The position numbers were made by a program, and so were the translations under genes. Shown piece by piece: positions 1 to 59,226 of a stretch of 59,226 nucleotides of DNA. Source of the stretch: Alphaproteobacteria bacterium. Lineage in GTDB: Bacteria; Pseudomonadota; Alphaproteobacteria; Rs-D84. Numbering within the stretch: position 1 is the stretch's first letter; every line of letters begins with the position of its first letter. The stretch spans positions 1-59,226 of the forward strand of contig JAFURS010000044.1 in the NCBI GenBank assembly GCA_017471805.1, given 5' to 3'. The notes beneath the pieces are model-generated. The model was not told the origin of the DNA. It saw only the letters and a list, made by a program, of their open reading frames with translations, and did no database searches.

Positions 1-69
1 ATAGGCATAACTACATTGTTTTTCTATATTCAGAATCCTCGTCCATTTACCTGAATACAAGGCTGCTCG

Positions 70-3000
70 TTATGCCCGTCCCAGATTCTTACAAAACTCA
101 CCAAGAGTCTTGGTATTTTCGCAGGGGCCCATCAGCCTGTATCCTGCACTGGAATCTTTGTTTACACTATATGACACTTTCCCACCTGATACCTGTGTGC
201 TGGAATTTGATATTACAGGCGTTGTTGAAATTGCATTTCTGGCGTTGGCGATGGTTGTTCCGTCAACACCGGCACTGATTGCCTGATTTGCTGCATTATT
301 CAGTGCTAATTCTGCACTGACCGTGTCTTTCCTTGACAGAGAATCCAACGCCAGGTTGGCGGATGTCACGCATTGTTTTGCGGCCTCTTGTTTTGCCTTT
401 TGACTGTTGTTCGACTTTTTGCTGTCTTTTTTGATTTTGCCAGTCAGACCGCTAAATACGTCGCCGCTCTGGATGCCGGCACCCAGATATGAGCCACCAA
501 CACCACCACCAACCGTCCCCAGGACCGTTATCCAATCCTGCATATCACCATATCTTTCCTTGCGTTCGGCACGGGCTTCCTTGGCGACTTTGTTTGCAAG
601 GGTTTCTAGTTCTGATGTTGGTATCCAAGAACCACACGTAAATGTGTCGCCCGCCGCAAAGTATGCTGTTGACCAATCCGCACCGTCAAGCAGGGCCTGG
701 TTTATTTCACGGTCGTCAGACTGTAATGTCACACGAACACGACAGAATGAACCATACAAATCATTACTGGCCACGAATTGGTTTGGTTTCAGACCCGCAA
801 CTGAATAATTTGCAGGAACACGACCGCCACGCAGTTTTGCCCACAAGAACGTTGAACCCATATCGTTTTTGCCAATAATGCCACCATTGTTGTATGACAT
901 ACACATATTTTGCTGTTTGGTTATTTTGGCGTTATATTTAGCCTGGGCCTCTATCTCTAAATCATAAATCAGGTCTTTGAACAGGGTGTTCGCCGCCTGG
1001 GTTTCAACATAGGTCGTGAACGACATCATAACTGGTGTTTCAAATGTGCCACACGATGCGTCCGTGCTGGCCGTGTAGCATATACCCTGGTTGCCACATT
1101 TATCAGAACATAATTTATTGCCGTTTTCGTCGGTGGCCTGGACTTCTTGGGTGGTGCCGGTCATTTTTGATGTTGCACCTGCGTCAATCCATTCAGAACG
1201 GACCGAACCCGTTGTACCCCAACCGGTGTTGCGGCTGTTGTCGATTTTGTATTTGTTTGCCTCTATCGCCAGGTGTTCAGAGCATACATCGGCATTTTTA
1301 ACCGTGTCGATACACAATCCCAATACAATTGTGTAATCCAGAACCCCACCAACCTTGTTCATAGATTTATCAAATTCGTCGTCATCACTGTTTGTTAATG
1401 ACGAATAAATGTCTGTGCGGTTGCGATAGCAATTTACAAAATCCGAACCACAATTCGCACGAACACAAGATGTCGCAACAGACTGGCACTGTTTTTTCAT
1501 TTGCGCCAGGGCCGCATCACTGTAATTATTCGCCAATGCAGAATTTAACGACGCAATTACACCAATTGGATCGGCATTTGTTGTGATATCGTATTCAGGG
1601 AACAACGTGTCAAATGCATCCGCCTGGATAAATGAATAATTATATGTGCCGGTTTCATTTGGATTCTGGGCCGCATATTTACAATTTGCATCGGTGTTAA
1701 CAATCGCCTGGCATCCGGTTTTGATTTCATTACGGCTGTATTCGTTGTTGATAGATTTATCGGTATCGCCAAAAACCTGGGCATAGCAGGCCGCACCAGA
1801 ACCGCCACCACATACACGCATTGCACACGATTTAATCGTTTCAATACATTTTTCTTTGGCACGGGTGTCAAATTTATTGACCAGGTCGGTAATTTTTGCC
1901 TTCATCCCGGAATTATAACGGGCGCCATATGCCAGGTCATATATTTCTTCCTGGTTATCTTCGTCACGCAATTGGGATGATGTCGGCATTTGGCCGTCGC
2001 CAATAAATGTTGCATAACAATATTTATTTGAACCAATTGTGTCCTGGCAAGAATTTTTGATGTATGCCGAAACGTCCGACTTGCTGATAACCTGGGTCAC
2101 GTCAACGTTTGTTGCAACATCGGCCCCATTGTTAATCGCATCAACCAATTCAACCGTTTCAGCCGTCGAATTTTCATAGCACTTGTATGGATTTGCCGTG
2201 CAGGCATTTAATATACACTGGTCAACAACCTTGTAACAGGTAGACACCGCATTAACAGCCGCCAGGGCCGCACCTTCGGCAATCATTTCGCCAATACGAC
2301 TGGACGCAGATGGCGTCGCCGTCATAGATGCCGTGCCAAATAATTCGAGCAAACCATCCCCTTGGCAACGGGCCAGGGTCGAATCACAAAATACACGTTG
2401 TTTCTTGAACTCGCTATTAGTGGTGCATAATTCAAAGTCATTGCCACAAACACTGTCTTTGCGCAGACAAGACGAATAACGACGAACACAAGCCGATGTG
2501 TCATATTTATTTTCAATCGCCGCCGCAGATATCATTTGTCCCAAAACACTGCCATCAGTTGGGTATGTGTATTCAGTTATTTCGCCATAGGTGTTTTTTG
2601 TCGCAACCGTATTCAGGGCCGAAATATTCGATGTACCAAACAGACTGTTCACACCCGACGATGAACACTGGGCCAAGGTGGATAAACACTGGGGCATTTT
2701 GCCGTGGAATAAAACCTTGGTCGTGCATTCTTCGAGACCAGAACCACAGGCGTCGCCACCCTTGATACACTGGGTATATGCGTCGATACATTCAGCATTT
2801 GCCAACAACGTTGACGTCGTCGTCGATGAACCGCCCGTTGTGGTCGTCGAACCAGTTGCGCCAGTAATGAACGCAGTCATCGTCGGCATACGACGGGCCG
2901 TCGATGAATTTATCACACTGGGACGTGCCGTGACCGCATACGCCGCAGGTATTACGCTGAATAACGCCAATAAACTTACCGTGTTTTTGAGAAATGACAT
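70..3000 (-). CDS. Cysteine-rich secreted/surface protein of unknown function (976 aa)
   Basis: It is the dominant ORF here and has a signal peptide (MSFLKNTVSLLALFSVIPAAYA) followed by a Thr/Ser-rich linker. There are at least 5 copies of a C-x6-C-x4/6-C-x6/7-C module (ECIDAYTQCIKGGDACGSGLEEC, ACVRRYSSCLRKDSVCGNDFELC, TCYKVVDQCILNACTANPYKC, KCIETIKSCAMRVCGGGSGAAC, QCQSVATSCVRANCGSDFVNC). A Gly-rich hydrophobic segment (WITVLGTVGGGVGGSYLGAGI) lies near the C-terminus. A GGAG RBS precedes the start. Confidence 0.6.
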   Translation of the reverse strand: MSFLKNTVSLLALFSVIPAAYAVTARPSVINSSTARRMPTMTAFITGATGSTTTTGGSSTTTSTLLANAECIDAYTQCIKGGDACGSGLEECTTKVLFHGKMPQCLSTLAQCSSSGVNSLFGTSNISALNTVATKNTYGEITEYTYPTDGSVLGQMISAAAIENKYDTSACVRRYSSCLRKDSVCGNDFELCTTNSEFKKQRVFCDSTLARCQGDGLLELFGTASMTATPSASSRIGEMIAEGAALAAVNAVSTCYKVVDQCILNACTANPYKCYENSTAETVELVDAINNGADVATNVDVTQVISKSDVSAYIKNSCQDTIGSNKYCYATFIGDGQMPTSSQLRDEDNQEEIYDLAYGARYNSGMKAKITDLVNKFDTRAKEKCIETIKSCAMRVCGGGSGAACYAQVFGDTDKSINNEYSRNEIKTGCQAIVNTDANCKYAAQNPNETGTYNYSFIQADAFDTLFPEYDITTNADPIGVIASLNSALANNYSDAALAQMKKQCQSVATSCVRANCGSDFVNCYRNRTDIYSSLTNSDDDEFDKSMNKVGGVLDYTIVLGLCIDTVKNADVCSEHLAIEANKYKIDNSRNTGWGTTGSVRSEWIDAGATSKMTGTTQEVQATDENGNKLCSDKCGNQGICYTASTDASCGTFETPVMMSFTTYVETQAANTLFKDLIYDLEIEAQAKYNAKITKQQNMCMSYNNGGIIGKNDMGSTFLWAKLRGGRVPANYSVAGLKPNQFVASNDLYGSFCRVRVTLQSDDREINQALLDGADWSTAYFAAGDTFTCGSWIPTSELETLANKVAKEARAERKERYGDMQDWITVLGTVGGGVGGSYLGAGIQSGDVFSGLTGKIKKDSKKSNNSQKAKQEAAKQCVTSANLALDSLSRKDTVSAELALNNAANQAISAGVDGTTIANARNAISTTPVISNSSTQVSGGKVSYSVNKDSSAGYRLMGPCENTKTLGEFCKNLGRA

Positions 3001-3025
3001 CCCCTTACTCCATATTTTTTATCTT

Positions 3026-3054
3026 ATTATAACATAATTTTTCCAAGGCGTAAA
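3026..3054 (-). promoter_or_regulatory. Sigma70-like promoter of the Cys-rich protein gene
   Basis: The minus strand reads TTTACG, a 17-nt spacer, then TATAAT, about 25 nt upstream of the GGAG RBS and ATG at 3000. Confidence 0.4.
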
Positions 3055-3162
3055 GAGCAAAGAGATATGATTTTTTTTGAATAAATTTCCACTACCCCGT
3101 CTGCTTCGCATCCACCCCTTCGCCAGCGAAGGGGAATACCTCCCTGGGCAGGACGAATAGAC

Positions 3163-4122
3163 TTAAATGGATTCAAGGATACATTTCAGTTCTTGCATAT
3201 CGTCGGGCAGGCGGGTCTTGAAACGCATTTGTTCGCCAGTTATCGGATGCGCAAATTCCAGAACTTCGGCGTGAAGCATCTGGCCGTTGTGTTCACGCAA
3301 AAATTCTAGTAAATCCGTATCACGAACCGTCCCCAGACGGGTCGCACCACGACCATAAAGCGGGTCACACAATACTGGGAATCCGTGCGCCGATAAATGC
3401 AGGCGTATCTGGTGCGTGCGACCAGTGAACAATGTGCAACGCATCTGGGACACCTTGGCACGGGGCCAGGCGTTTATAACCGCAACCTCGGTATGGGATG
3501 GTTTGCCACCTGTTTTTACCATTGCCATTTTCTGACGGTTGCGTGATGAACGGGCAATGTTGCCGGTGATGTCGGCAACCTCCCAATTAGGTAATCCCCA
3601 GGTAAAGGCAATGTATTTTCGGGTCAAATCGTGTTCTGAAAATGTTTTTACCAGCGCACGAAACGCAGCGTCTGATTTCGCAAAAACCATTACACCGCTG
3701 GTGTCTTTGTCCAGACGATGAACAACCCCAGGACGGGTCACACCGCCCAGTGCCGATAAATGCGTGTGCGCCAAGATGTTTTGAACCAAGGTGCCTGTCT
3801 TGTTCCCAGCAGACGGATACATAACAACACCACGGGGTTTGTTTATAACAATTATGTCGTCGTCTTCGAATAAAATATCTAGGTCAAAATCAGATGATAT
3901 GTTTTCGGTCGCAACATCTGTTGTTGGGGTTGGTATTTCAACCGAAAAACCATCGCCGTGACGGATTTTCTCGGAAAATTTTACAGAGGTGCCATCAAGA
4001 CGTTGAACGGGAAATCGCTGAATCTCGCTGCGTGAAAATTCAGGCATTTTGCTAGATAAAAATTTATCAAGGCGGGTTATCTCGTCGTTTTCAGATACAA
4101 TAAATTCACGAATTTCAACCAT
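3163..4122 (-). CDS. rluD: RluA-family 23S rRNA pseudouridine synthase (RluD-like) with N-terminal S4 domain
   Basis: It has the catalytic motif HRLDKDTSGVMVFAKS and the conserved HQIRLHL. The 319 aa length fits the family. Confidence 0.85.
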   Translation of the reverse strand: MVEIREFIVSENDEITRLDKFLSSKMPEFSRSEIQRFPVQRLDGTSVKFSEKIRHGDGFSVEIPTPTTDVATENISSDFDLDILFEDDDIIVINKPRGVVMYPSAGNKTGTLVQNILAHTHLSALGGVTRPGVVHRLDKDTSGVMVFAKSDAAFRALVKTFSEHDLTRKYIAFTWGLPNWEVADITGNIARSSRNRQKMAMVKTGGKPSHTEVAVINAWPRAKVSQMRCTLFTGRTHQIRLHLSAHGFPVLCDPLYGRGATRLGTVRDTDLLEFLREHNGQMLHAEVLEFAHPITGEQMRFKTRLPDDMQELKCILESI

Positions 4123-4131
4123 TATAAAAAC

Positions 4132-4590
4132 CTATTTATATTCATCCCAATCAGGTCCAACATCACAATCCGACAGGTCAATCGTTAATTCACGACCGTC
4201 ATCCGACACAGGACACGTTAAAATGCCAGTCGTTGTTGCCTGGTCTGCGTCACGGGTGGCGTTGCGATACGCAAACTTGATTTCAGTCGGCGCCGCAACA
4301 CACGCAATGTGTAAATCATTATCAGTCGTGCCATCGGGACCAACCCAAACACGAACACCATAGCCCAATCCATAACACGGAAAACCGTCCAGATAATATA
4401 AAACCAGGCCACGACCAACTAATTTTTTATCAGAAATAAATTTTCCATTATATTCATTCAACGTCAGGCCAGTCACAGCCTGCCAGTCGGTGCTGGTAGA
4501 AAAGATGCTGATTCTGGGGGACGGGGCGTCCGCCGCATTCCCAGACGACACGGCAAGCGTTAAAAAAATTAAAGCAATCAGTTTTTTCAT
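4132..4590 (-). CDS. Small secreted protein, unknown function (152 aa)
   Basis: It has a Sec signal peptide (MKKLIALIFLTLAVSSGNA|AD) and four Cys. Its start overlaps the upstream gene's stop by 4 nt (4587-4590). It is the last gene of the prepilin-like operon. Confidence 0.6.
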   Translation of the reverse strand: MKKLIALIFLTLAVSSGNAADAPSPRISIFSTSTDWQAVTGLTLNEYNGKFISDKKLVGRGLVLYYLDGFPCYGLGYGVRVWVGPDGTTDNDLHIACVAAPTEIKFAYRNATRDADQATTTGILTCPVSDDGRELTIDLSDCDVGPDWDEYK

Positions 4591-5120
4591 TCTTGGTCCC
4601 CCTGGGGCAGTTGTAATTCAGACAAGTGTGCAGAAATCTTTTTTACACCCGCCGGTTGCGCCGATAGCATATGCGAAAAATTAACACTGGCCCCGGAATC
4701 CAACAATGTAGCAGATGGTAAAAACTTCTGCTGAGCCAACACACGACCGTCTTGGTCGGTGGACACAATTATCAGGTCGGGAACCCCATAAATCTCGTCC
4801 GAGATGTTCGTCACAGAACCAGATACAACCAAGTGCTGAACACCCGCTTCGTCAGTTATCGTTTCAACCCCAGATACAGATGCAACCAATGGACCACGAC
4901 TGACCGTCTTTGCCTGGTGGTGGGTGATGACCGCAACCGTAAATATTAGCGCAGACAGCAATGCACAAAGAGATGCAAAAAACATCAGCCACGAATTTTT
5001 ACGTGGTGGCGCAGATACAACCCAAGTGTTGCCACAAACAGCACACTTAACCGCAGAATTTGGACGTTCGTCCAGTGTATATTCTGTTTCACAAAAATCA
5101 CATTTTATTTTCATATTCAC
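4587..5120 (-). CDS. MJ0042-type zinc-ribbon membrane protein with DUF3426-like C-terminal domain
   Basis: The N-terminus CDFCETEY...CAVCGNTW is a CxxC...CxxC zinc ribbon. One TM helix (WLMFFASLCALLSALIFTVAVI) is followed by a beta-rich periplasmic domain resembling DUF3426. Confidence 0.65.
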   Translation of the reverse strand: MNMKIKCDFCETEYTLDERPNSAVKCAVCGNTWVVSAPPRKNSWLMFFASLCALLSALIFTVAVITHHQAKTVSRGPLVASVSGVETITDEAGVQHLVVSGSVTNISDEIYGVPDLIIVSTDQDGRVLAQQKFLPSATLLDSGASVNFSHMLSAQPAGVKKISAHLSELQLPQGDQE

Positions 5121-5134
5121 ACTTATACCATATT

Positions 5135-6451
5135 TTATTCTAAATTCAACAGCCGATATTTTTCCGATACACGGGTCTGAATTTCACGTATTGCGTTCAT
5201 ATAGTCCGCAACCGTGGCGTTCTTGTTCGCAGATACAGAACCAAATATCTGGCCGGAAATTGTTGATTTGTCGCCTTCGCTTATCATCGCAAGGGTCGCC
5301 ATACGATTTAACTCGACAAACGATGCGTCAACAAAATTTGCACGGCTTGATGACGCATCCCAATAATAGTCGGCGTTCACAGAATCTTCGATACGGTCAT
5401 ATACAACCAGACGTGGGGTCATAGAACCTGTAAATCCAACAGAAACAAACATTGCGTCAATTCGGCCCGCCGTTATATCAAGTGCCTGGTTGATTTTTAA
5501 TAGCGCAAGGTCGTCTTTGGCACTGACCGACAGGCCGCCCAGCGTCAAATTCGAAACCCATAAATTCTTGGCCGTCAGGGACGACATTTTTCCTAAATCT
5601 AATAGAGTTAACTGGCCCGACACTTCTAGATTCTTGGCATCAGACGACAACATACCCGCAACAGTTGCAGATGTAGCAGTAAAGCCGTTGCTGATTGCAG
5701 GTCGGTTTGTAAATATCATATCTGTGGATACAGATTCCTTGACCGACAGGCCGTCTGTAAATTCGGCATAGTCCGAATTAAAATACTTTACATTAACCAG
5801 GTCGTGACCACCCAGATTTAGCGCAGACATCATTTTCGCATCGTCTGGATTGTTTGACGGAACACGCCATAAATATAATGCACTGTCACGATTTACAGCC
5901 GTCGTTTCTATAATCGCATTATCCAGGTCAACCCCCATATCAACCGTGTCTGTGTGCCAGGCCCCAAATGTCCCATAGGCGTGCGTGCCGTCAACAAAGC
6001 CCATTGTGCCACCTGATAAATTTACAATTTCACGTGTTCGAAGTGGTGTTATATCTTCGGATGCACGGACAACAACCCCTTGCAAGGTTGATGCGCCGGT
6101 CGAATCCGCAGACTTTAAAATACGCAGTTGATATTTTTCATCGCCCTGGGATAAAACAGATTCAGGCACACCGTATTCAGCCAAGTCTGATAAACTTACA
6201 CGGGTTATGTTGCGACCAACGGTTCGTAATAACTCGGGCCGGTTCGCAATTATATAACGTTCCAGTGCAACCTGAATTTCGGTCATCTGGTTGGCAATTG
6301 CAATATTCTGGGCCCGTATAACCGCCGCCTGTTGATAGCGGAATACATATGGTATTATCAGTGCCGCCAGCGCAACACTTAACAATAACTCAACCAGCAT
6401 ACTGCCGGATGTTGAATTTTTATTTGCAAAGATTTTTGTTCGATTCTTCAA
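5135..6451 (-). CDS. Giant prepilin-like protein (438 aa), class III signal peptide
   Basis: The N-terminus is MKNRTKIFANKNSTSG|SMLVELLLSVALAALIIPYVF, with Glu at +5 after the Gly and a roughly 20-residue hydrophobic helix. It shares its leader and N-terminal half with ORF 6471-7703. Confidence 0.65.
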   Translation of the reverse strand: MKNRTKIFANKNSTSGSMLVELLLSVALAALIIPYVFRYQQAAVIRAQNIAIANQMTEIQVALERYIIANRPELLRTVGRNITRVSLSDLAEYGVPESVLSQGDEKYQLRILKSADSTGASTLQGVVVRASEDITPLRTREIVNLSGGTMGFVDGTHAYGTFGAWHTDTVDMGVDLDNAIIETTAVNRDSALYLWRVPSNNPDDAKMMSALNLGGHDLVNVKYFNSDYAEFTDGLSVKESVSTDMIFTNRPAISNGFTATSATVAGMLSSDAKNLEVSGQLTLLDLGKMSSLTAKNLWVSNLTLGGLSVSAKDDLALLKINQALDITAGRIDAMFVSVGFTGSMTPRLVVYDRIEDSVNADYYWDASSSRANFVDASFVELNRMATLAMISEGDKSTISGQIFGSVSANKNATVADYMNAIREIQTRVSEKYRLLNLE

Positions 6452-6470
6452 GCCCCGATCCTGTATTGTT

Positions 6471-7703
6471 TTATTGCGGCAAAACCGATTGGATTGTATT
6501 TGGTGCCGATATTGTTTCTTGCCAGCCGGAACGCATTAGTGGACCAAACGCATTGCGTGATGGCATTGACGGTGTTTCGGCACGTGATAATGTGAACTTG
6601 GAAAACTGGGGCGGCTTGGTCGATGGAAATACCCATTTGCCTATCTTGATAGGCGACGTGGTTGACATTAACAATTCCCCAGATACGGTTAATCCAAAAT
6701 TTTCATAGAATATCATTTCTTCGGCAGATATAAATGGCGCAATCACAGAATTTACAGCCACACCTGTAAAACCACTGATTGTGTTTGATGTGTCAGATTT
6801 CAAAACCAGATTATTACCAATGTTTATTTTATCTGTTATTGAAACACGGTCCGATATAACACGCCCAAATGTCGTAAATTTATTGCCGTCGTTTATACGG
6901 GCAGAACGGACATTTCGGAACCCAGACATATCGCCCGATACACGCAAATCACCAAAGGCCACATCCTGGCCGTCGATGTTCGCCCCAGATGAAAAATAAA
7001 TCGTATCTGAAAATACATCATCTGCTGTGACAAAGGTTGTGTTCGCATTTTTTATTCGGGCAGAATCTGCAAATATTGTCGCAACGTTATATATATGATG
7101 ATGCGCCATATCCAGGTCACGTTGCATTACGTTTAAGCCATCTTCGCCGGATGTTCCACGATGCAGATATTTAGATGTGTCTTCACCAGAAACATCACGT
7201 GATATACGATATATTAAATCGCCCGAGATAAAATCAGGCGCAGATACCGCCCAGGTATTACCATACGCAACTGAATCATCGCCAACAACCGCCGCATCAC
7301 CACCAATATGACGGGCAATCTTGTTCGCATTTATTTGCGATTTAGACAATTCAAACGCCAGATAAACATCAGTCACAAACGCACCATTTACAGCATACTT
7401 ATCAACAAAACCAGCGGCGGCATCAGGACTGATTGTAGCAAGTTCTGTTTCATCAAGTTTAATCTGGGCAACATCAGGCCACTTGTCCTGATTCATACGA
7501 ATAAAATTCAATACATCATCACGGACAGACATTATATGACGGGCCGTTGTTATATCTGATATCGTCTGATTCGTTAGTGAAATTTGATTATAGACAAACG
7601 GGGCGGCAACCGCAATGATTGCCATCGCCAGTAAAACCTCTAGGATACTGGCACCAGATGAATTGTTATTAAAAATCTTGGACCTAGATACAGTCACTGC
7701 CAC
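6471..7703 (-). CDS. Giant prepilin-like protein (410 aa), class III signal peptide
   Basis: The N-terminus is MAVTVSRSKIFNNNSSG|ASILEVLLAMAIIAVAAPFVYN, with Glu at +5. It contains the shared internal motif YLHRGTSGEDGLNVMQRDLDMAHHHIYNV. Confidence 0.65.
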   Translation of the reverse strand: MAVTVSRSKIFNNNSSGASILEVLLAMAIIAVAAPFVYNQISLTNQTISDITTARHIMSVRDDVLNFIRMNQDKWPDVAQIKLDETELATISPDAAAGFVDKYAVNGAFVTDVYLAFELSKSQINANKIARHIGGDAAVVGDDSVAYGNTWAVSAPDFISGDLIYRISRDVSGEDTSKYLHRGTSGEDGLNVMQRDLDMAHHHIYNVATIFADSARIKNANTTFVTADDVFSDTIYFSSGANIDGQDVAFGDLRVSGDMSGFRNVRSARINDGNKFTTFGRVISDRVSITDKINIGNNLVLKSDTSNTISGFTGVAVNSVIAPFISAEEMIFYENFGLTVSGELLMSTTSPIKIGKWVFPSTKPPQFSKFTLSRAETPSMPSRNAFGPLMRSGWQETISAPNTIQSVLPQ

Positions 7704-9039
7704 CTGCCATTAAACATTGTTTTATATTTATTCGTTTTTCCAGACGCTGCCAATATACATACTGGCATATCAAATATTGCGACAAGGATTGTTTGTTATA
7801 TGCGCCATCATATTTTTTTATTATCGTTTCACACGGTGTTGTTTTAGCATCGTCGGATGACGGCGATTCCAGAATAGAAAATGAATCATTATTTATTCCA
7901 TCCAGCCATATGTCCGGCAACAATGTTGTGCCACCTGGACGTATATCAAGAATTACCGCACCCGAACGCCCCGAACTTAACGCATTAGACGTCTGGTCAC
8001 GAACAGTAATATTTGATGTATAGATTGTTCCAACCTCTATCCCTGATTTTGCACTGTAATCCAGACTTTCGCCGTCGATAAATACGTCCTGGCCACGGGT
8101 GACATTTATAAACGACGACACATCAAGACGCTCAACACTGAAATTTATATGATCAGACACAACATTACCGTGAACAAGCCAATTGCCCGGTCCTGCAAAT
8201 GCGGTATGCCCCGCCGTCATAGATATTTCATACAACGAAACATCGTCGGCGGTAAAATTCCCAGTATCACCAAACGTTGATATCGTGCGAACATTTGCAT
8301 TACCCGTGCGCAACGTGCCACGTGTCAAAGACAAGGCGGATTCGCCATCCCTGCTTTGGAACACTGCCTTGGTCGCAGACATCTTTTTTATTTCATTGCG
8401 GGCATTTTTGCCGGATTCAATACCGGAAATTGTCAAAGTATCAAACTGGGCCGAATTAAATTCGCCACGAACTGCAAACAAATTACCAACACCATTCAAA
8501 CTAAATTTCCCCATATCCAGGTCTGATAAAAAACCACTGTTTTCAAGATTCGGTTCATTGCGACGAACGACGTCTGAATAAATGTCGGTCAATTCAATAC
8601 CAACACGGACATTTTCATCAACTGTATTTGCATAAAAACCAATACGACGAGCCAATTCGGAACGGGCCAATTCAGATAAATCGCCGCCGGTCAATTCCAG
8701 ATACGCAGACACAGACATTGGTGTTTTATGAATAACAAGTGATATATCCTGGCCCAGGGCGGTGCGTGGCACAAACCCCAGCGGCAAACCATATGGTTCA
8801 AGCAAATCAGAAAAATCATCCCCAGACACAATAGTTGTATCATATGGTATGTCACGGGCATTTTCACGAATAAATATACGGGCCGCCGTTTGCGCAACAT
8901 CAACCTGGCGGGTGGCGGAATACATTCGGGCATCAGTTTCACGCCCAACAATATTGCGGGTTAAAAACGGTATAAACGCAAAAATCAACCCCAGGGCCAG
9001 CAAGGCTTGAAGTAAAAAATTTCCACGTTCTGAATACAA
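7684..9039 (-). CDS. Giant prepilin-like protein (451 aa), Gln at +5 (cap/minor-pilin-like)
   Basis: The N-terminus is MYSERG|NFLLQALLALGLIFAFIPFL. It contains the shared internal motif VVRRNEPNLENSGFLSDLDMGKFSLNGVGN and has Cys residues near the C-terminus. It overlaps the next gene by 20 nt. Confidence 0.6.
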   Translation of the reverse strand: MYSERGNFLLQALLALGLIFAFIPFLTRNIVGRETDARMYSATRQVDVAQTAARIFIRENARDIPYDTTIVSGDDFSDLLEPYGLPLGFVPRTALGQDISLVIHKTPMSVSAYLELTGGDLSELARSELARRIGFYANTVDENVRVGIELTDIYSDVVRRNEPNLENSGFLSDLDMGKFSLNGVGNLFAVRGEFNSAQFDTLTISGIESGKNARNEIKKMSATKAVFQSRDGESALSLTRGTLRTGNANVRTISTFGDTGNFTADDVSLYEISMTAGHTAFAGPGNWLVHGNVVSDHINFSVERLDVSSFINVTRGQDVFIDGESLDYSAKSGIEVGTIYTSNITVRDQTSNALSSGRSGAVILDIRPGGTTLLPDIWLDGINNDSFSILESPSSDDAKTTPCETIIKKYDGAYNKQSLSQYLICQYVYWQRLEKRINIKQCLMAGGSDCI

Positions 9040-9182
9040 GGTTCTACCCTCCTACCTGTTCAAGAATAGCAACAGAAAAAAATTATTGCAATCAGTTTTA
9101 AGTTGTTTTAATATTAACAGCGTTAAGCATAACAACAATAGTAGTTGTTATTAAGATTATTTCCTGTTGAAAAAGAAAAGAT

Positions 9183-9506
9183 ATGCAAAATAAAAAAAAC
9201 CAATCCAACGTCGGACAGATGATACAGCGGTGCCATAAATGGCGTCAAAAAAGAAAACAATATATCGATCAGGCACGTCAAACCGCCGATGAAATCGAAC
9301 GTGAACGTCTGTTGCAGACTGCAGAACACTATGGACGTATGGTTAATGCCGAACAAGGCAAGATAGATTTAACACGTGACCCAAAAGATAAAAGCGCAGC
9401 CGCAGAAATTGAAAACGCCACACAGGCCGATCAAGGCGCAGAAAACCCAGATTCACAAGATGACGAAGAACCTGGATTTCCAGACTTTATTACAAATCTG
9501 AAATAA
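9183..9506 (+). CDS. DUF4167-like small basic/acidic protein
   Basis: The motif YIDQARQTADEIERERLLQTAEHYGRM resembles the conserved alphaproteobacterial DUF4167 core (...AEHYFR...). A hairpin terminator follows. Confidence 0.55.
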   Translation: MQNKKNQSNVGQMIQRCHKWRQKRKQYIDQARQTADEIERERLLQTAEHYGRMVNAEQGKIDLTRDPKDKSAAAEIENATQADQGAENPDSQDDEEPGFPDFITNLK

Positions 9507-9513
9507 TTTGTTC

Positions 9514-9540
9514 AAACGCACCAATCGGTGCGTTTTATTT
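9514..9540 (+). terminator. Intrinsic terminator
   Basis: The stem ACGCACC / loop AATC / stem GGTGCGT is followed by a T-tract. Confidence 0.6.
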
Positions 9541-9593
9541 GTTGAAATTCAGTCTTGTTTTGCTATGCTGAGTCTAAAAGGAAGTTCAGCATT

Positions 9594-11168
9594 ATGGAAA
9601 ATAATTACACCGTTCTTGCACGCAAATATCGCAGCCAAGATTTCAAATCACTGATTGGACAAGACGTGTTGGTTAAAACACTGACCACTGCAATCAACAC
9701 ATCACGAATTGCACACGCATATATTTTTACAGGTATTCGTGGAACTGGGAAAACCAGCACGGCACGTATCTTGGCCAAGGCATTGAACTGTATGGCCGGC
9801 GACAAGGCGACCGCAACACCGTGTGGCGAATGCGAAAATTGTCGGGCAATTGCCGCAGGACAACATATTGACGTTATGGAAATCGACGCCGCATCACATA
9901 CAGGTGTTGATAATATGCGTGATATTCTGGATGGGGCGCAATACAGACCAACAAACGGACGTTATCGTGTATATATCATCGACGAAGTTCATATGCTGTC
10001 TATTTCCGCATTTAATGCGTTGCTGAAAACACTAGAAGAACCACCTGCACACGTTATATTTATTTTAGCAACAACCGAAATCCGCAAGGTGCCTGTGACA
10101 ATTTTATCACGTTGCCAACGTTTTGACCTGGTGCGGGTGCCGGTTGACACACTAAAAAAACATTTTGCCTGGATTGCAGAACAAGAAAAAATTCAACTGA
10201 CCGATGGGGCAAATGAATTGCTGGCACGGGCCGCAGACGGTTCGGTGCGTGATGGGTTAAGCCTGCTGGACCAGGCAATCGCACAAACCGGTGGTAATGT
10301 TGATGAAAATGCCGTGTTGGATATGCTGAAACGTGCCGACAGGGGTGTCGTTGTTGACTTTATGAAAACACTGTTGTCGGGGGATACCGCCGCCGCACTG
10401 GACAAGGTTGATGAAATATATAATAACGGTGCCGATTTATCTATGTTGTTAACAGATATGATGGAATGGACACACTGGGCAACACGTATGCACCCTGCCC
10501 TGCACGCAGGTGATGTCACAAATTCCCCATACACCGCAGACCAACGTGAACAAATCCAAAATCTTAATGGACGAATTTCATTGAATACACTGTCCAGAAT
10601 CTGGCAGGTTATGGTTGCAGCCGTCCCAGAAATGCAAGCCGCAGGTAATCAAAAACAGTGCTTTGATATGCTGGTCGTGCGTATGATGCATATCGCAGAT
10701 ATGCCGTCAATCCCAGAAATTATCAAACAACAAGAAGCCGCATCACGGGTGCGTGACGTGAAAAATATTTTCGCAGACCGTATGGCCGCATCGCAAAATA
10801 ACCAAACTTCTGCACAACCAGCACAAAAGGTGTTGCGCACAATAAATTCGGGCAGTGAATTGGCGTCTGCGCTGCAAGAAACCAAAGAAATTTTGCTGTA
10901 TTCATATTACAGTGAAAATATTGAAATTGTCGAATTTCAAGACGGCAAAATCAAATACTTTGACCGCAAAGGGGATGTGGATTTCGCACACAAAATCGGG
11001 ACCTGGCTTTATGATAAAACCGGCAAACAATGGGGACTGGAACGTGTGATGGAATCTGTGCATACGCACACAATCAGCGAACAAAAACAAGAAGAGTTAG
11101 AGGCAGACCCATTGGTCGCAAGCGCAATGAACCTGTTTGAAAATGCAGAAATAGTGGGGGTCAAATAA
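9594..11168 (+). CDS. dnaX: DNA polymerase III subunit gamma/tau
   Basis: Motifs are LARKYRSQDFKSLIGQD, the Walker A GIRGTGKTSTARILAK, the Zn module CGECENC, and IIDEVHMLS. The start is placed at the ATG at 9594, after AAAGGAAG. Confidence 0.93.
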   Translation: MENNYTVLARKYRSQDFKSLIGQDVLVKTLTTAINTSRIAHAYIFTGIRGTGKTSTARILAKALNCMAGDKATATPCGECENCRAIAAGQHIDVMEIDAASHTGVDNMRDILDGAQYRPTNGRYRVYIIDEVHMLSISAFNALLKTLEEPPAHVIFILATTEIRKVPVTILSRCQRFDLVRVPVDTLKKHFAWIAEQEKIQLTDGANELLARAADGSVRDGLSLLDQAIAQTGGNVDENAVLDMLKRADRGVVVDFMKTLLSGDTAAALDKVDEIYNNGADLSMLLTDMMEWTHWATRMHPALHAGDVTNSPYTADQREQIQNLNGRISLNTLSRIWQVMVAAVPEMQAAGNQKQCFDMLVVRMMHIADMPSIPEIIKQQEAASRVRDVKNIFADRMAASQNNQTSAQPAQKVLRTINSGSELASALQETKEILLYSYYSENIEIVEFQDGKIKYFDRKGDVDFAHKIGTWLYDKTGKQWGLERVMESVHTHTISEQKQEELEADPLVASAMNLFENAEIVGVK

Positions 11169-11626
11169 TGAAAAATGAATCTGGACGTTCCTTAATCGAA
11201 GTTATAGGTGTTATGGCAATTGCAGGTGTTATGACCGTTGCAAGTCTGGGGATTTACAATATGATTCGCACAAATCAGGTGCGAACAATCGCAGATGCAG
11301 AACTGGAACAAATTGTTCAAAACACAAAACTGTTATTAGAAATGCGTGGCACATACGAAGGTGTTTCAATCGATTATTTGATAAAAGCAGGCGCATTGGA
11401 TTCTGACAAGGCACCATTGGGTGGGGCGGACTGGTCAATCGAATCAAGCGCAGACGGACAGAGTTTTTCAATTAACCTGGTCGAACTGACAACAAGCGAG
11501 TGTGAATATTTTTCTGCAAAGCAACCAAAGTGGGCAACGGCAATTCTGGTCAATGGGTTCGAGATAGGATTAACCGATAACTGCTTTGATTCAAATACAA
11601 ATCAGGTGGCATTTGTCATAGAATAA
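11168..11626 (+). CDS. Type IV pilin-like protein (152 aa)
   Basis: The N-terminus is MKNESG|RSLIEVIGVMAIAGVMTVASLGIYN, with a 6-aa leader and Glu at +5. A C-terminal Cys pair (TSECEYF...DNCF) is typical of a pilin D-region. Its ATG overlaps the dnaX TAA (TAATG). Confidence 0.7.
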   Translation: MKNESGRSLIEVIGVMAIAGVMTVASLGIYNMIRTNQVRTIADAELEQIVQNTKLLLEMRGTYEGVSIDYLIKAGALDSDKAPLGGADWSIESSADGQSFSINLVELTTSECEYFSAKQPKWATAILVNGFEIGLTDNCFDSNTNQVAFVIE

Positions 11627-12310
11627 ATGAACGTTATAAAAATATTTTTGAACGTATTTTTAGTCGGTGCAATTGTTGGATGTGCGCCCTATTCCAGTCC
11701 GCCACGTTATAGTTGGCCCACTTATTTGAACGGTGCAAGTTTTACAGATATGACTGAAATTTCACGGGTGGCAAAACGGCCAGTATATCTGGGCGCAGGT
11801 GGCAAGTTGGTTGGTGGGACAGTCAATACCCCGGACGCATTGGAATACGGCGACAAAATCGCAAACGATAATGCAATCGCAACACAATATATGGCAACAC
11901 TAGAATTTGCGTTGTATGACGCATTAAGAAAACCCGGAATTTCTGTTCAACGGGCCGGAACAGATGTTGTTGTGATTCTTGTGCGGGACGCAATTATGGA
12001 ATTGAATATCGCAGACATTTCAATCACAGGCGACGATACGTTGAATACTATTGTTAAAATCTTGAAAAAATACGATGCAACATTTGTTGAAATCGCAGGA
12101 TACACAGATGCAATGCGTGACACAAATGCGGCAAATGCATTGTCACTGGATATGGCACAACGGGTCGGGGTGTATTTTTCTGAACACGGAATTAACACAA
12201 CACGGATGTTTATTGTTGGACGGGGCGCAACACGACCAATCGCCGCCCAGGACGATATTGGACGATTGACCAATCGCAGAATTGAACTAAGAATTGCACC
12301 AGCACGATAA
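11627..12310 (+). CDS. OmpA/MotB-domain lipoprotein
   Basis: It has the lipobox LVGAIVGC and a C-terminal OmpA-like peptidoglycan-binding domain (IAGYTDAMRDTNAANALSLDMAQRV...NRRIELRI). It starts immediately after the pilin stop codon. Confidence 0.8.
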   Translation: MNVIKIFLNVFLVGAIVGCAPYSSPPRYSWPTYLNGASFTDMTEISRVAKRPVYLGAGGKLVGGTVNTPDALEYGDKIANDNAIATQYMATLEFALYDALRKPGISVQRAGTDVVVILVRDAIMELNIADISITGDDTLNTIVKILKKYDATFVEIAGYTDAMRDTNAANALSLDMAQRVGVYFSEHGINTTRMFIVGRGATRPIAAQDDIGRLTNRRIELRIAPAR

Positions 12311-12314
12311 ATAA

Positions 12315-12336
12315 CGCCCCCAAACGGGGGTTTTTA
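12315..12336 (+). terminator. Intrinsic terminator
   Basis: CCCCC-AAAC-GGGGG is followed by TTTTT. Confidence 0.65.
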
Positions 12337-12397
12337 TACGACAAAAGTCAACACACAGACCTTGAAAAGAGAAAAGTTATATTTTATACTGCGTGGT

Positions 12398-13453
12398 ATG
12401 AAGATTTTAAACCGATATTTTTCACGACAACTGATAGCAATATTTGTAATGTTGCTGATGGTGCTGACGGGGTTGGCGTGGATGATGCAAATTATGTCTA
12501 TGATGAAGTTCTTGTTGAAATACGGAATTGACGTGGGCAGTTTCTTGGGATTGACCGCACTGATGATTCCGTTTATTGCATCTATTATCGTTCCGTTTGT
12601 CTGTTTTATTGCCGTGATTTTTGTCTATAACAAGATGATTTCTGACAATGAAATTACTGTTATGGCGGCATCGGGTCTGTCGCCAAGGCAGATTGCAAAA
12701 CCAGCACTGGGGTTGGGAATCGTGCTGACCGTGTTGAATTTAATCCTGAATATTTGGATTGTGCCACGAACACAATCGTTGTTCTATGATACGCAATGGA
12801 ATCTGCAATATGGTATGGCGCATATGAAATTGCAGGAAAGTGCATTTACAGAAATATCGGACGGGTTGGTCGTGTATGTTGACAAGGTGTCTGGACACGA
12901 TTTAAGCCAGGTTATGTTGTCGGATATGCGTGATGAAAATGCGCCCAGTATGATTTTCGCAGAAAAAGGTAAATTAGTTTCTACGATACGGGGACTGTCG
13001 CTGGTTATGACAAATGGTTCATTACAGGCCAGTGGCGAAACAATGGTGACAGGGACATTTGAAACATTTGATATGGACCTGAACGTGGTTGACAAGGAAA
13101 ATACTTCGTTCCGTGTTCGCAGAATACCAACCGACGATTTGTTGCGTGTGGCATTTGATGCAGAAACAAAAAAACAGCATAAAATGATTTTAACAGAAAT
13201 GTGCAATCGTTTCTTGTCGCCGATTATGAATATTGTTTTGGCGGCACTGTGTGCAATGATTTTATTGCGTTCGTCACTGTTACGCCGACGGGCCAGTTTT
13301 GCACCAATCGTCGCTGTGGCGTCTATGGCGGGTGTTATGGCACTGTTTATGTCGGCGTCTAATATGATTAACAGTTTGACACAGTTTGGTTTCTTGGCGT
13401 GTGGGGTCGGGTTGGTTTTAGTTATAATATTGGCAATGTTGGCAAAAAAATAA
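12398..13453 (+). CDS. LPS export ABC permease, LptF/LptG (YjgP/YjgQ) family
   Basis: It starts MKILNRYFSRQL, has a 6-TM topology with a large periplasmic loop, and lies directly upstream of lptD. Confidence 0.85.
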   Translation: MKILNRYFSRQLIAIFVMLLMVLTGLAWMMQIMSMMKFLLKYGIDVGSFLGLTALMIPFIASIIVPFVCFIAVIFVYNKMISDNEITVMAASGLSPRQIAKPALGLGIVLTVLNLILNIWIVPRTQSLFYDTQWNLQYGMAHMKLQESAFTEISDGLVVYVDKVSGHDLSQVMLSDMRDENAPSMIFAEKGKLVSTIRGLSLVMTNGSLQASGETMVTGTFETFDMDLNVVDKENTSFRVRRIPTDDLLRVAFDAETKKQHKMILTEMCNRFLSPIMNIVLAALCAMILLRSSLLRRRASFAPIVAVASMAGVMALFMSASNMINSLTQFGFLACGVGLVLVIILAMLAKK

Positions 13454-15468
13454 TGAATAAATATTTTGGTATTTTCTTGGTTATTATGATGGCCACTGTA
13501 AAAAACGCAGGGGCGTTGTCTGTTGATATGGACGAACCAAGACTGATTACAGCAGACAGAATCGAATATGATGTTAAAACAGAATCTATTAAAACATCTG
13601 GGAATACCGAAATTATAAATCAGTCTGGACAGCGGCTGACACTGACAGATTCGTATATCACACAGCAAGGCGATGAATTATCAGGGGATGATATTAAACT
13701 GTGGTTGGGCAATCACGTTTATGTCGAATCTGATAATATTACCAGAAAAGGCGATTTGACAATCGCAAGAAGGGCAACATTTACAGCCTGTGATGATTGT
13801 GATGCGTATGGTGATGCCTGGGAAATTTCAACATACAAGATTATTCACGATATGGAAACACGTATGCTGAAATTTTATAGCCCTGTGATGCGGACATACA
13901 ATATTCCAATTATGTGGTTGCCATACTTTGAAATGCCAGACCCAGGTGTGAAATATAAAACAGGTTTTTTAATGCCTGATTTCGCATCGACAAATAAAAT
14001 GGGAACACAGATAAATATTCCACTGTATATCTCGTTATCTGATACGCACGATATGACGTGGACGTTTTCATACCTGACCCAGGAAAATCCATTATTTCAG
14101 TTGGAACACAGATTAAATGCGGCACATTCTGAATACAGAACAAGTGCGTCATTTACACATAATCGTGATGGCGAAAACCGCTGGCATATTTTTAACGATG
14201 ATGTTATTGAACTGGGCGAATATGCACGGGCAACGATTTTCTTGGAACGGGCATCGGATAAAACCTATTTACAGAAATATGGATTCTATGACGACCAGCC
14301 GTATTTGGATTCTGGGGCAAAATTAGAACTGTTTGGGCAAAGCAGTTATGTCGTGGCTGATGCGCATATATTCCAAGAACTGCGCCAAAGCACACGACAT
14401 ACGGCCCCGGACGGAAACATCCTGCCAAATATCAGGGCCATACATCAAACCGCACCGTTGTTCGGGGAAACATACGCAACATTTAGTGCAGACGTTTTGG
14501 GAATTTCAGGTGACGGGACCGCCGCACAACGTATGATTGGGGACGCCAGACTTACAACACCGTGGACACTGTGGGGGGGGAATCGCCTGACCGCCAGTGT
14601 ATCAACACGCTATGACCTGTATCATTTTGATAATGCTAAAATGGAAGATGGGGATGTGTATTCTGGATTCAAAAATCGTTTCTTGCCAAGTGGATATTTA
14701 GAATGGGGATTGCCACTGTTTAAGCCAACAGATAACTGGACACAGATACTCGAACCACGGGCCAGAATCACTGTTATGCGACACCTTGATGATGAAGCAT
14801 TTGCAGACAGTAATGATTCTGCGGGGACAATTTTAACGGATTCTACACTGTTTTCCGATAATCGTTTTTCTGGTTTGGACGTGTGGGAAAACGGAACATA
14901 TGCCGACTATGGCGTGCGTTGGGCGGCGTTTAATAACGATGGACATAATATAGAGGTATTCTTAGGACAATCATATGATTTCACAGAAAAACCAGAAAGT
15001 GATTTAAACAGTGGATTTCGCAAGGGGTTGTCTGACTATGTTGGACGGGTTAGTTATAACAATATGAAATGGCTTAGTGTTGCGTCACGTTTCAGATTAA
15101 ATCAGGACAATCTGTCGTTGCGACATATGGAAACATCGGCGAATATTGGAACATCAAATAACTTTTTCAATATTGGACACATTTGGTCACAACATCTGAG
15201 TGATGAATTAACAGAAAACACAAATATTAACGAAGCAATCGTTGGGGCAGGATTCCAATTAACCAATCGCTGGTCAGTGCGGTGGAATGCTATTTATAAT
15301 ATGGAACTGGGACAATTCCAAAGACATACAGGCGGATTCTTCTATACACATCCGTGTTATTATATGTCGGTTGAATACAGACGTGATAACGCAATCAAAG
15401 AAGACTATGTCGGAACAACAACCTTCCAATTCCGTTTCGGTATGGCAATAAATGGACAACAATACTAA
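13453..15468 (+). CDS. lptD: LPS-assembly outer membrane protein LptD (OstA)
   Basis: It has a signal peptide and an N-terminal OstA-like domain (ADRIEYDVKTESIKTSGN), then a large beta-barrel ending in an aromatic-rich C-terminus. Its ATG overlaps the upstream stop. Confidence 0.9.
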   Translation: MNKYFGIFLVIMMATVKNAGALSVDMDEPRLITADRIEYDVKTESIKTSGNTEIINQSGQRLTLTDSYITQQGDELSGDDIKLWLGNHVYVESDNITRKGDLTIARRATFTACDDCDAYGDAWEISTYKIIHDMETRMLKFYSPVMRTYNIPIMWLPYFEMPDPGVKYKTGFLMPDFASTNKMGTQINIPLYISLSDTHDMTWTFSYLTQENPLFQLEHRLNAAHSEYRTSASFTHNRDGENRWHIFNDDVIELGEYARATIFLERASDKTYLQKYGFYDDQPYLDSGAKLELFGQSSYVVADAHIFQELRQSTRHTAPDGNILPNIRAIHQTAPLFGETYATFSADVLGISGDGTAAQRMIGDARLTTPWTLWGGNRLTASVSTRYDLYHFDNAKMEDGDVYSGFKNRFLPSGYLEWGLPLFKPTDNWTQILEPRARITVMRHLDDEAFADSNDSAGTILTDSTLFSDNRFSGLDVWENGTYADYGVRWAAFNNDGHNIEVFLGQSYDFTEKPESDLNSGFRKGLSDYVGRVSYNNMKWLSVASRFRLNQDNLSLRHMETSANIGTSNNFFNIGHIWSQHLSDELTENTNINEAIVGAGFQLTNRWSVRWNAIYNMELGQFQRHTGGFFYTHPCYYMSVEYRRDNAIKEDYVGTTTFQFRFGMAINGQQY

Positions 15469-15489
15469 TTAAAATATAAGGAAAGAGAG

Positions 15490-16317
15490 ATGATGAATAT
15501 AAAAACTGTTGTTGTTTTGTTTTCAATGCTGGGGATTGCGCCTGCATTTGGGGCAAGTGTGGTTGCGTCTGTTAATGGCACGCCAATTACAGATACAGAT
15601 ATTACAATGCGAACAAAACTGATGACAAAACAGGGTTATAATGGAACAGACAACCGTCGGGTCGCATTGCAAAATATTATCGACGATAATGTTAAACTGG
15701 CATATGCACAAAATTTTAATGCCGTGCCAGATGATGAAACAGTTGAAAAAGAACTGAAAAAAATGAATCTGGGGGAAATGTCATCTGCTGAAAAAGAAAT
15801 GGCAAAAAGTGCGCTGCGGGCCGAAATTGCCTGGCAGGTTATTGTGGCACGAACTATTTTGCCAACAGTTGATGTGGCAGACGAAGATATAAAAAGCGAA
15901 AAATTAAATCTGGAACGTGAACACGGATTGCCAATTGAAATGACAATTGTGCGCCTGACCGATATTCCTGAAAATATCGCAGAAAAATTATCAAAACCTA
16001 AATCGTGCGACGATGCAATTAGTATGGCCGAAAAATTGGGTGGGGTGCCTCAGAAATTTACTGCAATACAATATGAATTGTCCGCCGATATTCGTGAAAG
16101 AGTTGCAGGGTTGCCTAAACTTGCCTGGTCAACAGTTCAAGATAATTCTGTGTTATTGGTATGCGATACAAAAAAGACAGATGAATACAAAAATCTGGAT
16201 AATGTCATTAAACAAAATACACTTTATAAACAAGCAATGTTCCAAGCCGACCAACAATTAAAACAATTGAGACGCCGTGCCGTCATTGTAATTAACGATA
16301 GCAGATATAAATTATGA
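15490..16317 (+). CDS. surA: SurA-like periplasmic chaperone (short form, 275 aa)
   Basis: It has a signal peptide and a SurA N-terminal-type domain (VNGTPITDTDI...IDDNVKL), and it sits in the conserved position after lptD. I could not recognise a clear parvulin signature. Confidence 0.6.
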   Translation: MMNIKTVVVLFSMLGIAPAFGASVVASVNGTPITDTDITMRTKLMTKQGYNGTDNRRVALQNIIDDNVKLAYAQNFNAVPDDETVEKELKKMNLGEMSSAEKEMAKSALRAEIAWQVIVARTILPTVDVADEDIKSEKLNLEREHGLPIEMTIVRLTDIPENIAEKLSKPKSCDDAISMAEKLGGVPQKFTAIQYELSADIRERVAGLPKLAWSTVQDNSVLLVCDTKKTDEYKNLDNVIKQNTLYKQAMFQADQQLKQLRRRAVIVINDSRYKL

Positions 16318-17417
16318 AACCGATTTTATTTAACCTGACAGATGCAGAACTGGAAAAATATATAACTGATTTAGGTCAGCCTAAATTCCGTGCAAAACAA
16401 ATACGAGAATGGCTTAATCGGGGGGCGCCTGATTTTTCTGTGATGAAAAATATTCCTGAAAAATTGCGTGACCAGTTAAACGAAAACGCACGGACAATGC
16501 CAGTTGAAATTATTAAAAAACTGGAATCGTCAGATGGGGAAACAACCAAGTTCTTGTTAGAACTGGGGGACGGCGAACAGATAGAATGTGTGCTGATGCG
16601 GACAACATACGGAAACAGCGTCTGTGTTAGTTCACAGGCCGGATGTGCCATGGGATGTAAATTCTGCGCCAGCACGTTGTTGGGACTGAAAAGAAATCTG
16701 ACGGCAAATGAAATTTATGCGCAAATACTGGTGGCGCAATGGGAACTGCGCAGCGATAAATTTAGCGAAAAACCAATTCGGGCAAATGGTGATGCAAATA
16801 ACGGTGATGTGTCGCATATCGTTGTTATGGGAACAGGTGAACCATTGCAAAATACTGAAAACGTTATCGGATTTATCGAACGGGCGAATAGCGAAATGGG
16901 TATTGGATGGCGCAAGATTACAGTTTCAACCTGTGGCATTGTGCCGGGTATTGACAGGCTGATTGAGTGGGGACGACCAATTAACCTGGCAATTTCTTTG
17001 CACGCACCAACAGATGAATTGCGCAGTCAAATTATGCCTATTAACAACAAGTATAAATTAAGTGATGTGCTAGATGCGGCCTGGCGGTTCACAGATAATC
17101 ATAATCGACAGTTGATGATTGAATATATTCTGTTGGGGAAAAAAGACGAAAACGGCGAAACGTTTTTATACAACGCCACACCAGAATATGCTGAAAAATT
17201 ATCTGAATTATTAAAAGGCAAAAATTGTATGGTTAATCTGATTCCGTGGAATGCGGTTGATGAACGGGACTTTGCGGGACTTTCAGGAAATGCCGTTCAC
17301 AGATTCCAAGACATTTTAATAAAAAATGGTATTCATACACGTATCAGGCGTGAACGTGGAACAGATATTGGTTCGGCGTGCGGACAATTAAGACTGAACA
17401 ACGCAAAAAACAAATAA
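16314..17417 (+). CDS. rlmN: 23S rRNA/tRNA (adenine-C2)-methyltransferase RlmN, radical SAM
   Basis: Motifs are FRAKQIREW, the radical-SAM cluster CAMGCKFC, and the C-terminal GSACGQL. Confidence 0.92.
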   Translation: MKPILFNLTDAELEKYITDLGQPKFRAKQIREWLNRGAPDFSVMKNIPEKLRDQLNENARTMPVEIIKKLESSDGETTKFLLELGDGEQIECVLMRTTYGNSVCVSSQAGCAMGCKFCASTLLGLKRNLTANEIYAQILVAQWELRSDKFSEKPIRANGDANNGDVSHIVVMGTGEPLQNTENVIGFIERANSEMGIGWRKITVSTCGIVPGIDRLIEWGRPINLAISLHAPTDELRSQIMPINNKYKLSDVLDAAWRFTDNHNRQLMIEYILLGKKDENGETFLYNATPEYAEKLSELLKGKNCMVNLIPWNAVDERDFAGLSGNAVHRFQDILIKNGIHTRIRRERGTDIGSACGQLRLNNAKNK

Positions 17418-17449
17418 TAAAAAACCCACCAAACGGTGGGTGTTTTTTT
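17418..17449. terminator. Bidirectional intrinsic terminator between rlmN and the porin gene
   Basis: It consists of an A-tract, ACCCACC-AAAC-GGTGGGT, and a T-tract. Confidence 0.7.
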
Positions 17450-18482
17450 AGAAACTTAGTCGCAATCCCGCAGATACAAATGGTGTGTGCGATGTTATAC
17501 CGCCAGACATCCAAATATCAACGTATTCGTTATATTTATAGCGAAATGACGCAATTACACTGTGGTCAATAAAGTCGGCAATATCCGATTGCCATACGCC
17601 GGTATCAGATAACATATAGGTCAGTGATACCGTATAACGCAATAAATCATAACTGACACCGGTGCCAAACACAAAACCATCAGACACTTTTTCGTCAACG
17701 ATAACTGGGTTCTGGTCATATATTACACGGGCTGTCGTTCCCCAAATCAAACTGTTATACTGTAAATTCATACCCAATGACATTTGCGCACGCCAATCAG
17801 CCGTGACAGACGGCATATAAACTTCGGGGTCAAAGTCGTTCGGGTTGTCCATAAATGATACGCCCAGTGAATATGCTGTCTTGACCTTGCCCGATGGACG
17901 ACGAATTTTTAAGCCTGCGTCCAGCGCATAGTCATAATCAGATGCAAATCCAGACACAGACAGGCCATACTGAACCGCCCCAGATGGCGCAGATACTATA
18001 TTTACACGTGGGGCATTGCGACCAGATGTCAGGGTTGTATCAGGAATAATTGATCCGTCGGGGATAATCTTTTCGTTAAACAAGGGACGATCATTTATAC
18101 GCAGTCCACCAACGTCCGGTAATCCAACCCCCAGTTTGCGTGCAATGGAATCAGTCCAACCAAATTCAAGGCGACCAAAATCACGCAATTCAAAAAATGT
18201 AAATGTTTCACGGGAAAAATTTCCACGGTCCAGGGCCGCCTGGTCCAGGGCATAGACCACACCAATTTTTAACGTGTCGGTTGTGGCGTGGGTTATTTGA
18301 CCACGAACACGCCAATCACCAATAAAAAGCGATGATTCAAGGTCTGGATTTATTACGCCACTGGTCGCATAGCCGGTCAAACGAAATGAATATTTTCCTG
18401 TGTCGTATTGAAGCGCATTCGCAGACAATGGCAGAACAACCGCCATAACCGCAATTGCGGCAATTTTAGAATTAAAAAACAT
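17448..18482 (-). CDS. Outer-membrane beta-barrel (porin-like) protein
   Basis: It has the signal peptide MFFNSKIAAIAVMAVVLPLSANA, alternating amphipathic strands, and a terminal Phe (GLRLSF). The start is trimmed to the M that abuts the rpoH stop. Confidence 0.6.
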   Translation of the reverse strand: MFFNSKIAAIAVMAVVLPLSANALQYDTGKYSFRLTGYATSGVINPDLESSLFIGDWRVRGQITHATTDTLKIGVVYALDQAALDRGNFSRETFTFFELRDFGRLEFGWTDSIARKLGVGLPDVGGLRINDRPLFNEKIIPDGSIIPDTTLTSGRNAPRVNIVSAPSGAVQYGLSVSGFASDYDYALDAGLKIRRPSGKVKTAYSLGVSFMDNPNDFDPEVYMPSVTADWRAQMSLGMNLQYNSLIWGTTARVIYDQNPVIVDEKVSDGFVFGTGVSYDLLRYTVSLTYMLSDTGVWQSDIADFIDHSVIASFRYKYNEYVDIWMSGGITSHTPFVSAGLRLSF

Positions 18483-18483
18483 A

Positions 18484-19398
18484 TTAAATCTGTCCTTTGG
18501 TTTCGGCCAAAATGGCATCACGTAATTTTTTGTAGGCACGTTCTTCGATTTGGCGCACACGCTCACGAGAGATGCCGTATTTCTGGGATAAGGATTCCAG
18601 TGTTGCCACAGGCTGTTGCAGACGACGGGCCGTCAATATCGCACGGTCACGTTCTGACATTTTTTCCAAGTGACGTTTTAACAGGTCATAGCCACGACGA
18701 CGAAATTCAATCTGTTCCAAGGTTTCTTCGATTGTGTCCGAACCGTCGGTCATATTTGACAAGATGTCGGTTGTGCCGTCGTCTGAATTTAACGGCGAAT
18801 TTAACGATACATCACGGGCGCTGATGCGGGTCGCCATACGGGAAACGTCACGTTCGGGAACCTCAAGATATTCGGCAATCTGTTTGGTTTGTTCATCAGA
18901 TAAATTATTGTCCATTATGCCCAATGCACGCTTGGCACGGGATAAATTGAAAAATACACGCTTTTGATTGGCAGATGTGCCAATGCGAACCAAAGACCAA
19001 TTGTTTAATATAGTTTCGTAAATTTCAGCCTTGATCCAGAACATTGCATAGGTCGAAAAACGAAAGCCCTTGTCTGGGTCGAATTTTTGTAATGCCTGCA
19101 TCAGGCCCATATTGCCACTGGCAATCAGTTCGCCAACGGGAATCCCATAATTCTTGTAATCGTATGCAACTGACACAACCAGACGCAAATGACTGGCCAC
19201 CAGTTTTTCCGCCGCAATTTTATCCTGGGTCTTGACCCAGCGGGTCGCATAGTCATATTCTTGTTCGGCGGTTAAAACAGGTATTTTCTGAACCGTTTGA
19301 ATATACTGGGCCAACCCAGATTCATCACTGACACCACGGGCGGCAACAATGCCGGTTCCAACAGATGATGGTAATGTGGTCTTGATTTCCTTGCTCAT
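18484..19398 (-). CDS. rpoH: RNA polymerase sigma-32 factor RpoH
   Basis: Sigma70 regions 2-4 are present, and an RpoH-box-like sequence (QKRVFFNLSRAKR) is visible. The ATG at 19398 is preceded by TTGATA-15 nt-TATACT. Confidence 0.9.
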   Translation of the reverse strand: MSKEIKTTLPSSVGTGIVAARGVSDESGLAQYIQTVQKIPVLTAEQEYDYATRWVKTQDKIAAEKLVASHLRLVVSVAYDYKNYGIPVGELIASGNMGLMQALQKFDPDKGFRFSTYAMFWIKAEIYETILNNWSLVRIGTSANQKRVFFNLSRAKRALGIMDNNLSDEQTKQIAEYLEVPERDVSRMATRISARDVSLNSPLNSDDGTTDILSNMTDGSDTIEETLEQIEFRRRGYDLLKRHLEKMSERDRAILTARRLQQPVATLESLSQKYGISRERVRQIEERAYKKLRDAILAETKGQI

Positions 19399-19451
19399 AA
19401 CTTTTATAGTATAACAAAATTTAATATTTATCAAGCACAGGAGATTAGATT

Positions 19452-20102
19452 ATGGCAACAATGCTGGAACGAAATAAAAATGTCAAAGCACCTAAGAAAA
19501 CACGGGCAGAACATATGGAAGATGCATTATACCGTGAAGTATGGGAAGATGTTAATAATGAAAAAACTATGCAGTTCCTTAAAAAATATTCCAAGCATAT
19601 TATGGCAACTGCGTTGGCAATCCTAATTGTTGCAACAGGCGTGCAAATCGGTATCAGAACACATAATGCTAATAAAATCGCAACAGCCGTCGCATATGAA
19701 ACAGCCGTCGAAAATGTCGACGCAGATGCATTGGCGGGTTTGGCAAAAAATTCATCAGGCGCAACCGCTGATTTGGCTATGTTCCAGGCATATATGTTGG
19801 ATTCTGATATGGAAAGGTTAGAATATTTGGCAAACAACGGAAATACACGGGATTTTCGTGACCTGGCAAAACTGCACATCGTCGGTGTGCGTGGAAATGA
19901 TATGAGCGCAAAACAAGTCGAAGATTATTTGGATGACCTGGATACAAAAAGTTCACCTTTTTATTACACGGCATCTTTGACCATCGCACAGAAATACCTG
20001 GCAGATGGGGATGTCGAGACGGCTAATAAATGGCTGGATAAAATCATAAACGACAAAGACGCACCAGATGTTATTTCTGGGACTGCACAAAGCATCAGAT
20101 AA
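19452..20102 (+). CDS. YfgM-like membrane-anchored TPR protein
   Basis: It has an N-terminal TM anchor and a helical-repeat domain. It lies directly upstream of a BamB-like gene, as in the yfgM-bamB arrangement. Confidence 0.5.
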   Translation: MATMLERNKNVKAPKKTRAEHMEDALYREVWEDVNNEKTMQFLKKYSKHIMATALAILIVATGVQIGIRTHNANKIATAVAYETAVENVDADALAGLAKNSSGATADLAMFQAYMLDSDMERLEYLANNGNTRDFRDLAKLHIVGVRGNDMSAKQVEDYLDDLDTKSSPFYYTASLTIAQKYLADGDVETANKWLDKIINDKDAPDVISGTAQSIR

Positions 20103-20118
20103 TAACAGGACATAAACA

Positions 20119-20853
20119 ATGCGCAAAATTACAGCGATTTTTTGTGGAATTTTGGCGTTGACGGCGTGTGATAAGCACGACCCAATACTGCCAGGGGTGC
20201 GAACACCAATTTTTAATACCGGTGGAATCGATGTCAAAAACAAGGATATTGACGTCGCACCAAGCGCAGAAATCGTTTTGAATAATTCAGAATGTCCATA
20301 TACCCAAGATTCTTCGAATGTCATTTGGGACGGAAATCGAAAAATTTTTAGCGGTTTCGCAACAAACAATACCGTTCAAGCACAAATGCGCCCAATTTGC
20401 AGTGGAAAATATATCTATGCCGGATTGACCACGGGCGAAGTCATCAAATTAAATCCTAAAAGTCGCAAAATTGTCTGGATTGCGGATATATATCGGGCAA
20501 GTAATTTAACTGGTGGGGCGGCAATGGTGGATATCGTTGCGCCAATTGTGCCGGTTAAAAACTGGGTCTTTGCGGGGGGACTGGGTGATGCGTTTTGCAA
20601 ACTGAGTGCGACGTCGGGGGATAAAAAGTGGTGTCTGGAAATTGGTGTTGCACATCCGTTTGCAATAACCGAAAAATACGCATTTGTCGTTGGGACTGAT
20701 AAATATCTGTATGCCATTGAAAACAGCACCGGCGACGTGTTTTGGCGTTCCAAGGTCGAAGTGCCGCAAAAGCCAAAATATGAAAACGGACAGATTTTTG
20801 TCGGTGACGAAGTGTTCGATGTGAAAAACGGTAAAAAAATACTGGACAAATAA
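20119..20853 (+). CDS. bamB: BamB-like PQQ-repeat lipoprotein (short, 244 aa)
   Basis: It has the lipobox ILALTAC and about four PQQ/beta-propeller-like repeats (e.g. LYAIENSTGDVFWRSKV, FCKLSATSGDKKWCLEI). Confidence 0.6.
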   Translation: MRKITAIFCGILALTACDKHDPILPGVRTPIFNTGGIDVKNKDIDVAPSAEIVLNNSECPYTQDSSNVIWDGNRKIFSGFATNNTVQAQMRPICSGKYIYAGLTTGEVIKLNPKSRKIVWIADIYRASNLTGGAAMVDIVAPIVPVKNWVFAGGLGDAFCKLSATSGDKKWCLEIGVAHPFAITEKYAFVVGTDKYLYAIENSTGDVFWRSKVEVPQKPKYENGQIFVGDEVFDVKNGKKILDK

Positions 20854-20891
20854 AAAAAATTATTATATTATTCGTCCGCTAATACGGCATT

Positions 20892-20968
20892 GGGTGTTTA
20901 GCTCAGTTGATTAGAGCATCTCGTTTACACCGAGAGGGTCGGGGGTTTGAGTCCCTCAACACCCACCA
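20892..20968 (+). tRNA. tRNA-Val (anticodon TAC)
   Basis: The cloverleaf was folded by hand: acceptor GGGTGTT/AACACCC, anticodon loop TTTACAC, and an encoded CCA. The D-loop reads AGTTGATTA and the T-loop TTTGAGT. Confidence 0.9.
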
Positions 20969-20974
20969 AAGTTT

Positions 20975-20998
20975 CCCGCCAAATGGCGGATTTTTTTT
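20975..20998 (+). terminator. Intrinsic terminator after tRNA-Val
   Basis: CCGCC-AAAT-GGCGG is followed by T8. Confidence 0.65.
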
Positions 20999-21034
20999 GG
21001 AAATATTAACAAGATATAATTCTGTGGGTTTAAT

Positions 21035-21247
21035 ATGAAAAGTAATATAAAAGAATTTTTAAAAGATATGGCAATTTGTGGCGTGGCGTTCGCCGTTGTT
21101 ATGCATATACATTCTGTGTTGGGTGGAACCGAGAAAAAGCCTGTTGAAAAAAAGTCGCCAAGGATTGAACAGGTGGATTCTGTGTCGAAAAAAATCGACA
21201 ATGTAAAAAAACGGGCAATTATCGAAACAAATACAAAAACAAAATAA
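21035..21247 (+). CDS. Small membrane-anchored hypothetical protein (70 aa)
   Basis: It has one hydrophobic helix and a Lys-rich tail, and a terminator follows. No family was recognised. Confidence 0.4.
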   Translation: MKSNIKEFLKDMAICGVAFAVVMHIHSVLGGTEKKPVEKKSPRIEQVDSVSKKIDNVKKRAIIETNTKTK

Positions 21248-21255
21248 TAAAATAT

Positions 21256-21281
21256 GCGCCCGAATGTGGGCGCTTTTTTTT
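21256..21281 (+). terminator. Intrinsic terminator
   Basis: GCGCCC-loop-GGGCGC is followed by T8. Confidence 0.65.
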
Positions 21282-21298
21282 CACACAAAGGGGATTGT

Positions 21299-22264
21299 AT
21301 GATTTTTGAAAAAAAATGGTTCTTGTATAAAATGAATAAGTTTGCACCCAAGGGATATAAATTTGTTCAAACCGGACCAGACGGACAAATCGCAATGTTC
21401 GCAGAACAATTTATGGGAACACAGGATGCAAAGGGACCGTTTGTGTCGTGCTTTTCATTTGATTTGCTGGATACTGTTTATGGCGGTCTGATGTTGCGCA
21501 GGTCTGCAAAAATAAATCAGGCATACACATTGGGGGATTATATTTATCCAACCGAAATTTCACGTGCGCCCCACTTTGCCCCAGACCAAGAAACCGCCGA
21601 TGCCCAGGACGGAAAATACGAAATTTACAAAACAGTCGTTTCACAACATATTGGCGAACACGGAAAACCATTAGCGTTTTTTATGAAAAAGAACGCTGTC
21701 TTGATGCAGGCATTACAGGACGCAAATCAACCACTGCCAGAATATCTGGCAAAACGTATGAATAATTATGTTAACAAATCAACCTGGTATGCGATTTCAC
21801 GTGTGTTCTCGCAGATGCCAATATGTGATATGAAATACTATCAGAATCTGTTCCGGAAAAAAATGAACGAACTGGGGATAGAAGATAAAAACGATACAAC
21901 ACCTGTTAATAAAATTATTATGGAACGGCGTTTTAATGCACTGGCGGGCGAAATAGAACGGTTGGTGTATGACGTATTGCCAAAACAAGAAAAATCACTG
22001 CAACGGGCAAAAGAAAAAGAACAAACGCCTGAAAAAATTCAAAGTCTGCAAGACCAGGTGAACAACACAAATGAAAAACTGGCAGAATTAAAACGCACAC
22101 AACAAGAAATCTTGCCGGAAATAAATAAACAGCCGGCACGTGAAATTCTGAGTGACCAGTTCTGGCACAAAGGAAAGCCGATCGTGCCAACAATTTCAAA
22201 AAATCCTGTTATGCAAATGATTCAAATGGCCTTGATGCGTCGGCATAGTGTTAAACAAAAATAA
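21299..22264 (+). CDS. Hypothetical protein with C-terminal coiled-coil region
   Basis: It is a long ORF. The start is moved to the ATG after AAGGGGA, because the upstream extension overlaps a terminator hairpin. No family was recognised. Confidence 0.55.
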   Translation: MIFEKKWFLYKMNKFAPKGYKFVQTGPDGQIAMFAEQFMGTQDAKGPFVSCFSFDLLDTVYGGLMLRRSAKINQAYTLGDYIYPTEISRAPHFAPDQETADAQDGKYEIYKTVVSQHIGEHGKPLAFFMKKNAVLMQALQDANQPLPEYLAKRMNNYVNKSTWYAISRVFSQMPICDMKYYQNLFRKKMNELGIEDKNDTTPVNKIIMERRFNALAGEIERLVYDVLPKQEKSLQRAKEKEQTPEKIQSLQDQVNNTNEKLAELKRTQQEILPEINKQPAREILSDQFWHKGKPIVPTISKNPVMQMIQMALMRRHSVKQK

Positions 22265-22351
22265 ATATACCCCACTGGGGTATTTATTTTTTGTGTTTTA
22301 CAAATTTATAGTTTAGAATATTTTTCAGAATCACAAAACAAAGGGGGAAAT

Positions 22352-22990
22352 ATGAAAAAATTAGTATCGCTATTGGCTGTGACTGCACTGGTTGCAGGAT
22401 GCACAACGGTTAATCCATATACAGGACAAACCCAGACAGCAAAATCAACCTGGGGGACGGTAATTGGTGCAACAACTGGCGCATTGGTTGGCAGCACACA
22501 AAGCAGCAAAGGCGCACTGATTGGCGGATTGGCCGGGGCGGCCGTTGGTGGTGGCGTTGGATATTATCTGGACGCACAGGCGGCAGAATTACGGGCAGAA
22601 CTGGTTTCAACAGGAGTTCAGGTAATCGAAGATAACGACAGCATTCGCTTGATTATGCCAGGCAATATCACTTTCAAAACAGATTCGGCCGATATTAACG
22701 CATCTTTCTATCCGGTGTTAAATTCTGTGGCAAAGGTTCTTAATAAATACGACAATTCAACAGTTATGGTTTCAGGTCACACAGACAGCACAGGCAGTGC
22801 AGAATATAACCTGAATCTGTCACGTGAACGTGCGCAATCTGTTGCATCATATTTGCAAGGACAAAAGGTAAAATCATCACGATTTGAAGTGTTGGGTATG
22901 GGGTCGTCTAACCCAATTGCATCAAACGCAAATGCAAATGGACGTGCGCAAAACCGTCGTGTTGAAATAAAAATTATTCCAAATAAATAA
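22352..22990 (+). CDS. OmpA-family lipoprotein with glycine-zipper region
   Basis: It has the lipobox LVAGC, a Gly-zipper (GALIGGLAGAAVGGGVGYY), and an OmpA C-like domain (VSGHTDSTGSAEYNLNLSRERAQSV...NRRVEI). Confidence 0.85.
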   Translation: MKKLVSLLAVTALVAGCTTVNPYTGQTQTAKSTWGTVIGATTGALVGSTQSSKGALIGGLAGAAVGGGVGYYLDAQAAELRAELVSTGVQVIEDNDSIRLIMPGNITFKTDSADINASFYPVLNSVAKVLNKYDNSTVMVSGHTDSTGSAEYNLNLSRERAQSVASYLQGQKVKSSRFEVLGMGSSNPIASNANANGRAQNRRVEIKIIPNK

Positions 22991-22997
22991 CAAATAT

Positions 22998-23026
22998 AAA
23001 TCCCCGGGATTTCCGGGGATTTTTTA
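22998..23026. terminator. Bidirectional terminator between convergent genes
   Basis: ATCCCCGG-loop-CCGGGGAT is flanked by an A-rich tract and a T-tract. Confidence 0.65.
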
Positions 23027-23041
23027 TTCTTGGTTATTATC

Positions 23042-24112
23042 TTATGTAAGTGCAGATGTAATCTGGTCCTGCATTTGGAATGTCCCCAGAACAACCCAGG
23101 CAATTATCCCAGATACAAGCAAAATCCCCAAACTGTTTAGTGTGTTTGATATTTTTTCCATCTTGCGAACAGATTCGTTCAGATAGTCATTCGCAATTTG
23201 ATTCAAATTTGAATCAAATTCATTCATATCAGCATAAATTGTTAAGTCACCAATTATTTCTTCGTCTGGAAAATTACGACCAATATGCGTCAAGGCAACC
23301 CCAAGATTGTCACCGTTGGCAATATGACGAAGCGCCGCATCAAGAATACTGCGCAGATAACGATTTGCACTGTCGGCCAACATACGCATCGCATCAGGAA
23401 TCGCAACCCCAGAACCAACCATTGCCGCCAATGACATTAACCAACCAACAGATACCTGAATCTTATAAATATTCCACGGGGGCAATTTATCAAAAATTAC
23501 ACGCAGACGTCCCGACCAATTCGCCATACTTAGCCATATTACAGATACAATAACTGCAAAGACAACCAAAAACAGATACCAATACTGAATCGAAAATTCA
23601 GACAGCCATACCAACGACCGGGCGGCACCACGCCACACAACACCGTCACCAGCAATTTCTGCAAGCGGTGGAACAAGGTAAAGGCCAACCATTATAATTA
23701 TTCCAAATGTCAATGCCAGCAAGAACATAGGATAACCAATCGCTGATGACATCGCACGACGAATCCGCTGGGTCCCAGATACAACACGACCAACATTTTC
23801 CAGCGCAATAACCAGATTTGATAAATTACCACTTGTGACCAGTAATGTTTCATTTAATGGAACCCAGCCACGGGTAGCCTCGGAAAAAGTCATACCACGT
23901 TCCAGATTCTGTTGCCATTGGCGCATTACAATCGCAAAGGGTTCGTGCGGTTTTTTGCCATTTTTGGATTCAATCATTTCCAGACGTTCCAAGGCATCTA
24001 TCAGTGTAAAATCATTGCGCAATAATGACGCCAGTTTGCGACATATGGCCATACGCTTTTCCGTGTCCAGTCTGAAAACAAGTTTGGCATACAACAGTTC
24101 AAGTTTATTCAT
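23042..24112 (-). CDS. GspF/PilC-family inner-membrane platform protein (R64 PilR-like position)
   Basis: It is a polytopic membrane protein with the duplicated T2SS-F architecture. Its start overlaps the ATPase stop. Confidence 0.8.
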   Translation of the reverse strand: MNKLELLYAKLVFRLDTEKRMAICRKLASLLRNDFTLIDALERLEMIESKNGKKPHEPFAIVMRQWQQNLERGMTFSEATRGWVPLNETLLVTSGNLSNLVIALENVGRVVSGTQRIRRAMSSAIGYPMFLLALTFGIIIMVGLYLVPPLAEIAGDGVVWRGAARSLVWLSEFSIQYWYLFLVVFAVIVSVIWLSMANWSGRLRVIFDKLPPWNIYKIQVSVGWLMSLAAMVGSGVAIPDAMRMLADSANRYLRSILDAALRHIANGDNLGVALTHIGRNFPDEEIIGDLTIYADMNEFDSNLNQIANDYLNESVRKMEKISNTLNSLGILLVSGIIAWVVLGTFQMQDQITSALT

Positions 24113-24113
24113 A

Positions 24114-25751
24114 CTAATACGCCCCCGGCTGATCAAGTTGGCCGACCCAACGTTCAAGTTCATCAACACTGATTATGCCCTGCAACATTAGCGAGGTGGC
24201 GGCCTCTTTCAACGTGCGACCGTCCATTTCTTCTAACCAATAACGAACGGCACCGTCGGTGTTCCCAGACAGGGCAAGACGTAAAAATTCACTGTTTGTG
24301 ATAATAATTTCCCCTGCCTTGACACGACCAATTGTGCCGGACCCCTTGCAATGAGGGCAACCGGGGCCACGCAGATAAACCTGCGAAATGCCGATTTCGC
24401 CATACGCATCCATTACACGACGATATGCGCCACGTTCAGGATGATTCGACAAAGGTTCACGACAATGCGGACAGACCTTTTTGAACAGGCGCATAGACAC
24501 CAAACCACGCATCAAGGTTTCTTCTTTTAACTTAAAAGATTCAACCCCCAGGTCAAGCAGACGGGTCAAGGCCGCCATAGCAGAATTTGCGTGCAGAGTT
24601 GTCCAAACATTATGACCAGACAATGCGCCACGGACCGTTAATTCCGCCGCAGCCAATGTGCGAATTTCGCCAACCATCAAGGTGTCAGGGTCACTGCGCA
24701 AGGCGGCGGCCAGTGCTTCGACATATTTTTCTTCACGTTGTTCTTCGCTGGTGGTGTTGACCACAGGCATTTGACGGGCGCCAAAAATCTTTTGTTCTAC
24801 GGGATTTTCAACCGTTATCATATTTATTTCGTAATTATGTTCCTTTAACATCAGGGACATATTGCGGACAAGTGTTGTTGATTTACCAGAACTGGTGGGA
24901 CCCGCCACAATTACCAGACCGGTTGGAAATGAACGCAGGCGTGCCAATAAACGCTGTTCATAGGGGCCAAATTCTTGTTCTGTCTTGATACCTTCGGACG
25001 GATTGTCATACAGCAGGCGCATAACCGCATAACGTGTTCCAAATGCAATCGGATTAAACTGCATACGGACCGCCAATACACCCGACGGCAGATATAAATC
25101 CTTGGTCCCACGCAGGGGGGTGCGACCGTCTTTCTGGGCAGACTGATATTCATTAACGGCATAGTTGACATTTGATATATCAGATGACGCAAATGCAGCA
25201 CGTAAAAATGTCTCGCCCCAGTGGGTGTTGTATTCCATAACAGGTTGCATACTGCCGTCAATACGAAAGAATATTGTTGTTTGGTCGGCAACCTCGATAT
25301 GAATATCTGATACCTTTTGAGATGCAGCCTTGGCAATTATGTCAACAAAGTCTTTTTGCATCTGGTTGTCAAAGTCAGAACGATTGCTACCACCAGAACC
25401 AATATGCATTTCATTTGATTTGTATATGTTTGAAATCAGCCCCAGGTCAGAATAAAATGGCGAACGCATCCGACGACCACGACGACGCAATAATTCTAAA
25501 AATGATAACACACGGCCGTCATAGCGGTGCGTGCGTGATATTATTATTTCCCCACCAGAAAAATACGCAATCAGATTCTGGGTGTCACGGGGCAATTCAA
25601 GAACAGAACCCGTCGCCGTCAAAAGACGATTCCCATTAGAAAACAGATAGTCGATTATGTCCTTGGATTCAGAATTTTCCAGACCCGCCGGAATAGACGG
25701 CTGGTCAGTAATGTCAACAAATTCTGAATTTTCTGATTTCGTGCGCACCAT
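24114..25751 (-). CDS. GspE/PilB-family type II/IV secretion ATPase (R64 PilQ-like position)
   Basis: It has the Walker A GPTSSGKSTT, the Walker B region DTLMVGEIR, the His box GHNVWTTLHAN, and the tetracysteine CPHC...CPHC. Confidence 0.9.
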   Translation of the reverse strand: MVRTKSENSEFVDITDQPSIPAGLENSESKDIIDYLFSNGNRLLTATGSVLELPRDTQNLIAYFSGGEIIISRTHRYDGRVLSFLELLRRRGRRMRSPFYSDLGLISNIYKSNEMHIGSGGSNRSDFDNQMQKDFVDIIAKAASQKVSDIHIEVADQTTIFFRIDGSMQPVMEYNTHWGETFLRAAFASSDISNVNYAVNEYQSAQKDGRTPLRGTKDLYLPSGVLAVRMQFNPIAFGTRYAVMRLLYDNPSEGIKTEQEFGPYEQRLLARLRSFPTGLVIVAGPTSSGKSTTLVRNMSLMLKEHNYEINMITVENPVEQKIFGARQMPVVNTTSEEQREEKYVEALAAALRSDPDTLMVGEIRTLAAAELTVRGALSGHNVWTTLHANSAMAALTRLLDLGVESFKLKEETLMRGLVSMRLFKKVCPHCREPLSNHPERGAYRRVMDAYGEIGISQVYLRGPGCPHCKGSGTIGRVKAGEIIITNSEFLRLALSGNTDGAVRYWLEEMDGRTLKEAATSLMLQGIISVDELERWVGQLDQPGAY

Positions 25752-25754
25752 ATT

Positions 25755-26453
25755 TTATTTTCCGTTGCTGATGTTCAAATTCTGGGTTTTGCCATCGGAA
25801 TCTACAAAAACAACCCCGTCGTATAGCGATATAGATTTTACAGTCAAACCATCCAGTGTGCGACCAACACTAATGCGTTTGCTTTGACCGGTTTTCAAAT
25901 CTTCGATTGTTGCTTGTAATTGTGAGCCAGCACCAATAACATTTACCAAACGGTATTTCTTTGTTATATCAGCAGAGGCGTCTTCGTCGTCGTCATCGTC
26001 ATAGGTTTTCGATGATTTAGATGACTTTTTGTCGTCCTCTTCTTCCATTTTTGCCAGCCAGGAATCTTTCTCTTTTTCGATACGGGCGGCTTCGGCTTCT
26101 AGTTTTGCCTTTTGGGTTTCAATTTCCTGTTGCTGTTGTTCGGCACGGCCGGACAGTGTGTCAATTTCCATATGCAACTTAATCTTTTCAGCCGCAAGTC
26201 TGTCCAGTTCCAAATCCAATTGCGCACGTTCTTTTTCCAACTGCATAAGAACTTTTTCCTGTTCCAGGTCGGTTATCTGTTGAAACAAGGAACCGTCAAC
26301 ATCATAATCTGCAACCGCATCGGCAGACGCCTGTTCCAGGTCAATGTCCAAGACTTCTTCTGCGACAACAACATCGGCACAATGACCAACATTTACAACA
26401 GATAAAATGCCACAGAATATTAAACCAATTAAAAATTTGCCGTTATTTTGCAT
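25755..26453 (-). CDS. PilP-like coiled-coil periplasmic protein
   Basis: It has a signal sequence, a long Glu/Gln-rich coiled coil, and an acidic linker (DDDDDED). The C-terminal beta-domain (YRLVNVIGAGSQLQATIEDLKTGQSKRISVGRTLDGLTVKSI) resembles plasmid-type PilP. It is translationally coupled on both sides. Confidence 0.45.
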   Translation of the reverse strand: MQNNGKFLIGLIFCGILSVVNVGHCADVVVAEEVLDIDLEQASADAVADYDVDGSLFQQITDLEQEKVLMQLEKERAQLDLELDRLAAEKIKLHMEIDTLSGRAEQQQQEIETQKAKLEAEAARIEKEKDSWLAKMEEEDDKKSSKSSKTYDDDDDEDASADITKKYRLVNVIGAGSQLQATIEDLKTGQSKRISVGRTLDGLTVKSISLYDGVVFVDSDGKTQNLNISNGK

Positions 26454-27705
26454 AGATTACTACCTCATAGTTCCAAGAACGTGAACGAACGTCCCACGAT
26501 GCCTGCATCAGATAAACGCCGCCAAATTCATCAAATATTTTCATAAACTGGGTTGGGATAAGTTTCGATGTGGCCCCAACTTCGACCACAGGGGTGGTCG
26601 CAATATCAACCCCGTTCGTCAGGGTGTCAATTACAACCTGGGTTTGGACAGGTGTATCAACCGACTGAAACAATGTCGTCACATCACGGACAACAGTGTC
26701 TGGGTCACGCTCGTCCTGGGAAGAATACACGTCCAGGGCCGGCAAGGTCGCACGAACACGCAATGTATCTTCGTCGATTTCTTCGACAAATGATGCCGGC
26801 ATTAAACCAGTTGCAATTTCATAAAATTCGCCAATTGTGCCAAAACTGCGCTGAAATTCAGCAGTGACGTGTGTTTCGCCGCACGTCGCAGAAACCTGAT
26901 TCCAACCAACAATTGGTTGCATTACAAAACCAATTGCCTGATAACACTGGGCGGCACGGTCCGCAACGTTTGGCAACAATTCGTATGGCATAACAATCGG
27001 TTCAGGTGGCAGTGTTTTTTCAATCTGGTATTCCTGGTCCAGTTTCTTGCTGCTTTCTTCGATTTGACGTTTGTATTCAGCAACTAATTCAGGGTCCAGT
27101 TTTGCAACCTGGGGACGTGGGGAAAAGGCCTGACGAATAGAATCGTGAAATATCAACCCTAACACCAGTGCAAATACACCCAACAATATCAAGGACACCA
27201 TACCGGCCCCCAGATAACTTATCGGGCGCAAAACAGCACGTGAACGACCACTTAACAAATCCGACAAATTACGTTCGGCGGCACGGGGCATACCCCACGA
27301 AGATGGCGCAAAAAACGCACCCCAATCAGGAATTTCAGATAATTTTACATATTCGGTGCGGGCGTCCGCTTCGGCATCAAAAACAGAATCTGCCAGAATT
27401 ATGCCATTGCGGGCCGCAACCAGATAATAATTTTGCCCGGTATAAAACACCGCTAAAAATGATGTGTATTCTGAAAAACTTTCCATCACTTCGGCCGCCG
27501 CACTGACCGTGCCAGAACGAACACCATTGCGACGTGACGCCAAACCAACCATACCACGGTATTCGGTGTAAAGGGTTAATTTCTTGTCAATATTCCTGGA
27601 TAAACTGCGGGCATAGGCACGGGACGCAAAACCCGCCCCAATTGGTTGCCACAATAAACCAACTGCGTATTTTTTACGGTTAACTGATATAAAATTATTG
27701 GCCAA
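26443..27705 (-). CDS. Type IVb PilO/PilO2-like bitopic membrane protein
   Basis: The N-terminal motif KKYAVGLLWQP, a single central TM helix, and its position before the PilP-like and ATPase genes support the call. The start is placed at the TTG at 27705, after GAGAGAGAG; the ORF could extend to 27750. Confidence 0.45.
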   Translation of the reverse strand: MANNFISVNRKKYAVGLLWQPIGAGFASRAYARSLSRNIDKKLTLYTEYRGMVGLASRRNGVRSGTVSAAAEVMESFSEYTSFLAVFYTGQNYYLVAARNGIILADSVFDAEADARTEYVKLSEIPDWGAFFAPSSWGMPRAAERNLSDLLSGRSRAVLRPISYLGAGMVSLILLGVFALVLGLIFHDSIRQAFSPRPQVAKLDPELVAEYKRQIEESSKKLDQEYQIEKTLPPEPIVMPYELLPNVADRAAQCYQAIGFVMQPIVGWNQVSATCGETHVTAEFQRSFGTIGEFYEIATGLMPASFVEEIDEDTLRVRATLPALDVYSSQDERDPDTVVRDVTTLFQSVDTPVQTQVVIDTLTNGVDIATTPVVEVGATSKLIPTQFMKIFDEFGGVYLMQASWDVRSRSWNYEVVIYAK

Positions 27706-27738
27706 TGAAACTCTCTCTCGACTGAATATTCTGGTGTA

Positions 27739-27747
27739 ATTATAACA
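27739..27747 (-). promoter_or_regulatory. Extended -10 element (TGTTATAAT) upstream of the PilO-like gene
   Basis: The minus strand reads TGTTATAAT about 35 nt upstream of the proposed TTG start. Confidence 0.35.
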
Positions 27748-27787
27748 CAAAAAATCGAACTAAGGCAAATAATAATAAAAGACTTTA

Positions 27788-27811
27788 TAAAAAAACGCCC
27801 CTTGGGGCGTT
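27788..27811 (-). terminator. Intrinsic terminator after macA-like gene
   Basis: ACGCCC-CTTG-GGGCGT begins 4 nt after the stop and is followed by a T-tract on the minus strand. Confidence 0.65.
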
Positions 27812-27813
27812 CT

Positions 27814-29028
27814 TTACATACGTGGACCACGCATAGGATTCATTCTTTGACCAGTGTTTGTTGATGTCTGGCCAACACGACCAACAATAATCTTGTCCCC
27901 CATTTCGATTTCATCCGATATGACTTCTGTTTCGGTGGCCGTGACCAGACCCTTGGTATAAGGGATAAAAACAACGTCGCCGTCACGCATAATCGCCAGA
28001 TGTGATGCAGGTGTGGCCCCGTTGATTTGTTCAGGGTCCAAGAAACGGTCAAAACTGCGGACCAAAAATGCAGAATTTGCCGCACGCCACGCATTTTCAC
28101 GTTCGGATATAACAATCGTCACAAACGCAGTCATACCCGGCATAAGACGCAAGTCTGTATTATCAACGTCAATCACAACCGTATAAACAACAACGTTGGA
28201 TGTTGTCGTTGGCGACAGGCGAACCTGACGAACAATACCATCAAATGTTTCACTGGGGTATGCATCAACAGTAAATGTGACAGGTTGACCTTCTTGGATG
28301 ACACCAATGTCAGCCTCGGATACGGCGGTTTCGATTTGCATTTTTGTTAAATCTTCGGCAATTTCAAACAAGTCGGGCGTCTGGAAAGATGCAGCAACAG
28401 TTTGACCAACGTCAACCTTGCGTGAGATTACAGTCCCATCAACCGGCGAAGAAATCGTTGCATAACCCAAATTTGTCACCGCACGATCATATGTCGATTG
28501 CGCACGCTTTACAGACTGTTCAGACTGTTCATATTGGGTTTGTTTTTGTTCCATTTCTGCACGTGAAATAAAACCTTCGTTATACAGCATTTTATCACGT
28601 TCATATTCACTTTTTGCGAAATTGCGTTGGGAAATCGTGCTGTCCAGTGACGCCTTGGCTTCGTCAACGGTGGCCTGTAAAACAGACGGTTCAATCGTTA
28701 ATAAAACATCGCCCTTTTTTACCTTGGAATTAAAATCTACATACAGGTTGTCAATTGTGCCAGATACCTGGGAACCAACATTGACGGTATTAACCGGCTG
28801 AATTTCACCGGTTGCAGTCACAACCTGGCGCAGGTCGCCACGGGTTATATTTATTGTGATGTATTCTGGTGCGCCAGTCGATGCACCACCAAAAATCAAA
28901 CGCAGTGCAACCAATACAGCGGCAACTAATAAAATCCACCATTTCTTGCGCCATATAAATGACCAAATACGACGAATAAACGAAGGCCGTTTTTGAAGTG
29001 GGGTTTTATTATTGTTTTTCTTGCTCAT
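27814..29028 (-). CDS. macA: HlyD-family periplasmic adaptor (MacA-like)
   Basis: It has an N-terminal TM anchor, a lipoyl/coiled-coil hairpin/beta-barrel layout, and motifs ATGEIQPVNTVNVGSQVSG and YATISSPVDGTV. Confidence 0.85.
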   Translation of the reverse strand: MSKKNNNKTPLQKRPSFIRRIWSFIWRKKWWILLVAAVLVALRLIFGGASTGAPEYITINITRGDLRQVVTATGEIQPVNTVNVGSQVSGTIDNLYVDFNSKVKKGDVLLTIEPSVLQATVDEAKASLDSTISQRNFAKSEYERDKMLYNEGFISRAEMEQKQTQYEQSEQSVKRAQSTYDRAVTNLGYATISSPVDGTVISRKVDVGQTVAASFQTPDLFEIAEDLTKMQIETAVSEADIGVIQEGQPVTFTVDAYPSETFDGIVRQVRLSPTTTSNVVVYTVVIDVDNTDLRLMPGMTAFVTIVISERENAWRAANSAFLVRSFDRFLDPEQINGATPASHLAIMRDGDVVFIPYTKGLVTATETEVISDEIEMGDKIIVGRVGQTSTNTGQRMNPMRGPRM

Positions 29029-30349
29029 CAGAGTTTCCTTCTAGTTCTGTTTTAATTTCACCGACCGCCAAGGCAACTGCGGCACGCTTGGTAAACAAAT
29101 CGTATTTTGCCGCATTGTTTTGCTTTTCAGCACTGACCAGTTCGGATTGGGCCGTCTGCCAGTCCAACATTGTTGCACGACCAACACGATACATTCCCGC
29201 CGTCACACGTTCAGATTCTGTTGCAGACTTTAACAATGTTTCGGTTTGCTTTAATACCGTCTGGGCGGTTTTATAATTCTGATAGGCGGTAAAAATATCC
29301 AATGATGCGTTATCCTGGGCGGCACGTTCTTGTTCCAGCGCACGTTCATAATTCGCCTGGGCGGCACGGGCATTATACAGATTTGCAAAACCGGCAAATA
29401 GCGGCATAGATGCACGGATACCAATACTGCCACTGATGTTATCAGAACCAGCACCAAATGTTTCAGACGGTGTGTCGTTCCACGATATGGAACCAGATGC
29501 AGAAATTGACGGCAAATTACTTAAAAATGTGCTGTTGCGACGATGCCAGGCCGCATCTTTGTTCGCAGTGGCACGCAACAGGTCCGGACGTGTCTGTTGC
29601 GCCTGGGCAAAAAGTTCGTCCAAGGTCTTGGTTTCTTGGGGGGCGCCAAATTCAGATGGCATATCAGCAATCTGTATTTCTTGGTCCGCAGAAAAAGACA
29701 ATTTATTCAAAAGTGTCGCCTGGGCAATTTTACGGTTGTTTTTTGCACGCTCTAAATCCAGGTCACGACTGGCCAGTGTGGTATCGGCCTTTAATACGTC
29801 AGCCTTGGCCACAGAACCGGCTTGAAATTTCTTTTTCGCTGTGTCGTGGGCGGTTTTCGCAACCGTGTGCAACATTTCAGCCGAACGAACATCCGCATCG
29901 GCATTTAGTAATGCATAATACGCACCGATTAAACCATAGACATAATTCTGGACCGATTCGTTATAATCAAAACCCGCCGCACGAAATGTCGCAATCGACT
30001 GATTCAAATCAGATAAACGTTTGCCAAAATCAAATATTAAATATGACGCAGAAACAGAAGCACCATACGACCAATCACCCCAATTTTCATTTCTGTATGG
30101 GATAGAAGCACTGCCCGATAAATTTACAGACGGCAGATAATCAGCATATGCACCATTTTTTGAAAAACGGGCCGATTCATACGCCAGATATGCAGATGCA
30201 GTCTGGGGATTGCGACACAGTCCCAGTTCTATAACCTGGGGCAAATTAAGTTTTCCGTCGGGAACAGTTGTCCGGGTTGCACAATTATCAACCTGGGCCA
30301 AGGCGGCAAATGGGGCAAGACACATTATAAAAAGTGACTGTATTCTCAT
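29009..30349 (-). CDS. tolC: TolC-family outer membrane efflux protein
   Basis: It has a signal peptide and two tandem OEP repeats with long helices. It overlaps the adaptor gene by 20 nt. Confidence 0.85.
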   Translation of the reverse strand: MRIQSLFIMCLAPFAALAQVDNCATRTTVPDGKLNLPQVIELGLCRNPQTASAYLAYESARFSKNGAYADYLPSVNLSGSASIPYRNENWGDWSYGASVSASYLIFDFGKRLSDLNQSIATFRAAGFDYNESVQNYVYGLIGAYYALLNADADVRSAEMLHTVAKTAHDTAKKKFQAGSVAKADVLKADTTLASRDLDLERAKNNRKIAQATLLNKLSFSADQEIQIADMPSEFGAPQETKTLDELFAQAQQTRPDLLRATANKDAAWHRRNSTFLSNLPSISASGSISWNDTPSETFGAGSDNISGSIGIRASMPLFAGFANLYNARAAQANYERALEQERAAQDNASLDIFTAYQNYKTAQTVLKQTETLLKSATESERVTAGMYRVGRATMLDWQTAQSELVSAEKQNNAAKYDLFTKRAAVALAVGEIKTELEGNSDEQEKQ

Positions 30350-30447
30350 ATATATTCTCTCTCGGGCTATAATATTTTTTAATTATACAATTTTTATGTT
30401 GAATTACAATTTATTTTTGCGTATTATACCCCTGCTGAAAAGTTTAT

Positions 30448-30521
30448 GGCCTGGTGGCAGAGTGGTTATGCAGAGGACTGCAAATCCTTGGATGCCGGTT
30501 CGATTCCGACCCAGGCCTCCA
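30448..30521 (+). tRNA. tRNA-Cys (anticodon GCA)
   Basis: It has acceptor GGCCTGG/CCAGGCC, anticodon loop CTGCAAA, T-loop TTCGATT and an encoded CCA. There is one C-A mismatch in the T-stem. Confidence 0.85.
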
Positions 30522-30533
30522 CTCTAAGTTAAG

Positions 30534-30566
30534 AAAAAACACCCTTGCGGGTGTTTCTTTTATTTT
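30534..30566 (+). terminator. Intrinsic terminator after tRNA-Cys
   Basis: ACACCC-TTGC-GGGTGT is followed by a T-rich tract. Confidence 0.6.
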
Positions 30567-30579
30567 GTATATTCGTCCT

Positions 30580-31659
30580 ATGATAAATTCTCTTAGTTTA
30601 ACAGATTTTAGAAATCACGTAATGTGCCGAATCACAACCGGCGGTCAGCGAAACGTTATTATTATTGGACCAAATGGTGCGGGCAAGACTGCAATACTGG
30701 AAGCGGTGTCAATGCTGGGCGGGGAACGTGGTATGCGTGGGGCCGCAATGGTTGATGTTGCACGCTTTGATGGAAATGGTGGTTTTAGCGTTTTTGCAGA
30801 ACTGGATAACGAAACACAAATCGGCGTGAACTTTGTTGGGGGTGATGCAAATCGTCGGGCCAAGGTTGACGGTGAAAACGCAACATTGACCGATTTGGCA
30901 AAACATTTGCGCATTGTTTGGATTTCCCCAAAAGAAGACAGGTTATTTGTCGATAGCGCATCAGACAGACGGGCGTTCTTTGACCGATTGGCCGCCAGTT
31001 TTGACGCATCGCACGCAGGACGTGTTGCAAGACTGGGTAAATTATTTAGCGAAAGAGCATATGCATTAAAAAATGGCGCAGATTCACATTGGTTGGACGC
31101 ACTGGACAATCAAATCGCAGGTGTCGCCGTTGCGGTGGCGGTGGCACGGATTCAATATGCAGGGGAAATAAATTTCTTTCTGGAACGATGTGCGGTGTCT
31201 GTGTCGGGAATGATTGAAAAAATGCTGATTGACGGAACGTCTGTGGCAGACGCTGAAAAAAACTATCTGGATTACTTGAAAAACCATCGTGTTTTGGTTG
31301 GGGATAAAATGGTACTGGATGGACCACATAAGTCTGATTTCGGTGTATTTAATAATACACTGGGGTTGCCGGCACATCTGACCAGCACAGGACAACAAAA
31401 AACAGTTTTAATTGACCTGATTTTGGCACACGCAAAACTGGTTCATACAAAAACAGGAAAAAGACCACTGATTCTGTTAGACGAAGCGGCGGCACACCTG
31501 GATAAAAACGCACGACAAAAAATGTTCGAAGAATTAGGGGCGGCAGATGCACAGGTTTGGGCAACAGGTTTAGATATTGAAATTTTCAAAGATATTCCCA
31601 ATGCCGTATTTGTCACTTGCCAGAATGGGGAAATAAGTAATATAGTGGGGGCGGAGTAA
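30580..31659 (+). CDS. recF: DNA replication and repair protein RecF
   Basis: It starts MINSLSLTDFRNH, has the Walker A GPNGAGKTAILEA, and an SMC-like signature (TSTGQQKT, LLDEAAAHLD). The upstream ORF extension overlaps tRNA-Cys and was trimmed. Confidence 0.9.
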   Translation: MINSLSLTDFRNHVMCRITTGGQRNVIIIGPNGAGKTAILEAVSMLGGERGMRGAAMVDVARFDGNGGFSVFAELDNETQIGVNFVGGDANRRAKVDGENATLTDLAKHLRIVWISPKEDRLFVDSASDRRAFFDRLAASFDASHAGRVARLGKLFSERAYALKNGADSHWLDALDNQIAGVAVAVAVARIQYAGEINFFLERCAVSVSGMIEKMLIDGTSVADAEKNYLDYLKNHRVLVGDKMVLDGPHKSDFGVFNNTLGLPAHLTSTGQQKTVLIDLILAHAKLVHTKTGKRPLILLDEAAAHLDKNARQKMFEELGAADAQVWATGLDIEIFKDIPNAVFVTCQNGEISNIVGAE

Positions 31660-31665
31660 AAAGAA

Positions 31666-32130
31666 ATGGCTAAAATAGACTATCAAACATTATTAGATAA
31701 CGCATTAAAATCTGTTGTAAAAGACGCATTGGTGCACGCACAATTTAACGGACTGGGGGATGGAACACACTTTTTTATCACGTTCAGAACACGTGATAGC
31801 GGGGTTGTGTTGCCGGACTTTTTACGGATTAGATACCCAGATATTATGACGATTGTTTTACAATATTCATATAATAATCTGCACGTGTCTGATAAGGAAT
31901 TTGGTGTGCAATTGACATTTGACGGACGACCGTTCTTTATTCGGGTGCCGTTTTCGTCGTTGGTTGAATTCAAAGATCCGTCAGTTGATTTTATGCTGTC
32001 GTTTCAACCAAAGAAACAAACGGCCGCCGCAGATAACGATATGGAATTACCACTGGAAGAAAAACCAGGAACAGTTCCCGACCCAGGACGGGTTGTTTCA
32101 TTGGACGAATTTAGAAAAAACAGAAAGTAA
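31666..32130 (+). CDS. sspB: SspB-like ClpXP adaptor (alpha-type)
   Basis: It has an SspB-fold pattern (THFFITFRT...GVVLPDFL...YPDIMTIVLQYSYNNLHVSDKEFGVQLTFDG...VPFSSLVEFKDPSVDF) and a flexible tail. Confidence 0.6.
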   Translation: MAKIDYQTLLDNALKSVVKDALVHAQFNGLGDGTHFFITFRTRDSGVVLPDFLRIRYPDIMTIVLQYSYNNLHVSDKEFGVQLTFDGRPFFIRVPFSSLVEFKDPSVDFMLSFQPKKQTAAADNDMELPLEEKPGTVPDPGRVVSLDEFRKNRK

Positions 32131-32158
32131 AAAAATCCCCAATTTGGGGATTTTTATT
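32129..32158. terminator. Bidirectional terminator
   Basis: AAATCCCCA-ATT-TGGGGATTT is flanked by A-tracts and T-tracts. Confidence 0.7.
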
Positions 32159-34409
32159 TTGCAACCAATTCCTTGACCGTTTTTGTTTGTGGGTCATAAA
32201 TTCGTGGCGACCCAGAATACCCCAGCGCACGATGATGGGCAGGCACCAAAAATTCAGGCAATGGCGCACATTCGCCCATTTGGGTTTTTGCATACATCTT
32301 TTTCTGGATTGGTGTCGAATTTTTATACCACCGCTCTTGGTCTGCCTTAATCGGACGATTATAAAATCCTTGGATAATAACCAACTGTTCTTCGGGATTC
32401 ATTTTCATAATATCCATTGGGGTAAATAACAATTCTTCGGTTGTTTCTTCTTTGTCTTTGCCGTCGGGTCCCTTGACCGTTTTCTTTTTCATTTTATAAC
32501 CCATCATTTCAGAGAAACGTTTCGCAGTATCAGGGTCGTTTTGACGCATTACAATTTTTGCAGCCGTCGTTGATATAATAGTCGCAGCAGCATCAGCACC
32601 GTATTTTTCTGCAATCTGGTGCAGGTCCTGACCAATAATCAGATATAAAATCTTTTGCCCACGCCCAAGGTCGGGTCCTTGAATAATTGCCTGTAATTTT
32701 TGCATTTTGGGCATTTCGTCAATCGCAAACAATACAGGATACGGGCCAAGTTTTTGCCCCTGGTGCATATCGCCAGGTTTATTAGCCAACAAGAAATTTG
32801 ACATTAGTTCAATAAAGATTGCAGTTATTGGATTTAATGCCTGGGCATCAACCATATTTATAGATAAATATACTGATACAGGTTTTATTTTGCCGTCCCT
32901 GGGGTCAACCATTCCACGCAGGTCTGAAAAATGAAAGTCAGAATGACTGGTCCGATTGCGAACAGCCGCATTACGGAAAATATTTAACCCAGACTGCGCC
33001 GTTGACATAATAGAACCACGTTCCTTGTCCGGAGTGCTGGCAAGTTGTGTTAATTCTTGGATTGCACGATGCGAATAGGCATAACGTCGTGCTTCGTCAA
33101 CAGCCTTCATAAACATATCCTTGGCAGGGTCGGCCATCATAACCATTTGGTCACCCTGGCGGCGACGATTTTCAATATCTTCGGCAATGGCAATTTGTGA
33201 TGCGTTTAACCAATCTAGAATCATTGAAAAAGACGCTTCACGGCCGTGCCAGGCATCGGGAATATTTTCCCACGTGCCAACGTGAACATAATTCATCGCA
33301 TTTAATTCGCCACGCTGCAATAATGCGTGCGCAGCATAGGCATTTGGATCAGACGACATCGACAGATAATAATCAGATAACACAGCCGCATCTTCGGCAT
33401 TAAAGGTGCCATTGGATATACGTGCATAAAAATAATCATCAGCCTTGGCACGTTCAACCTTGGAAATAATAAATTGAATATAGCCGGTCAGGGCCGCACG
33501 ACCGGTAATTGTCCAGTGCGGGTCGGCCGATGATGATGAGCGGTCTGGAATCAGCGTATTTACAATTGAATCAACGTATAAATCACGTTCTTCGGCATTA
33601 AATGGGACGTGGCCGGGGGACAATGGATTCCACGACGGATAATAAATACCACGTGCAGGGTCATCCTGGCCCGCCCAATTCATAATAAATACAGGACCGA
33701 TTGTTGAACGATAACCAGATGTCGTTTGTTTCAGTTCAGGTTTTGGGTCGTTGATAATCATTGAAACTGTATCACATTCTAGAATCGTTGGTTCAACCAC
33801 ACCCTTGGTTTTACCGGTCCCCGGGGGCGCAACACACAACGTCGATAAACATTCGTCAAACATTAGTGGTTTGCCCTTGAAAAAGCCAAGAACCATCATA
33901 AAGCCCTTGAACAAACCGTCCTTGTTCTTGTAATCTTGCCCCATCTTTTTAATGTCGTCAGCAGTCGCAACACGAGATGTTTTTTCGTCAAATTTATCCT
34001 TGCTGTGTGGGTTAAATTCGTCCGCCATTGTGCCGTCTGATAAAAAGAAATAACCAATTATTGGTAAAATCGGGGTTATGCACGGAAAATCAGGACGCAT
34101 TATACACCGACCAATCCAAGACGGTATTTCCGCCAAAACCGATAAACCCGCCGACGCCACAAAATTCTGTAAATATAATGATAACCAGTGCTGACTGGCC
34201 GGAGACCAACCATAACGCCATATGTATTCAATCGGAAATGACGCAACAACCATTAACGCCGCAATCAACCAGGTTATTATCGCCCAACGTATGCCCCAAA
34301 ATTCACGTGCAACACTGTTTTGGTCAAATTCTTTGTAGGCAGACGAACGGAATATGTTTAATCCCTTGCCCTTGCCTGATGCGGATAAAATGTTGAATTT
34401 CACTGCCAT
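32154..34409 (-). CDS. VirD4/TraG-family type IV secretion coupling protein-like ATPase (751 aa)
   Basis: It has N-terminal TM helices, a Walker A context (CVAPPGTGKTKGVVEPTILE...IINDPKPEL), a Walker B (VLFAIDEMPKMQKL), and then LYLIIGQDLHQIAEKYG. Confidence 0.75.
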   Translation of the reverse strand: MAVKFNILSASGKGKGLNIFRSSAYKEFDQNSVAREFWGIRWAIITWLIAALMVVASFPIEYIWRYGWSPASQHWLSLYLQNFVASAGLSVLAEIPSWIGRCIMRPDFPCITPILPIIGYFFLSDGTMADEFNPHSKDKFDEKTSRVATADDIKKMGQDYKNKDGLFKGFMMVLGFFKGKPLMFDECLSTLCVAPPGTGKTKGVVEPTILECDTVSMIINDPKPELKQTTSGYRSTIGPVFIMNWAGQDDPARGIYYPSWNPLSPGHVPFNAEERDLYVDSIVNTLIPDRSSSSADPHWTITGRAALTGYIQFIISKVERAKADDYFYARISNGTFNAEDAAVLSDYYLSMSSDPNAYAAHALLQRGELNAMNYVHVGTWENIPDAWHGREASFSMILDWLNASQIAIAEDIENRRRQGDQMVMMADPAKDMFMKAVDEARRYAYSHRAIQELTQLASTPDKERGSIMSTAQSGLNIFRNAAVRNRTSHSDFHFSDLRGMVDPRDGKIKPVSVYLSINMVDAQALNPITAIFIELMSNFLLANKPGDMHQGQKLGPYPVLFAIDEMPKMQKLQAIIQGPDLGRGQKILYLIIGQDLHQIAEKYGADAAATIISTTAAKIVMRQNDPDTAKRFSEMMGYKMKKKTVKGPDGKDKEETTEELLFTPMDIMKMNPEEQLVIIQGFYNRPIKADQERWYKNSTPIQKKMYAKTQMGECAPLPEFLVPAHHRALGYSGSPRIYDPQTKTVKELVAK

Positions 34410-34464
34410 AGTGTTATTATTATATCAGAAATTTATGTATTAAAAAATCAGGAAATGCAAAATT

Positions 34465-35121
34465 ATGAAAAATATTCCAAGAATCTTTGTCGGAAATGAC
34501 GTATCAGAAAATACCGTCGTGCCAATCGAACGTGATGTTGCGCACTATCTGCAACGGGTTATGCGAACCGACAAATGTCTGGCCTTTGGTGGGGGCAAGG
34601 AATTTTCAGCCGTGTTGTCTGATGATAAAAAATGTCTGATTGTCAATAGCCAGACAGAACACAACGACCCATCAAATGATTTAACACTAATGTTTGCACC
34701 AATCAAACGATGTGACGACCTGATAAATATGGCAACACAAATGGGAATCGCAAAATTTCAACCCGTTATCACAGACAGAACAACAACACATCATATTAAC
34801 TGGGAACGGATGAAAAAAATTATGGTCGAGGCCGCAGAACAATCAAATCGAAACAGCGTGCCGGAAATTTTGCAGCCTGTTAAATTTTCAAGCCTGGATT
34901 TATCAAGCGTTGTCTTTGCAGATGAACGGGCGGCGCACGACAAAGATTTTGAAATAAAACAAAAAAAGACAAAGGCTATTTTAATCGGACCCGAAGGTGG
35001 GTTTTCAGATGATGAATTTAATCAACTGGATACGGCCGGGGCAATCGGTATATCGTTGGGTAAAACAATTCTGCGGGCAGAAGTTGCCGCAGTGGTCGCA
35101 ATTACAAAAATAATGGAATAA
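34465..35121 (+). CDS. rsmE: 16S rRNA (uracil1498-N3)-methyltransferase RsmE
   Basis: It is a SPOUT-family protein with an N-terminal PUA-like region (RIFV...HYLQRVMR) and a C-terminal LIGPEGGFSDDE...LGKTILRAE. Confidence 0.85.
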   Translation: MKNIPRIFVGNDVSENTVVPIERDVAHYLQRVMRTDKCLAFGGGKEFSAVLSDDKKCLIVNSQTEHNDPSNDLTLMFAPIKRCDDLINMATQMGIAKFQPVITDRTTTHHINWERMKKIMVEAAEQSNRNSVPEILQPVKFSSLDLSSVVFADERAAHDKDFEIKQKKTKAILIGPEGGFSDDEFNQLDTAGAIGISLGKTILRAEVAAVVAITKIME

Positions 35122-35122
35122 T

Positions 35123-35821
35123 ATGGGTATTCGTATCGCAAAATTTATAGCAGATTCAGGGGTCGCTTCACGCAGGGCGGCCGAAGATATGATTGCAGAT
35201 GGACGGGTGACGGTGAACGACAATATCGTTTTTAGCCCCGTGTTCTTTGTTGGCGAAAACGATGTAATCAAAATCGACGATGTGGTTGTTGTCCCAAAAA
35301 CAGAAACAGAACTTTATGCGTTTCACAAACCTCTGAATACTATGACAACCGTTTGCGACCCACAAGGACGCAGGACAATCTATGACGTTTTGCCAAAGGA
35401 ATATAAAAATCTGAAATATGTTGGACGGCTGGACTATAAAACAACAGGGTTGTTATTGTTAACCAACGATGGGGATTTGGCACGCAAATTAACACTGCCG
35501 TCGTCGGGAATTAAACGGATATATATCGCAACAGTCAACGGCAAGGATTTTTCAAAACTGGATATGGCACGACGTGGTATCACGGTTGATGGGATTAAAT
35601 ATGCGCCGATGAAAATAGATGAAATCGGGGGCAGTAATTTACGTGTCGAAATTACCGAAGGTAAAAAGAACGAAGTGCGCATAGTCTTGCGGGCGTGTGG
35701 GTGCGGTGTTCGAAAATTACACAGGGTTTTATACGGTAATGTTGCGTTGGGAAAACTGCCCGTGGGGAAAATTCAAAAATTGTCACAGAAAACAATTGAC
35801 GAAATGTTAAAATCTCTTTAA
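35123..35821 (+). CDS. RsuA/RluB-family pseudouridine synthase
   Basis: It has an S4 domain (RIAKFIADSGVASRRAAEDMIADGRVTVN) and the catalytic motif GRLDYKTTGLLLLTNDG. Confidence 0.85.
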   Translation: MGIRIAKFIADSGVASRRAAEDMIADGRVTVNDNIVFSPVFFVGENDVIKIDDVVVVPKTETELYAFHKPLNTMTTVCDPQGRRTIYDVLPKEYKNLKYVGRLDYKTTGLLLLTNDGDLARKLTLPSSGIKRIYIATVNGKDFSKLDMARRGITVDGIKYAPMKIDEIGGSNLRVEITEGKKNEVRIVLRACGCGVRKLHRVLYGNVALGKLPVGKIQKLSQKTIDEMLKSL

Positions 35822-35849
35822 TATTCTATTAAAAGGAAGGGAGATTTAG

Positions 35850-36914
35850 ATGAAAAAAACACCTGTAAAAAAATCTGCAAATACAAAAAACCGTGTAAAA
35901 GTGCGCCCTGTGGCGTCTAAGCCAACTGTTAAACCAGCAAAACAAAAACAGTGCTTTAATCCGTGGTCGATTTCTATTTATGTTTATTGGTTTATTATTT
36001 TGTTCTTTATTGCGGCGACTTTTTATATTTTGGGACGCTCGCATAATGCGCAACCAAGTGTGGCAAATGTCGAAATCACAGAAGAAGTTTTGTTGCAGTC
36101 TGGCGACTTCTATGAAAGCGGTAAAACAAAGTTGTTAACCGGTGAATTAGATGCCGCAATCGTTGACCTGACCGCTGCAATTGACGCAGGGGCCGCAAGT
36201 GTTGATACATACATCCTGCGTGGCGAAGCGTATATGCAGTCTGGGGATTATCGCAGTGCAATGAACGATTTTAACGCCGCATTGGCAAAAGATCCGGCAA
36301 ATGCCGTTGCATACTATGACCGTGCGCTGTTGAATATCCGTCTGGAAGACTATAATGCGGCAATGAATGATATTAACAATACATTGGCGGCAAATACGTC
36401 TAACCCAAGTCCAGCATTGCAAATGCGTGATTTGTATGCAAAACGTGGTCAGTTAAACCTGTGGTTGAAAAATTGGCAGGGCGCAATTGCAGACTATACT
36501 AATTCGTTGGCACGTCCAGAAGGCTCTGTTAACCCAATCGTTTATGCAGAACGTGCAGAAGCATATACTGCAATGGGCGACTATGTGGCGGCAATTAACG
36601 ATTATTCATCTGCGGTGCGTGTGATTTCTGAACAAATTCAGGGCGCACCAACAATCGAAGAACGTGAACAGTTGTCAAGCAACGCAATGAGTTATTTCGA
36701 AAAGTCGGCGGCATTAAACCTGAATCTGGGTAATGTTGATGCGGCACGCACAGATTTGGAATCTTCATACACAATCGCCGTGGCGTTAAATGATTCTGAA
36801 ACAATGGAAAGACTGCAAGGTTTGATTGCAGAACTTAATCAACCAGAACAGCCACAAGAAGTTGTTGAGGCTGTCGTTGAAACAACAACACCTGAAACAA
36901 CAGAACAAATGTAG
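35850..36914 (+). CDS. Membrane-anchored TPR-repeat protein
   Basis: It has a Lys-rich N-terminus, one TM helix, and multiple TPR-like repeats (A..Y..RG......GDY..A..D...AL). Confidence 0.65.
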   Translation: MKKTPVKKSANTKNRVKVRPVASKPTVKPAKQKQCFNPWSISIYVYWFIILFFIAATFYILGRSHNAQPSVANVEITEEVLLQSGDFYESGKTKLLTGELDAAIVDLTAAIDAGAASVDTYILRGEAYMQSGDYRSAMNDFNAALAKDPANAVAYYDRALLNIRLEDYNAAMNDINNTLAANTSNPSPALQMRDLYAKRGQLNLWLKNWQGAIADYTNSLARPEGSVNPIVYAERAEAYTAMGDYVAAINDYSSAVRVISEQIQGAPTIEEREQLSSNAMSYFEKSAALNLNLGNVDAARTDLESSYTIAVALNDSETMERLQGLIAELNQPEQPQEVVEAVVETTTPETTEQM

Positions 36915-36923
36915 GTTTGTTAT

Positions 36924-36950
36924 AAATCCCCCGTTTGGGGGATTTTTTTT
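36924..36950 (+). terminator. Intrinsic terminator
   Basis: ATCCCCC-GTTT-GGGGGAT is followed by T7. Confidence 0.7.
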
Positions 36951-37042
36951 ATGATTTTTTGCCTGAATACAAAATAACTTTCTGTTTTACTTTCATTAAA
37001 TTGTTGGTATAGTTATCTTCATAACAAACAAAAGGATGGAAA

Positions 37043-37711
37043 ATGGCAAAAAAATCAGCAGATAATGCAGTTGTAAAAAGTTATAAAAAAACAGGTATTG
37101 TTGCCGCAGTTGTCGTGGCGGTCGCAGTATTGGGGGTATGGGCGGTTTCAGCATTAAATTCTGGCAATGATGGCGCATCAGTCGCAGATGCAATGACAGT
37201 CGTTTCAGAAGATGCTGCAAATGGCGCAAATTTACGCATCGCAGTCGTTCGTATGGATGAAATTCAGTCACAGGCCGTGGCACTGAAAGATTTGCGTGAA
37301 CAAAAAGAAAAATACGAAAGCGAATTGCGTGATGAATTAACCAAAGAACAAAAAGCACTGGAAAAAGAAAAAGTAGAAATCGAAAAATCACAGGACGTTT
37401 TATCACGTGAAGCATTACAACGTCGTGTTGTTGACTATCAAAACAAAGTGACAAAACTGCAACGTGATTTGACAGAACGTGCGCAGAGCATTGAAATGTC
37501 TTATCAAAAGGCACTGAACGAATTACAGACAAAACATCTGGACCCAGTTATCGAAGGTATTATTGCCAAGAAAAACCTGTCGTTGGTAATTGACGGCCGT
37601 ATGGCACGCACAGGCGCAGATGCAGCAAATCTGGATATTACAAACGAAGTCGTTTCAGCGTTGGATAAAAAGATTTCCAAAGTAAAGATGGAAACACCAA
37701 AAGGTTTCTAA
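37043..37711 (+). CDS. OmpH/Skp-family chaperone-like protein
   Basis: It has an N-terminal anchor and a long coiled-coil with the OmpH-like pattern (IAVVRMDEIQSQAVA...ELRDEL...LQRDL...IIAKKNLSLVID). Confidence 0.6.
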   Translation: MAKKSADNAVVKSYKKTGIVAAVVVAVAVLGVWAVSALNSGNDGASVADAMTVVSEDAANGANLRIAVVRMDEIQSQAVALKDLREQKEKYESELRDELTKEQKALEKEKVEIEKSQDVLSREALQRRVVDYQNKVTKLQRDLTERAQSIEMSYQKALNELQTKHLDPVIEGIIAKKNLSLVIDGRMARTGADAANLDITNEVVSALDKKISKVKMETPKGF

Positions 37712-37718
37712 ATATAAT

Positions 37719-37741
37719 CGCCCAATGGGGCGTTTTTTTTT
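37719..37741 (+). terminator. Intrinsic terminator
   Basis: CGCCC-AATG-GGGCG is followed by T9. Confidence 0.7.
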
Positions 37742-37785
37742 GCTTTTTTTCGTTTGGTATTACCCCCCCTGCCCCAACGTGGTAA

Positions 37786-37808
37786 TAAAAATCCCCCAAT
37801 CGGGGGAT
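37786..37808 (-). terminator. Intrinsic terminator after rpsO
   Basis: ATCCCCC-AATC-GGGGGAT is followed by a T-tract on the minus strand. Confidence 0.65.
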
Positions 37809-37811
37809 GTC

Positions 37812-38084
37812 TTATTTACGCAAGCCTAATTTCTTAATCAAGGCTTCGTAATCAGATGGATTACGTTTCTTGATATAGGCCAATAACTTCTTGCGACGGT
37901 TAACCATCAACAACAAACCACGTTTAGAATGATTGTCTTTGTGATTAGCCTTCATATGTTCTGTCAAGTTGCTAATACGTTCTGTTAAAACAGCAACCTG
38001 AGATTCAACAGAACCACCGTTGTCAACGTCCGAAATCTTGTATTCCTGAATCAGTTCAGATTTTTTTGCCTTTGTAATGGACAT
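37812..38084 (-). CDS. rpsO: 30S ribosomal protein S15
   Basis: The full-length S15 signature is present ([35 protein letters not shown]). Confidence 0.95.
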
Positions 38085-38101
38085 TATATTTTCCTTTGAT
38101 T

Positions 38102-38992
38102 TTATATTGTTCGTTTTGGTCGCAATTCACCATCAGATACCAGACCAATACCAATGAAGTTTTCACCAGTATAAACCCGATACAGACCCGTGTCTGCGCC
38201 AGTTTTGATAAATCCACCGTTTTTATAATATTCAGCCGACTTATCGTCCAGATTCAAAACCGGAATGTCCCCCAGTCCAAAATCTGTTGGTTTTAGGTTT
38301 TCGCCTAAATTTCCACTATTATTAAATACTTTTTCCAAAAAATCAAGTCGGACAGCGTTTTTTATGTCAAATCCGTTTGTATAGGTGCGACGAATACTGT
38401 CAACCGTTGCAAGACAACCGCATATTTTCGCAATATCACGGGCCAAGGCACGAACATACGTTCCACGACTGCAACGGGTCCTGAAATGCCAGGAATTACC
38501 ATTACACCCCATAAATTCCAGTTCAAAGATTTCTATCTGGCGGGCGGGGATGTCAATTGCCCTGCCCTGGCGGGCCAGGTGGTGCGCCCGCTGACCATCA
38601 ACGTGAACCGCAGAATATATAGGCGGTATTTGACTGATTTTTCCAATCAGTTGCCTTGTTGCAGAACGAACATTGTCCGGGGTCGGCACAATATTATCAC
38701 GGGCAATTTCGTTGCCGGTTATGTCCAAGGTGTCGGTTTCAAAGCCAAAAATACACGAAAACAAATATTCTTTGACAGATGCGTTTGCGTCCTCGACAAA
38801 TGGTATCATTTTGGTCGCATCGCCAATTGCAATCGGCAATACACCTGTTGCCATTGGGTCCAGTGTGCCAATATGACCGAATTTTTTAGTCCCCAACATT
38901 CGTGCAATTCGTCCGCCCGCCGTGCGGGAAAACAGACCACTGTCTTTGTCCAAAATAATCCAACCAGATTTTGTCATTTTACCTTTATCCAA
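38102..38992 (-). CDS. truB: tRNA pseudouridine(55) synthase TruB
   Basis: It has the catalytic motif [19 protein letters not shown] and lies upstream of rpsO, as in many bacteria. Confidence 0.92.
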
Positions 38993-41516
38993 ATAAACTT
39001 AGTTGTGGCGGTGGCAATTCGTCTGAAACAACTGTTTTCTTGCGCACAGGCACGGGTTTCGGCGACACAGGCTGTGATGGGGCCGACAATTGCGTTTCGT
39101 TTGATTCCAGCGCACTTAAAACACATTCTGCACGATTTATCACAGTTTGTGGCATACCAGCCATACGGGCAACGTGTATCCCATATGAACGATTGGCCAC
39201 ACCAGGGATAATCTTGTGCATAAAGACAATTTCATTGTTATGTTCACGAACGTCTATGGTCAATGTTGATACGTTTCTTAGTCCGCCACCCAATACCAAC
39301 GATGTTAATTCGTGATAGTGTGTCGCAAACAAAGTGCGTGGACGCATTTCATCAAGGTATTCTAATACCGCCTGGGCAATCGCCATACCGTCATAGGTTG
39401 CAGTCCCCCGCCCTATTTCGTCAAAAATTATAAACGAACGGTTTGTTGCACGATTTAGTATGTTGGCAGTTTCACTCATTTCAACCATAAACGTCGATTG
39501 GCCCGCCGCCAAATTATCTGATGCGCCAACACGACTAAACAACTGGTCGCAAATACCAATGGTCGCAGATGTCGCCGGAACAAATGACCCCAGGTGTGCC
39601 AAAACAACAATTATTGCATTCTGGCGCAAATATGTCGATTTACCCGCCATATTTGGCCCTGTTAATAACGCAATCGCACAGGTGTTCAAATTACAATCGT
39701 TTTTGACAAAATTCTCGCCACGGGAACGCAATACAGATTCAATCACAGGATGACGACCACCAACAATATCAAATGCACAATCGTCTGTCACCGTCGGACA
39801 TACCCAAGAATATTTGTCAGACACACACGCCAAAGACAGCCATACATCACAATCTGCCAATAAATCAGCGGTTGATAACAAATCGTCCGAAATTGTGCGA
39901 ATATAATCAAGGAACTGATTCACAATTTCATTTTCTATTGCAGACGCCTTTTCGGCGGCACTGCGAATGTCGTTGTCCAGTTCAATTAAACGTGATGTTG
40001 TGAATCTGGTGTTGCCTGCCATTGTCTGACGGTGTATAAAACCGGATTCAGGCTGCATCAAGGCATCTGCACGGGCGGATGGAACCTCTATAAAATACCC
40101 CAGGATATTATTGTATTTGATTTTTAATGTGTTTATGCCGGTCGCTGATACATATTCTGATTGAAGTGCCGCAATCGTTTCACGGGCGCCATTTGATAGC
40201 GAACGCATATTATCCAACGATAAATCAAAACCATCACGAATTACCCCACCATCACGGAAAAATGTTGGCAAATCGTCCGACAAGGCACGTGTTAACTGTA
40301 ATGCAAATTCACTGTGCGTGTTAATTTCAGCAAATCGTTCAGAGAAGTTAGAATCAAGTCGATTTGATAATAATTGGGCACGGGGTAATACATTCAGAAA
40401 GTCCGACGTATTGCGCAAATCACGTGGCGTGCCACGACCCGATAATAAACGTGCCAATGAACGACCAACATCAGGAACAGATGTCAAAACACTGGTCAAC
40501 AGGCCCGAAACATCGGGATTTAAGATAAAGTGTGATATGTGTCCCTGACGCAGGGTAATCTGGGCCAGGTCACCTGATAAATCACGCAAATAAGAACGCA
40601 ATTTCCGGGCGCCGGCCGCCGTGCGGGTTTCGTCCAAGACATCAATCAAACACGCACCACCGTCATTTATAGGCGCATCTATTTCAAGACTGCGCCAGGT
40701 GGCGGAATCTATTAACAATTGACGACCCGACCCCCAGGTGTATGGCGCACGAAATGTTATAGATGCACCACGCTGGGTATTGAATAAATAGCCCGCCAAC
40801 AGGCATATTGCACAATCTGTGTTTTTTGTTGCGGTGGCACTGTCAATAACACCACCAAAAACACGTGATACAACCTGGGCAATGTCTGTGCGATGATAAA
40901 TCTTTTCATAGACCGGCGTGGATTTGAATAATTCACGCAGTTTCATTATCGTCTTTTCTTCGGCGGTTGAAAATGGAAATATAACCTCGGCCGGGGAAAG
41001 ACGGACAAAATCGTCAATTGGATCAGATGTTTGACCGGTAAAAAATTCGCCTGTGGATATGTCACAGCCTGAAATATCATATTTACCGCCACCAATCGGC
41101 GAAATCGCAACCAGAAAATTAGAGTTCTTGGGGGTAAGCAAATTTTCATCTGTTAATGTACCAGGCGTCAAAACACGGACAATATTTCGTTCAATAAATT
41201 TATGTCCACGTGCCTTGGCCTAGGCGGGGGTTTCCATCTGTTCAACCAATGCAACCTTGTACCCTGCCCGCACAAGACGACCAAAATAATTGTCAGCAGC
41301 GTGCCAAGGTATCCCACACATCGGTATTTCATTACCGTCACTGTCGGTGCCACGTGCCGTTAAAACCAACCCCAACGCAGAACTGATTACACGGGCATCT
41401 TCGAAAAAAGATTCATAAAAATCCCCCAAACGAAACATTAACAACGCATCTGGATTTTCAGATTTCATATCCACATACTGTTGCATAACCGGGGTTAATT
41501 TGCTTTTATCCGCCAC
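38985..41516 (-). pseudogene. mutS: DNA mismatch repair protein MutS interrupted by a single in-frame TAG (41220-41222)
   Basis: The 98-aa ORF 41220-41516 is the MutS mismatch-binding N-terminus (TPVMQQY...GDFYE...GIPWHA). After the TAG, the same frame continues AKARGHKFIERNIVRVLTPGT into the 728-aa ORF. That ORF carries the Walker A GPNMAGKST and the C-terminal HTH region. Confidence 0.8.
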
Positions 41517-41546
41517 AATAAATCCATTTGTTTTCTTGTCTTATAA

Positions 41547-41741
41547 CTAGGCACTTACTTTCAAGGTTTCGATTTTTAATTCGGCCTCTTTTAACAATTG
41601 TTCACAATATGCCTTTAACTTAATCCCCTGTTCATAGGCAGCAACAGAATCCGCCAGTGGTAATTCGCCAGATTCCATCTTTTTTACCAATTCCATTAAC
41701 TGTTTATAGGCTTCTTCGAATGTAGGTTTTTGATTTTCCAT
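41547..41741 (-). CDS. xseB: Exodeoxyribonuclease VII small subunit
   Basis: The sequence FEEAYKQLMELVKKMESGELPLADSVAAYEQGIKLKAYCEQLL matches XseB. The start is at the ATG after AGGGGAA. Confidence 0.85.
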   Translation of the reverse strand: MENQKPTFEEAYKQLMELVKKMESGELPLADSVAAYEQGIKLKAYCEQLLKEAELKIETLKVSA

Positions 41742-41841
41742 TTTATTCCCCTGTGTTTGTCGATTTAAGATACAAAAATAAACAATCGTTTTCAATTAAA
41801 ATCCTGTGGATTTTTTGTTTATCTGAGGATATAATAGACAC

Positions 41842-41997
41842 AGACATTTGTAGGTGAATGGCCTTCAACAAGCCTAACTACATATAACCCGCAATGTCCC
41901 GACCATTGGTCGGGATGCTGTGTATCGTAAGATACATGGGGTCTTGTAGTTAGACTTGTTGAACTCCCGACCACTTTTCAAATGTGGTCTTTTTTTA
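41842..41997 (+). ncRNA. Candidate structured small RNA of unknown class (about 155 nt)
   Basis: A TATAAT box lies at 41830-41835. An 18-bp long-range helix pairs 41865-41882 with 41945-41962 (one mismatch). Inner hairpins are TCCCGACC/GGTCGGGA and TGTATC-GTAA-GATACA. A terminator (GACCAC...GTGGTC plus T8) lies at 41969-41997. Confidence 0.35.
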
Positions 41998-42090
41998 TTT
42001 GAATATATTTTGGGGGACAACATTGTTGAAATTGTTGAATTATTAGAACAAGCCCAACCGTGGGATGCGAACAATTCTAAAAAACACTAA

Positions 42091-42118
42091 AAAAAGCCGG
42101 TAAATGCCGGTTTTTTTT
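42091..42118. terminator. Hairpin of the GCCGG family (bidirectional terminator-like)
   Basis: It reads A5-GCCGG-TAAATG-CCGG-T8. Confidence 0.5.
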
Positions 42119-42150
42119 ATCTTTTTTGGTCAATTGTGAATTTTGATAGA

Positions 42151-42175
42151 AAAAGCCGGCTTTTACCGGCTTTTT
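42151..42175. terminator. Terminator downstream of parB
   Basis: It reads AAAA-GCCGG-CTTTTA-CCGGC-TTTTT. Confidence 0.65.
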
Positions 42176-42185
42176 CTTAACATTT

Positions 42186-43064
42186 TTACTTGGTTAATCT
42201 GTCCGCTAATTCGAACAACTGGGGACGGGTGGCAAATGATAATGTAATCTGCCCTGCCCCACCACGACGTTCACTAATCTTGACCGAAACACCCAGTGCT
42301 GATTTTATACGACGTTCTAAATCCTGAACCGTCGCAGAATCTAGCGTCTTGTCCGTGTGATTCCTGGTCGTTTTTGCACGTGGTGCAGACTTTACCAATT
42401 TGCCCGTATCGGCAACCGACAAGCCTTCGGATATTATCTTGTGCGCTAAATCTTCGGGGTTTTCTGCAACCGCTATTGTGCGGGCGTGCGATGCGGACAA
42501 TTCCCCACGTGCAACCATTTCTTGCAAACTTTCAGACAATGACGTTAACCGCAGCATATTACGAATATAACTGTCCGATTTTCCAATCAAACGTGCAACA
42601 TCCCCCAGTTCATAATCACAACATTCCATCAAATTCTTGTATGCGTTTGCTTCTTCGATTGGATTAAGATTTTCACGCTGAACATTTTCAATCAAGGCAA
42701 TTTCACGGGCATTGCTGTCATCAAGCACCTTGACCAATGCGGGTATTTCATTTAACCCGGCAATCTTGGACGCACGAAAACGACGTTCGCCGGCAACAAT
42801 TTCATACATATATGGCCGGCCAGTCACCGTGCGCAATAATATCGGTTGCAAAACACCCTTTTCACGAATAGACGCCGCCAGGTCAGACAATTCAGATTCT
42901 GTAAATGTCTTGCGTGGCTGATCAGGATTTGCACCAATTTGCGCCAAAGGAACCTGCTTTACAACAACACGTTCCGTCTGGGTTAATAAAGAAATATCCG
43001 GAATTGCACCACGTGCATTCTGCAATTCTGCCAAACCACGCCCCAATCCAAACTTACTGGCCAT
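42186..43064 (-). CDS. parB: Chromosome partitioning protein ParB
   Basis: Motifs are GLGRGL, the ParB box (IVAGERRFRASK), and an HTH region. Confidence 0.92.
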   Translation of the reverse strand: MASKFGLGRGLAELQNARGAIPDISLLTQTERVVVKQVPLAQIGANPDQPRKTFTESELSDLAASIREKGVLQPILLRTVTGRPYMYEIVAGERRFRASKIAGLNEIPALVKVLDDSNAREIALIENVQRENLNPIEEANAYKNLMECCDYELGDVARLIGKSDSYIRNMLRLTSLSESLQEMVARGELSASHARTIAVAENPEDLAHKIISEGLSVADTGKLVKSAPRAKTTRNHTDKTLDSATVQDLERRIKSALGVSVKISERRGGAGQITLSFATRPQLFELADRLTK

Positions 43065-43839
43065 CTGATTCCCCCTTGGTTGTTCGTTCCACTACTTCGG
43101 TTGCAACACGCAAATATGCCTGGGCACCCGTGGAATTAAAGTCATAAAATAACGCAGGCTTGCCGTGACTGGGTGCCTCAGACACACGGACATTACGTGG
43201 AACAACCGTCTTGAACACAACGTCACCAAACGTGCCACGAACATCATCGTCAACCGCACGGGTCAAACCATAACGACGATCATACATCGTTAATAACACC
43301 CCCAGTATTTCCAGCCCAGGATTCCAATTCTTTTGAACAATCGAAATTGTATCACATAATTGCTGAACCCCTTCGAGGGCAAAAAATTCACACTGCAACG
43401 GGATTATCACAGAATCAGATGCCGCCAATGCGTTAATTGTTAAATACCCCAACGCAGGCGGACAATCCAGCAGTATATAATCATAATATTCCATCACAGG
43501 CTGCAACGCATCACGCAATCTAAATTCACGGTTTGGCATATCCATTAAATCAACATCCGCACCCGCCAATGCCTGGGACGACGGCAGCAAATGCAGCCCC
43601 GGGACCGCAGTCGATAAAATATTATCCGCCGCCTTGGCCGTCCCCATAATAACGCCATAAACACTTTGCTGATGTGCGGCACGTTCAAACCCCAACCCGG
43701 TGCCAGCATTCCCCTGTTGATCCAAATCAACCAATAAAACACGCTTTTTTATCGTCGCCAGCGACGCACCAATATTTATCGCAGTCGTGGTTTTACCCAC
43801 CCCACCCTTTTGATTCGCAAATGCAATTATCTTAACCAT
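43054..43839 (-). CDS. parA: Chromosome partitioning ATPase ParA (Soj)
   Basis: It has the deviant Walker A (IAFANQKGGVGKTTT). The start is at MVKII, after GGAAAGGAA. Confidence 0.92.
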   Translation of the reverse strand: MVKIIAFANQKGGVGKTTTAINIGASLATIKKRVLLVDLDQQGNAGTGLGFERAAHQQSVYGVIMGTAKAADNILSTAVPGLHLLPSSQALAGADVDLMDMPNREFRLRDALQPVMEYYDYILLDCPPALGYLTINALAASDSVIIPLQCEFFALEGVQQLCDTISIVQKNWNPGLEILGVLLTMYDRRYGLTRAVDDDVRGTFGDVVFKTVVPRNVRVSEAPSHGKPALFYDFNSTGAQAYLRVATEVVERTTKGESDGQ

Positions 43840-43942
43840 TATTCCTTTCCATTTCCTGTCTTTTAGATTATAAAAACCGGCCGATTCGGTCAAGGATTTA
43901 TATAAAATATATAAAAACACACTAAAAACAACATTATAATTC

Positions 43943-43960
43943 TTATTTCACGTGAAATAA
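43943..43960. promoter_or_regulatory. parS-like centromere site
   Basis: TTATTTCACGTGAAATAA is a perfect 18-bp palindrome. Its core TATTTCACGTGAAATA differs from the parS consensus TGTTTCACGTGAAACA only at the symmetric second positions. It lies about 105 nt upstream of parA. Confidence 0.75.
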
Positions 43961-43990
43961 CCGATATTTTTCAACAATTTTACAACAATA

Positions 43991-44017
43991 AAAACACCGG
44001 CATTTGCCGGCTTTTTT
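43991..44017 (-). terminator. Terminator downstream of rsmG
   Basis: A CCGGC-ATTT-GCCGG hairpin is flanked by an A-tract and a T-tract. Confidence 0.6.
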
Positions 44018-44074
44018 GATATATTTTTCATTTTTATTGTTTTTTCAACAATTTAACCGGTATTTCATATGAAA

Positions 44075-44635
44075 CTACCGGTCAAAACGCACAGAAATTA
44101 TAAATCCATCACCTGTCTTGGATGGCGTTAATTCATATTCAAAAGAATATTTAGTTTTTGCCATTTCAATTTCCCCGGCAATTTCACGTCCTTTTAGTAA
44201 AAAAAGCCGGCATTTTGTTTTTGCAACATAATCCAAAATCTTGGTCAATGATGCAAACGCACGGGCAGTGAATACAATATTGTTCGATTTTGCCGGTAAA
44301 TGCCGGACATATTCTTCGACACGACCGTGATAAATCGTCAGGTTGTCCAGCGACAAAGCTTCTTTGACCGCCGATAAAAACGCAACTTTTTTACCAATCG
44401 ATTCAATACACGTGACGTGCCAGCCCATAATCGCCAAAACAACCCCAGGAAATCCGGCACCACTGCCCAGGTCAACAATATCAACATCGGGCGGCAAAAC
44501 ATCCGCCAATTGTGCAGAATCTGCAAAGTGACGGTTTTCAATATCATTCAAGGTGCTGGGCGCAACCAAGTTCATACGACCAGACCACTGGCGCAGTAGG
44601 GTCGCATACTGTTCAAATTTGACTTTGTTATCCAT
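44075..44635 (-). CDS. rsmG: 16S rRNA (guanine527-N7)-methyltransferase RsmG (GidB)
   Basis: It has the SAM-binding motif (VDLGSGAGFPGVVLAI) and the family-typical N-terminus (W...MNLV). Confidence 0.9.
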   Translation of the reverse strand: MDNKVKFEQYATLLRQWSGRMNLVAPSTLNDIENRHFADSAQLADVLPPDVDIVDLGSGAGFPGVVLAIMGWHVTCIESIGKKVAFLSAVKEALSLDNLTIYHGRVEEYVRHLPAKSNNIVFTARAFASLTKILDYVAKTKCRLFLLKGREIAGEIEMAKTKYSFEYELTPSKTGDGFIISVRFDR

Positions 44636-44656
44636 AAGTATTATTCTAGCATAGTT

Positions 44657-46273
44657 ATGAGAAAATTTGAAAGTTTATTTATCACAATTAGTCTACTGAC
44701 CGTCGTCACAGTCACAGGTGCCGCAATTTGGTCACACTTAAAAAACAATTCAAGCAATACGGAATATGAATTTCCTGCGACTAAGTTCGGGGGCTTTTTA
44801 GCGGCACAACACGCAATTTATGTTAATGACTTTGACGCCGCCACGGGCTTTGTCGAAAACCTGATGGATGTGCAATACCCAATTGTTCAAAACACGGTTT
44901 ATTTATCAGACTTTTTAAGCGGACGAATGCCGTTTGATGCACATCTGTTAAAAAATGAAAAAAGTATGTCGGCCCAGTTGATTTATGACGCATATCTGAT
45001 TCAAAACGAAAACTGGAAGGAATTACACAACCGCCACAAAACAGACGAATCTGCATTGGCGGCCCCATTGCGTATCTGGTCGGCAATCGCAAATGATTGG
45101 CGAACAAATACTTTTAAGTTTATAGATAATTTACCTACAAATGCATCGTGGAAATCGTTTGTTCGTGGACAGATTTATGCAGAACTGGGGGACACAGAAA
45201 AAGCAACTGAAAACTTCTTGGCGGTTAGTCCAGACTTTATGAATATAAACGACTATCTGTATATAATGTCGTATTACAACCATATTGGTTTGACAGAAAA
45301 TGCCAAACAATTAAAGTCTGATTTTACCGCACGCCCAGGTGGAATGTTTATGTTGAATTATGACAATATTCCAGACTGGTCGATTTATAGCGGGTATAAA
45401 AATCAACTGGCGTTTAGTTTGGTGCAAAATGTTTCGCATACATCTGTTATGATGTATTCTGATTTGGCAATGCTGTTGCTGCGATTTGCACAAATTACAG
45501 CACCTGATTTTGCAAGTAATAACGGTGCCGTCGATTATTATTTGGGAAATTATTTCTTTCATAATATCGGCGACTATGAACAACATTTTGACAAAATCCA
45601 ATCCAACAGCCCGTTCAAATTATTCGGCCTGTTGCGTATGGCAGAAAAATCACAAGATAAACAACCATTACAAGACGCATTAAAAGAACACCCATTGTTT
45701 GTGCCAGGGGTAAATGCAATGGTTGGATATCACATTCAACACGGCAACAAAAATGATGCGCTGCGTATTGTTCGCCGGGCAATGAATCAGGATAATTTAG
45801 ACGAAGTGGGCAGGGCGTTCTTTTTGAAAAGCCGTGCGCAAATTCACTTTACTTTTGGCGACCTGGACAAGGCACAAGATGATATAAAAGATGCCGCAGA
45901 TATATTGGTTATGGATGGCGAAATATTGTCTTTGCAGGCCAAAATCTGGGCGGAACAAAATCGAGAATTGGATAATGCGTATGACTATGCAATGACATTG
46001 GTCAGACAAAATCCAACAGATATCTTGGCGTGGGATACGCTGGGGTGTGTGGTGGCCGCACGTGAGGGGGTGGATGCCGCACTGGAAGTGATGGAACGGG
46101 TTAGTGATGTATCAGAATCCTGTTCTGCGTTGTTTGAACACCTGGGCGATATGTATGTTATCAAAGGCGATATCGACAAGGCAAACGATGCATACAAACG
46201 GGCAATAGATTTATCTGATGATGGATTAGTGGTCGTGCCTTTAATTGAAAGAAAAATAAGGAAATTAAAATGA
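44657..46273 (+). CDS. Membrane-anchored helical-repeat (TPR-like) protein, unknown function
   Basis: It has an N-terminal anchor and C-terminal TPR-like repeats (LGDMYVIKGDIDKANDAYKRAIDL). Confidence 0.55.
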   Translation: MRKFESLFITISLLTVVTVTGAAIWSHLKNNSSNTEYEFPATKFGGFLAAQHAIYVNDFDAATGFVENLMDVQYPIVQNTVYLSDFLSGRMPFDAHLLKNEKSMSAQLIYDAYLIQNENWKELHNRHKTDESALAAPLRIWSAIANDWRTNTFKFIDNLPTNASWKSFVRGQIYAELGDTEKATENFLAVSPDFMNINDYLYIMSYYNHIGLTENAKQLKSDFTARPGGMFMLNYDNIPDWSIYSGYKNQLAFSLVQNVSHTSVMMYSDLAMLLLRFAQITAPDFASNNGAVDYYLGNYFFHNIGDYEQHFDKIQSNSPFKLFGLLRMAEKSQDKQPLQDALKEHPLFVPGVNAMVGYHIQHGNKNDALRIVRRAMNQDNLDEVGRAFFLKSRAQIHFTFGDLDKAQDDIKDAADILVMDGEILSLQAKIWAEQNRELDNAYDYAMTLVRQNPTDILAWDTLGCVVAAREGVDAALEVMERVSDVSESCSALFEHLGDMYVIKGDIDKANDAYKRAIDLSDDGLVVVPLIERKIRKLK

Positions 46274-47133
46274 AGGTTGGTGTAATTGGCGCAGGTGCCT
46301 GGGGCACTGCATTGGCAATCGTTTCGGCACGGGGTGGGGCAGATGTGACCCTGTGGTCGTATGATGGTGAACATAAATCTTTTGATGATGTTAAAATGCC
46401 TGAAAATATCCGTATGACGGCAGATATGGCAGACTTAACCGATACAGACGCCTGGTTAATTGTGACACCAGGGGCGCATTTCCGTGAAACTGTGCGCAAG
46501 GCACGTGATTCATATAACGGACAACCAATTATCATTTGCACCAAAGGGGCAGAGTGCGTATCAGGGCAATTTATGTCTGAAATTTTACAGGCAGAATTAC
46601 CAGAATGCGTCGATTTTGGCGTTTTATCAGGACCACAATTCGCCGCAGAAGTCGCAAAGGGCGTGCCAACAGGTTCAAGATTGGCCGGAACAACCAAGGC
46701 ACTGGATGCGGGGTATGAAATACTAAACAAATTATATTTGGTCGGCAGTGATGACGTTATTGGCGCAGAAGTTTGCGGCGTTGGTAAAAATGCAGTGGCA
46801 CTTATATGCGGATACAACAGCGTGGCCGCCGCAGGGGAAAACGAACGGGCGTTGATTTTCACACGTGCCTGGGGCGAAGTTATGAAAATCGGTGTTGCAA
46901 TGGGCGCAAAAATTCAGACGTTTCTGGAACTGTGCGGAATAGGGGACCTGTTCTTGTCTGCAACCAGCGCAACCAGCCGAAACTTTTCAGGTGGTATGGC
47001 AATCGCACGTGGCGAACAACCAACAGGCACCGTCGAAGGTATTTTTGCACTGTGCGGTTTGATTGAACGTGCAAAAAATCTGGGGGTTGATGTGCCGATT
47101 TTGACCCAGATGCAACAGAAATTAAAAATATAG
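46270..47133 (+). CDS. gpsA: NAD(P)H-dependent glycerol-3-phosphate dehydrogenase
   Basis: Motifs are the Rossmann motif VGVIGAGAWGTALA, then LSGPQFAAEVAKG and KNAVALICG. Confidence 0.88.
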   Translation: MKVGVIGAGAWGTALAIVSARGGADVTLWSYDGEHKSFDDVKMPENIRMTADMADLTDTDAWLIVTPGAHFRETVRKARDSYNGQPIIICTKGAECVSGQFMSEILQAELPECVDFGVLSGPQFAAEVAKGVPTGSRLAGTTKALDAGYEILNKLYLVGSDDVIGAEVCGVGKNAVALICGYNSVAAAGENERALIFTRAWGEVMKIGVAMGAKIQTFLELCGIGDLFLSATSATSRNFSGGMAIARGEQPTGTVEGIFALCGLIERAKNLGVDVPILTQMQQKLKI

Positions 47134-47135
47134 TG

Positions 47136-47164
47136 AAAAAGCCGGCAAATGCCGGCCTTTTTTA
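47136..47164. terminator. Bidirectional terminator (GCCGGC family)
   Basis: It reads A5-GCCGGC-AAAT-GCCGGC-C-T7. Confidence 0.7.
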
Positions 47165-47183
47165 TTCACATTTTATTCCGATT

Positions 47184-48401
47184 CTATTCATAGCGCAGAC
47201 TGTCAATCGGGTTTAGTTTCGCCGCCTTCATCGCAGGCATTACCCCAGACGATAAACCAACAATAACCGCAACAGATACTGATAAAACAACCGGCCATAT
47301 ACTAAATGGAACATTATAGCCTAAAATAAATCGACCGACACCCTGGGACAGGCCAACACCGATTATTAAACCAATCATTGAACCAATAAATGAAATTAAA
47401 ACAGATTCTGATAAGAATTGAATAATTATCATACGTTCACGTGCGCCAATGGCCTTGCGTATGCCGATTTCACGGGTGCGTTCGGCAACAGACACCAACA
47501 TCATATTCATAATGCCAATCGCACCAACCAATAATGATACCGCCGCAATCGCAATCAGTAATAATTTCATATAGCCTGTGACCGTTGTCATTGTTTCCAT
47601 TACCTGTTTCATATCCATAATTTGAAAGTCGTCAACCGCATCGTCTTTTAGGCGATGACGCTGGCGAAGCAGGGCAGTTATCTGTTCAATCGCAATGTTG
47701 TTGTCAGAGTCTGCAAATAATTTCAGGGCAATCATATTCACAGAGTTTGGAAAACGTGAACCCTGCATTCTTTTTTTCAGTGTCGTTATTGGTATAATTA
47801 CCATATCATCTTGGCTGCCCATTGCAGAATCGCCCTTGGCACGGGTGACGCCAATGATTACAAAGGGCGTATTTTGAATACGGATTACTTCGCCAATAGG
47901 ATTTTCAGGCAAACCAAGTTCTTCGGCTGTTTCAGGGCCAATTACCGCATAGGTCGATGCATTGCGAACCGCAGACATATCAAAAAATGTGCCGTATTCC
48001 ATTTCTATGTTCTGGACCGTTGTGTAATCAGGATACACACCAACCATAGATGTTCCCCAATTCTTGTTCCCGTATATCGCCTGGGCGGCACCGTTCTGGA
48101 CAGGGGTGACCGCCATAACATCAGGTAATTTCGCAATAAATTCAGCGTCTTGTATCGTCAGGGTTTGACGATTACCAGTGCGAACACCCGCAGATTGCGC
48201 CGCACCAGCACGTATCATTATTGTGTTCGTGCCAAGTGATGAAAACTGGTCCGTGATTTGACGTTGAACCGTTTCCCCAACCGCAACCATTATAACAACC
48301 GCCATAACACCAATGATGATGCCCAGGACCGTTAAAAATGAACGAATTTTGTTGCCACTGATTGACAACCAAGATTCTTTTAATATGTCGCTTACAGTCA
48401 T
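47184..48401 (-). CDS. MacB/FtsX-family ABC transporter permease
   Basis: It has an N-terminal TM helix, a MacB-type periplasmic core domain, and a C-terminal FtsX 3-TM module (ERTREIGIRKAIGA). Confidence 0.88.
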   Translation of the reverse strand: MTVSDILKESWLSISGNKIRSFLTVLGIIIGVMAVVIMVAVGETVQRQITDQFSSLGTNTIMIRAGAAQSAGVRTGNRQTLTIQDAEFIAKLPDVMAVTPVQNGAAQAIYGNKNWGTSMVGVYPDYTTVQNIEMEYGTFFDMSAVRNASTYAVIGPETAEELGLPENPIGEVIRIQNTPFVIIGVTRAKGDSAMGSQDDMVIIPITTLKKRMQGSRFPNSVNMIALKLFADSDNNIAIEQITALLRQRHRLKDDAVDDFQIMDMKQVMETMTTVTGYMKLLLIAIAAVSLLVGAIGIMNMMLVSVAERTREIGIRKAIGARERMIIIQFLSESVLISFIGSMIGLIIGVGLSQGVGRFILGYNVPFSIWPVVLSVSVAVIVGLSSGVMPAMKAAKLNPIDSLRYE

Positions 48402-48420
48402 TTTTTACACCATTTGTCTT

Positions 48421-49155
48421 TTATAAATTATTGTCATTACGTGGAATAGGGCCGTCATAGTTTATTTTGCCGTCACGTATGTGTATCAGACGATTTGCAT
48501 ATCGGGCAATATCAAATTCGTGTGTTATCATCACAATTGTAATGCCAAGTTCATCGTTTAACTTTTTGAAAAACTGTAAAATTTCGTTTCCCATCTTGCT
48601 GTCCAAGGCACCAGTCGGTTCGTCTGCAAGTATTAGTTTCGGATTGCCGGCCAATGCACGTGCAATCGCAACACGCTGTTTCATACCGCCTGACAACTGG
48701 GTCGGCAGATAACTTTCAAATTTTTCCAAACCAACACGATGCAACATCTCACGGGCCCGACGTATCCGTTCGTCAATTGGCAGACCTTGATACATCAAGG
48801 GCAACATAACATTGTCCAGGACACTGCGCTTTGGTAATAAATTAAACTGCTGAAAAACAAAACCAATATGCTCGTTCCGGACAATCGCTAGTTCATCAGG
48901 GGTCAGCCCCGTCACATCACGACCATATAATTCATATATACCAGACGTCGGTGTGTCCAGCGCACCAATAATATTCATACACGTTGACTTGCCAGAACCA
49001 GATGGACCCATTATCGCAACAAATTCACCGGCACGAATGTCAAAATTTATGTCAAATAAAACCTGTTGCTCACCACCTAATTCCAATGGAAAACTTTTAT
49101 TTATATGCTTCAAGGATATTATGTTTTGTGGCTTTGCGGTGTGTCGTCCCCTCAT
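48421..49155 (-). CDS. ABC transporter ATP-binding protein (MacB/LolD type)
   Basis: It has the Walker A GPSGSGKST, the signature LSGGMKQRVAIARAL, and the Walker B LILADEPTGALD. Confidence 0.92.
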   Translation of the reverse strand: MRGRHTAKPQNIISLKHINKSFPLELGGEQQVLFDINFDIRAGEFVAIMGPSGSGKSTCMNIIGALDTPTSGIYELYGRDVTGLTPDELAIVRNEHIGFVFQQFNLLPKRSVLDNVMLPLMYQGLPIDERIRRAREMLHRVGLEKFESYLPTQLSGGMKQRVAIARALAGNPKLILADEPTGALDSKMGNEILQFFKKLNDELGITIVMITHEFDIARYANRLIHIRDGKINYDGPIPRNDNNL

Positions 49156-49233
49156 CTTGTCCCCCCAAGAAAATATGTTGGATAAATTATATCACACAAT
49201 TAAACGTTCGGCAATCTGTCTGTTTTCCAAAAT

Positions 49234-49261
49234 AAAAAGACCGGTATTTACCGGTCTTTTT
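49234..49261 (-). terminator. Intrinsic terminator
   Basis: An AGACCGGT-loop-ACCGGTCT hairpin is followed by a T-tract on the minus strand. Confidence 0.65.
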
Positions 49262-49268
49262 GCAGATT

Positions 49269-49865
49269 TTATAACAGGCACGCAAGGGTCGCACTGGTGT
49301 TCTTTAACATAAACCAACCAATTCGATAGTCGGTCGCATAAACCGTCGCAATAAATAATGCCAAGATGCCAATTACTATGATGACATTGCCACGTTTGCC
49401 ACGCATACAATACAGTGATATATTGTAAAACAAAAACAATATATAAATGTCAACCATCATACTGATAACCCAAATAGATGTGCAATTAAATGCCAGCGCA
49501 TTCAAAACCAATATAACTGGATAAATAAAGAATATAGACGCCAGACCCTTTATCGCAATTTCCCAATCACGTTCGCCACCAGTTATTTCAGATACCAACA
49601 TCATCAGACCGCCCATCACAAATAACAAGGCAACCGCCAAAACAGGAACAATTATAATCGCAGTAAAAATAGATCCCAGGGTTATCGTCGCACCACCCAA
49701 CATACGAATTAATAGCACAAGGCAACCACCCAGCAGACCATATAAAAACGCCTTTAACATTGCTTCTTCCATGTTGCCGTCGGCGACAATCTTGGTAAAA
49801 TAACGTTTCGGATTCACAATAATGTTGCGGATGTGCTTAAATGCGTTCTTGATTTTTTTCTTCAT
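49269..49865 (-). CDS. Polytopic membrane protein (Yip1-like?)
   Basis: It has five predicted TM helices after a short cytosolic N-terminus. The family assignment is tentative. Confidence 0.4.
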   Translation of the reverse strand: MKKKIKNAFKHIRNIIVNPKRYFTKIVADGNMEEAMLKAFLYGLLGGCLVLLIRMLGGATITLGSIFTAIIIVPVLAVALLFVMGGLMMLVSEITGGERDWEIAIKGLASIFFIYPVILVLNALAFNCTSIWVISMMVDIYILFLFYNISLYCMRGKRGNVIIVIGILALFIATVYATDYRIGWFMLKNTSATLACLL

Positions 49866-49930
49866 TTTTACGCCCCTATTTGATTATTTATATTTTTGCT
49901 TTATAATTATAAAAAATCAACGGAAAAGTT

Positions 49931-51265
49931 ATGATAAAAATAGTTATAGCAGGACGCCCAAATACGGGTAAATCAACATTATTTAATGCACTGACCGGGA
50001 CACGGGATGCATTGGTTCACGACAGACCAGGGGTCACACGTGATACTATAACCGGGATGTTTCATAATCGACCATATACACTGGTTGATACCGCCGGCCT
50101 GGAACGGGCAAATGCCGGAATTGCAATTGATTCAACAAATCAGGCAATCGATGCAATCGCATCTGCAAATGCGGTCTTGTTCGTTGTTGATGGACGGGTG
50201 GGCCTGACCAATGAAGATTTAGACTGGGCAAAATTAGTCCGCAGAAAAACAAAAGCACCGGTTTTGTTGCTGGTAAATAAAAGCGAATCGGAAAAAAGAT
50301 TGGCAAATGTTCACGATTTCTATAAATTAGGATTTGGTGAACCGGTTTTGGTCGCCGCCGAACATAAGCGGGGATTCGATAGCATTTATGAATTTTTAGA
50401 TAAAATTGCAGGCGATGAGGCAAATCAGCCGGTGCCAGAAAAAAATCAAGACAACAGAATCAAAATTGCCATCTTGGGTCAGCCAAACGTTGGAAAATCT
50501 ACGTTTGTAAATCGTGTACTGGGGGAAAAACGTCAGATTGTTATGGATGCGCCCGGAATTACACGTGATACAGTTAAAATTCCAACCAAGTTCTATGGAC
50601 GTGATATTGTGTTGATGGATACCGCTGGACTGCGGCGCAAAGCAGGGGTGACGGATGATGTTGAAACACTGTCTGCGCTGAAATCATTAGACGCAATTGA
50701 CAAGGCCGATGTTGTTATTTTAATGGTGGACGCAACACGAAATATTGAAAATCAGGCATTGGGGATTGCGGCACGTGTCTATAATGCAGGAAAAATATTG
50801 TGCGTGGCGTTGAACAAGTGGGATTTGGTCGAACCAGAAATTCGTGATGAAAAATTATTAAAATTAAAACATCAGTTTTCTAATTCGTTTCATCAAATTA
50901 TTAAGCCTTTGATTTTGGCAGTGTCGGCCGAAAAAGGGATAGGTGTGCAAAATATGTTCAAGCGTATCTATGAACAGTGGGATATTTCAACAACCACCGC
51001 ACCAACCAGTTTAATTAACAGAATCGTTGAAAAACTGGTCGCTGACAGACAACCACCAATGTCTCGTCTGAAAAGACCAATGAAAATCAAATTCGCACGT
51101 CAGACAGGTCGCCACCCAATGAAGATAACAATAAATGTCGGTGGGGCATCTGATATACCAGAATCATACACACGTTATCTGCGTCGGGGGTTGGCAACGG
51201 CATTAAAGTGGGAACACCTGCCGATAACGATTGAATATCAAAAATCTGAAAATCCATTTGATTAA
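49931..51265 (+). CDS. der: Ribosome-associated GTPase Der (EngA)
   Basis: It has two tandem GTPase domains (GRPNTGKST and GQPNVGKST; DTAG twice; NKSE and NKWD) plus a KH-like C-terminus. Confidence 0.93.
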   Translation: MIKIVIAGRPNTGKSTLFNALTGTRDALVHDRPGVTRDTITGMFHNRPYTLVDTAGLERANAGIAIDSTNQAIDAIASANAVLFVVDGRVGLTNEDLDWAKLVRRKTKAPVLLLVNKSESEKRLANVHDFYKLGFGEPVLVAAEHKRGFDSIYEFLDKIAGDEANQPVPEKNQDNRIKIAILGQPNVGKSTFVNRVLGEKRQIVMDAPGITRDTVKIPTKFYGRDIVLMDTAGLRRKAGVTDDVETLSALKSLDAIDKADVVILMVDATRNIENQALGIAARVYNAGKILCVALNKWDLVEPEIRDEKLLKLKHQFSNSFHQIIKPLILAVSAEKGIGVQNMFKRIYEQWDISTTTAPTSLINRIVEKLVADRQPPMSRLKRPMKIKFARQTGRHPMKITINVGGASDIPESYTRYLRRGLATALKWEHLPITIEYQKSENPFD

Positions 51266-51290
51266 AAAAACCGGCATTTGCCGGTTTTTT
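51264..51290. terminator. Bidirectional terminator (CCGGC family)
   Basis: It reads A7-CCGGC-ATTT-GCCGG-T6. Confidence 0.7.
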
Positions 51291-51298
51291 GTTGTATC

Positions 51299-52378
<1,080 letters not shown>

Positions 52379-52447
52379 CTATAAAGCACGTTATCCGAAA
52401 AATCAAGGCGCACCAATAAATTTATTTGATTTATTCTATATTGTGAT

Positions 52448-52810
52448 ATGATAATCATCACTATGATACGAGATACAATAAAAAATCACGCAGACTTTGC
52501 ATTGGGTGATAATGACCCAGTGGCAAAAAGTCCATACTTTCTGGTGCGGGCAAAATTGGCAAAATACCCCGACGATGCACGATATGGACTGATTGTGACT
52601 AAAAAGACTTTTAAACACGCCGTGGACAGAAATCGGGCAAAACGTTTGCTGCGTGACTGGATTGCGTTTAATGAAAATCTGTTGCAGGACAGGTGGGATT
52701 ATGTCTTTGTCGCACGTCGTGATATACTGAACGCCGACAGATTGTCAGGACGGGTCGCAATGAAAAAAGCACTGGGATTCCTGCGTAAACAAGTGATAAA
52801 AGAAGACTAA
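52448..52810 (+). CDS. rnpA: Ribonuclease P protein component
   Basis: It is a small basic protein with an RnpA-like core ([25 protein letters not shown]) and lies directly upstream of yidD. Confidence 0.8.
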
Positions 52811-52811
52811 A

Positions 52812-53036
52812 TTGTCTGTTTTGCAAAAATGCGCAATTGGTTTTGTGCGAATTTATCAAACAATTATTTCACCGATTATTGGGGGCAGGGCAGTGTGCAG
52901 GTTTGTCCCAACGTGCAGCGAATATACACGCCAGGCAATCGAAAAATATGGCGCATTCAAAGGCGTTTGGTTGGGATGCAAACGTATTTGCAGATGTCGC
53001 CCAGGGGGTGGGTGCGGATATGACCCCGTGCCTTGA
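52812..53036 (+). CDS. yidD: Membrane protein insertion efficiency factor YidD
   Basis: It has the conserved core [19 protein letters not shown]...[14 protein letters not shown]. The start codon is TTG. Confidence 0.88.
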
Positions 53037-53102
53037 CAATGGGACAGATTGTGATACAATTTTATATTGTGCAAGACAGTAAATTTAAAAAAAGGGATTA
53101 AG

Positions 53103-53546
53103 ATGTCTTTTCGTGCAACCGTAGAGTCTATGTCAAAACTGATGGACGATATGGGAATTACAGAGTTAGACCTGGAACGCCAATTCTTGTTTGGCGTATA
53201 TCGCAAACATATTCATTTATCTAAACAACAGGCCGTCGCAGTCGCATCTGCACCAGTGGCACAAGATAATAAATCAGATGATAAAAGTTCAGAAACAAAA
53301 AACGTCATAAGCGGATACGCAATGAAATCGCCAATGGTGGGGGTCGTTTATCTGGCACCAGAACCAGGGGCAGAACCTTTTGTTAGCGTCGGAACATCAG
53401 TCAAGGCCGGTGATACAGTCGCATTGGTCGAAGCAATGAAAACATTTAACCCAATCAAATCTGATAAAGACGGGACAGTAAAAGAAATTTTGGTCAAAGA
53501 TGGGGCCGCAGTTGAATTTGACCAGCCCTTAATTGTAATTGAATAA
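53103..53546 (+). CDS. accB: Biotin carboxyl carrier protein of acetyl-CoA carboxylase
   Basis: It has the biotinylation motif EAMKTFN inside a lipoyl-like domain. The start is at the ATG after AAAGGGA. Confidence 0.9.
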   Translation: MSFRATVESMSKLMDDMGITELDLERQFLFGVYRKHIHLSKQQAVAVASAPVAQDNKSDDKSSETKNVISGYAMKSPMVGVVYLAPEPGAEPFVSVGTSVKAGDTVALVEAMKTFNPIKSDKDGTVKEILVKDGAAVEFDQPLIVIE

Positions 53547-53547
53547 T

Positions 53548-54897
53548 ATGTCACAAATAAAAAAAGTTTTAATCGCAAATCGTGGGGAAATTGCCCTGCG
53601 TATTATTCGTGCCTGTCGTGATATGGGTATTCGGACAGTCGCTGTGTATTCAACCGTGGACAAAGATGCAATGCACGTGCAATTAGCAGACGAGTCTGTG
53701 TGTATCGGACCGGGACCTGCACGGGATTCTTATTTGAACGAGTCTGCAATCCTAACCGCTGCATTGTTGACCAATGCAGATGCAATCCATCCTGGATATG
53801 GATTCTTATCTGAGCGGGCCGACTTTGCACGCAAGGTCGAACAACACGGTATGATTTGGATTGGACCATCCCCAGATATGATTGTTCGTATGGGGGATAA
53901 GGTTAACGCAAAAAAAACTGCTGTTGAGTGTGGATTGCCAGTGGTGCCAGGGTCTGATGGGGCAGTTGAAACACTGGAACAAGCAATCGAAATCGCTGAA
54001 AAAATAGGCTATCCTGTTATGTTAAAGGCCGCCGCAGGTGGTGGTGGACGGGGTATGCGACCAGTTATGTCCCAAGATGATATGAGTGAAGCGTTTCAGT
54101 TAACCAAGAACGAGGCAAAGTCTGCGTTTGGTGATGATACACTTTATATGGAAAAGTTGTTAACGCATCCACGACACATCGAATTTCAAGTCCTGGGGGA
54201 TAAACACGGAAACGTTGTTATATTTGGTGAACGGGATTGTTCGTTGCAAAGACGAAACCAAAAAGTTATGGAAGAATGTCCAGCCGCCGTATTATCACAA
54301 AAACAACGGGATGATATGATTGAAGTCTGCAAGACGGCGGCAAAAAAAATGGGATACACCAATGCAGGAACATTCGAATTTATGTTCGAAGATGGTAAAT
54401 TCTATTTCCTGGAAATGAATACCAGATTGCAGGTTGAACATCCTGTGACGGAAATGGTGTATGGTGTCGATTTAGTTCGTGAACAAATTCGTGTCGCAGC
54501 CGGTGAAAAACTGGGGTATACACAATCGAACGTTATCGCAAATGGACACGCAATCGAATTTCGTATAAATGCAGAAGATCCAGAAACATTTATTCCAAAC
54601 CCTGGGAAAATTACACTGTATGCGCCATCAGGGGGACTGGGGGTGCGTGTGGATAGTGCGGTTTATACTGGATATACAATTCCGCCAACATATGATTCTA
54701 TGATTGCAAAGTTAATCGTTCACGCACAAAATCGTCCGGCCTGTATTATGCGGGCAACACGTGCGTTGGATGAATTTGTTATCGAAGGGGTTAAAACAAC
54801 AATTCCGTTGCAACAAAGATTGCTAAAAAACAAAGATGTAAAACAATTGAATTTTGATAACAAATGGTTGGAAAAATTCTTGAAAAAAGATGAATAA
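53548..54897 (+). CDS. accC: Biotin carboxylase subunit of acetyl-CoA carboxylase
   Basis: Motifs are KVLIANRGEIALRIIRA, an ATP-grasp GGGGRGMR, and EMNTRLQVEHPVTE. Confidence 0.95.
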   Translation: MSQIKKVLIANRGEIALRIIRACRDMGIRTVAVYSTVDKDAMHVQLADESVCIGPGPARDSYLNESAILTAALLTNADAIHPGYGFLSERADFARKVEQHGMIWIGPSPDMIVRMGDKVNAKKTAVECGLPVVPGSDGAVETLEQAIEIAEKIGYPVMLKAAAGGGGRGMRPVMSQDDMSEAFQLTKNEAKSAFGDDTLYMEKLLTHPRHIEFQVLGDKHGNVVIFGERDCSLQRRNQKVMEECPAAVLSQKQRDDMIEVCKTAAKKMGYTNAGTFEFMFEDGKFYFLEMNTRLQVEHPVTEMVYGVDLVREQIRVAAGEKLGYTQSNVIANGHAIEFRINAEDPETFIPNPGKITLYAPSGGLGVRVDSAVYTGYTIPPTYDSMIAKLIVHAQNRPACIMRATRALDEFVIEGVKTTIPLQQRLLKNKDVKQLNFDNKWLEKFLKKDE

Positions 54898-54923
54898 AAT
54901 TGCCGGCATTTGCCGGCGTTTTT
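54897..54923. terminator. Terminator (TGCCGGCATTTGCCGGCGTTTT)
   Basis: GCCGGC-ATTT-GCCGGC is followed by G and T5. The 22-nt core is identical to the hairpin at 55634-55655. Confidence 0.7.
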
Positions 54924-55107
54924 ATATGTTTTTTAAGGCAACGTTTTCCGATGCAATAAACATTATTAACTGATATGTCGTGGGTCGAATATGATATGAA
55001 AGCATATGAAAATATTCCGTGTCCGTTATTGCCAATATATTACAAATGTAAAAAACAGGTAAATTTTTTTCTTTTCGATAGTGTTCAATCTGGTCAATAA
55101 GATGCAT
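54922..55107 (-). CDS. Possible small XRE-type HTH protein (61 aa)
   Basis: The sequence IEHYRKEKNLPVFYICNILAITDTEYFHMLSYHIRPTTYQLIMFIA loosely fits an XRE helix-turn-helix. It starts just after a minus-strand terminator. Confidence 0.35.
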   Translation of the reverse strand: MHLIDQIEHYRKEKNLPVFYICNILAITDTEYFHMLSYHIRPTTYQLIMFIASENVALKNI

Positions 55108-55121
55108 TTTTGCCCCCATAA

Positions 55122-55292
55122 TAAAAAAACCACCATAATGGGGTGGTTGGAGGTTAGAACTTTGCACAACAGTATGCTCAGCGGCTATTCGATATATTTA
55201 CCGCCCTCCAACCACGGGTTGGAGCAATTAACGTCTGCGCAGACGACTGTTGGGCGAGAGTTCTAATCTCGCATAACGGGTCCCCCATTACA
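55122..55292 (-). ncRNA. Candidate structured RNA or 5' leader (about 170 nt) of unknown class
   Basis: A minus-strand promoter reads TTGCAA-18 nt-TATAAT (55299-55328). Mutually exclusive pairings involve CTCCAACC, GTGGTTGGAGG and CCTCCAACCAC. A strong terminator (AACCACC-loop-GGTGGTT plus T7) ends near 55122. Confidence 0.35.
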
Positions 55293-55298
55293 ATTGGT

Positions 55299-55350
55299 AT
55301 TATATCCCAAAACAAATATTGTTTGCAATTGTAATTTTATCTGTTATAAT
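55299..55350. promoter_or_regulatory. Back-to-back promoters sharing one palindromic -35 hexamer
   Basis: The plus strand reads TTGCAA (55323-55328), a 16-nt spacer, then TATAAT (55345-55350), 11 nt before tRNA-Val. The minus strand uses the same TTGCAA, an 18-nt spacer, then TATAAT (55304-55299). Confidence 0.5.
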
Positions 55351-55361
55351 CGTGTCGTTTT

Positions 55362-55438
55362 GGGTGGTTAGCTCAGTTGGTTAGAGCGTTACGTTGACAT
55401 CGTAAAGGTCGTTGGTTCGAGTCCAATACCACCCACCA
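55362..55438 (+). tRNA. tRNA-Val (anticodon GAC)
   Basis: It has acceptor GGGTGGT/ACCACCC, anticodon loop TTGACAT, T-loop TTCGAGT and an encoded CCA. Confidence 0.92.
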
Positions 55439-55447
55439 GAATAAAGT

Positions 55448-55472
55448 AATCGGGGTAATCCCCGATTTTTTT
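55448..55472 (+). terminator. Intrinsic terminator after tRNA-Val
   Basis: AATCGGGG-TAAT-CCCCGATT is followed by a T-tract. Confidence 0.7.
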
Positions 55473-55484
55473 ATTGTGGATTGC

Positions 55485-55620
55485 GGTGGTTGGACGAAGA
55501 ACCAACAGAAGTTGGTTCGACAATGAGTGAACGAGAATAAGCAGAGCGATATTCGAGTGCTGACGAATGCCCCGCAGCGGGTATAAAATACCCTGCGAGG
55601 GAATCCAATACCACCCACCA
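55485..55620 (+). other. tRNA-Val-derived tRNA-like remnant
   Basis: It contains GGTGGTT (55485-55491), GTTGGTTCGA (55511-55520), 83 nt of unrelated structured sequence, then TCCAATACCACCCACCA (55604-55620). These segments are in the same order as in the adjacent tRNA-Val. Confidence 0.45.
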
Positions 55621-55626
55621 GAATAA
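55604..55626 (+). repeat. 23-bp perfect direct repeat of the tRNA-Val 3' end (other copy at 55422-55444)
   Basis: TCCAATACCACCCACCAGAATAA is present twice, 182 bp apart start to start. Confidence 0.9.
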
Positions 55627-55629
55627 TTA

Positions 55630-55655
55630 AAAATGCCGGCATTTGCCGGCGTTTT
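55630..55655. terminator. Terminator (TGCCGGCATTTGCCGGCGTTTT)
   Basis: The hairpin is identical to the one at 54901-54922. It lies downstream of the minus-strand ORF 55658-56251. Confidence 0.65.
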
Positions 55656-55657
55656 CT

Positions 55658-56251
55658 TTACTTTAATCTGTCACGCTTGCGCATAAAGGTGCGAAGTTCA
55701 CGGACAAATTCTTGGTCCGAAAATGTTAATTCACAAATCTTTGGCTTGAACTGACAGGTCGGCAGGTCATACATAATAAAATTACATAAATCTGTTGCAC
55801 GGTGCATTGAATAAACGTCACGAACTGTGTTAAATGCCTGTTCCAGGTTGTGCTTCTCGGTTAACTTGAACGCAGTCTGGTCAAAGGTCGGAATGTGGCC
55901 AGATATGATTTCATTGCGAACCGTTTCAAAATTATCTGAACTTAGTTCTTCGGCGGGGCCACGCTCAAAATTTATAAAGCGCATATTCGCCATCGGGGAA
56001 TTTGGCGGAAATGTTAAACCAGGCTGTAATGACGCATATTCCAACCACAGCAGATACATCAGACGACCTAATTTTACCGGTGGTGTGTTCTTTATCCCGT
56101 GATTCTTGGTTATTTCGTTCACTAGGTATATTAGTGTATTTCTATCAAGTTGTTTTTTTGGTTGCATATTTAATCCATTGCTATATACGTTTATAAACAT
56201 ACTATACGCATTTGTTTTTTCAAGTTTTTTTATATCTGTTGATTTATTCAA
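55658..56251 (-). CDS. Hypothetical protein, weakly Panacea/DUF4065 (SocA-like) in pattern
   Basis: It is a 197-aa ORF. The segment VKLGRLMYLLWLEYASL...FINFERGP is reminiscent of the KLxKLLYxxD...YGPV core of DUF4065. The assignment is tentative. Confidence 0.3.
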   Translation of the reverse strand: MNKSTDIKKLEKTNAYSMFINVYSNGLNMQPKKQLDRNTLIYLVNEITKNHGIKNTPPVKLGRLMYLLWLEYASLQPGLTFPPNSPMANMRFINFERGPAEELSSDNFETVRNEIISGHIPTFDQTAFKLTEKHNLEQAFNTVRDVYSMHRATDLCNFIMYDLPTCQFKPKICELTFSDQEFVRELRTFMRKRDRLK

Positions 56252-56293
56252 AATATGCTTTATAATTTCCGCAGTTAAAAAAGGGTCAAAATA

Positions 56294-58285
56294 ATGGCGA
56301 AAAAATATTTAATCACTTCTGCGTTGCCGTATGTTAACTACAATCTGCATATTGGACATTTGGTCGGCTGTTTGTTGCCAAGTGACGTGTATGCACGTTT
56401 CTGTCGTGCAATGGGACGTGATGTCCTGTTCGTGTGTGGGGCCGACGAACACGGCACCGCCAGTGAAATCGGCGCACTAAAAGAAAATATGCCCGTCGAA
56501 GAATATGTCGATAAGTATCGGGTGGCACACGAAGAAGCCGTTAAGAACTTTGACCTGTCGTTCGATATCTATGGACGAACACATACACAAAAACACACAC
56601 AGTTAATTCAAAATCTGTTCACACGACTGGATGAACAGGGGATGTTGGTTGAAAAAACATCTGTGCAGCCGTATTCGGTCAAAGACGAAATGTTTTTGGC
56701 AGACAGATTTGTTATTGGAACCTGTCCAAAGTGTGGATTTGATGGCGCATACGGAAATGAATGTGGTAAATGTGGCGCAACACTGGAACCAGAACAGTTA
56801 ATTCGTCCACACAGCGCAATCACACCAGATTCGCCCGTCGAAATGAGAGAAACAAAACATCTGTATTTCCGCACCAGTCAAATGCAAGACACGTTGCGCA
56901 CCTGGATAGATTCACGCAAGGGGTGGCCAAAAACAGCCTTGGCAATCGCAAATAAATGGTTGACCGAAGGACTGAGGGACAGCCCAATTACACGTGACCT
57001 GAAATGGGGAATCCCTGTGAACAAGGCAGGATATGAAAATAAAGTTTTCTATGTGTGGTTTGATGCACCGTGGGGTTATGTTTCAATTTCACAGGCCGCA
57101 AATGAAAAATGGGCTGATTGGTGGCACGGTGGTGATGATGTTCACTATACCCAATTTATGGGCAAAGACAACGTTTCGTTCCATTCAATCTTTTTCCCAG
57201 CACAAGAATTGGCAATGAACGATAATTGGAAAACAGTTGATACGTTAAAGGCCTTTAATTTCTTGAACTATAATGGGGCAAAAATTTCAAAGTCAACCGG
57301 AAATGGTATCTTCTTGAACGATGCAATTAACGATGCGCCGTCTGATATGTGGCGGTATGCAATTATCGCAAGCGCACCAGAAACAGATGATACTGATTTC
57401 ACAATAAACAGATTTGCAGATATTGTGAACAAAGACCTGAACGGTATGTTGGGGAACTTTGTTTCACGTGTGTGCAAGTTGACTGCTAAAAACTTTGGTA
57501 ATGTCGTGCCAAATTCAGGCAAATTAAATGCAGAGTTAGAATCACAGGTTGATGAAAAATTGTCTGATTTAACCAATGCGTTGGATGCCTGTGAATTTCG
57601 GGCCGCAATCGCCGCTTTGCGCAGTTTATACGCAATTGGAAACGAATATATGACAAAGTGTGAACCGTGGGCGTTGGTTAAAAATGGTAATCTTGACGGG
57701 GCAGGACAATGCCTGAACGAATGTTTTCAGTTAATTGACCTGTATGCACGTGTGTCTGCGCCCTTTATCCCAAATGCCGCCGCAAAAATGCAAGACGTTT
57801 TCGTTAACAAAAACGACCAATCGTGGCCTATGAAATACGAACATCGCATTTGTGATGGGGCAGAATTTGTTGTGCCTGAAAACTTGTTTAATCGCATTGA
57901 CGACGATATGGTCGCAAAAATGATTGAAAAGTATTCGCCAAAAATTACGGATAATTCACCAAAACCAATTGTCGCAGAAATTGTAGATATGAAAAATCAT
58001 CCAACACGTGATGATTTACATATTTTGTCTGTGAATACAGGGACGGATATTATTCAAATTGTTTGTGGCGCACCAAATGTATATGTTGGTTTACGTGGCG
58101 TCTTGGCACCGGTCGGTTGCAAGTTGCCAGGCGCAAAAAAACCAATGGCACAACGCACAGTTGCGGGCGTTGAATCATTTGGTATGATGTGCAGTCCGGC
58201 CGAAGTTGGACAGGGCAGTGATGGCGATAAAATCATCGAACTGGGGACGGATGCGGAAATCGGTGCGGAATATAAGTTAAGTTAA
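56294..58285 (+). CDS. metG: Methionine--tRNA ligase with C-terminal tRNA-binding (EMAP/Trbp111-like) domain
   Basis: It has the HIGH motif (NLHIGH), the KMSKS variant (KISKST), the Zn knuckles CPKCG...CGKCG, and a C-terminal OB-fold region (VCGAPNV...GVESFGMMCS). Confidence 0.95.
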   Translation: MAKKYLITSALPYVNYNLHIGHLVGCLLPSDVYARFCRAMGRDVLFVCGADEHGTASEIGALKENMPVEEYVDKYRVAHEEAVKNFDLSFDIYGRTHTQKHTQLIQNLFTRLDEQGMLVEKTSVQPYSVKDEMFLADRFVIGTCPKCGFDGAYGNECGKCGATLEPEQLIRPHSAITPDSPVEMRETKHLYFRTSQMQDTLRTWIDSRKGWPKTALAIANKWLTEGLRDSPITRDLKWGIPVNKAGYENKVFYVWFDAPWGYVSISQAANEKWADWWHGGDDVHYTQFMGKDNVSFHSIFFPAQELAMNDNWKTVDTLKAFNFLNYNGAKISKSTGNGIFLNDAINDAPSDMWRYAIIASAPETDDTDFTINRFADIVNKDLNGMLGNFVSRVCKLTAKNFGNVVPNSGKLNAELESQVDEKLSDLTNALDACEFRAAIAALRSLYAIGNEYMTKCEPWALVKNGNLDGAGQCLNECFQLIDLYARVSAPFIPNAAAKMQDVFVNKNDQSWPMKYEHRICDGAEFVVPENLFNRIDDDMVAKMIEKYSPKITDNSPKPIVAEIVDMKNHPTRDDLHILSVNTGTDIIQIVCGAPNVYVGLRGVLAPVGCKLPGAKKPMAQRTVAGVESFGMMCSPAEVGQGSDGDKIIELGTDAEIGAEYKLS

Positions 58286-58287
58286 AG

Positions 58288-58812
58288 GTGTTTTTGATGT
58301 CTGGTCAAATCGATTTAAGTAAGTATGCTTTGTTTCGTGATTTTACAGATGATGCAAAAGGTGGTTGCAAGATAAACGTTTATACAGCAGAGCATATCGT
58401 GGCAGGTATTGTTAAAAACGTGCGTGATGTTGCGGATTATTTGGAACGCTTTTCAGGTGCATATAAAATAGAACTGGTAAAAACCACAGAAAAGCAGACA
58501 ATCAAAAAAAATGTTTTTGAAACAATTCAAAAACAACTAACTCAACAATACTGGATTGCAGATAAAATTGAATATACCGAAACTGCCAATGGTAAAAAAG
58601 TTGTAATTATGAAAGGTAAGCGGTATATTCAAAGCAAGAATGTTATAAAGAGTAATCAAGCACCAACAAATCTTTTGATTCCTGGTGATGATTATCTTCA
58701 TACTCTGTCTGATAATGACGTTGTTTTAGACAGAAATTTAAAGCAGATTTATCCGGAAAATACGGGTAAAATCCCAATGGTGTTATCCAGAATAATACGT
58801 AAAACACGATAA
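58288..58812 (+). CDS. Hypothetical protein (174 aa)
   Basis: The ORF follows directly after metG, and the start is probably the ATG at 58297. It shares a roughly 40-aa motif with the next small ORF. Confidence 0.45.
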   Translation: MFLMSGQIDLSKYALFRDFTDDAKGGCKINVYTAEHIVAGIVKNVRDVADYLERFSGAYKIELVKTTEKQTIKKNVFETIQKQLTQQYWIADKIEYTETANGKKVVIMKGKRYIQSKNVIKSNQAPTNLLIPGDDYLHTLSDNDVVLDRNLKQIYPENTGKIPMVLSRIIRKTR

Positions 58813-58853
58813 TACCTAGCGGAATGTATGGTAAAAAGTAAAAGGAAAAGTAG

Positions 58854-59051
58854 ATGGAAAATAGATTTGATAAAAAAAATATTGGAACACGTGAAGTTTG
58901 GACATTGCGTTTGCACGGTAAAAAATTTATGGCAGAAGCCGAAATCAAAAACGTAGATGATATTGTAAATATCTTGGCGTCTATGAACGATATTTATAAA
59001 ATCGAAGTATTTCGCATAAAAGAAAACTATAACATCATAACAAATCTGTAA
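58854..59051 (+). CDS. Hypothetical small protein (65 aa)
   Basis: An AGGAAAAG RBS region precedes the ATG. The motif KNVDDIVNILASMNDIYKIEVFRIKE parallels KNVRDVADYLERFSGAYKIELVKTTE in the upstream ORF. Confidence 0.4.
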   Translation: MENRFDKKNIGTREVWTLRLHGKKFMAEAEIKNVDDIVNILASMNDIYKIEVFRIKENYNIITNL

Positions 59052-59226
59052 ACAAAAGTTATGGAACAATAAACATTACCATTGTTGGTCGCATACGAAA
59101 TTTCAAATGTTCGCAAAATACAAAAGTCGGCCGGAAAAGCCAAACTTGAACCAGAAGTGACAGAAAGAAATATTAACAATCCTGCAATCCAAACAGGGAC
59201 GCATACACAGTATTCTGTGGCACTAA

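Follow-up and report, generated by a model that had tools for sequence, protein, structure and literature searches.

Three consecutive genes for large prepilin-like proteins, alike in their N-terminal halves and unlike in their C-terminal halves, raise the question of whether their products replace one another at the tip of a pilus or work there together. They belong to Candidatus Enterousia (Rs-D84), a gut bacterium with a tiny genome: in this group genomes span 0.75–1.0 Mb and dependence on a partner, presumably obligate, has been predicted (PMC12306168), and the literature on Candidatus Enterousia holds no report of type IV pili. The window, i.e. the whole stretch of DNA analysed, is 59 kb long and represents 6–7% of the genome; what we say of the presence or absence of genes covers this window. 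The locus is chromosomal and lies amid housekeeping genes, apart from the pilus machinery. The three genes (a slash marks the end of the leader peptide) and the leader in front of them are:

9040..9182, minus strand: intergenic leader between P1 and the divergently oriented orf107/dnaX, carrying a Shine-Dalgarno sequence
7684..9039, minus strand: P1, PilV-superfamily prepilin-like protein of 451 aa; 6-residue leader MYSERG/N..., Gln+5, Pro+18
6471..7703, minus strand: P2, PilV-superfamily prepilin-like protein of 410 aa; ...SSG/ASILE, Glu+5, Pro+18
5135..6451, minus strand: P3, PilV-superfamily prepilin-like protein of 438 aa; ...TSG/SMLVE, Glu+5, Pro+18

The first-pass annotation had described three tightly packed minus-strand ORFs of 451, 410 and 438 aa, and these ORFs and their spacing are as it stated: the start of P2 overlaps the stop of P1 by 20 nt, and a gap of 19 nt separates P2 from P3. 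P1 starts with TTG, P2 with GTG (gene callers choose starts yielding 408 or 401 aa). The AGGAGG in front of P1 is the one strong Shine-Dalgarno sequence of the P1-P2-P3 cassette; together with the overlap and the short gap it indicates that the three genes are co-expressed, and this translational coupling points to co-assembly as well. The leader is likely the promoter region of the cassette; its sigma-70-like matches are weak, not above shuffled expectation. As for the term “giant” applied to these proteins, it holds relative to major pilins but not for minor pilins of the PilV/TcpB type (PilV 429 aa, TcpB construct 25–423).

A six-frame scan of the window for the class III-type motif (G, x4-E/Q, hydrophobic run) finds it in P1, P2 and P3 only. 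The N-termini and motif strings first quoted, with Gln+5 in P1 against Glu+5 in P2 and P3, are all present, and the signals are kept in orthologues from 17–30 species, as xxxERG/NFLLQ for P1 (whose N-terminus is conserved across 25 orthologues), RG/ASIxE for P2 and RG/SMLVE for P3. In the P3 family, 141 representative clusters, nearly all members open with leader-G/xxLxE, and G-1, E+5 and P+18 are near-invariant over these 141 representatives. Gln+5 is confined to the P1 of the Enterousia group: the P1 orthologues of two distant lineages, L039 and L042 (GC 29–35%), keep Glu+5. For P2 the Pfam N_methyl model gives 16.3 bits, under its cut-off.

Are the three proteins related to each other? By BLASTP the pairwise similarity is weak (E about 0.01; N-domains about 20–25% identical). 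Profile comparison by hhalign is more telling: 97% probability for P2-P3 (E 4e-11, 259 columns), 91% for P1-P3 (E 1e-6, 224 columns) and 70% for P1-P2 (E 4e-5), with alignments that superpose the second block YLxR...M..L....I.N. The N-terminal ~200–300 residues are thus, as judged from profiles, homologous, and the shared N-terminal half proposed at first is real. The C-halves compared alone reach a probability below 1%, with no detectable similarity; the first description of them as unrelated holds too.

The resemblance to PilV and the shufflon also proves to be homology. P3, which of the three comes nearest to Shufflon_N, scores 26.5 bits against this Pfam model (E 5.8e-6, residues 52–257), just missing the gathering cut-off of 27.5. 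A phmmer search with P3 reaches bona fide Shufflon_N proteins: of 75 diverse members of the family, 10 are of this kind, with a best E of 3.8e-74. A tblastn search of 72,556 plasmids with P3 gave, among the matches listed (15 of 54 records), 14 annotated PilV and one “hypothetical protein”, all over the globular region and about 23% identical to plasmid PilV. The profile HMMs of P1, P2 and P3 each select plasmid PilV, not the major pilin PilS: the P3 family HMM with 33.6 bits, in the globular region, that of P1 at 15.4 bits against annotated PilV, and that of P2 through many P3-superfamily members and the PilV YLxR..M block. Pfam Shufflon_N itself matches neither P1 nor P2 directly, and P1 matches no Pfam or NCBIfam model; in the distant L039, the P1 orthologue (P0352) has both a precomputed Shufflon_N match and Glu+5. 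Altogether, these sequence comparisons place P1–P3 as divergent members of the PilV/Shufflon_N superfamily, that is, as predicted type IVb minor (tip) pilins. The module had been offered as undescribed; membership of this superfamily and a size of 410–450 aa, usual for the family, speak against this, and P1–P3 are no new protein class.

AlphaFold2 predicts for P1 and P3 an alpha1 helix of about 50 residues followed by an alpha-beta head. In P1 the helix spans residues 8–59 and the confident head 67–148, residues 153–372 being of low confidence and unreliable; in P3 (mean pLDDT 75) the helix covers 14–69, and after it come the head, a middle part rich in beta structure and, at 379–434, a C-terminal helical bundle. 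The pilin architecture is thus a prediction of the two models, neither of which has a significant fold match in the PDB; Foldseek and profile searches there gave no significant hit to TcpB, CofB or any pilin.

An assembly module lies 14 kb from P1–P3, in the gene order of R64 (pilO-pilP-pilQ-pilR):

26443..27750, minus strand: PilO (R64/type IVb PilO2 family); Pfam PAP_PilO E 8.8e-12, 27% identity to plasmid PilO2
25755..26453, minus strand: PilP (type IVb PilP family); NCBIfam TIGR03021 pilP_fam 34.8 bits, above the 34.65 cut-off
24114..25751, minus strand: PilQ-type assembly ATPase (T2SSE/GspE superfamily); Pfam T2SSE E 8e-62
23042..24169, minus strand: PilR-type inner-membrane platform protein (T2SSF/GspF superfamily); Pfam T2SSF E 2.5e-22

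The tblastn matches of PilO are annotated “type 4b pilus protein PilO2”, and the ATPase and platform protein are 29% (E 1e-57) and 33% (E 1e-58) identical to plasmid type IVb PilQ and PilR respectively. The 59 kb encode neither a prepilin peptidase nor a secretin nor a small major pilin. The missing peptidase and pilin fold matches, together with a P1 that lacks both a family match and Glu+5, could mean that P1–P3 are not pilins at all but membrane or periplasmic proteins of the usual signal-anchored (type II) kind, with prepilin-like N-termini. We find this very hard to believe, given the near-invariance of G-1, E+5 and P+18 over a very diverse family, the specific homology to PilV that extends beyond the helix, the Glu+5 retained in distant P1 orthologues, the long predicted alpha1 helices with pilin-like heads and the type IVb machinery within the window. 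The lack there of any small pilin bearing a class III signal might instead indicate that one large protein, most likely P3, the most widespread and most PilV-like of the three, is itself the main subunit of a filament built at the 400-aa size, the small major pilin being absent from genomes of only about 900 genes. This is quite improbable: all characterised relatives, PilV, TcpB and CofB, are low-abundance minor pilins beside a major pilin of ~150–200 aa, and the missing major pilin rests on 6–7% of the genome.

Two more genes follow P3, as first described (a Zn-ribbon/DUF3426-like gene, then one for a secreted protein of 152 aa):

4587..5120, minus strand: membrane protein with a Zn-ribbon (MJ0042-type), a TM segment and a DUF3426/FxLYD-like part, from weak Pfam and NCBIfam matches
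4132..4590, minus strand: S152, 152 aa with a signal peptide; four invariant Cys in the alignment, dN/dS 0.10

The Zn-ribbon gene is co-oriented, begins 14 nt after P3 and is conserved in all cassette loci. In L039, however, it adjoins rluD on the opposite strand, and the pilin triplet is 3 kb away: its conserved partner is rluD rather than the pilins, and a functional link to the latter is doubtful. S152, whose start overlaps the Zn-ribbon stop by 4 nt, has no relative by PDB search; it could possibly be a periplasmic or secreted partner. A giant Cys-rich protein with a signal peptide is encoded downstream, as a neighbour of the cassette.

Could P1–P3 then cap a short periplasmic piston, in a pseudopilus like that of type II secretion, which would export S152 or the giant neighbour, instead of a long adhesive pilus? 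A conserved secreted protein and a giant signal-peptide protein downstream would suit such a device, as would the lack of a major pilin and a secretin in the window; the ATPase and platform protein score best against the GspE and GspF models, though far under their cut-offs, and a three-protein cap with one subunit devoid of Glu5 mirrors GspI-J-K. Besides, TcpF and CofJ are known to be secreted by type IVb pili by way of the minor-pilin trimer (PMC6048534, PMC9565799). At the opposite, PilO (PAP_PilO) and PilP (TIGR03021) are specific to type IVb systems; Pfam and NCBIfam searches for GspC, GspL, GspM, GspD, GspK, GspI and GspJ gave nothing above noise, P1–P3 matching neither GspJ nor GspK, and P2 matching GspI weakly (16.8 bits against a cut-off of 44). 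Moreover, neither L039 nor L042 has S152 next to its triplet, and the mature N-terminus of S152 is the variable part of the protein, unlike the conserved TcpF/CofJ-type signal. We consider a pseudopilus unlikely.

The gene order bears more directly on the initial question. The order P1-P2-P3, with one-to-one best HMM matches, recurs in ~35 loci of Enterousia/Rs-D84, as well as in L036-L038, L039 and L042, the last two being distant lineages; the short contig L043 has P2 and P3 matches in order, the first gene missing by the contig cut, and the P2 orthologue is the middle gene every time (L036-L039, L042, L043). In no locus examined does pilus machinery adjoin the triplet. The C-half of each paralogue, which in P1 includes four conserved Cys, is conserved as well as its N-half, with dN/dS of 0.12–0.17 in both halves, values that are approximate because dS is saturated (about 1.5–2).

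These data bear on the first interpretation of the locus, a shufflon hard-wired in three genes, whose interchangeable tip adhesins would give each pilus or cell one of three specificities. The constant-N, variable-C layout speaks for it, as do the homology to PilV, whose C-termini determine recipient specificity (PMC9045228), and the wider family, where the N-domain is constant and total length runs from 400 to 1600 aa; the C-terminal length of P3 itself differs between genera (422 to 653 aa). PilV of IncI/IncI2 plasmids and PAPI-1-type elements (R64, TP114; Shufflon_N, PF04917) is of the same superfamily and size class (429 aa) and has in common with P1–P3 the prepilin signal with Glu+5, the conserved N-terminal ~250–300 residues including the YLxR...M block, a divergent C-terminal module and an association with PilO/PilP/PilQ/PilR-type machinery. 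But plasmid PilV is one gene with invertible C-terminal cassettes, whereas Enterousia has three fixed paralogous genes, on the chromosome, apart from the machinery, without adjacent pilS, pilT or pilU, and with a P1 deprived of Glu+5; no shufflon inversion repeats (sfx-type) or recombinase (Rci) were found within the window. The N-domains of P1–P3 are not constant, the translational coupling implies simultaneous expression, and Gln+5, at the key assembly residue of P1, suggests a distinct structural role. Comparison of the loci thus indicates that P1, P2 and P3 are ancient, non-interchangeable paralogues. Their fixed order and the purifying selection on each C-module, which are the actual novelty of this arrangement, argue against alternative adhesins, to which we leave a small chance, and favour a heteromeric complex, presumably assembled from all three, for the tip or for initiation, in which P1 would be the cap.

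Such a complex of ancient PilV-family paralogues is the reading towards which we lean, with a confidence slightly above even. A prepilin peptidase with its gene in another part of the genome would cleave P1–P3, and the R64-type PilO/PilP/PilQ/PilR machine would then draw them out of the inner membrane. They would associate by way of the alpha1 helices as a heteromeric complex at the tip, priming pilus polymerisation. P1 would be tip-most, with P2 and P3, which have Glu+5, docked below. The loss of Glu+5 in the Enterousia P1 suggests that the salt bridge from Glu5 to an N-terminus, by which a subunit docks under another, is unneeded there and probably impossible, which would put P1 at the very tip. 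The GspK-type subunit, devoid of Glu5, sits on top of its cap (partly in PMC5207764). The likeness of P1 to GspK drawn at first is reasonable as a functional analogy, but not as kinship, no GspK-family match having come from the Pfam/NCBIfam searches. The GspI-GspJ-GspK cap and the type IVa PilV/W/X/FimU priming complex also consist of several tandem minor pilins, co-expressed and co-assembled at the tip; their subunits, however, are small (about 100–330 aa) and of other pilin families.

TcpB (V. cholerae TCP) and CofB/LngB (ETEC CFA/III, Longus) are, like P1–P3, large minor pilins with a pilin domain and extra C-terminal domains, although neither Foldseek nor profile searches detected sequence or fold similarity. 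They are tip initiators that can dock a secreted protein of the same operon and for which Glu5 is dispensable at the tip: TcpB initiates there without Glu5, and requires it for insertion into the growing pilus (PMC5207764). CofB and TcpB form trimers at the tip (PMC6048534, PMC9565799). These are homotrimers of one gene product; by analogy, a P1–P3 trimer may be hypothesised. The heteromeric tip, made from three genes, would correspond to the CofB/TcpB homotrimer and to the GspI-J-K cap, and it would present three different C-terminal modules side by side at the end of the pilus. If this is true, these modules would touch the partner cell or host surface that the bacterium, with its reduced genome, presumably depends on.

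The window is one complete contig from the MAG of an uncultured 'Alphaproteobacteria bacterium', and the genomes nearest to it in GTDB belong to Candidatus Enterousia. The first-pass annotation had placed three consecutive, tightly spaced ORFs on the minus strand, and both their positions and their spacing proved to be exactly as it had them. These ORFs encode the prepilin-like proteins P1, P2 and P3, and two further genes follow on the same strand:

7684-9039, minus strand: P1, 451 aa, TTG start
6471-7703, minus strand: P2, 410 aa, start inside the 3' end of P1
5135-6451, minus strand: P3, 438 aa
4587-5120, minus strand: Zn-ribbon/DUF3426-like ORF, downstream of P3
4132-4590, minus strand: S152, 152 aa with a signal peptide; its start overlaps the stop of the Zn-ribbon ORF

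The P1 and P2 ORFs share 20 nt, the next gaps are of 19 nt and 14 nt, and an AGGAGG stands ahead of the TTG start of P1 with a 7-nt spacer. The promoter scan gave matches no better than the shuffled expectation, and the terminator-like internal matches look like chance.

When the entire 59-kb window was scanned in all six frames for a class III-type motif (G/A/S, four residues, E/Q, then a hydrophobic run), P1, P2 and P3 alone were retrieved. The class III signal—a short basic leader, Gly, a hydrophobic segment of ~20 residues and Glu at +5—is kept in P2 and P3; P1 displays every feature of it, but with Gln at +5 instead of Glu. The N-terminal consensus of the orthologues is strongly kept for each paralogue (xxxERG/NFLLQ for P1, RG/ASIxE for P2, RG/SMLVE for P3); the scores for Pfam N_methyl and TIGR02532 lie under the respective cut-offs. 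Gln+5 was present in 25 of the 25 P1 orthologues inspected and also in the moderately distant loci L036 and L038; the P1 orthologues of the very distant L039 and L042 carry Glu at this position. The Gln+5 of P1 is a derived state in the Enterousia group, L036 and L038 included.

Pairwise BLASTP among P1, P2 and P3 is barely significant (E about 0.01, mostly within the helix), so that a profile-profile comparison was needed, with profiles built from the orthologues of each paralogue. P2 and P3 are then related at 97% probability (E 4e-11, 259 columns), P1 and P3 at 91% (E 1e-6, 224 columns), P1 and P2 at 70% (E 4e-5); the profile alignments superpose the second shared block of the first-pass annotation, YLxR...M. 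The C-terminal halves alone give a probability <1%. The initial observation of common N-halves followed by unrelated C-halves is thus confirmed, since the orthologue profiles relate while the C-halves do not. In the superfamily alignment (54-75 sequences) G151, R196 and M207 (YLxR...M), together with G-1, E+5 and P+18, are near-invariant.

This constant and variable layout had at first been likened to PilV, the tip pilin of plasmid shufflons, as an analogy; the searches raise the likeness to homology. P3 scores 26.5 bits against Pfam Shufflon_N over residues 52-257, one bit under the gathering cut-off of 27.5, and P1 and P2 have no match to this Pfam family. Precomputed matches to the same family (PF04917) exist on the orthologues P0001, P0334 and P0352, the last being a distant orthologue of P1, and 10 of the 75 diverse superfamily members prove to be genuine Shufflon_N proteins (best E 3.8e-74). 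An exhaustive phmmer search with P3 against 1.8 billion representatives returned 141 clusters, nearly all of which have a basic leader at the N-terminus, then Gly, xxLxE and a hydrophobic segment; these relatives reach a total length of about 400-1600 aa, and the match spans their first ~250-380 residues. One branch of the superfamily (L040:2056-5235, on another genome's contig, and the representatives P0227-P0260; ~1000-1600 aa) is known from short contigs and carries very long C-terminal extensions behind the same prepilin N-domain, QxGSMMVEA...

Among 72,556 plasmids, tblastn with P3 gave weak matches only, in 54 records; 14 of the best 15 fall under PilV genes, labelled 'shufflon system ... 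pilus tip adhesin PilV', and the remaining one under a 'hypothetical protein'. The plasmid PilV alignments span residues about 84-331 of P3, outside the hydrophobic helix. The family HMMs of P3, P1 and P2 match a PilV of 429 aa from a P. aeruginosa plasmid at 33.6, 15.4 and 13.7 bits respectively; PilS, the major pilin of the same plasmid, is matched by none of the three. The idea that P1-P3 form an undescribed class of tip proteins or adhesins is not supported; they are better regarded as putative type IVb tip pilins of the PilV type.

The AlphaFold2 model of P3, made from diverse alignments (mean pLDDT 75), presents a 56-residue alpha1 helix (14-69) and an alpha-beta head (pLDDT about 80-89); its middle is rich in beta structure, and a helical bundle forms the C-terminus. 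That of P1 has an alpha1 helix at 8-59, a head at 67-148 (pLDDT 81-91) and a confident C-terminal part, and is unreliable over residues 153-372. Foldseek comparison of both models with the PDB found no significant pilin match (best E 0.31 and 1.6), S. Typhi PilS appearing among the matches at E 3.7 only, and these searches assigned no fold to the C-terminal modules. The PDB sequence search with P3 and the profile searches with P1, P2, P3 and S152 yielded nothing beyond one marginal match, that of the N-terminal helix to geopilin; phmmer, PDB profile searches and Foldseek revealed no significant sequence or fold likeness to TcpB or CofB.

The triplet is kept well beyond the window. In 30 species-level loci the order, as far as each contig reaches, is dnaX (reading away) and orf107 on one side and P1-P2-P3, the Zn-ribbon gene, S152, rluD and a giant Cys-rich protein on the other, with an identity of 60-81% for P1, P2 and P3. 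The more distant L036-L038 have the same cassette, with a P3 of 422-653 aa. In L039, L042 and L043 (GC 28-35%) large tandem genes of the family stand among housekeeping genes: in L039 and L042 the first gene is matched by the HMM of P1, the second by that of P2 and the third by that of P3, with 171, 92 and 166 bits in L039, where the matches run on into the C-terminal part proper to each protein. The contig of L043 is short; its second and third genes match P2 and P3, and the first, cut by the contig end, is unassigned. The triplet is thus ancient, ordered and non-redundant. In L037:7275-8669 the P1 orthologue is split into ORFs of 183 aa and 266 aa, either through a frameshift, which would make it a pseudogene, or through a fault of the assembly.

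Within Enterousia the N- and C-halves are conserved alike: dN/dS for the N-half and the C-half is 0.119/0.116 in P1, 0.143/0.168 in P2 and 0.122/0.128 in P3, figures that are approximate as dS is saturated, and about twice those of DnaX and RluD. On this ground hypervariability or positive selection of the C-halves was rejected. In shufflons the C-terminal segments of PilV are switched through sfx repeats and the Rci recombinase, whereas P1-P3 have neither: between 4000 and 9300 only short, chance-level repeats were found, and no integrase or recombinase is present among the ORFs of the window. The first-pass proposal that the alternatives of a shufflon had been hard-wired as three paralogues is not supported; a heteromeric tip suits the conserved stoichiometric gene set better than a choice of alternative adhesins. 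P1, P2 and P3 are PilV-family prepilin-like proteins, co-oriented, translationally coupled and of fixed paralogue identity. The novelty lies in their arrangement, a conserved three-paralogue PilV-type module in a genome-reduced lineage of gut symbionts.

The neighbouring genes are less clearly tied to the module. The Zn-ribbon/DUF3426 gene is paired with rluD both in the window (3163-5120) and in L039 (3802-5297); the pilin triplet of L039 is 3 kb distant, on the opposite strand. The Zn-ribbon gene is probably linked to rluD and not to the pilins, because L039 pairs both genes away from the triplet; as a part of the pilin module it is unproven. S152 combines a signal peptide with four invariant Cys, and its mature N-terminus is Pro-rich and varies in length; with a dN/dS of about 0.10 the protein is better conserved than the pilins, and Pfam, NCBIfam and the PDB contain no relative. 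A secreted cargo like TcpF or CofJ was considered for S152 and set aside, given the lack of similarity, the variable mature N-terminus and the fact that L039 and L042 lack the gene beside the triplet; such a role is only a speculation.

Two other genes of the region deserve mention:

70-3000, minus strand: protein of 976 aa that has a signal peptide, a linker rich in Thr and Ser, and numerous repeats containing Cys
9183-9506, plus strand: orf107, a highly charged 107-aa protein, divergent from P1 and with dnaX on its far side

The former, which has no Pfam or NCBIfam match, is a candidate surface protein or adhesin; a homologue of 976-1239 aa is found just 3' of rluD in most pilin-cassette loci, L036-L038 included. 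Orf107 has no family match, and its identity is 68-100% in every locus reaching that region.

Type IVb assembly genes are also present in the window:

23042-27750, minus strand, as for P1-P3: pilO-pilP-pilQ-pilR, four genes

PilO is recognised by PAP_PilO (E 9e-12), PilP passes the cut-off of NCBIfam TIGR03021, and Pfam matches identify PilQ as the T2SSE ATPase and PilR as the T2SSF platform protein; the gene order is that of R64 and PAPI-1, with 27-33% identity to plasmid PilO2, PilQ and PilR. A secretin (PilN), a prepilin peptidase (Peptidase_A24, PilU), a major pilin (PilS) and a retraction ATPase were not found within the 59-kb window, some 7% of the ~0.9-Mb genome. The plasmid pilV gene sits inside the pil operon (pilL...pilS-pilT/U-pilV), whereas the P1-P3 triplet is outside any pil operon, 14 kb from pilOPQR and between dnaX and rluD, likewise in all related loci. 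Other envelope genes were noted on the same strand:

27814-30349, minus strand: MacA-like adaptor and TolC-like outer-membrane genes, directly upstream of pilOPQR
47184-49155, minus strand: MacB-like ABC/permease pair, 17 kb from the MacA/TolC-like genes
32154-34409, minus strand: VirD4/TraG-type coupling protein (T4SS-DNA_transf, TraG-D_C), alone among housekeeping genes

The lone VirD4/TraG-type gene hints at a type IV secretion system scattered in a reduced genome.

In type IV filaments the Glu5 of the incoming subunit neutralises the N-terminus of the previous one, so that the first subunit needs no Glu5. In TcpB, the changes E5Q or E5V still allow the initiation of pili and abolish the insertion into growing pili (PMC5207764). 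CofB and TcpB are tip trimers, which can dock the secreted CofJ and TcpF (PMC6048534, PMC9565799). On the Glu5 biology and this precedent we base the proposal that P1, P2 and P3 would co-assemble as a heteromeric complex that forms the tip or initiates the pilus, P1 being the cap with P2 and P3 beneath, and the three C-terminal modules being displayed jointly. The mechanism is a plausible hypothesis, and the heterotrimer remains putative, inferred as it is from the conservation of the three-gene module. The cap pseudopilin of the GspK type lacks Glu+5, as does P1 with its Gln+5; P1 itself has no Pfam or NCBIfam match to the T2SSK/GspK families.

Type IVb tip proteins such as PilV, TcpB and CofB set both the adhesion target of the pilus and the start of its assembly. 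To our knowledge, every case studied involves a single gene, acting as a homotrimer or through shufflon variants. If our proposal is true, the three-paralogue module would amount to a naturally heteromeric type IVb tip, in which capping, priming, triggering of retraction and receptor binding become testable as functions split among subunits.

The genomes of Rs-D84/Enterousia are of 0.75-1.0 Mb, without TCA cycle, respiration or standard transporters, and it has been proposed that these bacteria live off partner cells, as obligate symbionts or as parasites; type IV pili are not reported for them in that study (PMC12306168). That about 4 kb of tip-pilin genes and PilOPQR are kept in a genome of ~0.9 Mb makes them a candidate attachment device, and the purifying selection that maintains the module points to a function in contact with partner cells or with the host. 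A natural heterotrimeric type IVb tip with the Glu5-less P1 as its cap, to which each of the three ancient paralogues would bring a C-terminal module of its own, serving the partner-dependent Rs-D84/Enterousia and related low-GC lineages as their organelle of attachment to a partner or host, and which may work with VirD4-type secretion and/or deliver S152, is a tentative reading and, taken as a whole, a rather doubtful one. P1, P2 and P3 nonetheless provide concrete targets for localisation and for the identification of the partner.

What the first reader, a model, noticed from the sequence alone, without database searches (positions are those of the whole stretch)
23042..27750. Stand-alone type IVb (R64/PAPI-1-like) PilO-PilP-ATPase-platform module lacking a secretin, prepilin and peptidase
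Seen: four translationally coupled minus-strand genes (11-nt overlap, 3-nt gap, then overlapping stop and start). They encode four products in this order: a bitopic protein with the motif KKYAVGLLWQP and one central TM helix; a signal-bearing coiled-coil protein with a PilP-like C-terminal beta-domain; a GspE/PilB ATPase (GPTSSGKSTT, CPHC...CPHC); and a GspF/PilC platform protein. Established: this is the pilO-pilP-pilQ-pilR order of IncI1 R64 thin-pilus and PAPI-1-type pil2 clusters. In those clusters, a secretin lipoprotein gene (pilN) sits upstream and prepilin, transglycosylase, peptidase and pilV genes sit downstream. Here the upstream neighbours are tolC and a macA-like adaptor. The downstream neighbour is a convergent OmpA-type lipoprotein. 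No secretin-like ORF occurs anywhere in the 59 kb. The pilin candidates are dispersed at 5135-9039 and 11168-11626. Inference: this may be a domesticated and fragmented conjugative-pilus machine in a chromosome otherwise made of housekeeping genes. The outer-membrane conduit is unidentified.
Basis: partly seen in the sequence, partly recalled or inferred. Interest (0 to 1): 0.7.

Follow-up and report, generated by a model that had tools for sequence, protein, structure and literature searches.

The report
Scattered type IVb pilus genes, Enterousia
These four genes are the inner-membrane motor of a type IVb pilus in an uncultured, tiny-genome gut bacterium (Candidatus Enterousia). The machine's other parts, including the "missing" outer-membrane pore, are encoded at separate chromosomal sites, so this is a known machine in a new host with an unusual scattered layout.

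Summary
Four tightly packed minus-strand genes (23042-27705) encode a PilO2/BfpC-family bitopic protein, a PilP-family protein, a BfpD-type extension ATPase and a BfpE/PilR-type platform protein. The order matches the R64, PAPI-1-like and Bosea plasmid clusters.

- Pfam PF06864 and NCBIfam TIGR03021 both hit above their cut-offs.
- The ATPase groups with type IVb ATPases, away from GspE and HofB (100/100 bootstraps).

The organism is Candidatus Enterousia (order Rs-D84, Alphaproteobacteria, genomes under 1 Mb).

- **Conservation:** the four-gene block is present in all 80 species loci fetched, with changing housekeeping neighbours. It is under strong purifying selection (dN/dS 0.05-0.13).
- **tolC-macA adjacency:** this is clade-specific, and a terminator plus a promoter-like site separate it from pilO.
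- **Pilin genes:** one small pilin and three PilV-like genes lie in the window. In three species they sit directly next to the block.
- **Secretin:** none is in the window. Congeners encode a PilN/BfpB-family secretin with a TcpQ/BfpG partner at another housekeeping locus, once on the same contig as pilOPQR.
- **Not found:** a prepilin peptidase or a retraction ATPase.

Verdict: the core of a vertically inherited, multi-locus type IVb pilus. It is a new member of a known kind and of moderate interest.

The parts
26443..27705 (-). pilO2/bfpC-family gene (420 aa, TTG start): cytoplasmic N-domain, one TM helix, periplasmic C-domain
   Evidence: Pfam PAP_PilO PF06864 scores 45 bits, E 8.8e-12, against a 26.7 cut-off. 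phmmer against Bosea PilO2 gives E 3e-18 and against pUM505 PilO2 3e-8. hhalign against PilO references gives 99.4%. NCBI names homologues 'type 4b pilus protein PilO2'. The AF2 model has pLDDT above 90 for residues 240-420.
25755..26453 (-). pilP-family gene (232 aa): signal/anchor helix, a long and nearly invariant helix (about residues 56-143), an acidic linker, and a C-terminal PilP/GspC-HR-like beta domain
   Evidence: NCBIfam TIGR03021 scores 34.8 bits, E 2.9e-8, against a 34.65 cut-off. hhalign against PilP references gives 87.5%. AF2 model. Top Foldseek matches are PilP 2ivw, 2lc4 and 2y4y, and the GspC HR domain of the GspC-GspD complex 3oss_C with TMt 0.69.
24114..25751 (-). Type IVb extension ATPase (545 aa), BfpD/PilQ class, with Walker A, Walker B and His box and two CxxC pairs
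   Evidence: Pfam T2SSE E 8e-62. Best solved relative is BfpD 8dze at 271 bits, against 154 for GspE and 126-151 for PilB/PilF. NJ tree places it in the type IVb clade in 100/100 bootstraps. Motifs.
23042..24112 (-). Platform protein (356 aa), GspF/PilC superfamily, BfpE/PilR class
   Evidence: Pfam T2SSF E 2.5e-22 with two repeats. phmmer scores: Bosea platform 217 bits, BfpE 193, pUM505 PilR 139, IncI PilR 102; GspF gave no hit to the window protein at E<=0.05 and at most 27 bits in relatives. Start codon.
27739..27768 (-). Promoter-like site upstream of pilO2 (TTGCCT, 18-nt spacer with TG, TATAAT)
   Evidence: Consensus scan, 10 of 12 matches with an extended -10 TG. Function not shown.
27789..27811 (-). 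Intrinsic-terminator hairpin plus U-run right after the macA stop codon, separating tolC-macA from the pil genes
   Evidence: Sequence read. RNA fold -17.1 kcal/mol, z -4.1, no shuffle of 200 folds as well.
22998..23022 (.). Bidirectional terminator-like hairpin between the platform gene and the convergent yiaD-like gene
   Evidence: Terminator scan: 10-11 pairs on both strands, with the T-run on the + (yiaD) strand only.
11168..11626 (+). Candidate major pilin (152 aa; MKNESG|RSLIE...), packed as dnaX-pilin-ompA-like
   Evidence: Class III signal sequence read. Weak Pfam hits: N_methyl E 0.003 and PilS E 0.03. hhalign against BfpA gives 92%, E 6.5e-7. In L038, L040 and L047 it sits two genes upstream of pilO2.
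7684..9039 (-). PilV-like large minor pilin 3 (451 aa; ...ERG|NFLLQ)
   Evidence: hhalign against PilV references (IncI, pUM505, Bosea) gives 92.4% over the N-terminal 200 residues. Conserved as a three-gene block in L038, L040 and L047.
6471..7703 (-). PilV-like large minor pilin 2 (410 aa; ...SSG|ASILE)
   Evidence: Weak Pfam N_methyl hit. hhalign against PilV references gives 62% and against paralogue 1 gives 89.6%.
5135..6451 (-). PilV-like large minor pilin 1 (438 aa; ...STSG|SMLVE), candidate tip adhesin
   Evidence: Pfam Shufflon_N PF04917 E 5.8e-6, 26.5 bits against a 27.5 cut-off. The precomputed Pfam hit is marked 'weak'. hhalign against PilV references gives 96.8%, E 2.3e-10.
4132..5120 (-). 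Two genes co-conserved downstream of the pilV-like genes: a zinc-ribbon/TM/DUF3426-like protein (4587-5120) and a secreted 152-aa protein (4132-4590). Membership in the system is inferred only.
   Evidence: Tight spacing with a 4-nt overlap. Same order in L038, L040 and L047. Only weak Pfam hits.

Best explanation
The four genes form one transcription unit. It encodes the inner-membrane assembly core of a type IVb pilus (R64 / PAPI-1 / BFP class) that belongs to the vertically inherited chromosome of Candidatus Enterousia.

Shown:
- The family identity of all four proteins.
- Conservation of the block across the lineage.
- Purifying selection.
- Pilin and PilV-like genes nearby.
- A matching PilN-family secretin with a TcpQ/BfpG-like partner at another locus in congeners.

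Inferred mechanism, from what is established for BFP, R64, T4aP and T2SS machines:
1. The hexameric BfpD-type ATPase docks on the cytoplasmic domain of PilO2/BfpC and on the platform protein.
2. ATP hydrolysis drives the platform to extract processed pilins from the membrane and polymerise them. The 152-aa pilin is the candidate main subunit, and the three roughly 400-450-aa PilV-like proteins would act as tip or priming adhesins.
3. PilP is anchored by its N-terminal helix. It spans the periplasm with a long helix and uses its C-terminal PilP/GspC-HR-type beta domain to engage the N0 domain of the secretin. The fibre exits through that secretin.

No retraction ATPase is seen, so the pilus is probably an adhesive fibre without motor-driven retraction.

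The likely role in an organism of under 1 Mb without biosynthetic pathways is attachment to partner cells or host surfaces. This role is inferred, not shown.
For: - **Family identity:**
- **Gene order:** same as the Bosea pBSY19_1, IncI and pUM505 clusters.
- **Conservation:** 229 relatives were confirmed by tblastn, and the best 80 loci were fetched. The block is in 75-80 of those 80, while the flanks differ.
- **Selection:** dN/dS is 0.045-0.13 for all four genes against L007 and L008.
- **ATPase motifs:** intact in 77/77 relatives.
- **Transcription unit:** promoter-like site and flanking terminators.
- **Pilins:** pilin and PilV-like genes lie in the window, and are contiguous with pilOPQR in L038, L040 and L047.
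- **Secretin elsewhere:** a PilN-family secretin (TIGR02520, 242-268 bits) with a TcpQ gene in congeners, once on the same contig as pilOPQR.
- **PilP fold:** the C-domain matches the secretin-binding PilP and GspC-HR domains.
- **Organism and lifestyle:**
Against: - For this particular genome, the secretin, the TcpQ partner and a prepilin peptidase were not seen. Only 59 kb plus a few kb could be read.
- No A24 peptidase motif occurs anywhere in about 1.7 Mb of Enterousia DNA held.
- The PilP family score is only just above its cut-off.
- PilV1 is just below the Pfam cut-off.
- The pilin assignment rests on weak profile matches.
- The AF2 model of PilO2 is poor in the cytoplasmic domain, and Foldseek gave no significant match.
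- Nothing shows that a pilus is made or what it binds.
Confidence: 0.8

Rival explanations
1. This is a secretin-independent machine. In this lineage the PilO2-PilP-ATPase-platform core would have lost its secretin and would use another outer-membrane conduit, such as the adjacent MacA-like adaptor and TolC.
For: - tolC and macA lie directly upstream on the same strand.
- No secretin is in the window.
- No macB is adjacent to macA.
Against: - The adjacency exists only in the window clade, in the two non-duplicate loci L007 and L008. Most of the 80 loci have lpxK-lpxC-lipoprotein upstream instead.
- A strong terminator hairpin and a promoter-like site separate macA from pilO2.
- A split MacB (ABC ATPase plus FtsX-type permease) lies at 47184-49155 in the window.
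- PilP keeps a secretin-binding-type fold and is under purifying selection.
- Congeners keep a PilN-family secretin.
Confidence: 0.03
2. This is a recently acquired or decaying remnant of a conjugative plasmid or ICE pil cluster, that is, a mobile-element fragment rather than a working host organelle.
For: - The nearest annotated relatives found here are on plasmids: Bosea pBSY19_1 (36.7% ATPase identity), pUM505 and the IncI and EAF plasmids. The collections searched hold only plasmids, phages and E. coli genomes.
- The block lies between tRNA-Val and tRNA-Cys.
- A VirD4 gene is 4.4 kb away.
Against: - The block is present in all 80 species-level loci, with identity tracking species divergence.
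- dN/dS is 0.05-0.13, and the ATPase motifs are intact.
- No integrase, relaxase or att-like direct repeats flank it.
- GC is only slightly above the surroundings.
Confidence: 0.03
3. The machine works mainly as a secretion or transfer device rather than an adhesive pilus. One version is type II-like export of a soluble factor, as TCP exports TcpF. The other is a mating-pair or contact device serving the chromosomal VirB/VirD4 type IV secretion system, as in R64 and PAPI-1 conjugation.
For: - Type IVb pili of V. cholerae and ETEC secrete partner proteins (abstracts of PMC9565799 and PMC6048534, listed).
- The conjugative type IVb pilus of PAPI-1 is reported to recognise recipient LPS, with binding assayed using a PilV2' fusion (PMC5297154).
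- VirD4 is in the window, and genes read by eye as VirB3- and VirB4-like lie 6-8 kb from pilO2 in 16 and 25 of the 80 loci.
- No retraction ATPase was found.
Against: - No candidate secreted substrate is linked to the block.
- The T4SS genes are not consistently adjacent and are not co-transcribed with it.
- The ATPase lies outside the GspE clade.
- These roles would add to pilus assembly rather than replace it.
Confidence: 0.12

Closest known systems
PAPI-1 / pKLC102-type conjugative type IVb pilus (pil2 cluster; read here on P. aeruginosa plasmid pUM505, L092)
   Same: - Same core order: PilO2, PilP, ATPase, platform.
- TcpQ-domain protein plus PilN secretin, a PilV-type large minor pilin, and no prepilin peptidase annotated in the pUM505 cluster.
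- ATPase 253 bits, platform 139 bits, PilO2 E 3e-8.
   Different: - pUM505 has one contiguous 10-gene operon on a conjugative element, including a PilT-like second ATPase and PilM.
- Here the genes sit in at least four separate chromosomal blocks among housekeeping genes.
- No second ATPase or PilM was found, there are three PilV paralogues, and PilP carries a long extra helix.
IncI1 R64 thin pilus (read here on an IncI plasmid, L088)
   Same: - pilN-O-P-Q-R-S-(T-U)-V order.
- PF06864 PilO, TIGR03021 PilP and a Shufflon_N-type PilV N-terminal region.
   Different: - More distant in sequence than BFP or Bosea: ATPase 143 bits, platform 102 bits.
- R64-type plasmids carry a shufflon with the Rci recombinase, a lytic transglycosylase and their own peptidase. 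None of these was found here.
Bundle-forming pilus of enteropathogenic E. coli (bfp operon, pMAR2, L091)
   Same: - Closest solved ATPase is BfpD, 271 bits over nearly the full length.
- BfpE 193 bits.
- BfpC matches Enterousia PilO2 proteins, E 9e-10 in relatives.
- BfpB and BfpG match the congener secretin and TcpQ-like proteins, E 4.5e-36 and 7.6e-16.
- The pilin candidate matches BfpA by hhalign at 92%.
   Different: - BFP has BfpU rather than PilP. It also has a retraction ATPase BfpF, peptidase BfpP, transglycosylase BfpH and small minor pilins BfpIJK, all in one plasmid operon.
- None of those extra genes was found here.
Type IVb cluster on Bosea sp. RAC05 plasmid pBSY19_1 (Alphaproteobacteria, L087)
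   Same: - Best match in the annotated collections: ATPase 36.7% identity over 99% of its length, 310 bits; platform 217 bits; PilO2 65 bits.
- Same order: TcpQ, secretin, PilO2, a long PilP-position protein (no detectable sequence similarity to the window PilP), ATPase, platform, then PilV.
   Different: - Contiguous cluster beside a replication-initiator gene and a topoisomerase III gene, with a second ATPase.
- The Enterousia genes are chromosomal, dispersed and lineage-wide.
Type II secretion system (Gsp/Etp) and type IVa pilus (HofB/PilB)
   Same: Same superfamily of ATPase and platform protein, and the same logic of an inner-membrane platform coupled to a secretin through a PilP/GspC-type domain.
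   Different: - The ATPase is excluded from the GspE/HofB clade.
- GspD, GspC, GspL, GspM and GspG gave no hits, and GspF gave none to the window protein.
- NCBIfam GspE and PilB scores are far below their cut-offs.

Membership tests
Type IVb pilus system (T4bP; BFP/TCP/R64 class as modelled by Denise et al. 2019, PMC6668835) | Extension ATPase of the T4bP clade, distinct from GspE, PilB and TadA | tested here: met
   BfpD scores 271 bits against 154 for GspE. The NJ clade with BfpD, Bosea, pUM505 PilQ and IncI PilQ has 100/100 support. The TadA-family model scores 31 bits against a 373 cut-off.
Type IVb pilus system (T4bP) | Polytopic platform protein (PilC/GspF superfamily) of the BfpE/PilR type | tested here: met
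   PF00482 with two repeats. BfpE 193 bits and Bosea 217 bits; GspF gave no hit to the window protein at E<=0.05.
Type IVb pilus system (T4bP) | Pilin(s) with a class III signal peptide | tested here: met
   Four ORFs in the window, outside the stated coordinates, have G|xxxxE/Q N-termini. hhalign to BfpA gives 92% and to PilV 96.8%. The Pfam hits are weak.
Type IVb pilus system (T4bP) | Outer-membrane secretin of the PilN/BfpB family | tested here: inconclusive
   Absent from the 59-kb window. Present in congeners (L065, L089, L090, L097, L098) and in a distant relative (L096), where the best family is TIGR02520 at 242-268 bits against a 287.65 cut-off. The rest of this genome could not be read.
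Type IVb pilus system (T4bP) | Prepilin peptidase (A24 family) | tested here: not met
   BfpP, the IncI PilU-position ORF and the pO157 A24 peptidase gave no significant hit. No G.GD[VAIFLMY]K motif occurs in the window or in any held Enterousia locus. It may lie elsewhere in the genome; no peptidase is annotated in the pUM505 (PAPI-1-like) cluster.
R64 / PAPI-1 subtype of T4bP ('Tfpb R64 thin pilus variant', Lassaux et al. 2014, PMC3984277) | PilO2 (PF06864) bitopic protein next to PilP (TIGR03021), in the order pilO-pilP-ATPase-platform | tested here: met
   PF06864 scores 45 bits against 26.7. TIGR03021 scores 34.8 against 34.65, which is marginal. The order matches. The actin-like N-domain fold reported for PilO2Bp and BfpC could not be confirmed, because pLDDT is below 50 for residues 1-65.
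R64 / PAPI-1 subtype of T4bP | PilV-type large minor pilin (Shufflon_N constant region) | tested here: inconclusive
   PF04917 scores 26.5 bits, just below the 27.5 cut-off. hhalign gives 96.8% for paralogue 1, 92.4% for paralogue 3 and 62% for paralogue 2.
R64 / PAPI-1 subtype of T4bP | Carried on a conjugative plasmid or ICE as one contiguous operon; shufflon with Rci recombinase (R64 only) | tested here: not met
   The genes are chromosomal, lineage-wide and split into blocks among housekeeping genes. No recombinase, relaxase or att repeats were found. This is a typical feature of the subtype, not a mechanistic one.
Type II secretion system | GspE-clade ATPase with GspC/L/M, a GspD secretin and GspG-K pseudopilins | tested here: not met
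   TIGR02533 scores 214 bits against a 630 cut-off. The ATPase is excluded from the GspE clade. GspC, D, G, L and M gave no hits.
MacAB-TolC tripartite efflux pump (as a functional partner of the pil genes) | Co-transcription or conserved linkage of macA/tolC with the pil block | tested here: not met
   A terminator and a promoter-like site lie between them. The linkage is seen only in L007 and L008. Split MacB genes lie at 47184-49155.

The most novel reading that the evidence does not exclude
The type IVb pilus, with its three PilV-like adhesin paralogues, may be the organelle by which Enterousia and the other Rs-D84 bacteria physically latch onto partner cells. These are uncultured, have genomes under 1 Mb and lack most biosynthesis. 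The target could be bacteria, recognised through LPS as the PAPI-1 pilus does, or protists or host mucosa. The pilus might cooperate with the chromosomal VirB/VirD4 type IV secretion system. That would make it a conjugation-type pilus turned into a core, lineage-defining tool of an epibiotic or parasitic lifestyle, parallel to the type IV pili of Patescibacteria.
Probability: 0.3. Interest if true: 0.65.

Novelty: new member of a known kind. Interest (0 to 1): 0.4.

Why it matters
- **Known context of type IVb pili.** The characterised examples are mostly single operons on plasmids or islands of Gamma- and Betaproteobacteria (own knowledge; PMC6668835 says they were described only in Gammaproteobacteria before that study). 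Here the same machine is a conserved part of the core chromosome of a whole lineage of reduced-genome gut Alphaproteobacteria.
- **Gap in the literature.** The one genomic description of this lineage in the library does not attribute pili to Rs-D84. It could only point to 'hypothetical membrane-bound proteins' as possible means of interacting with other cells (PMC12306168).
- **What retention implies.** Keeping roughly ten pilus genes under purifying selection in a genome of under 1 Mb suggests the pilus is central to how these uncultured organisms live.
- **What it offers.** It gives concrete targets (the PilV-like proteins, the pilin and the secretin) for finding their partners.
- **A lesson for annotation.** A 'missing secretin' in a local window is not evidence of a secretin-less machine.

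Tried and rejected
1. **TolC/MacA as conduit.** Rejected. The adjacency is not conserved, and a terminator and a promoter-like site intervene.
2. **Recent island insertion between the two tRNA genes.** No att-like repeats, integrase or relaxase.
3. **T2SS or Tad identity.** Rejected by scores and by the tree.
4. **Fold search with the full-length PilO2 model.** No significant PDB match; the top hits are LAGLIDADG nucleases at E about 0.02. The cytoplasmic domain is poorly modelled. This is uninformative, not negative.
5. **The 137-aa lipoprotein 'c4'.** It precedes pilO2 in 63 of 80 species, but shows no similarity to PilM, BfpU, BfpG or BfpL and is not in the window.
6. **Peptidase, transglycosylase and retraction ATPase.** Searches with BfpP, BfpH, BfpF, the IncI PilT- and PilU-position ORFs, the pO157 A24 peptidase and a motif regex found nothing beyond cross-hits to the extension ATPase.
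7. **Walking beyond the window edges to find the secretin in this species.**
   - On the left, all metagenome contigs end by or inside the Cys-rich gene next to rluD.
   - On the right, the 6.5-kb contig adds about 3.8 kb of housekeeping genes.
8. **Linking any database secretin to this exact species.** Not possible.
9. **Subtype placement of the ATPase within T4bP (BFP/Bosea versus R64/PAPI).** Unresolved by NJ bootstrap.

Full report
**1. The observation**

The region 23042-27750 holds four minus-strand ORFs of 435 (longest form), 232, 545 and 375 (longest form) residues.

- At the third junction the sequence reads TAG-T-ATG. With the ATG start the platform gene begins 1 nt after the ATPase stop. 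That start gives 356 aa, matches the gene calls, and is close to the family median of 357 aa. Only the longer GTG start overlaps.
- The first gene most likely starts at TTG 27705 (420 aa). A GAGAGAGAG ribosome-binding stretch precedes it, and this start matches the consensus MANQ.IS.NRKKYAVGL of its homologues.
- Upstream are a MacA-like adaptor and a TolC-family protein. Downstream, convergent, is a YiaD-type OmpA lipoprotein.

**2. Family identity**

- **Protein 1** matches Pfam PAP_PilO (PF06864) at 45 bits against a cut-off of 26.7.
  - It matches the annotated PilO2 of a Bosea plasmid (E 3e-18) and of pUM505 (E 3e-8).
  - A profile of 81 Enterousia sequences aligns to reference PilO proteins with 99.4% probability.
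  - BfpC, which Lassaux et al. placed in PF06864 (PMC3984277), matches several Enterousia orthologues at E down to 9e-10.
- **Protein 2** passes NCBIfam TIGR03021 (PilP), but only just: 34.8 bits against 34.65.
  - Its AlphaFold model (mean pLDDT 78) shows an N-terminal hydrophobic helix, one long helix (residues 56-143, pLDDT above 90), a disordered acidic linker and a small C-terminal beta domain.
  - The best PDB fold matches of that domain are the type IVa PilP proteins (2ivw, 2lc4, 2y4y) and the HR domain of GspC in its complex with the secretin GspD (3oss_C, TM 0.69, rmsd 3.0 Å). Foldseek E-values are modest (3e-3 at best) because the domain is small, but the top meaningful hits all belong to one family.
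- **Protein 3** is a T2SSE-family ATPase.
  - Its closest solved relative is BfpD: 271 bits over residues 36-532. GspE scores 154 bits and PilB/PilF 126-151 bits.
  - In a neighbour-joining tree the window ATPase and five Enterousia orthologues group with BfpD, the Bosea ATPase, pUM505 PilQ and IncI PilQ. GspE and HofB are excluded in 100 of 100 bootstraps. Relationships inside that clade are unresolved.
  - Walker A (GPTSSGKST), Walker B (DPDTLMVGEIR), the His box and two CxxC pairs are intact. All 77 relatives keep Walker A and both CxxC pairs; Walker B matches in 76 of 77. The Asp box reads ENP rather than EDP in 72 of 77.
- **Protein 4** is a T2SSF-family platform protein. It is closest to the Bosea platform (217 bits) and BfpE (193 bits). 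GspF gave no hit to the window protein at E<=0.05.

**3. The organism and conservation of the block**

- Identical copies of the ATPase occur on ruminant-gut metagenome contigs.
- A scan of one genome per species confirmed 229 relatives of protein 1 by tblastn. All 80 best loci fetched come from uncultured Alphaproteobacteria MAGs. Many are labelled Candidatus Enterousia, and one is a 958,618-bp chromosome record labelled as a circular assembly.
- The genus belongs to the order Rs-D84. Its members have genomes mostly under 1 Mb, lack most biosynthetic pathways and respiration, and are thought to depend on partner cells. The paper describing them reports type IV pili only for another lineage (PMC12306168; taxonomy).
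- Clustering the ORFs of the 80 loci shows pilO2-pilP-ATPase-platform in 75-80 of them, always in that order. The flanks change.
  - In most species the upstream genes are a DUF374-like gene, lpxK, lpxC and a small lipoprotein (named by eye from their sequences).
  - In the window clade (L007, L008) they are tolC-macA.
  - In other species they are der or metG neighbours.
- Against L007 and L008, dN/dS is 0.045-0.13 for all four genes. dS is close to 1, so the values are approximate.
- No att-like repeats, integrase or relaxase flank the block.

The block is an old, vertically inherited, functional part of the chromosome.

**4. tolC and macA are bystanders**

- Immediately after the macA stop codon there is a GC-rich hairpin followed by a U-run: -17.1 kcal/mol, z -4.1.
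- A TTGCCT-18-TATAAT promoter-like site with an extended -10 TG lies 34 nt upstream of the pilO2 start.
- A bidirectional terminator-like hairpin follows the platform gene.
- The pump's likely inner-membrane partners, a split MacB (ABC ATPase plus FtsX-type permease), are at 47184-49155.

**5. The rest of the machine**

*Pilins.* Within the window, four ORFs begin with class III signal sequences.
- The first is a 152-aa protein (11168-11626) packed between dnaX and an OmpA-like lipoprotein gene.
- The other three are consecutive proteins of 451, 410 and 438 aa (9039-5135, minus strand).
- The 438-aa protein hits Pfam Shufflon_N, the constant region of PilV adhesins, at 26.5 bits against a 27.5 cut-off.
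- Profile comparison with PilV of IncI, pUM505 and Bosea gives 96.8%, 92.4% and 62% probability for paralogues 1, 3 and 2. The small pilin aligns to BfpA at 92%.
- In three species (L038, L040, L047) the layout is pilV3-V2-V1-(two small genes) on one strand, followed by dnaX-pilin-ompA-skp-pilO2-pilP-ATPase-platform on the other. The pilin blocks and the motor block are therefore neighbours there. This supports their belonging to one system.

*Secretin.* None is in the window.
- Five reference secretins found nothing there. A clade-specific HMM found nothing at E<=10.
- The same search did find a secretin fragment at the edge of locus L065, an Enterousia MAG. It lies 9 kb upstream of pilO2 on the same contig.
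- Its homologues form 65 protein clusters. Several are named 'type IVB pilus formation R64 PilN family outer membrane protein' by JGI.
- Their best NCBIfam model is TIGR02520 (PilN family) at 242-268 bits. This is slightly under the 287.65 cut-off and far above MshL, PilQ or GspD.
- BfpB and pUM505 PilN match them at E 4.5e-36 and 6.9e-40.
- On four contigs the gene follows a TcpQ-domain gene (PF10671) and a small ORF (90-100 aa; the L089 copy has a lipoprotein-like N-terminus). BfpG matches the TcpQ-like protein at E 7.6e-16. All of these sit among housekeeping genes: gatCAB, ruvX and sufBD, or lysS. On a fifth contig (L090) and on L065 the secretin sits in a different housekeeping context (S20, plsY; pth upstream in L090), with no TcpQ gene directly upstream in L090.
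- These loci carry no second ATPase or platform gene. They therefore complement the pilOPQR block rather than form a separate complete system.
- In BFP, the lipoprotein secretin BfpB and BfpG form the outer-membrane channel (PMC12531336).

*Not found.* No prepilin peptidase, lytic transglycosylase, PilM or retraction ATPase turned up in the window or in about 1.7 Mb of Enterousia DNA held.

**6. Mechanism**

What is shown is identity, order, conservation, selection and the existence of matching partners. The way it works is inferred from the BFP, R64/PAPI-1, type IVa and type II systems.
1. The ATPase hexamer is held at the membrane by the cytoplasmic domain of PilO2/BfpC and by the platform protein.
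2. It powers insertion of processed pilins into a growing fibre, with the large PilV-like proteins presumably at the tip.
3. PilP bridges the periplasm and contacts the secretin N0 domain through its PilP/GspC-HR-type domain.
4. The fibre leaves through the PilN-family secretin stabilised by the TcpQ/BfpG-like protein.

Without a PilT-like ATPase the fibre is probably not actively retracted.

The PilV2' protein of the PAPI-1 pilus was assayed for LPS binding, and that pilus is reported to recognise the LPS of recipient cells (PMC5297154). By analogy, and given the partner-dependent lifestyle proposed for Rs-D84, the most attractive role is attachment to other cells. This is speculation at present.

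**7. Comparison and novelty**

- Every component falls in a known family, and NCBI's pipeline already names some orthologues PilO2 and PilP. In kind, this is a type IVb pilus.
- It differs from the studied examples in several ways:
  - the host is a reduced-genome gut alphaproteobacterium;
  - the genes are in the core chromosome rather than on a mobile element;
  - they are split into at least four blocks that are shuffled among housekeeping genes;
  - PilV is tripled where the reference clusters read here carry a single pilV gene (with a shufflon recombinase on the IncI plasmid);
  - PilP has a long, almost invariant helix;
  - accessory genes (PilT, PilM, transglycosylase) are apparently absent.
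- Multi-locus type IVb systems were already anticipated in the MacSyFinder model of Denise et al. (PMC6668835).

I rate it a new member of a known kind with moderate interest. The main open point is whether this genome also carries the secretin and a peptidase, which I could not test.

Noticed in passing
window 70-3000 (minus strand); also L099 11123-14464, L065 2097-2960, L090 5249-6811: A 976-aa secreted, Cys-rich, Thr/Ser-rich protein with no Pfam match. The exact protein is not on record. All four metagenome contigs of this species read here end by or inside this gene, and one carries a longer version of at least 1114 aa. This suggests strain-level variability or repeats. A weakly similar ORF (L065, E 6e-6) and a Cys-rich secreted ORF noted by eye (L090) lie downstream of the secretin gene.
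   Followed up: partly
window 9555-12310 (plus strand): The candidate pilin gene is wedged into the dnaX operon. Its ATG overlaps the last base of the dnaX stop codon, and an OmpA-domain lipoprotein gene starts on the base after its stop. The trio dnaX-pilin-ompA is conserved in L038, L040 and L047. Coupling a pilin gene to an essential replication gene is unusual.
   Followed up: partly
window 25755-26453 (PilP residues 55-130): The predicted long helix of PilP is almost invariant across 46 homologues that are only 65-91% identical overall. It is far more conserved than the beta domain, and R64 PilP (150 aa) is too short to contain it. At about 88 residues it could span much of the periplasm.
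   Followed up: partly
window 32154-34409 (minus strand); loci L009, L012, L016, L023 and others at about 500-3800: A chromosomal VirD4-type coupling protein lies 4.4 kb from tolC. In other Enterousia species, genes that look like VirB3 and VirB4 (read by eye, not scanned) lie 6-8 kb upstream of pilO2: clusters c17 and c12, in 16 and 25 of 80 loci. Whether the type IV secretion system and the pilus cooperate is unknown.
   Followed up: no
L089 9681-11286, L097 8213-9840, L096 6262-7767: In congeners the secretin core is short (374-468 aa, against 552-569 for BfpB and pUM505 PilN). A separate 90-100-aa ORF precedes it; the L089 copy has a lipoprotein-like N-terminus, read by eye. This could mean the lipidated N-terminal (LG-like) part is split off, but L089 has a scaffold gap at that point. 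Four of the six contigs carrying the secretin end within 600 nt downstream of it.
   Followed up: partly
loci L009-L086, directly upstream of pilO2 (e.g. L009 8245-8652): A 124-137-aa lipoprotein with conserved cysteines ('c4') precedes pilO2 on the same strand in 63 of 80 species. It shows no similarity to PilM, BfpU, BfpG or BfpL (hhalign) or to LptM beyond its signal peptide (Pfam), and it is absent from this window.
   Followed up: partly
window 24114-25751 (ATPase residues about 284-325): The Walker A reads GPTSSGKST in all 77 relatives, not the usual GPTGSGKST. The Asp box reads ENP rather than EDP in 72 of 77 relatives. The effect on activity is unknown.
   Followed up: partly
window 47184-49155 (minus strand) and 27814-30349: The MacB-type transporter is split into a separate ABC ATPase (244 aa) and an FtsX-type permease (405 aa, family read by eye). 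It lies 18 kb from its presumed MacA-TolC partners.
   Followed up: no
window 4132-5120 (minus strand): Two genes are always found after the pilV-like genes. One is a zinc-ribbon / single-TM / DUF3426-like protein and the other is a 152-aa secreted protein. They may be uncharacterised pilus accessory factors.
   Followed up: partly
window 20892-22264 and 30448-30521: tRNA-Val and tRNA-Cys bracket the segment hyp336-yiaD-pilRQPO-macA-tolC. The 336-aa ORF (21254-22264) has no family match and is only 64% identical in L007, against 85-91% for its neighbours. No repeat evidence for an insertion was found.
   Followed up: partly
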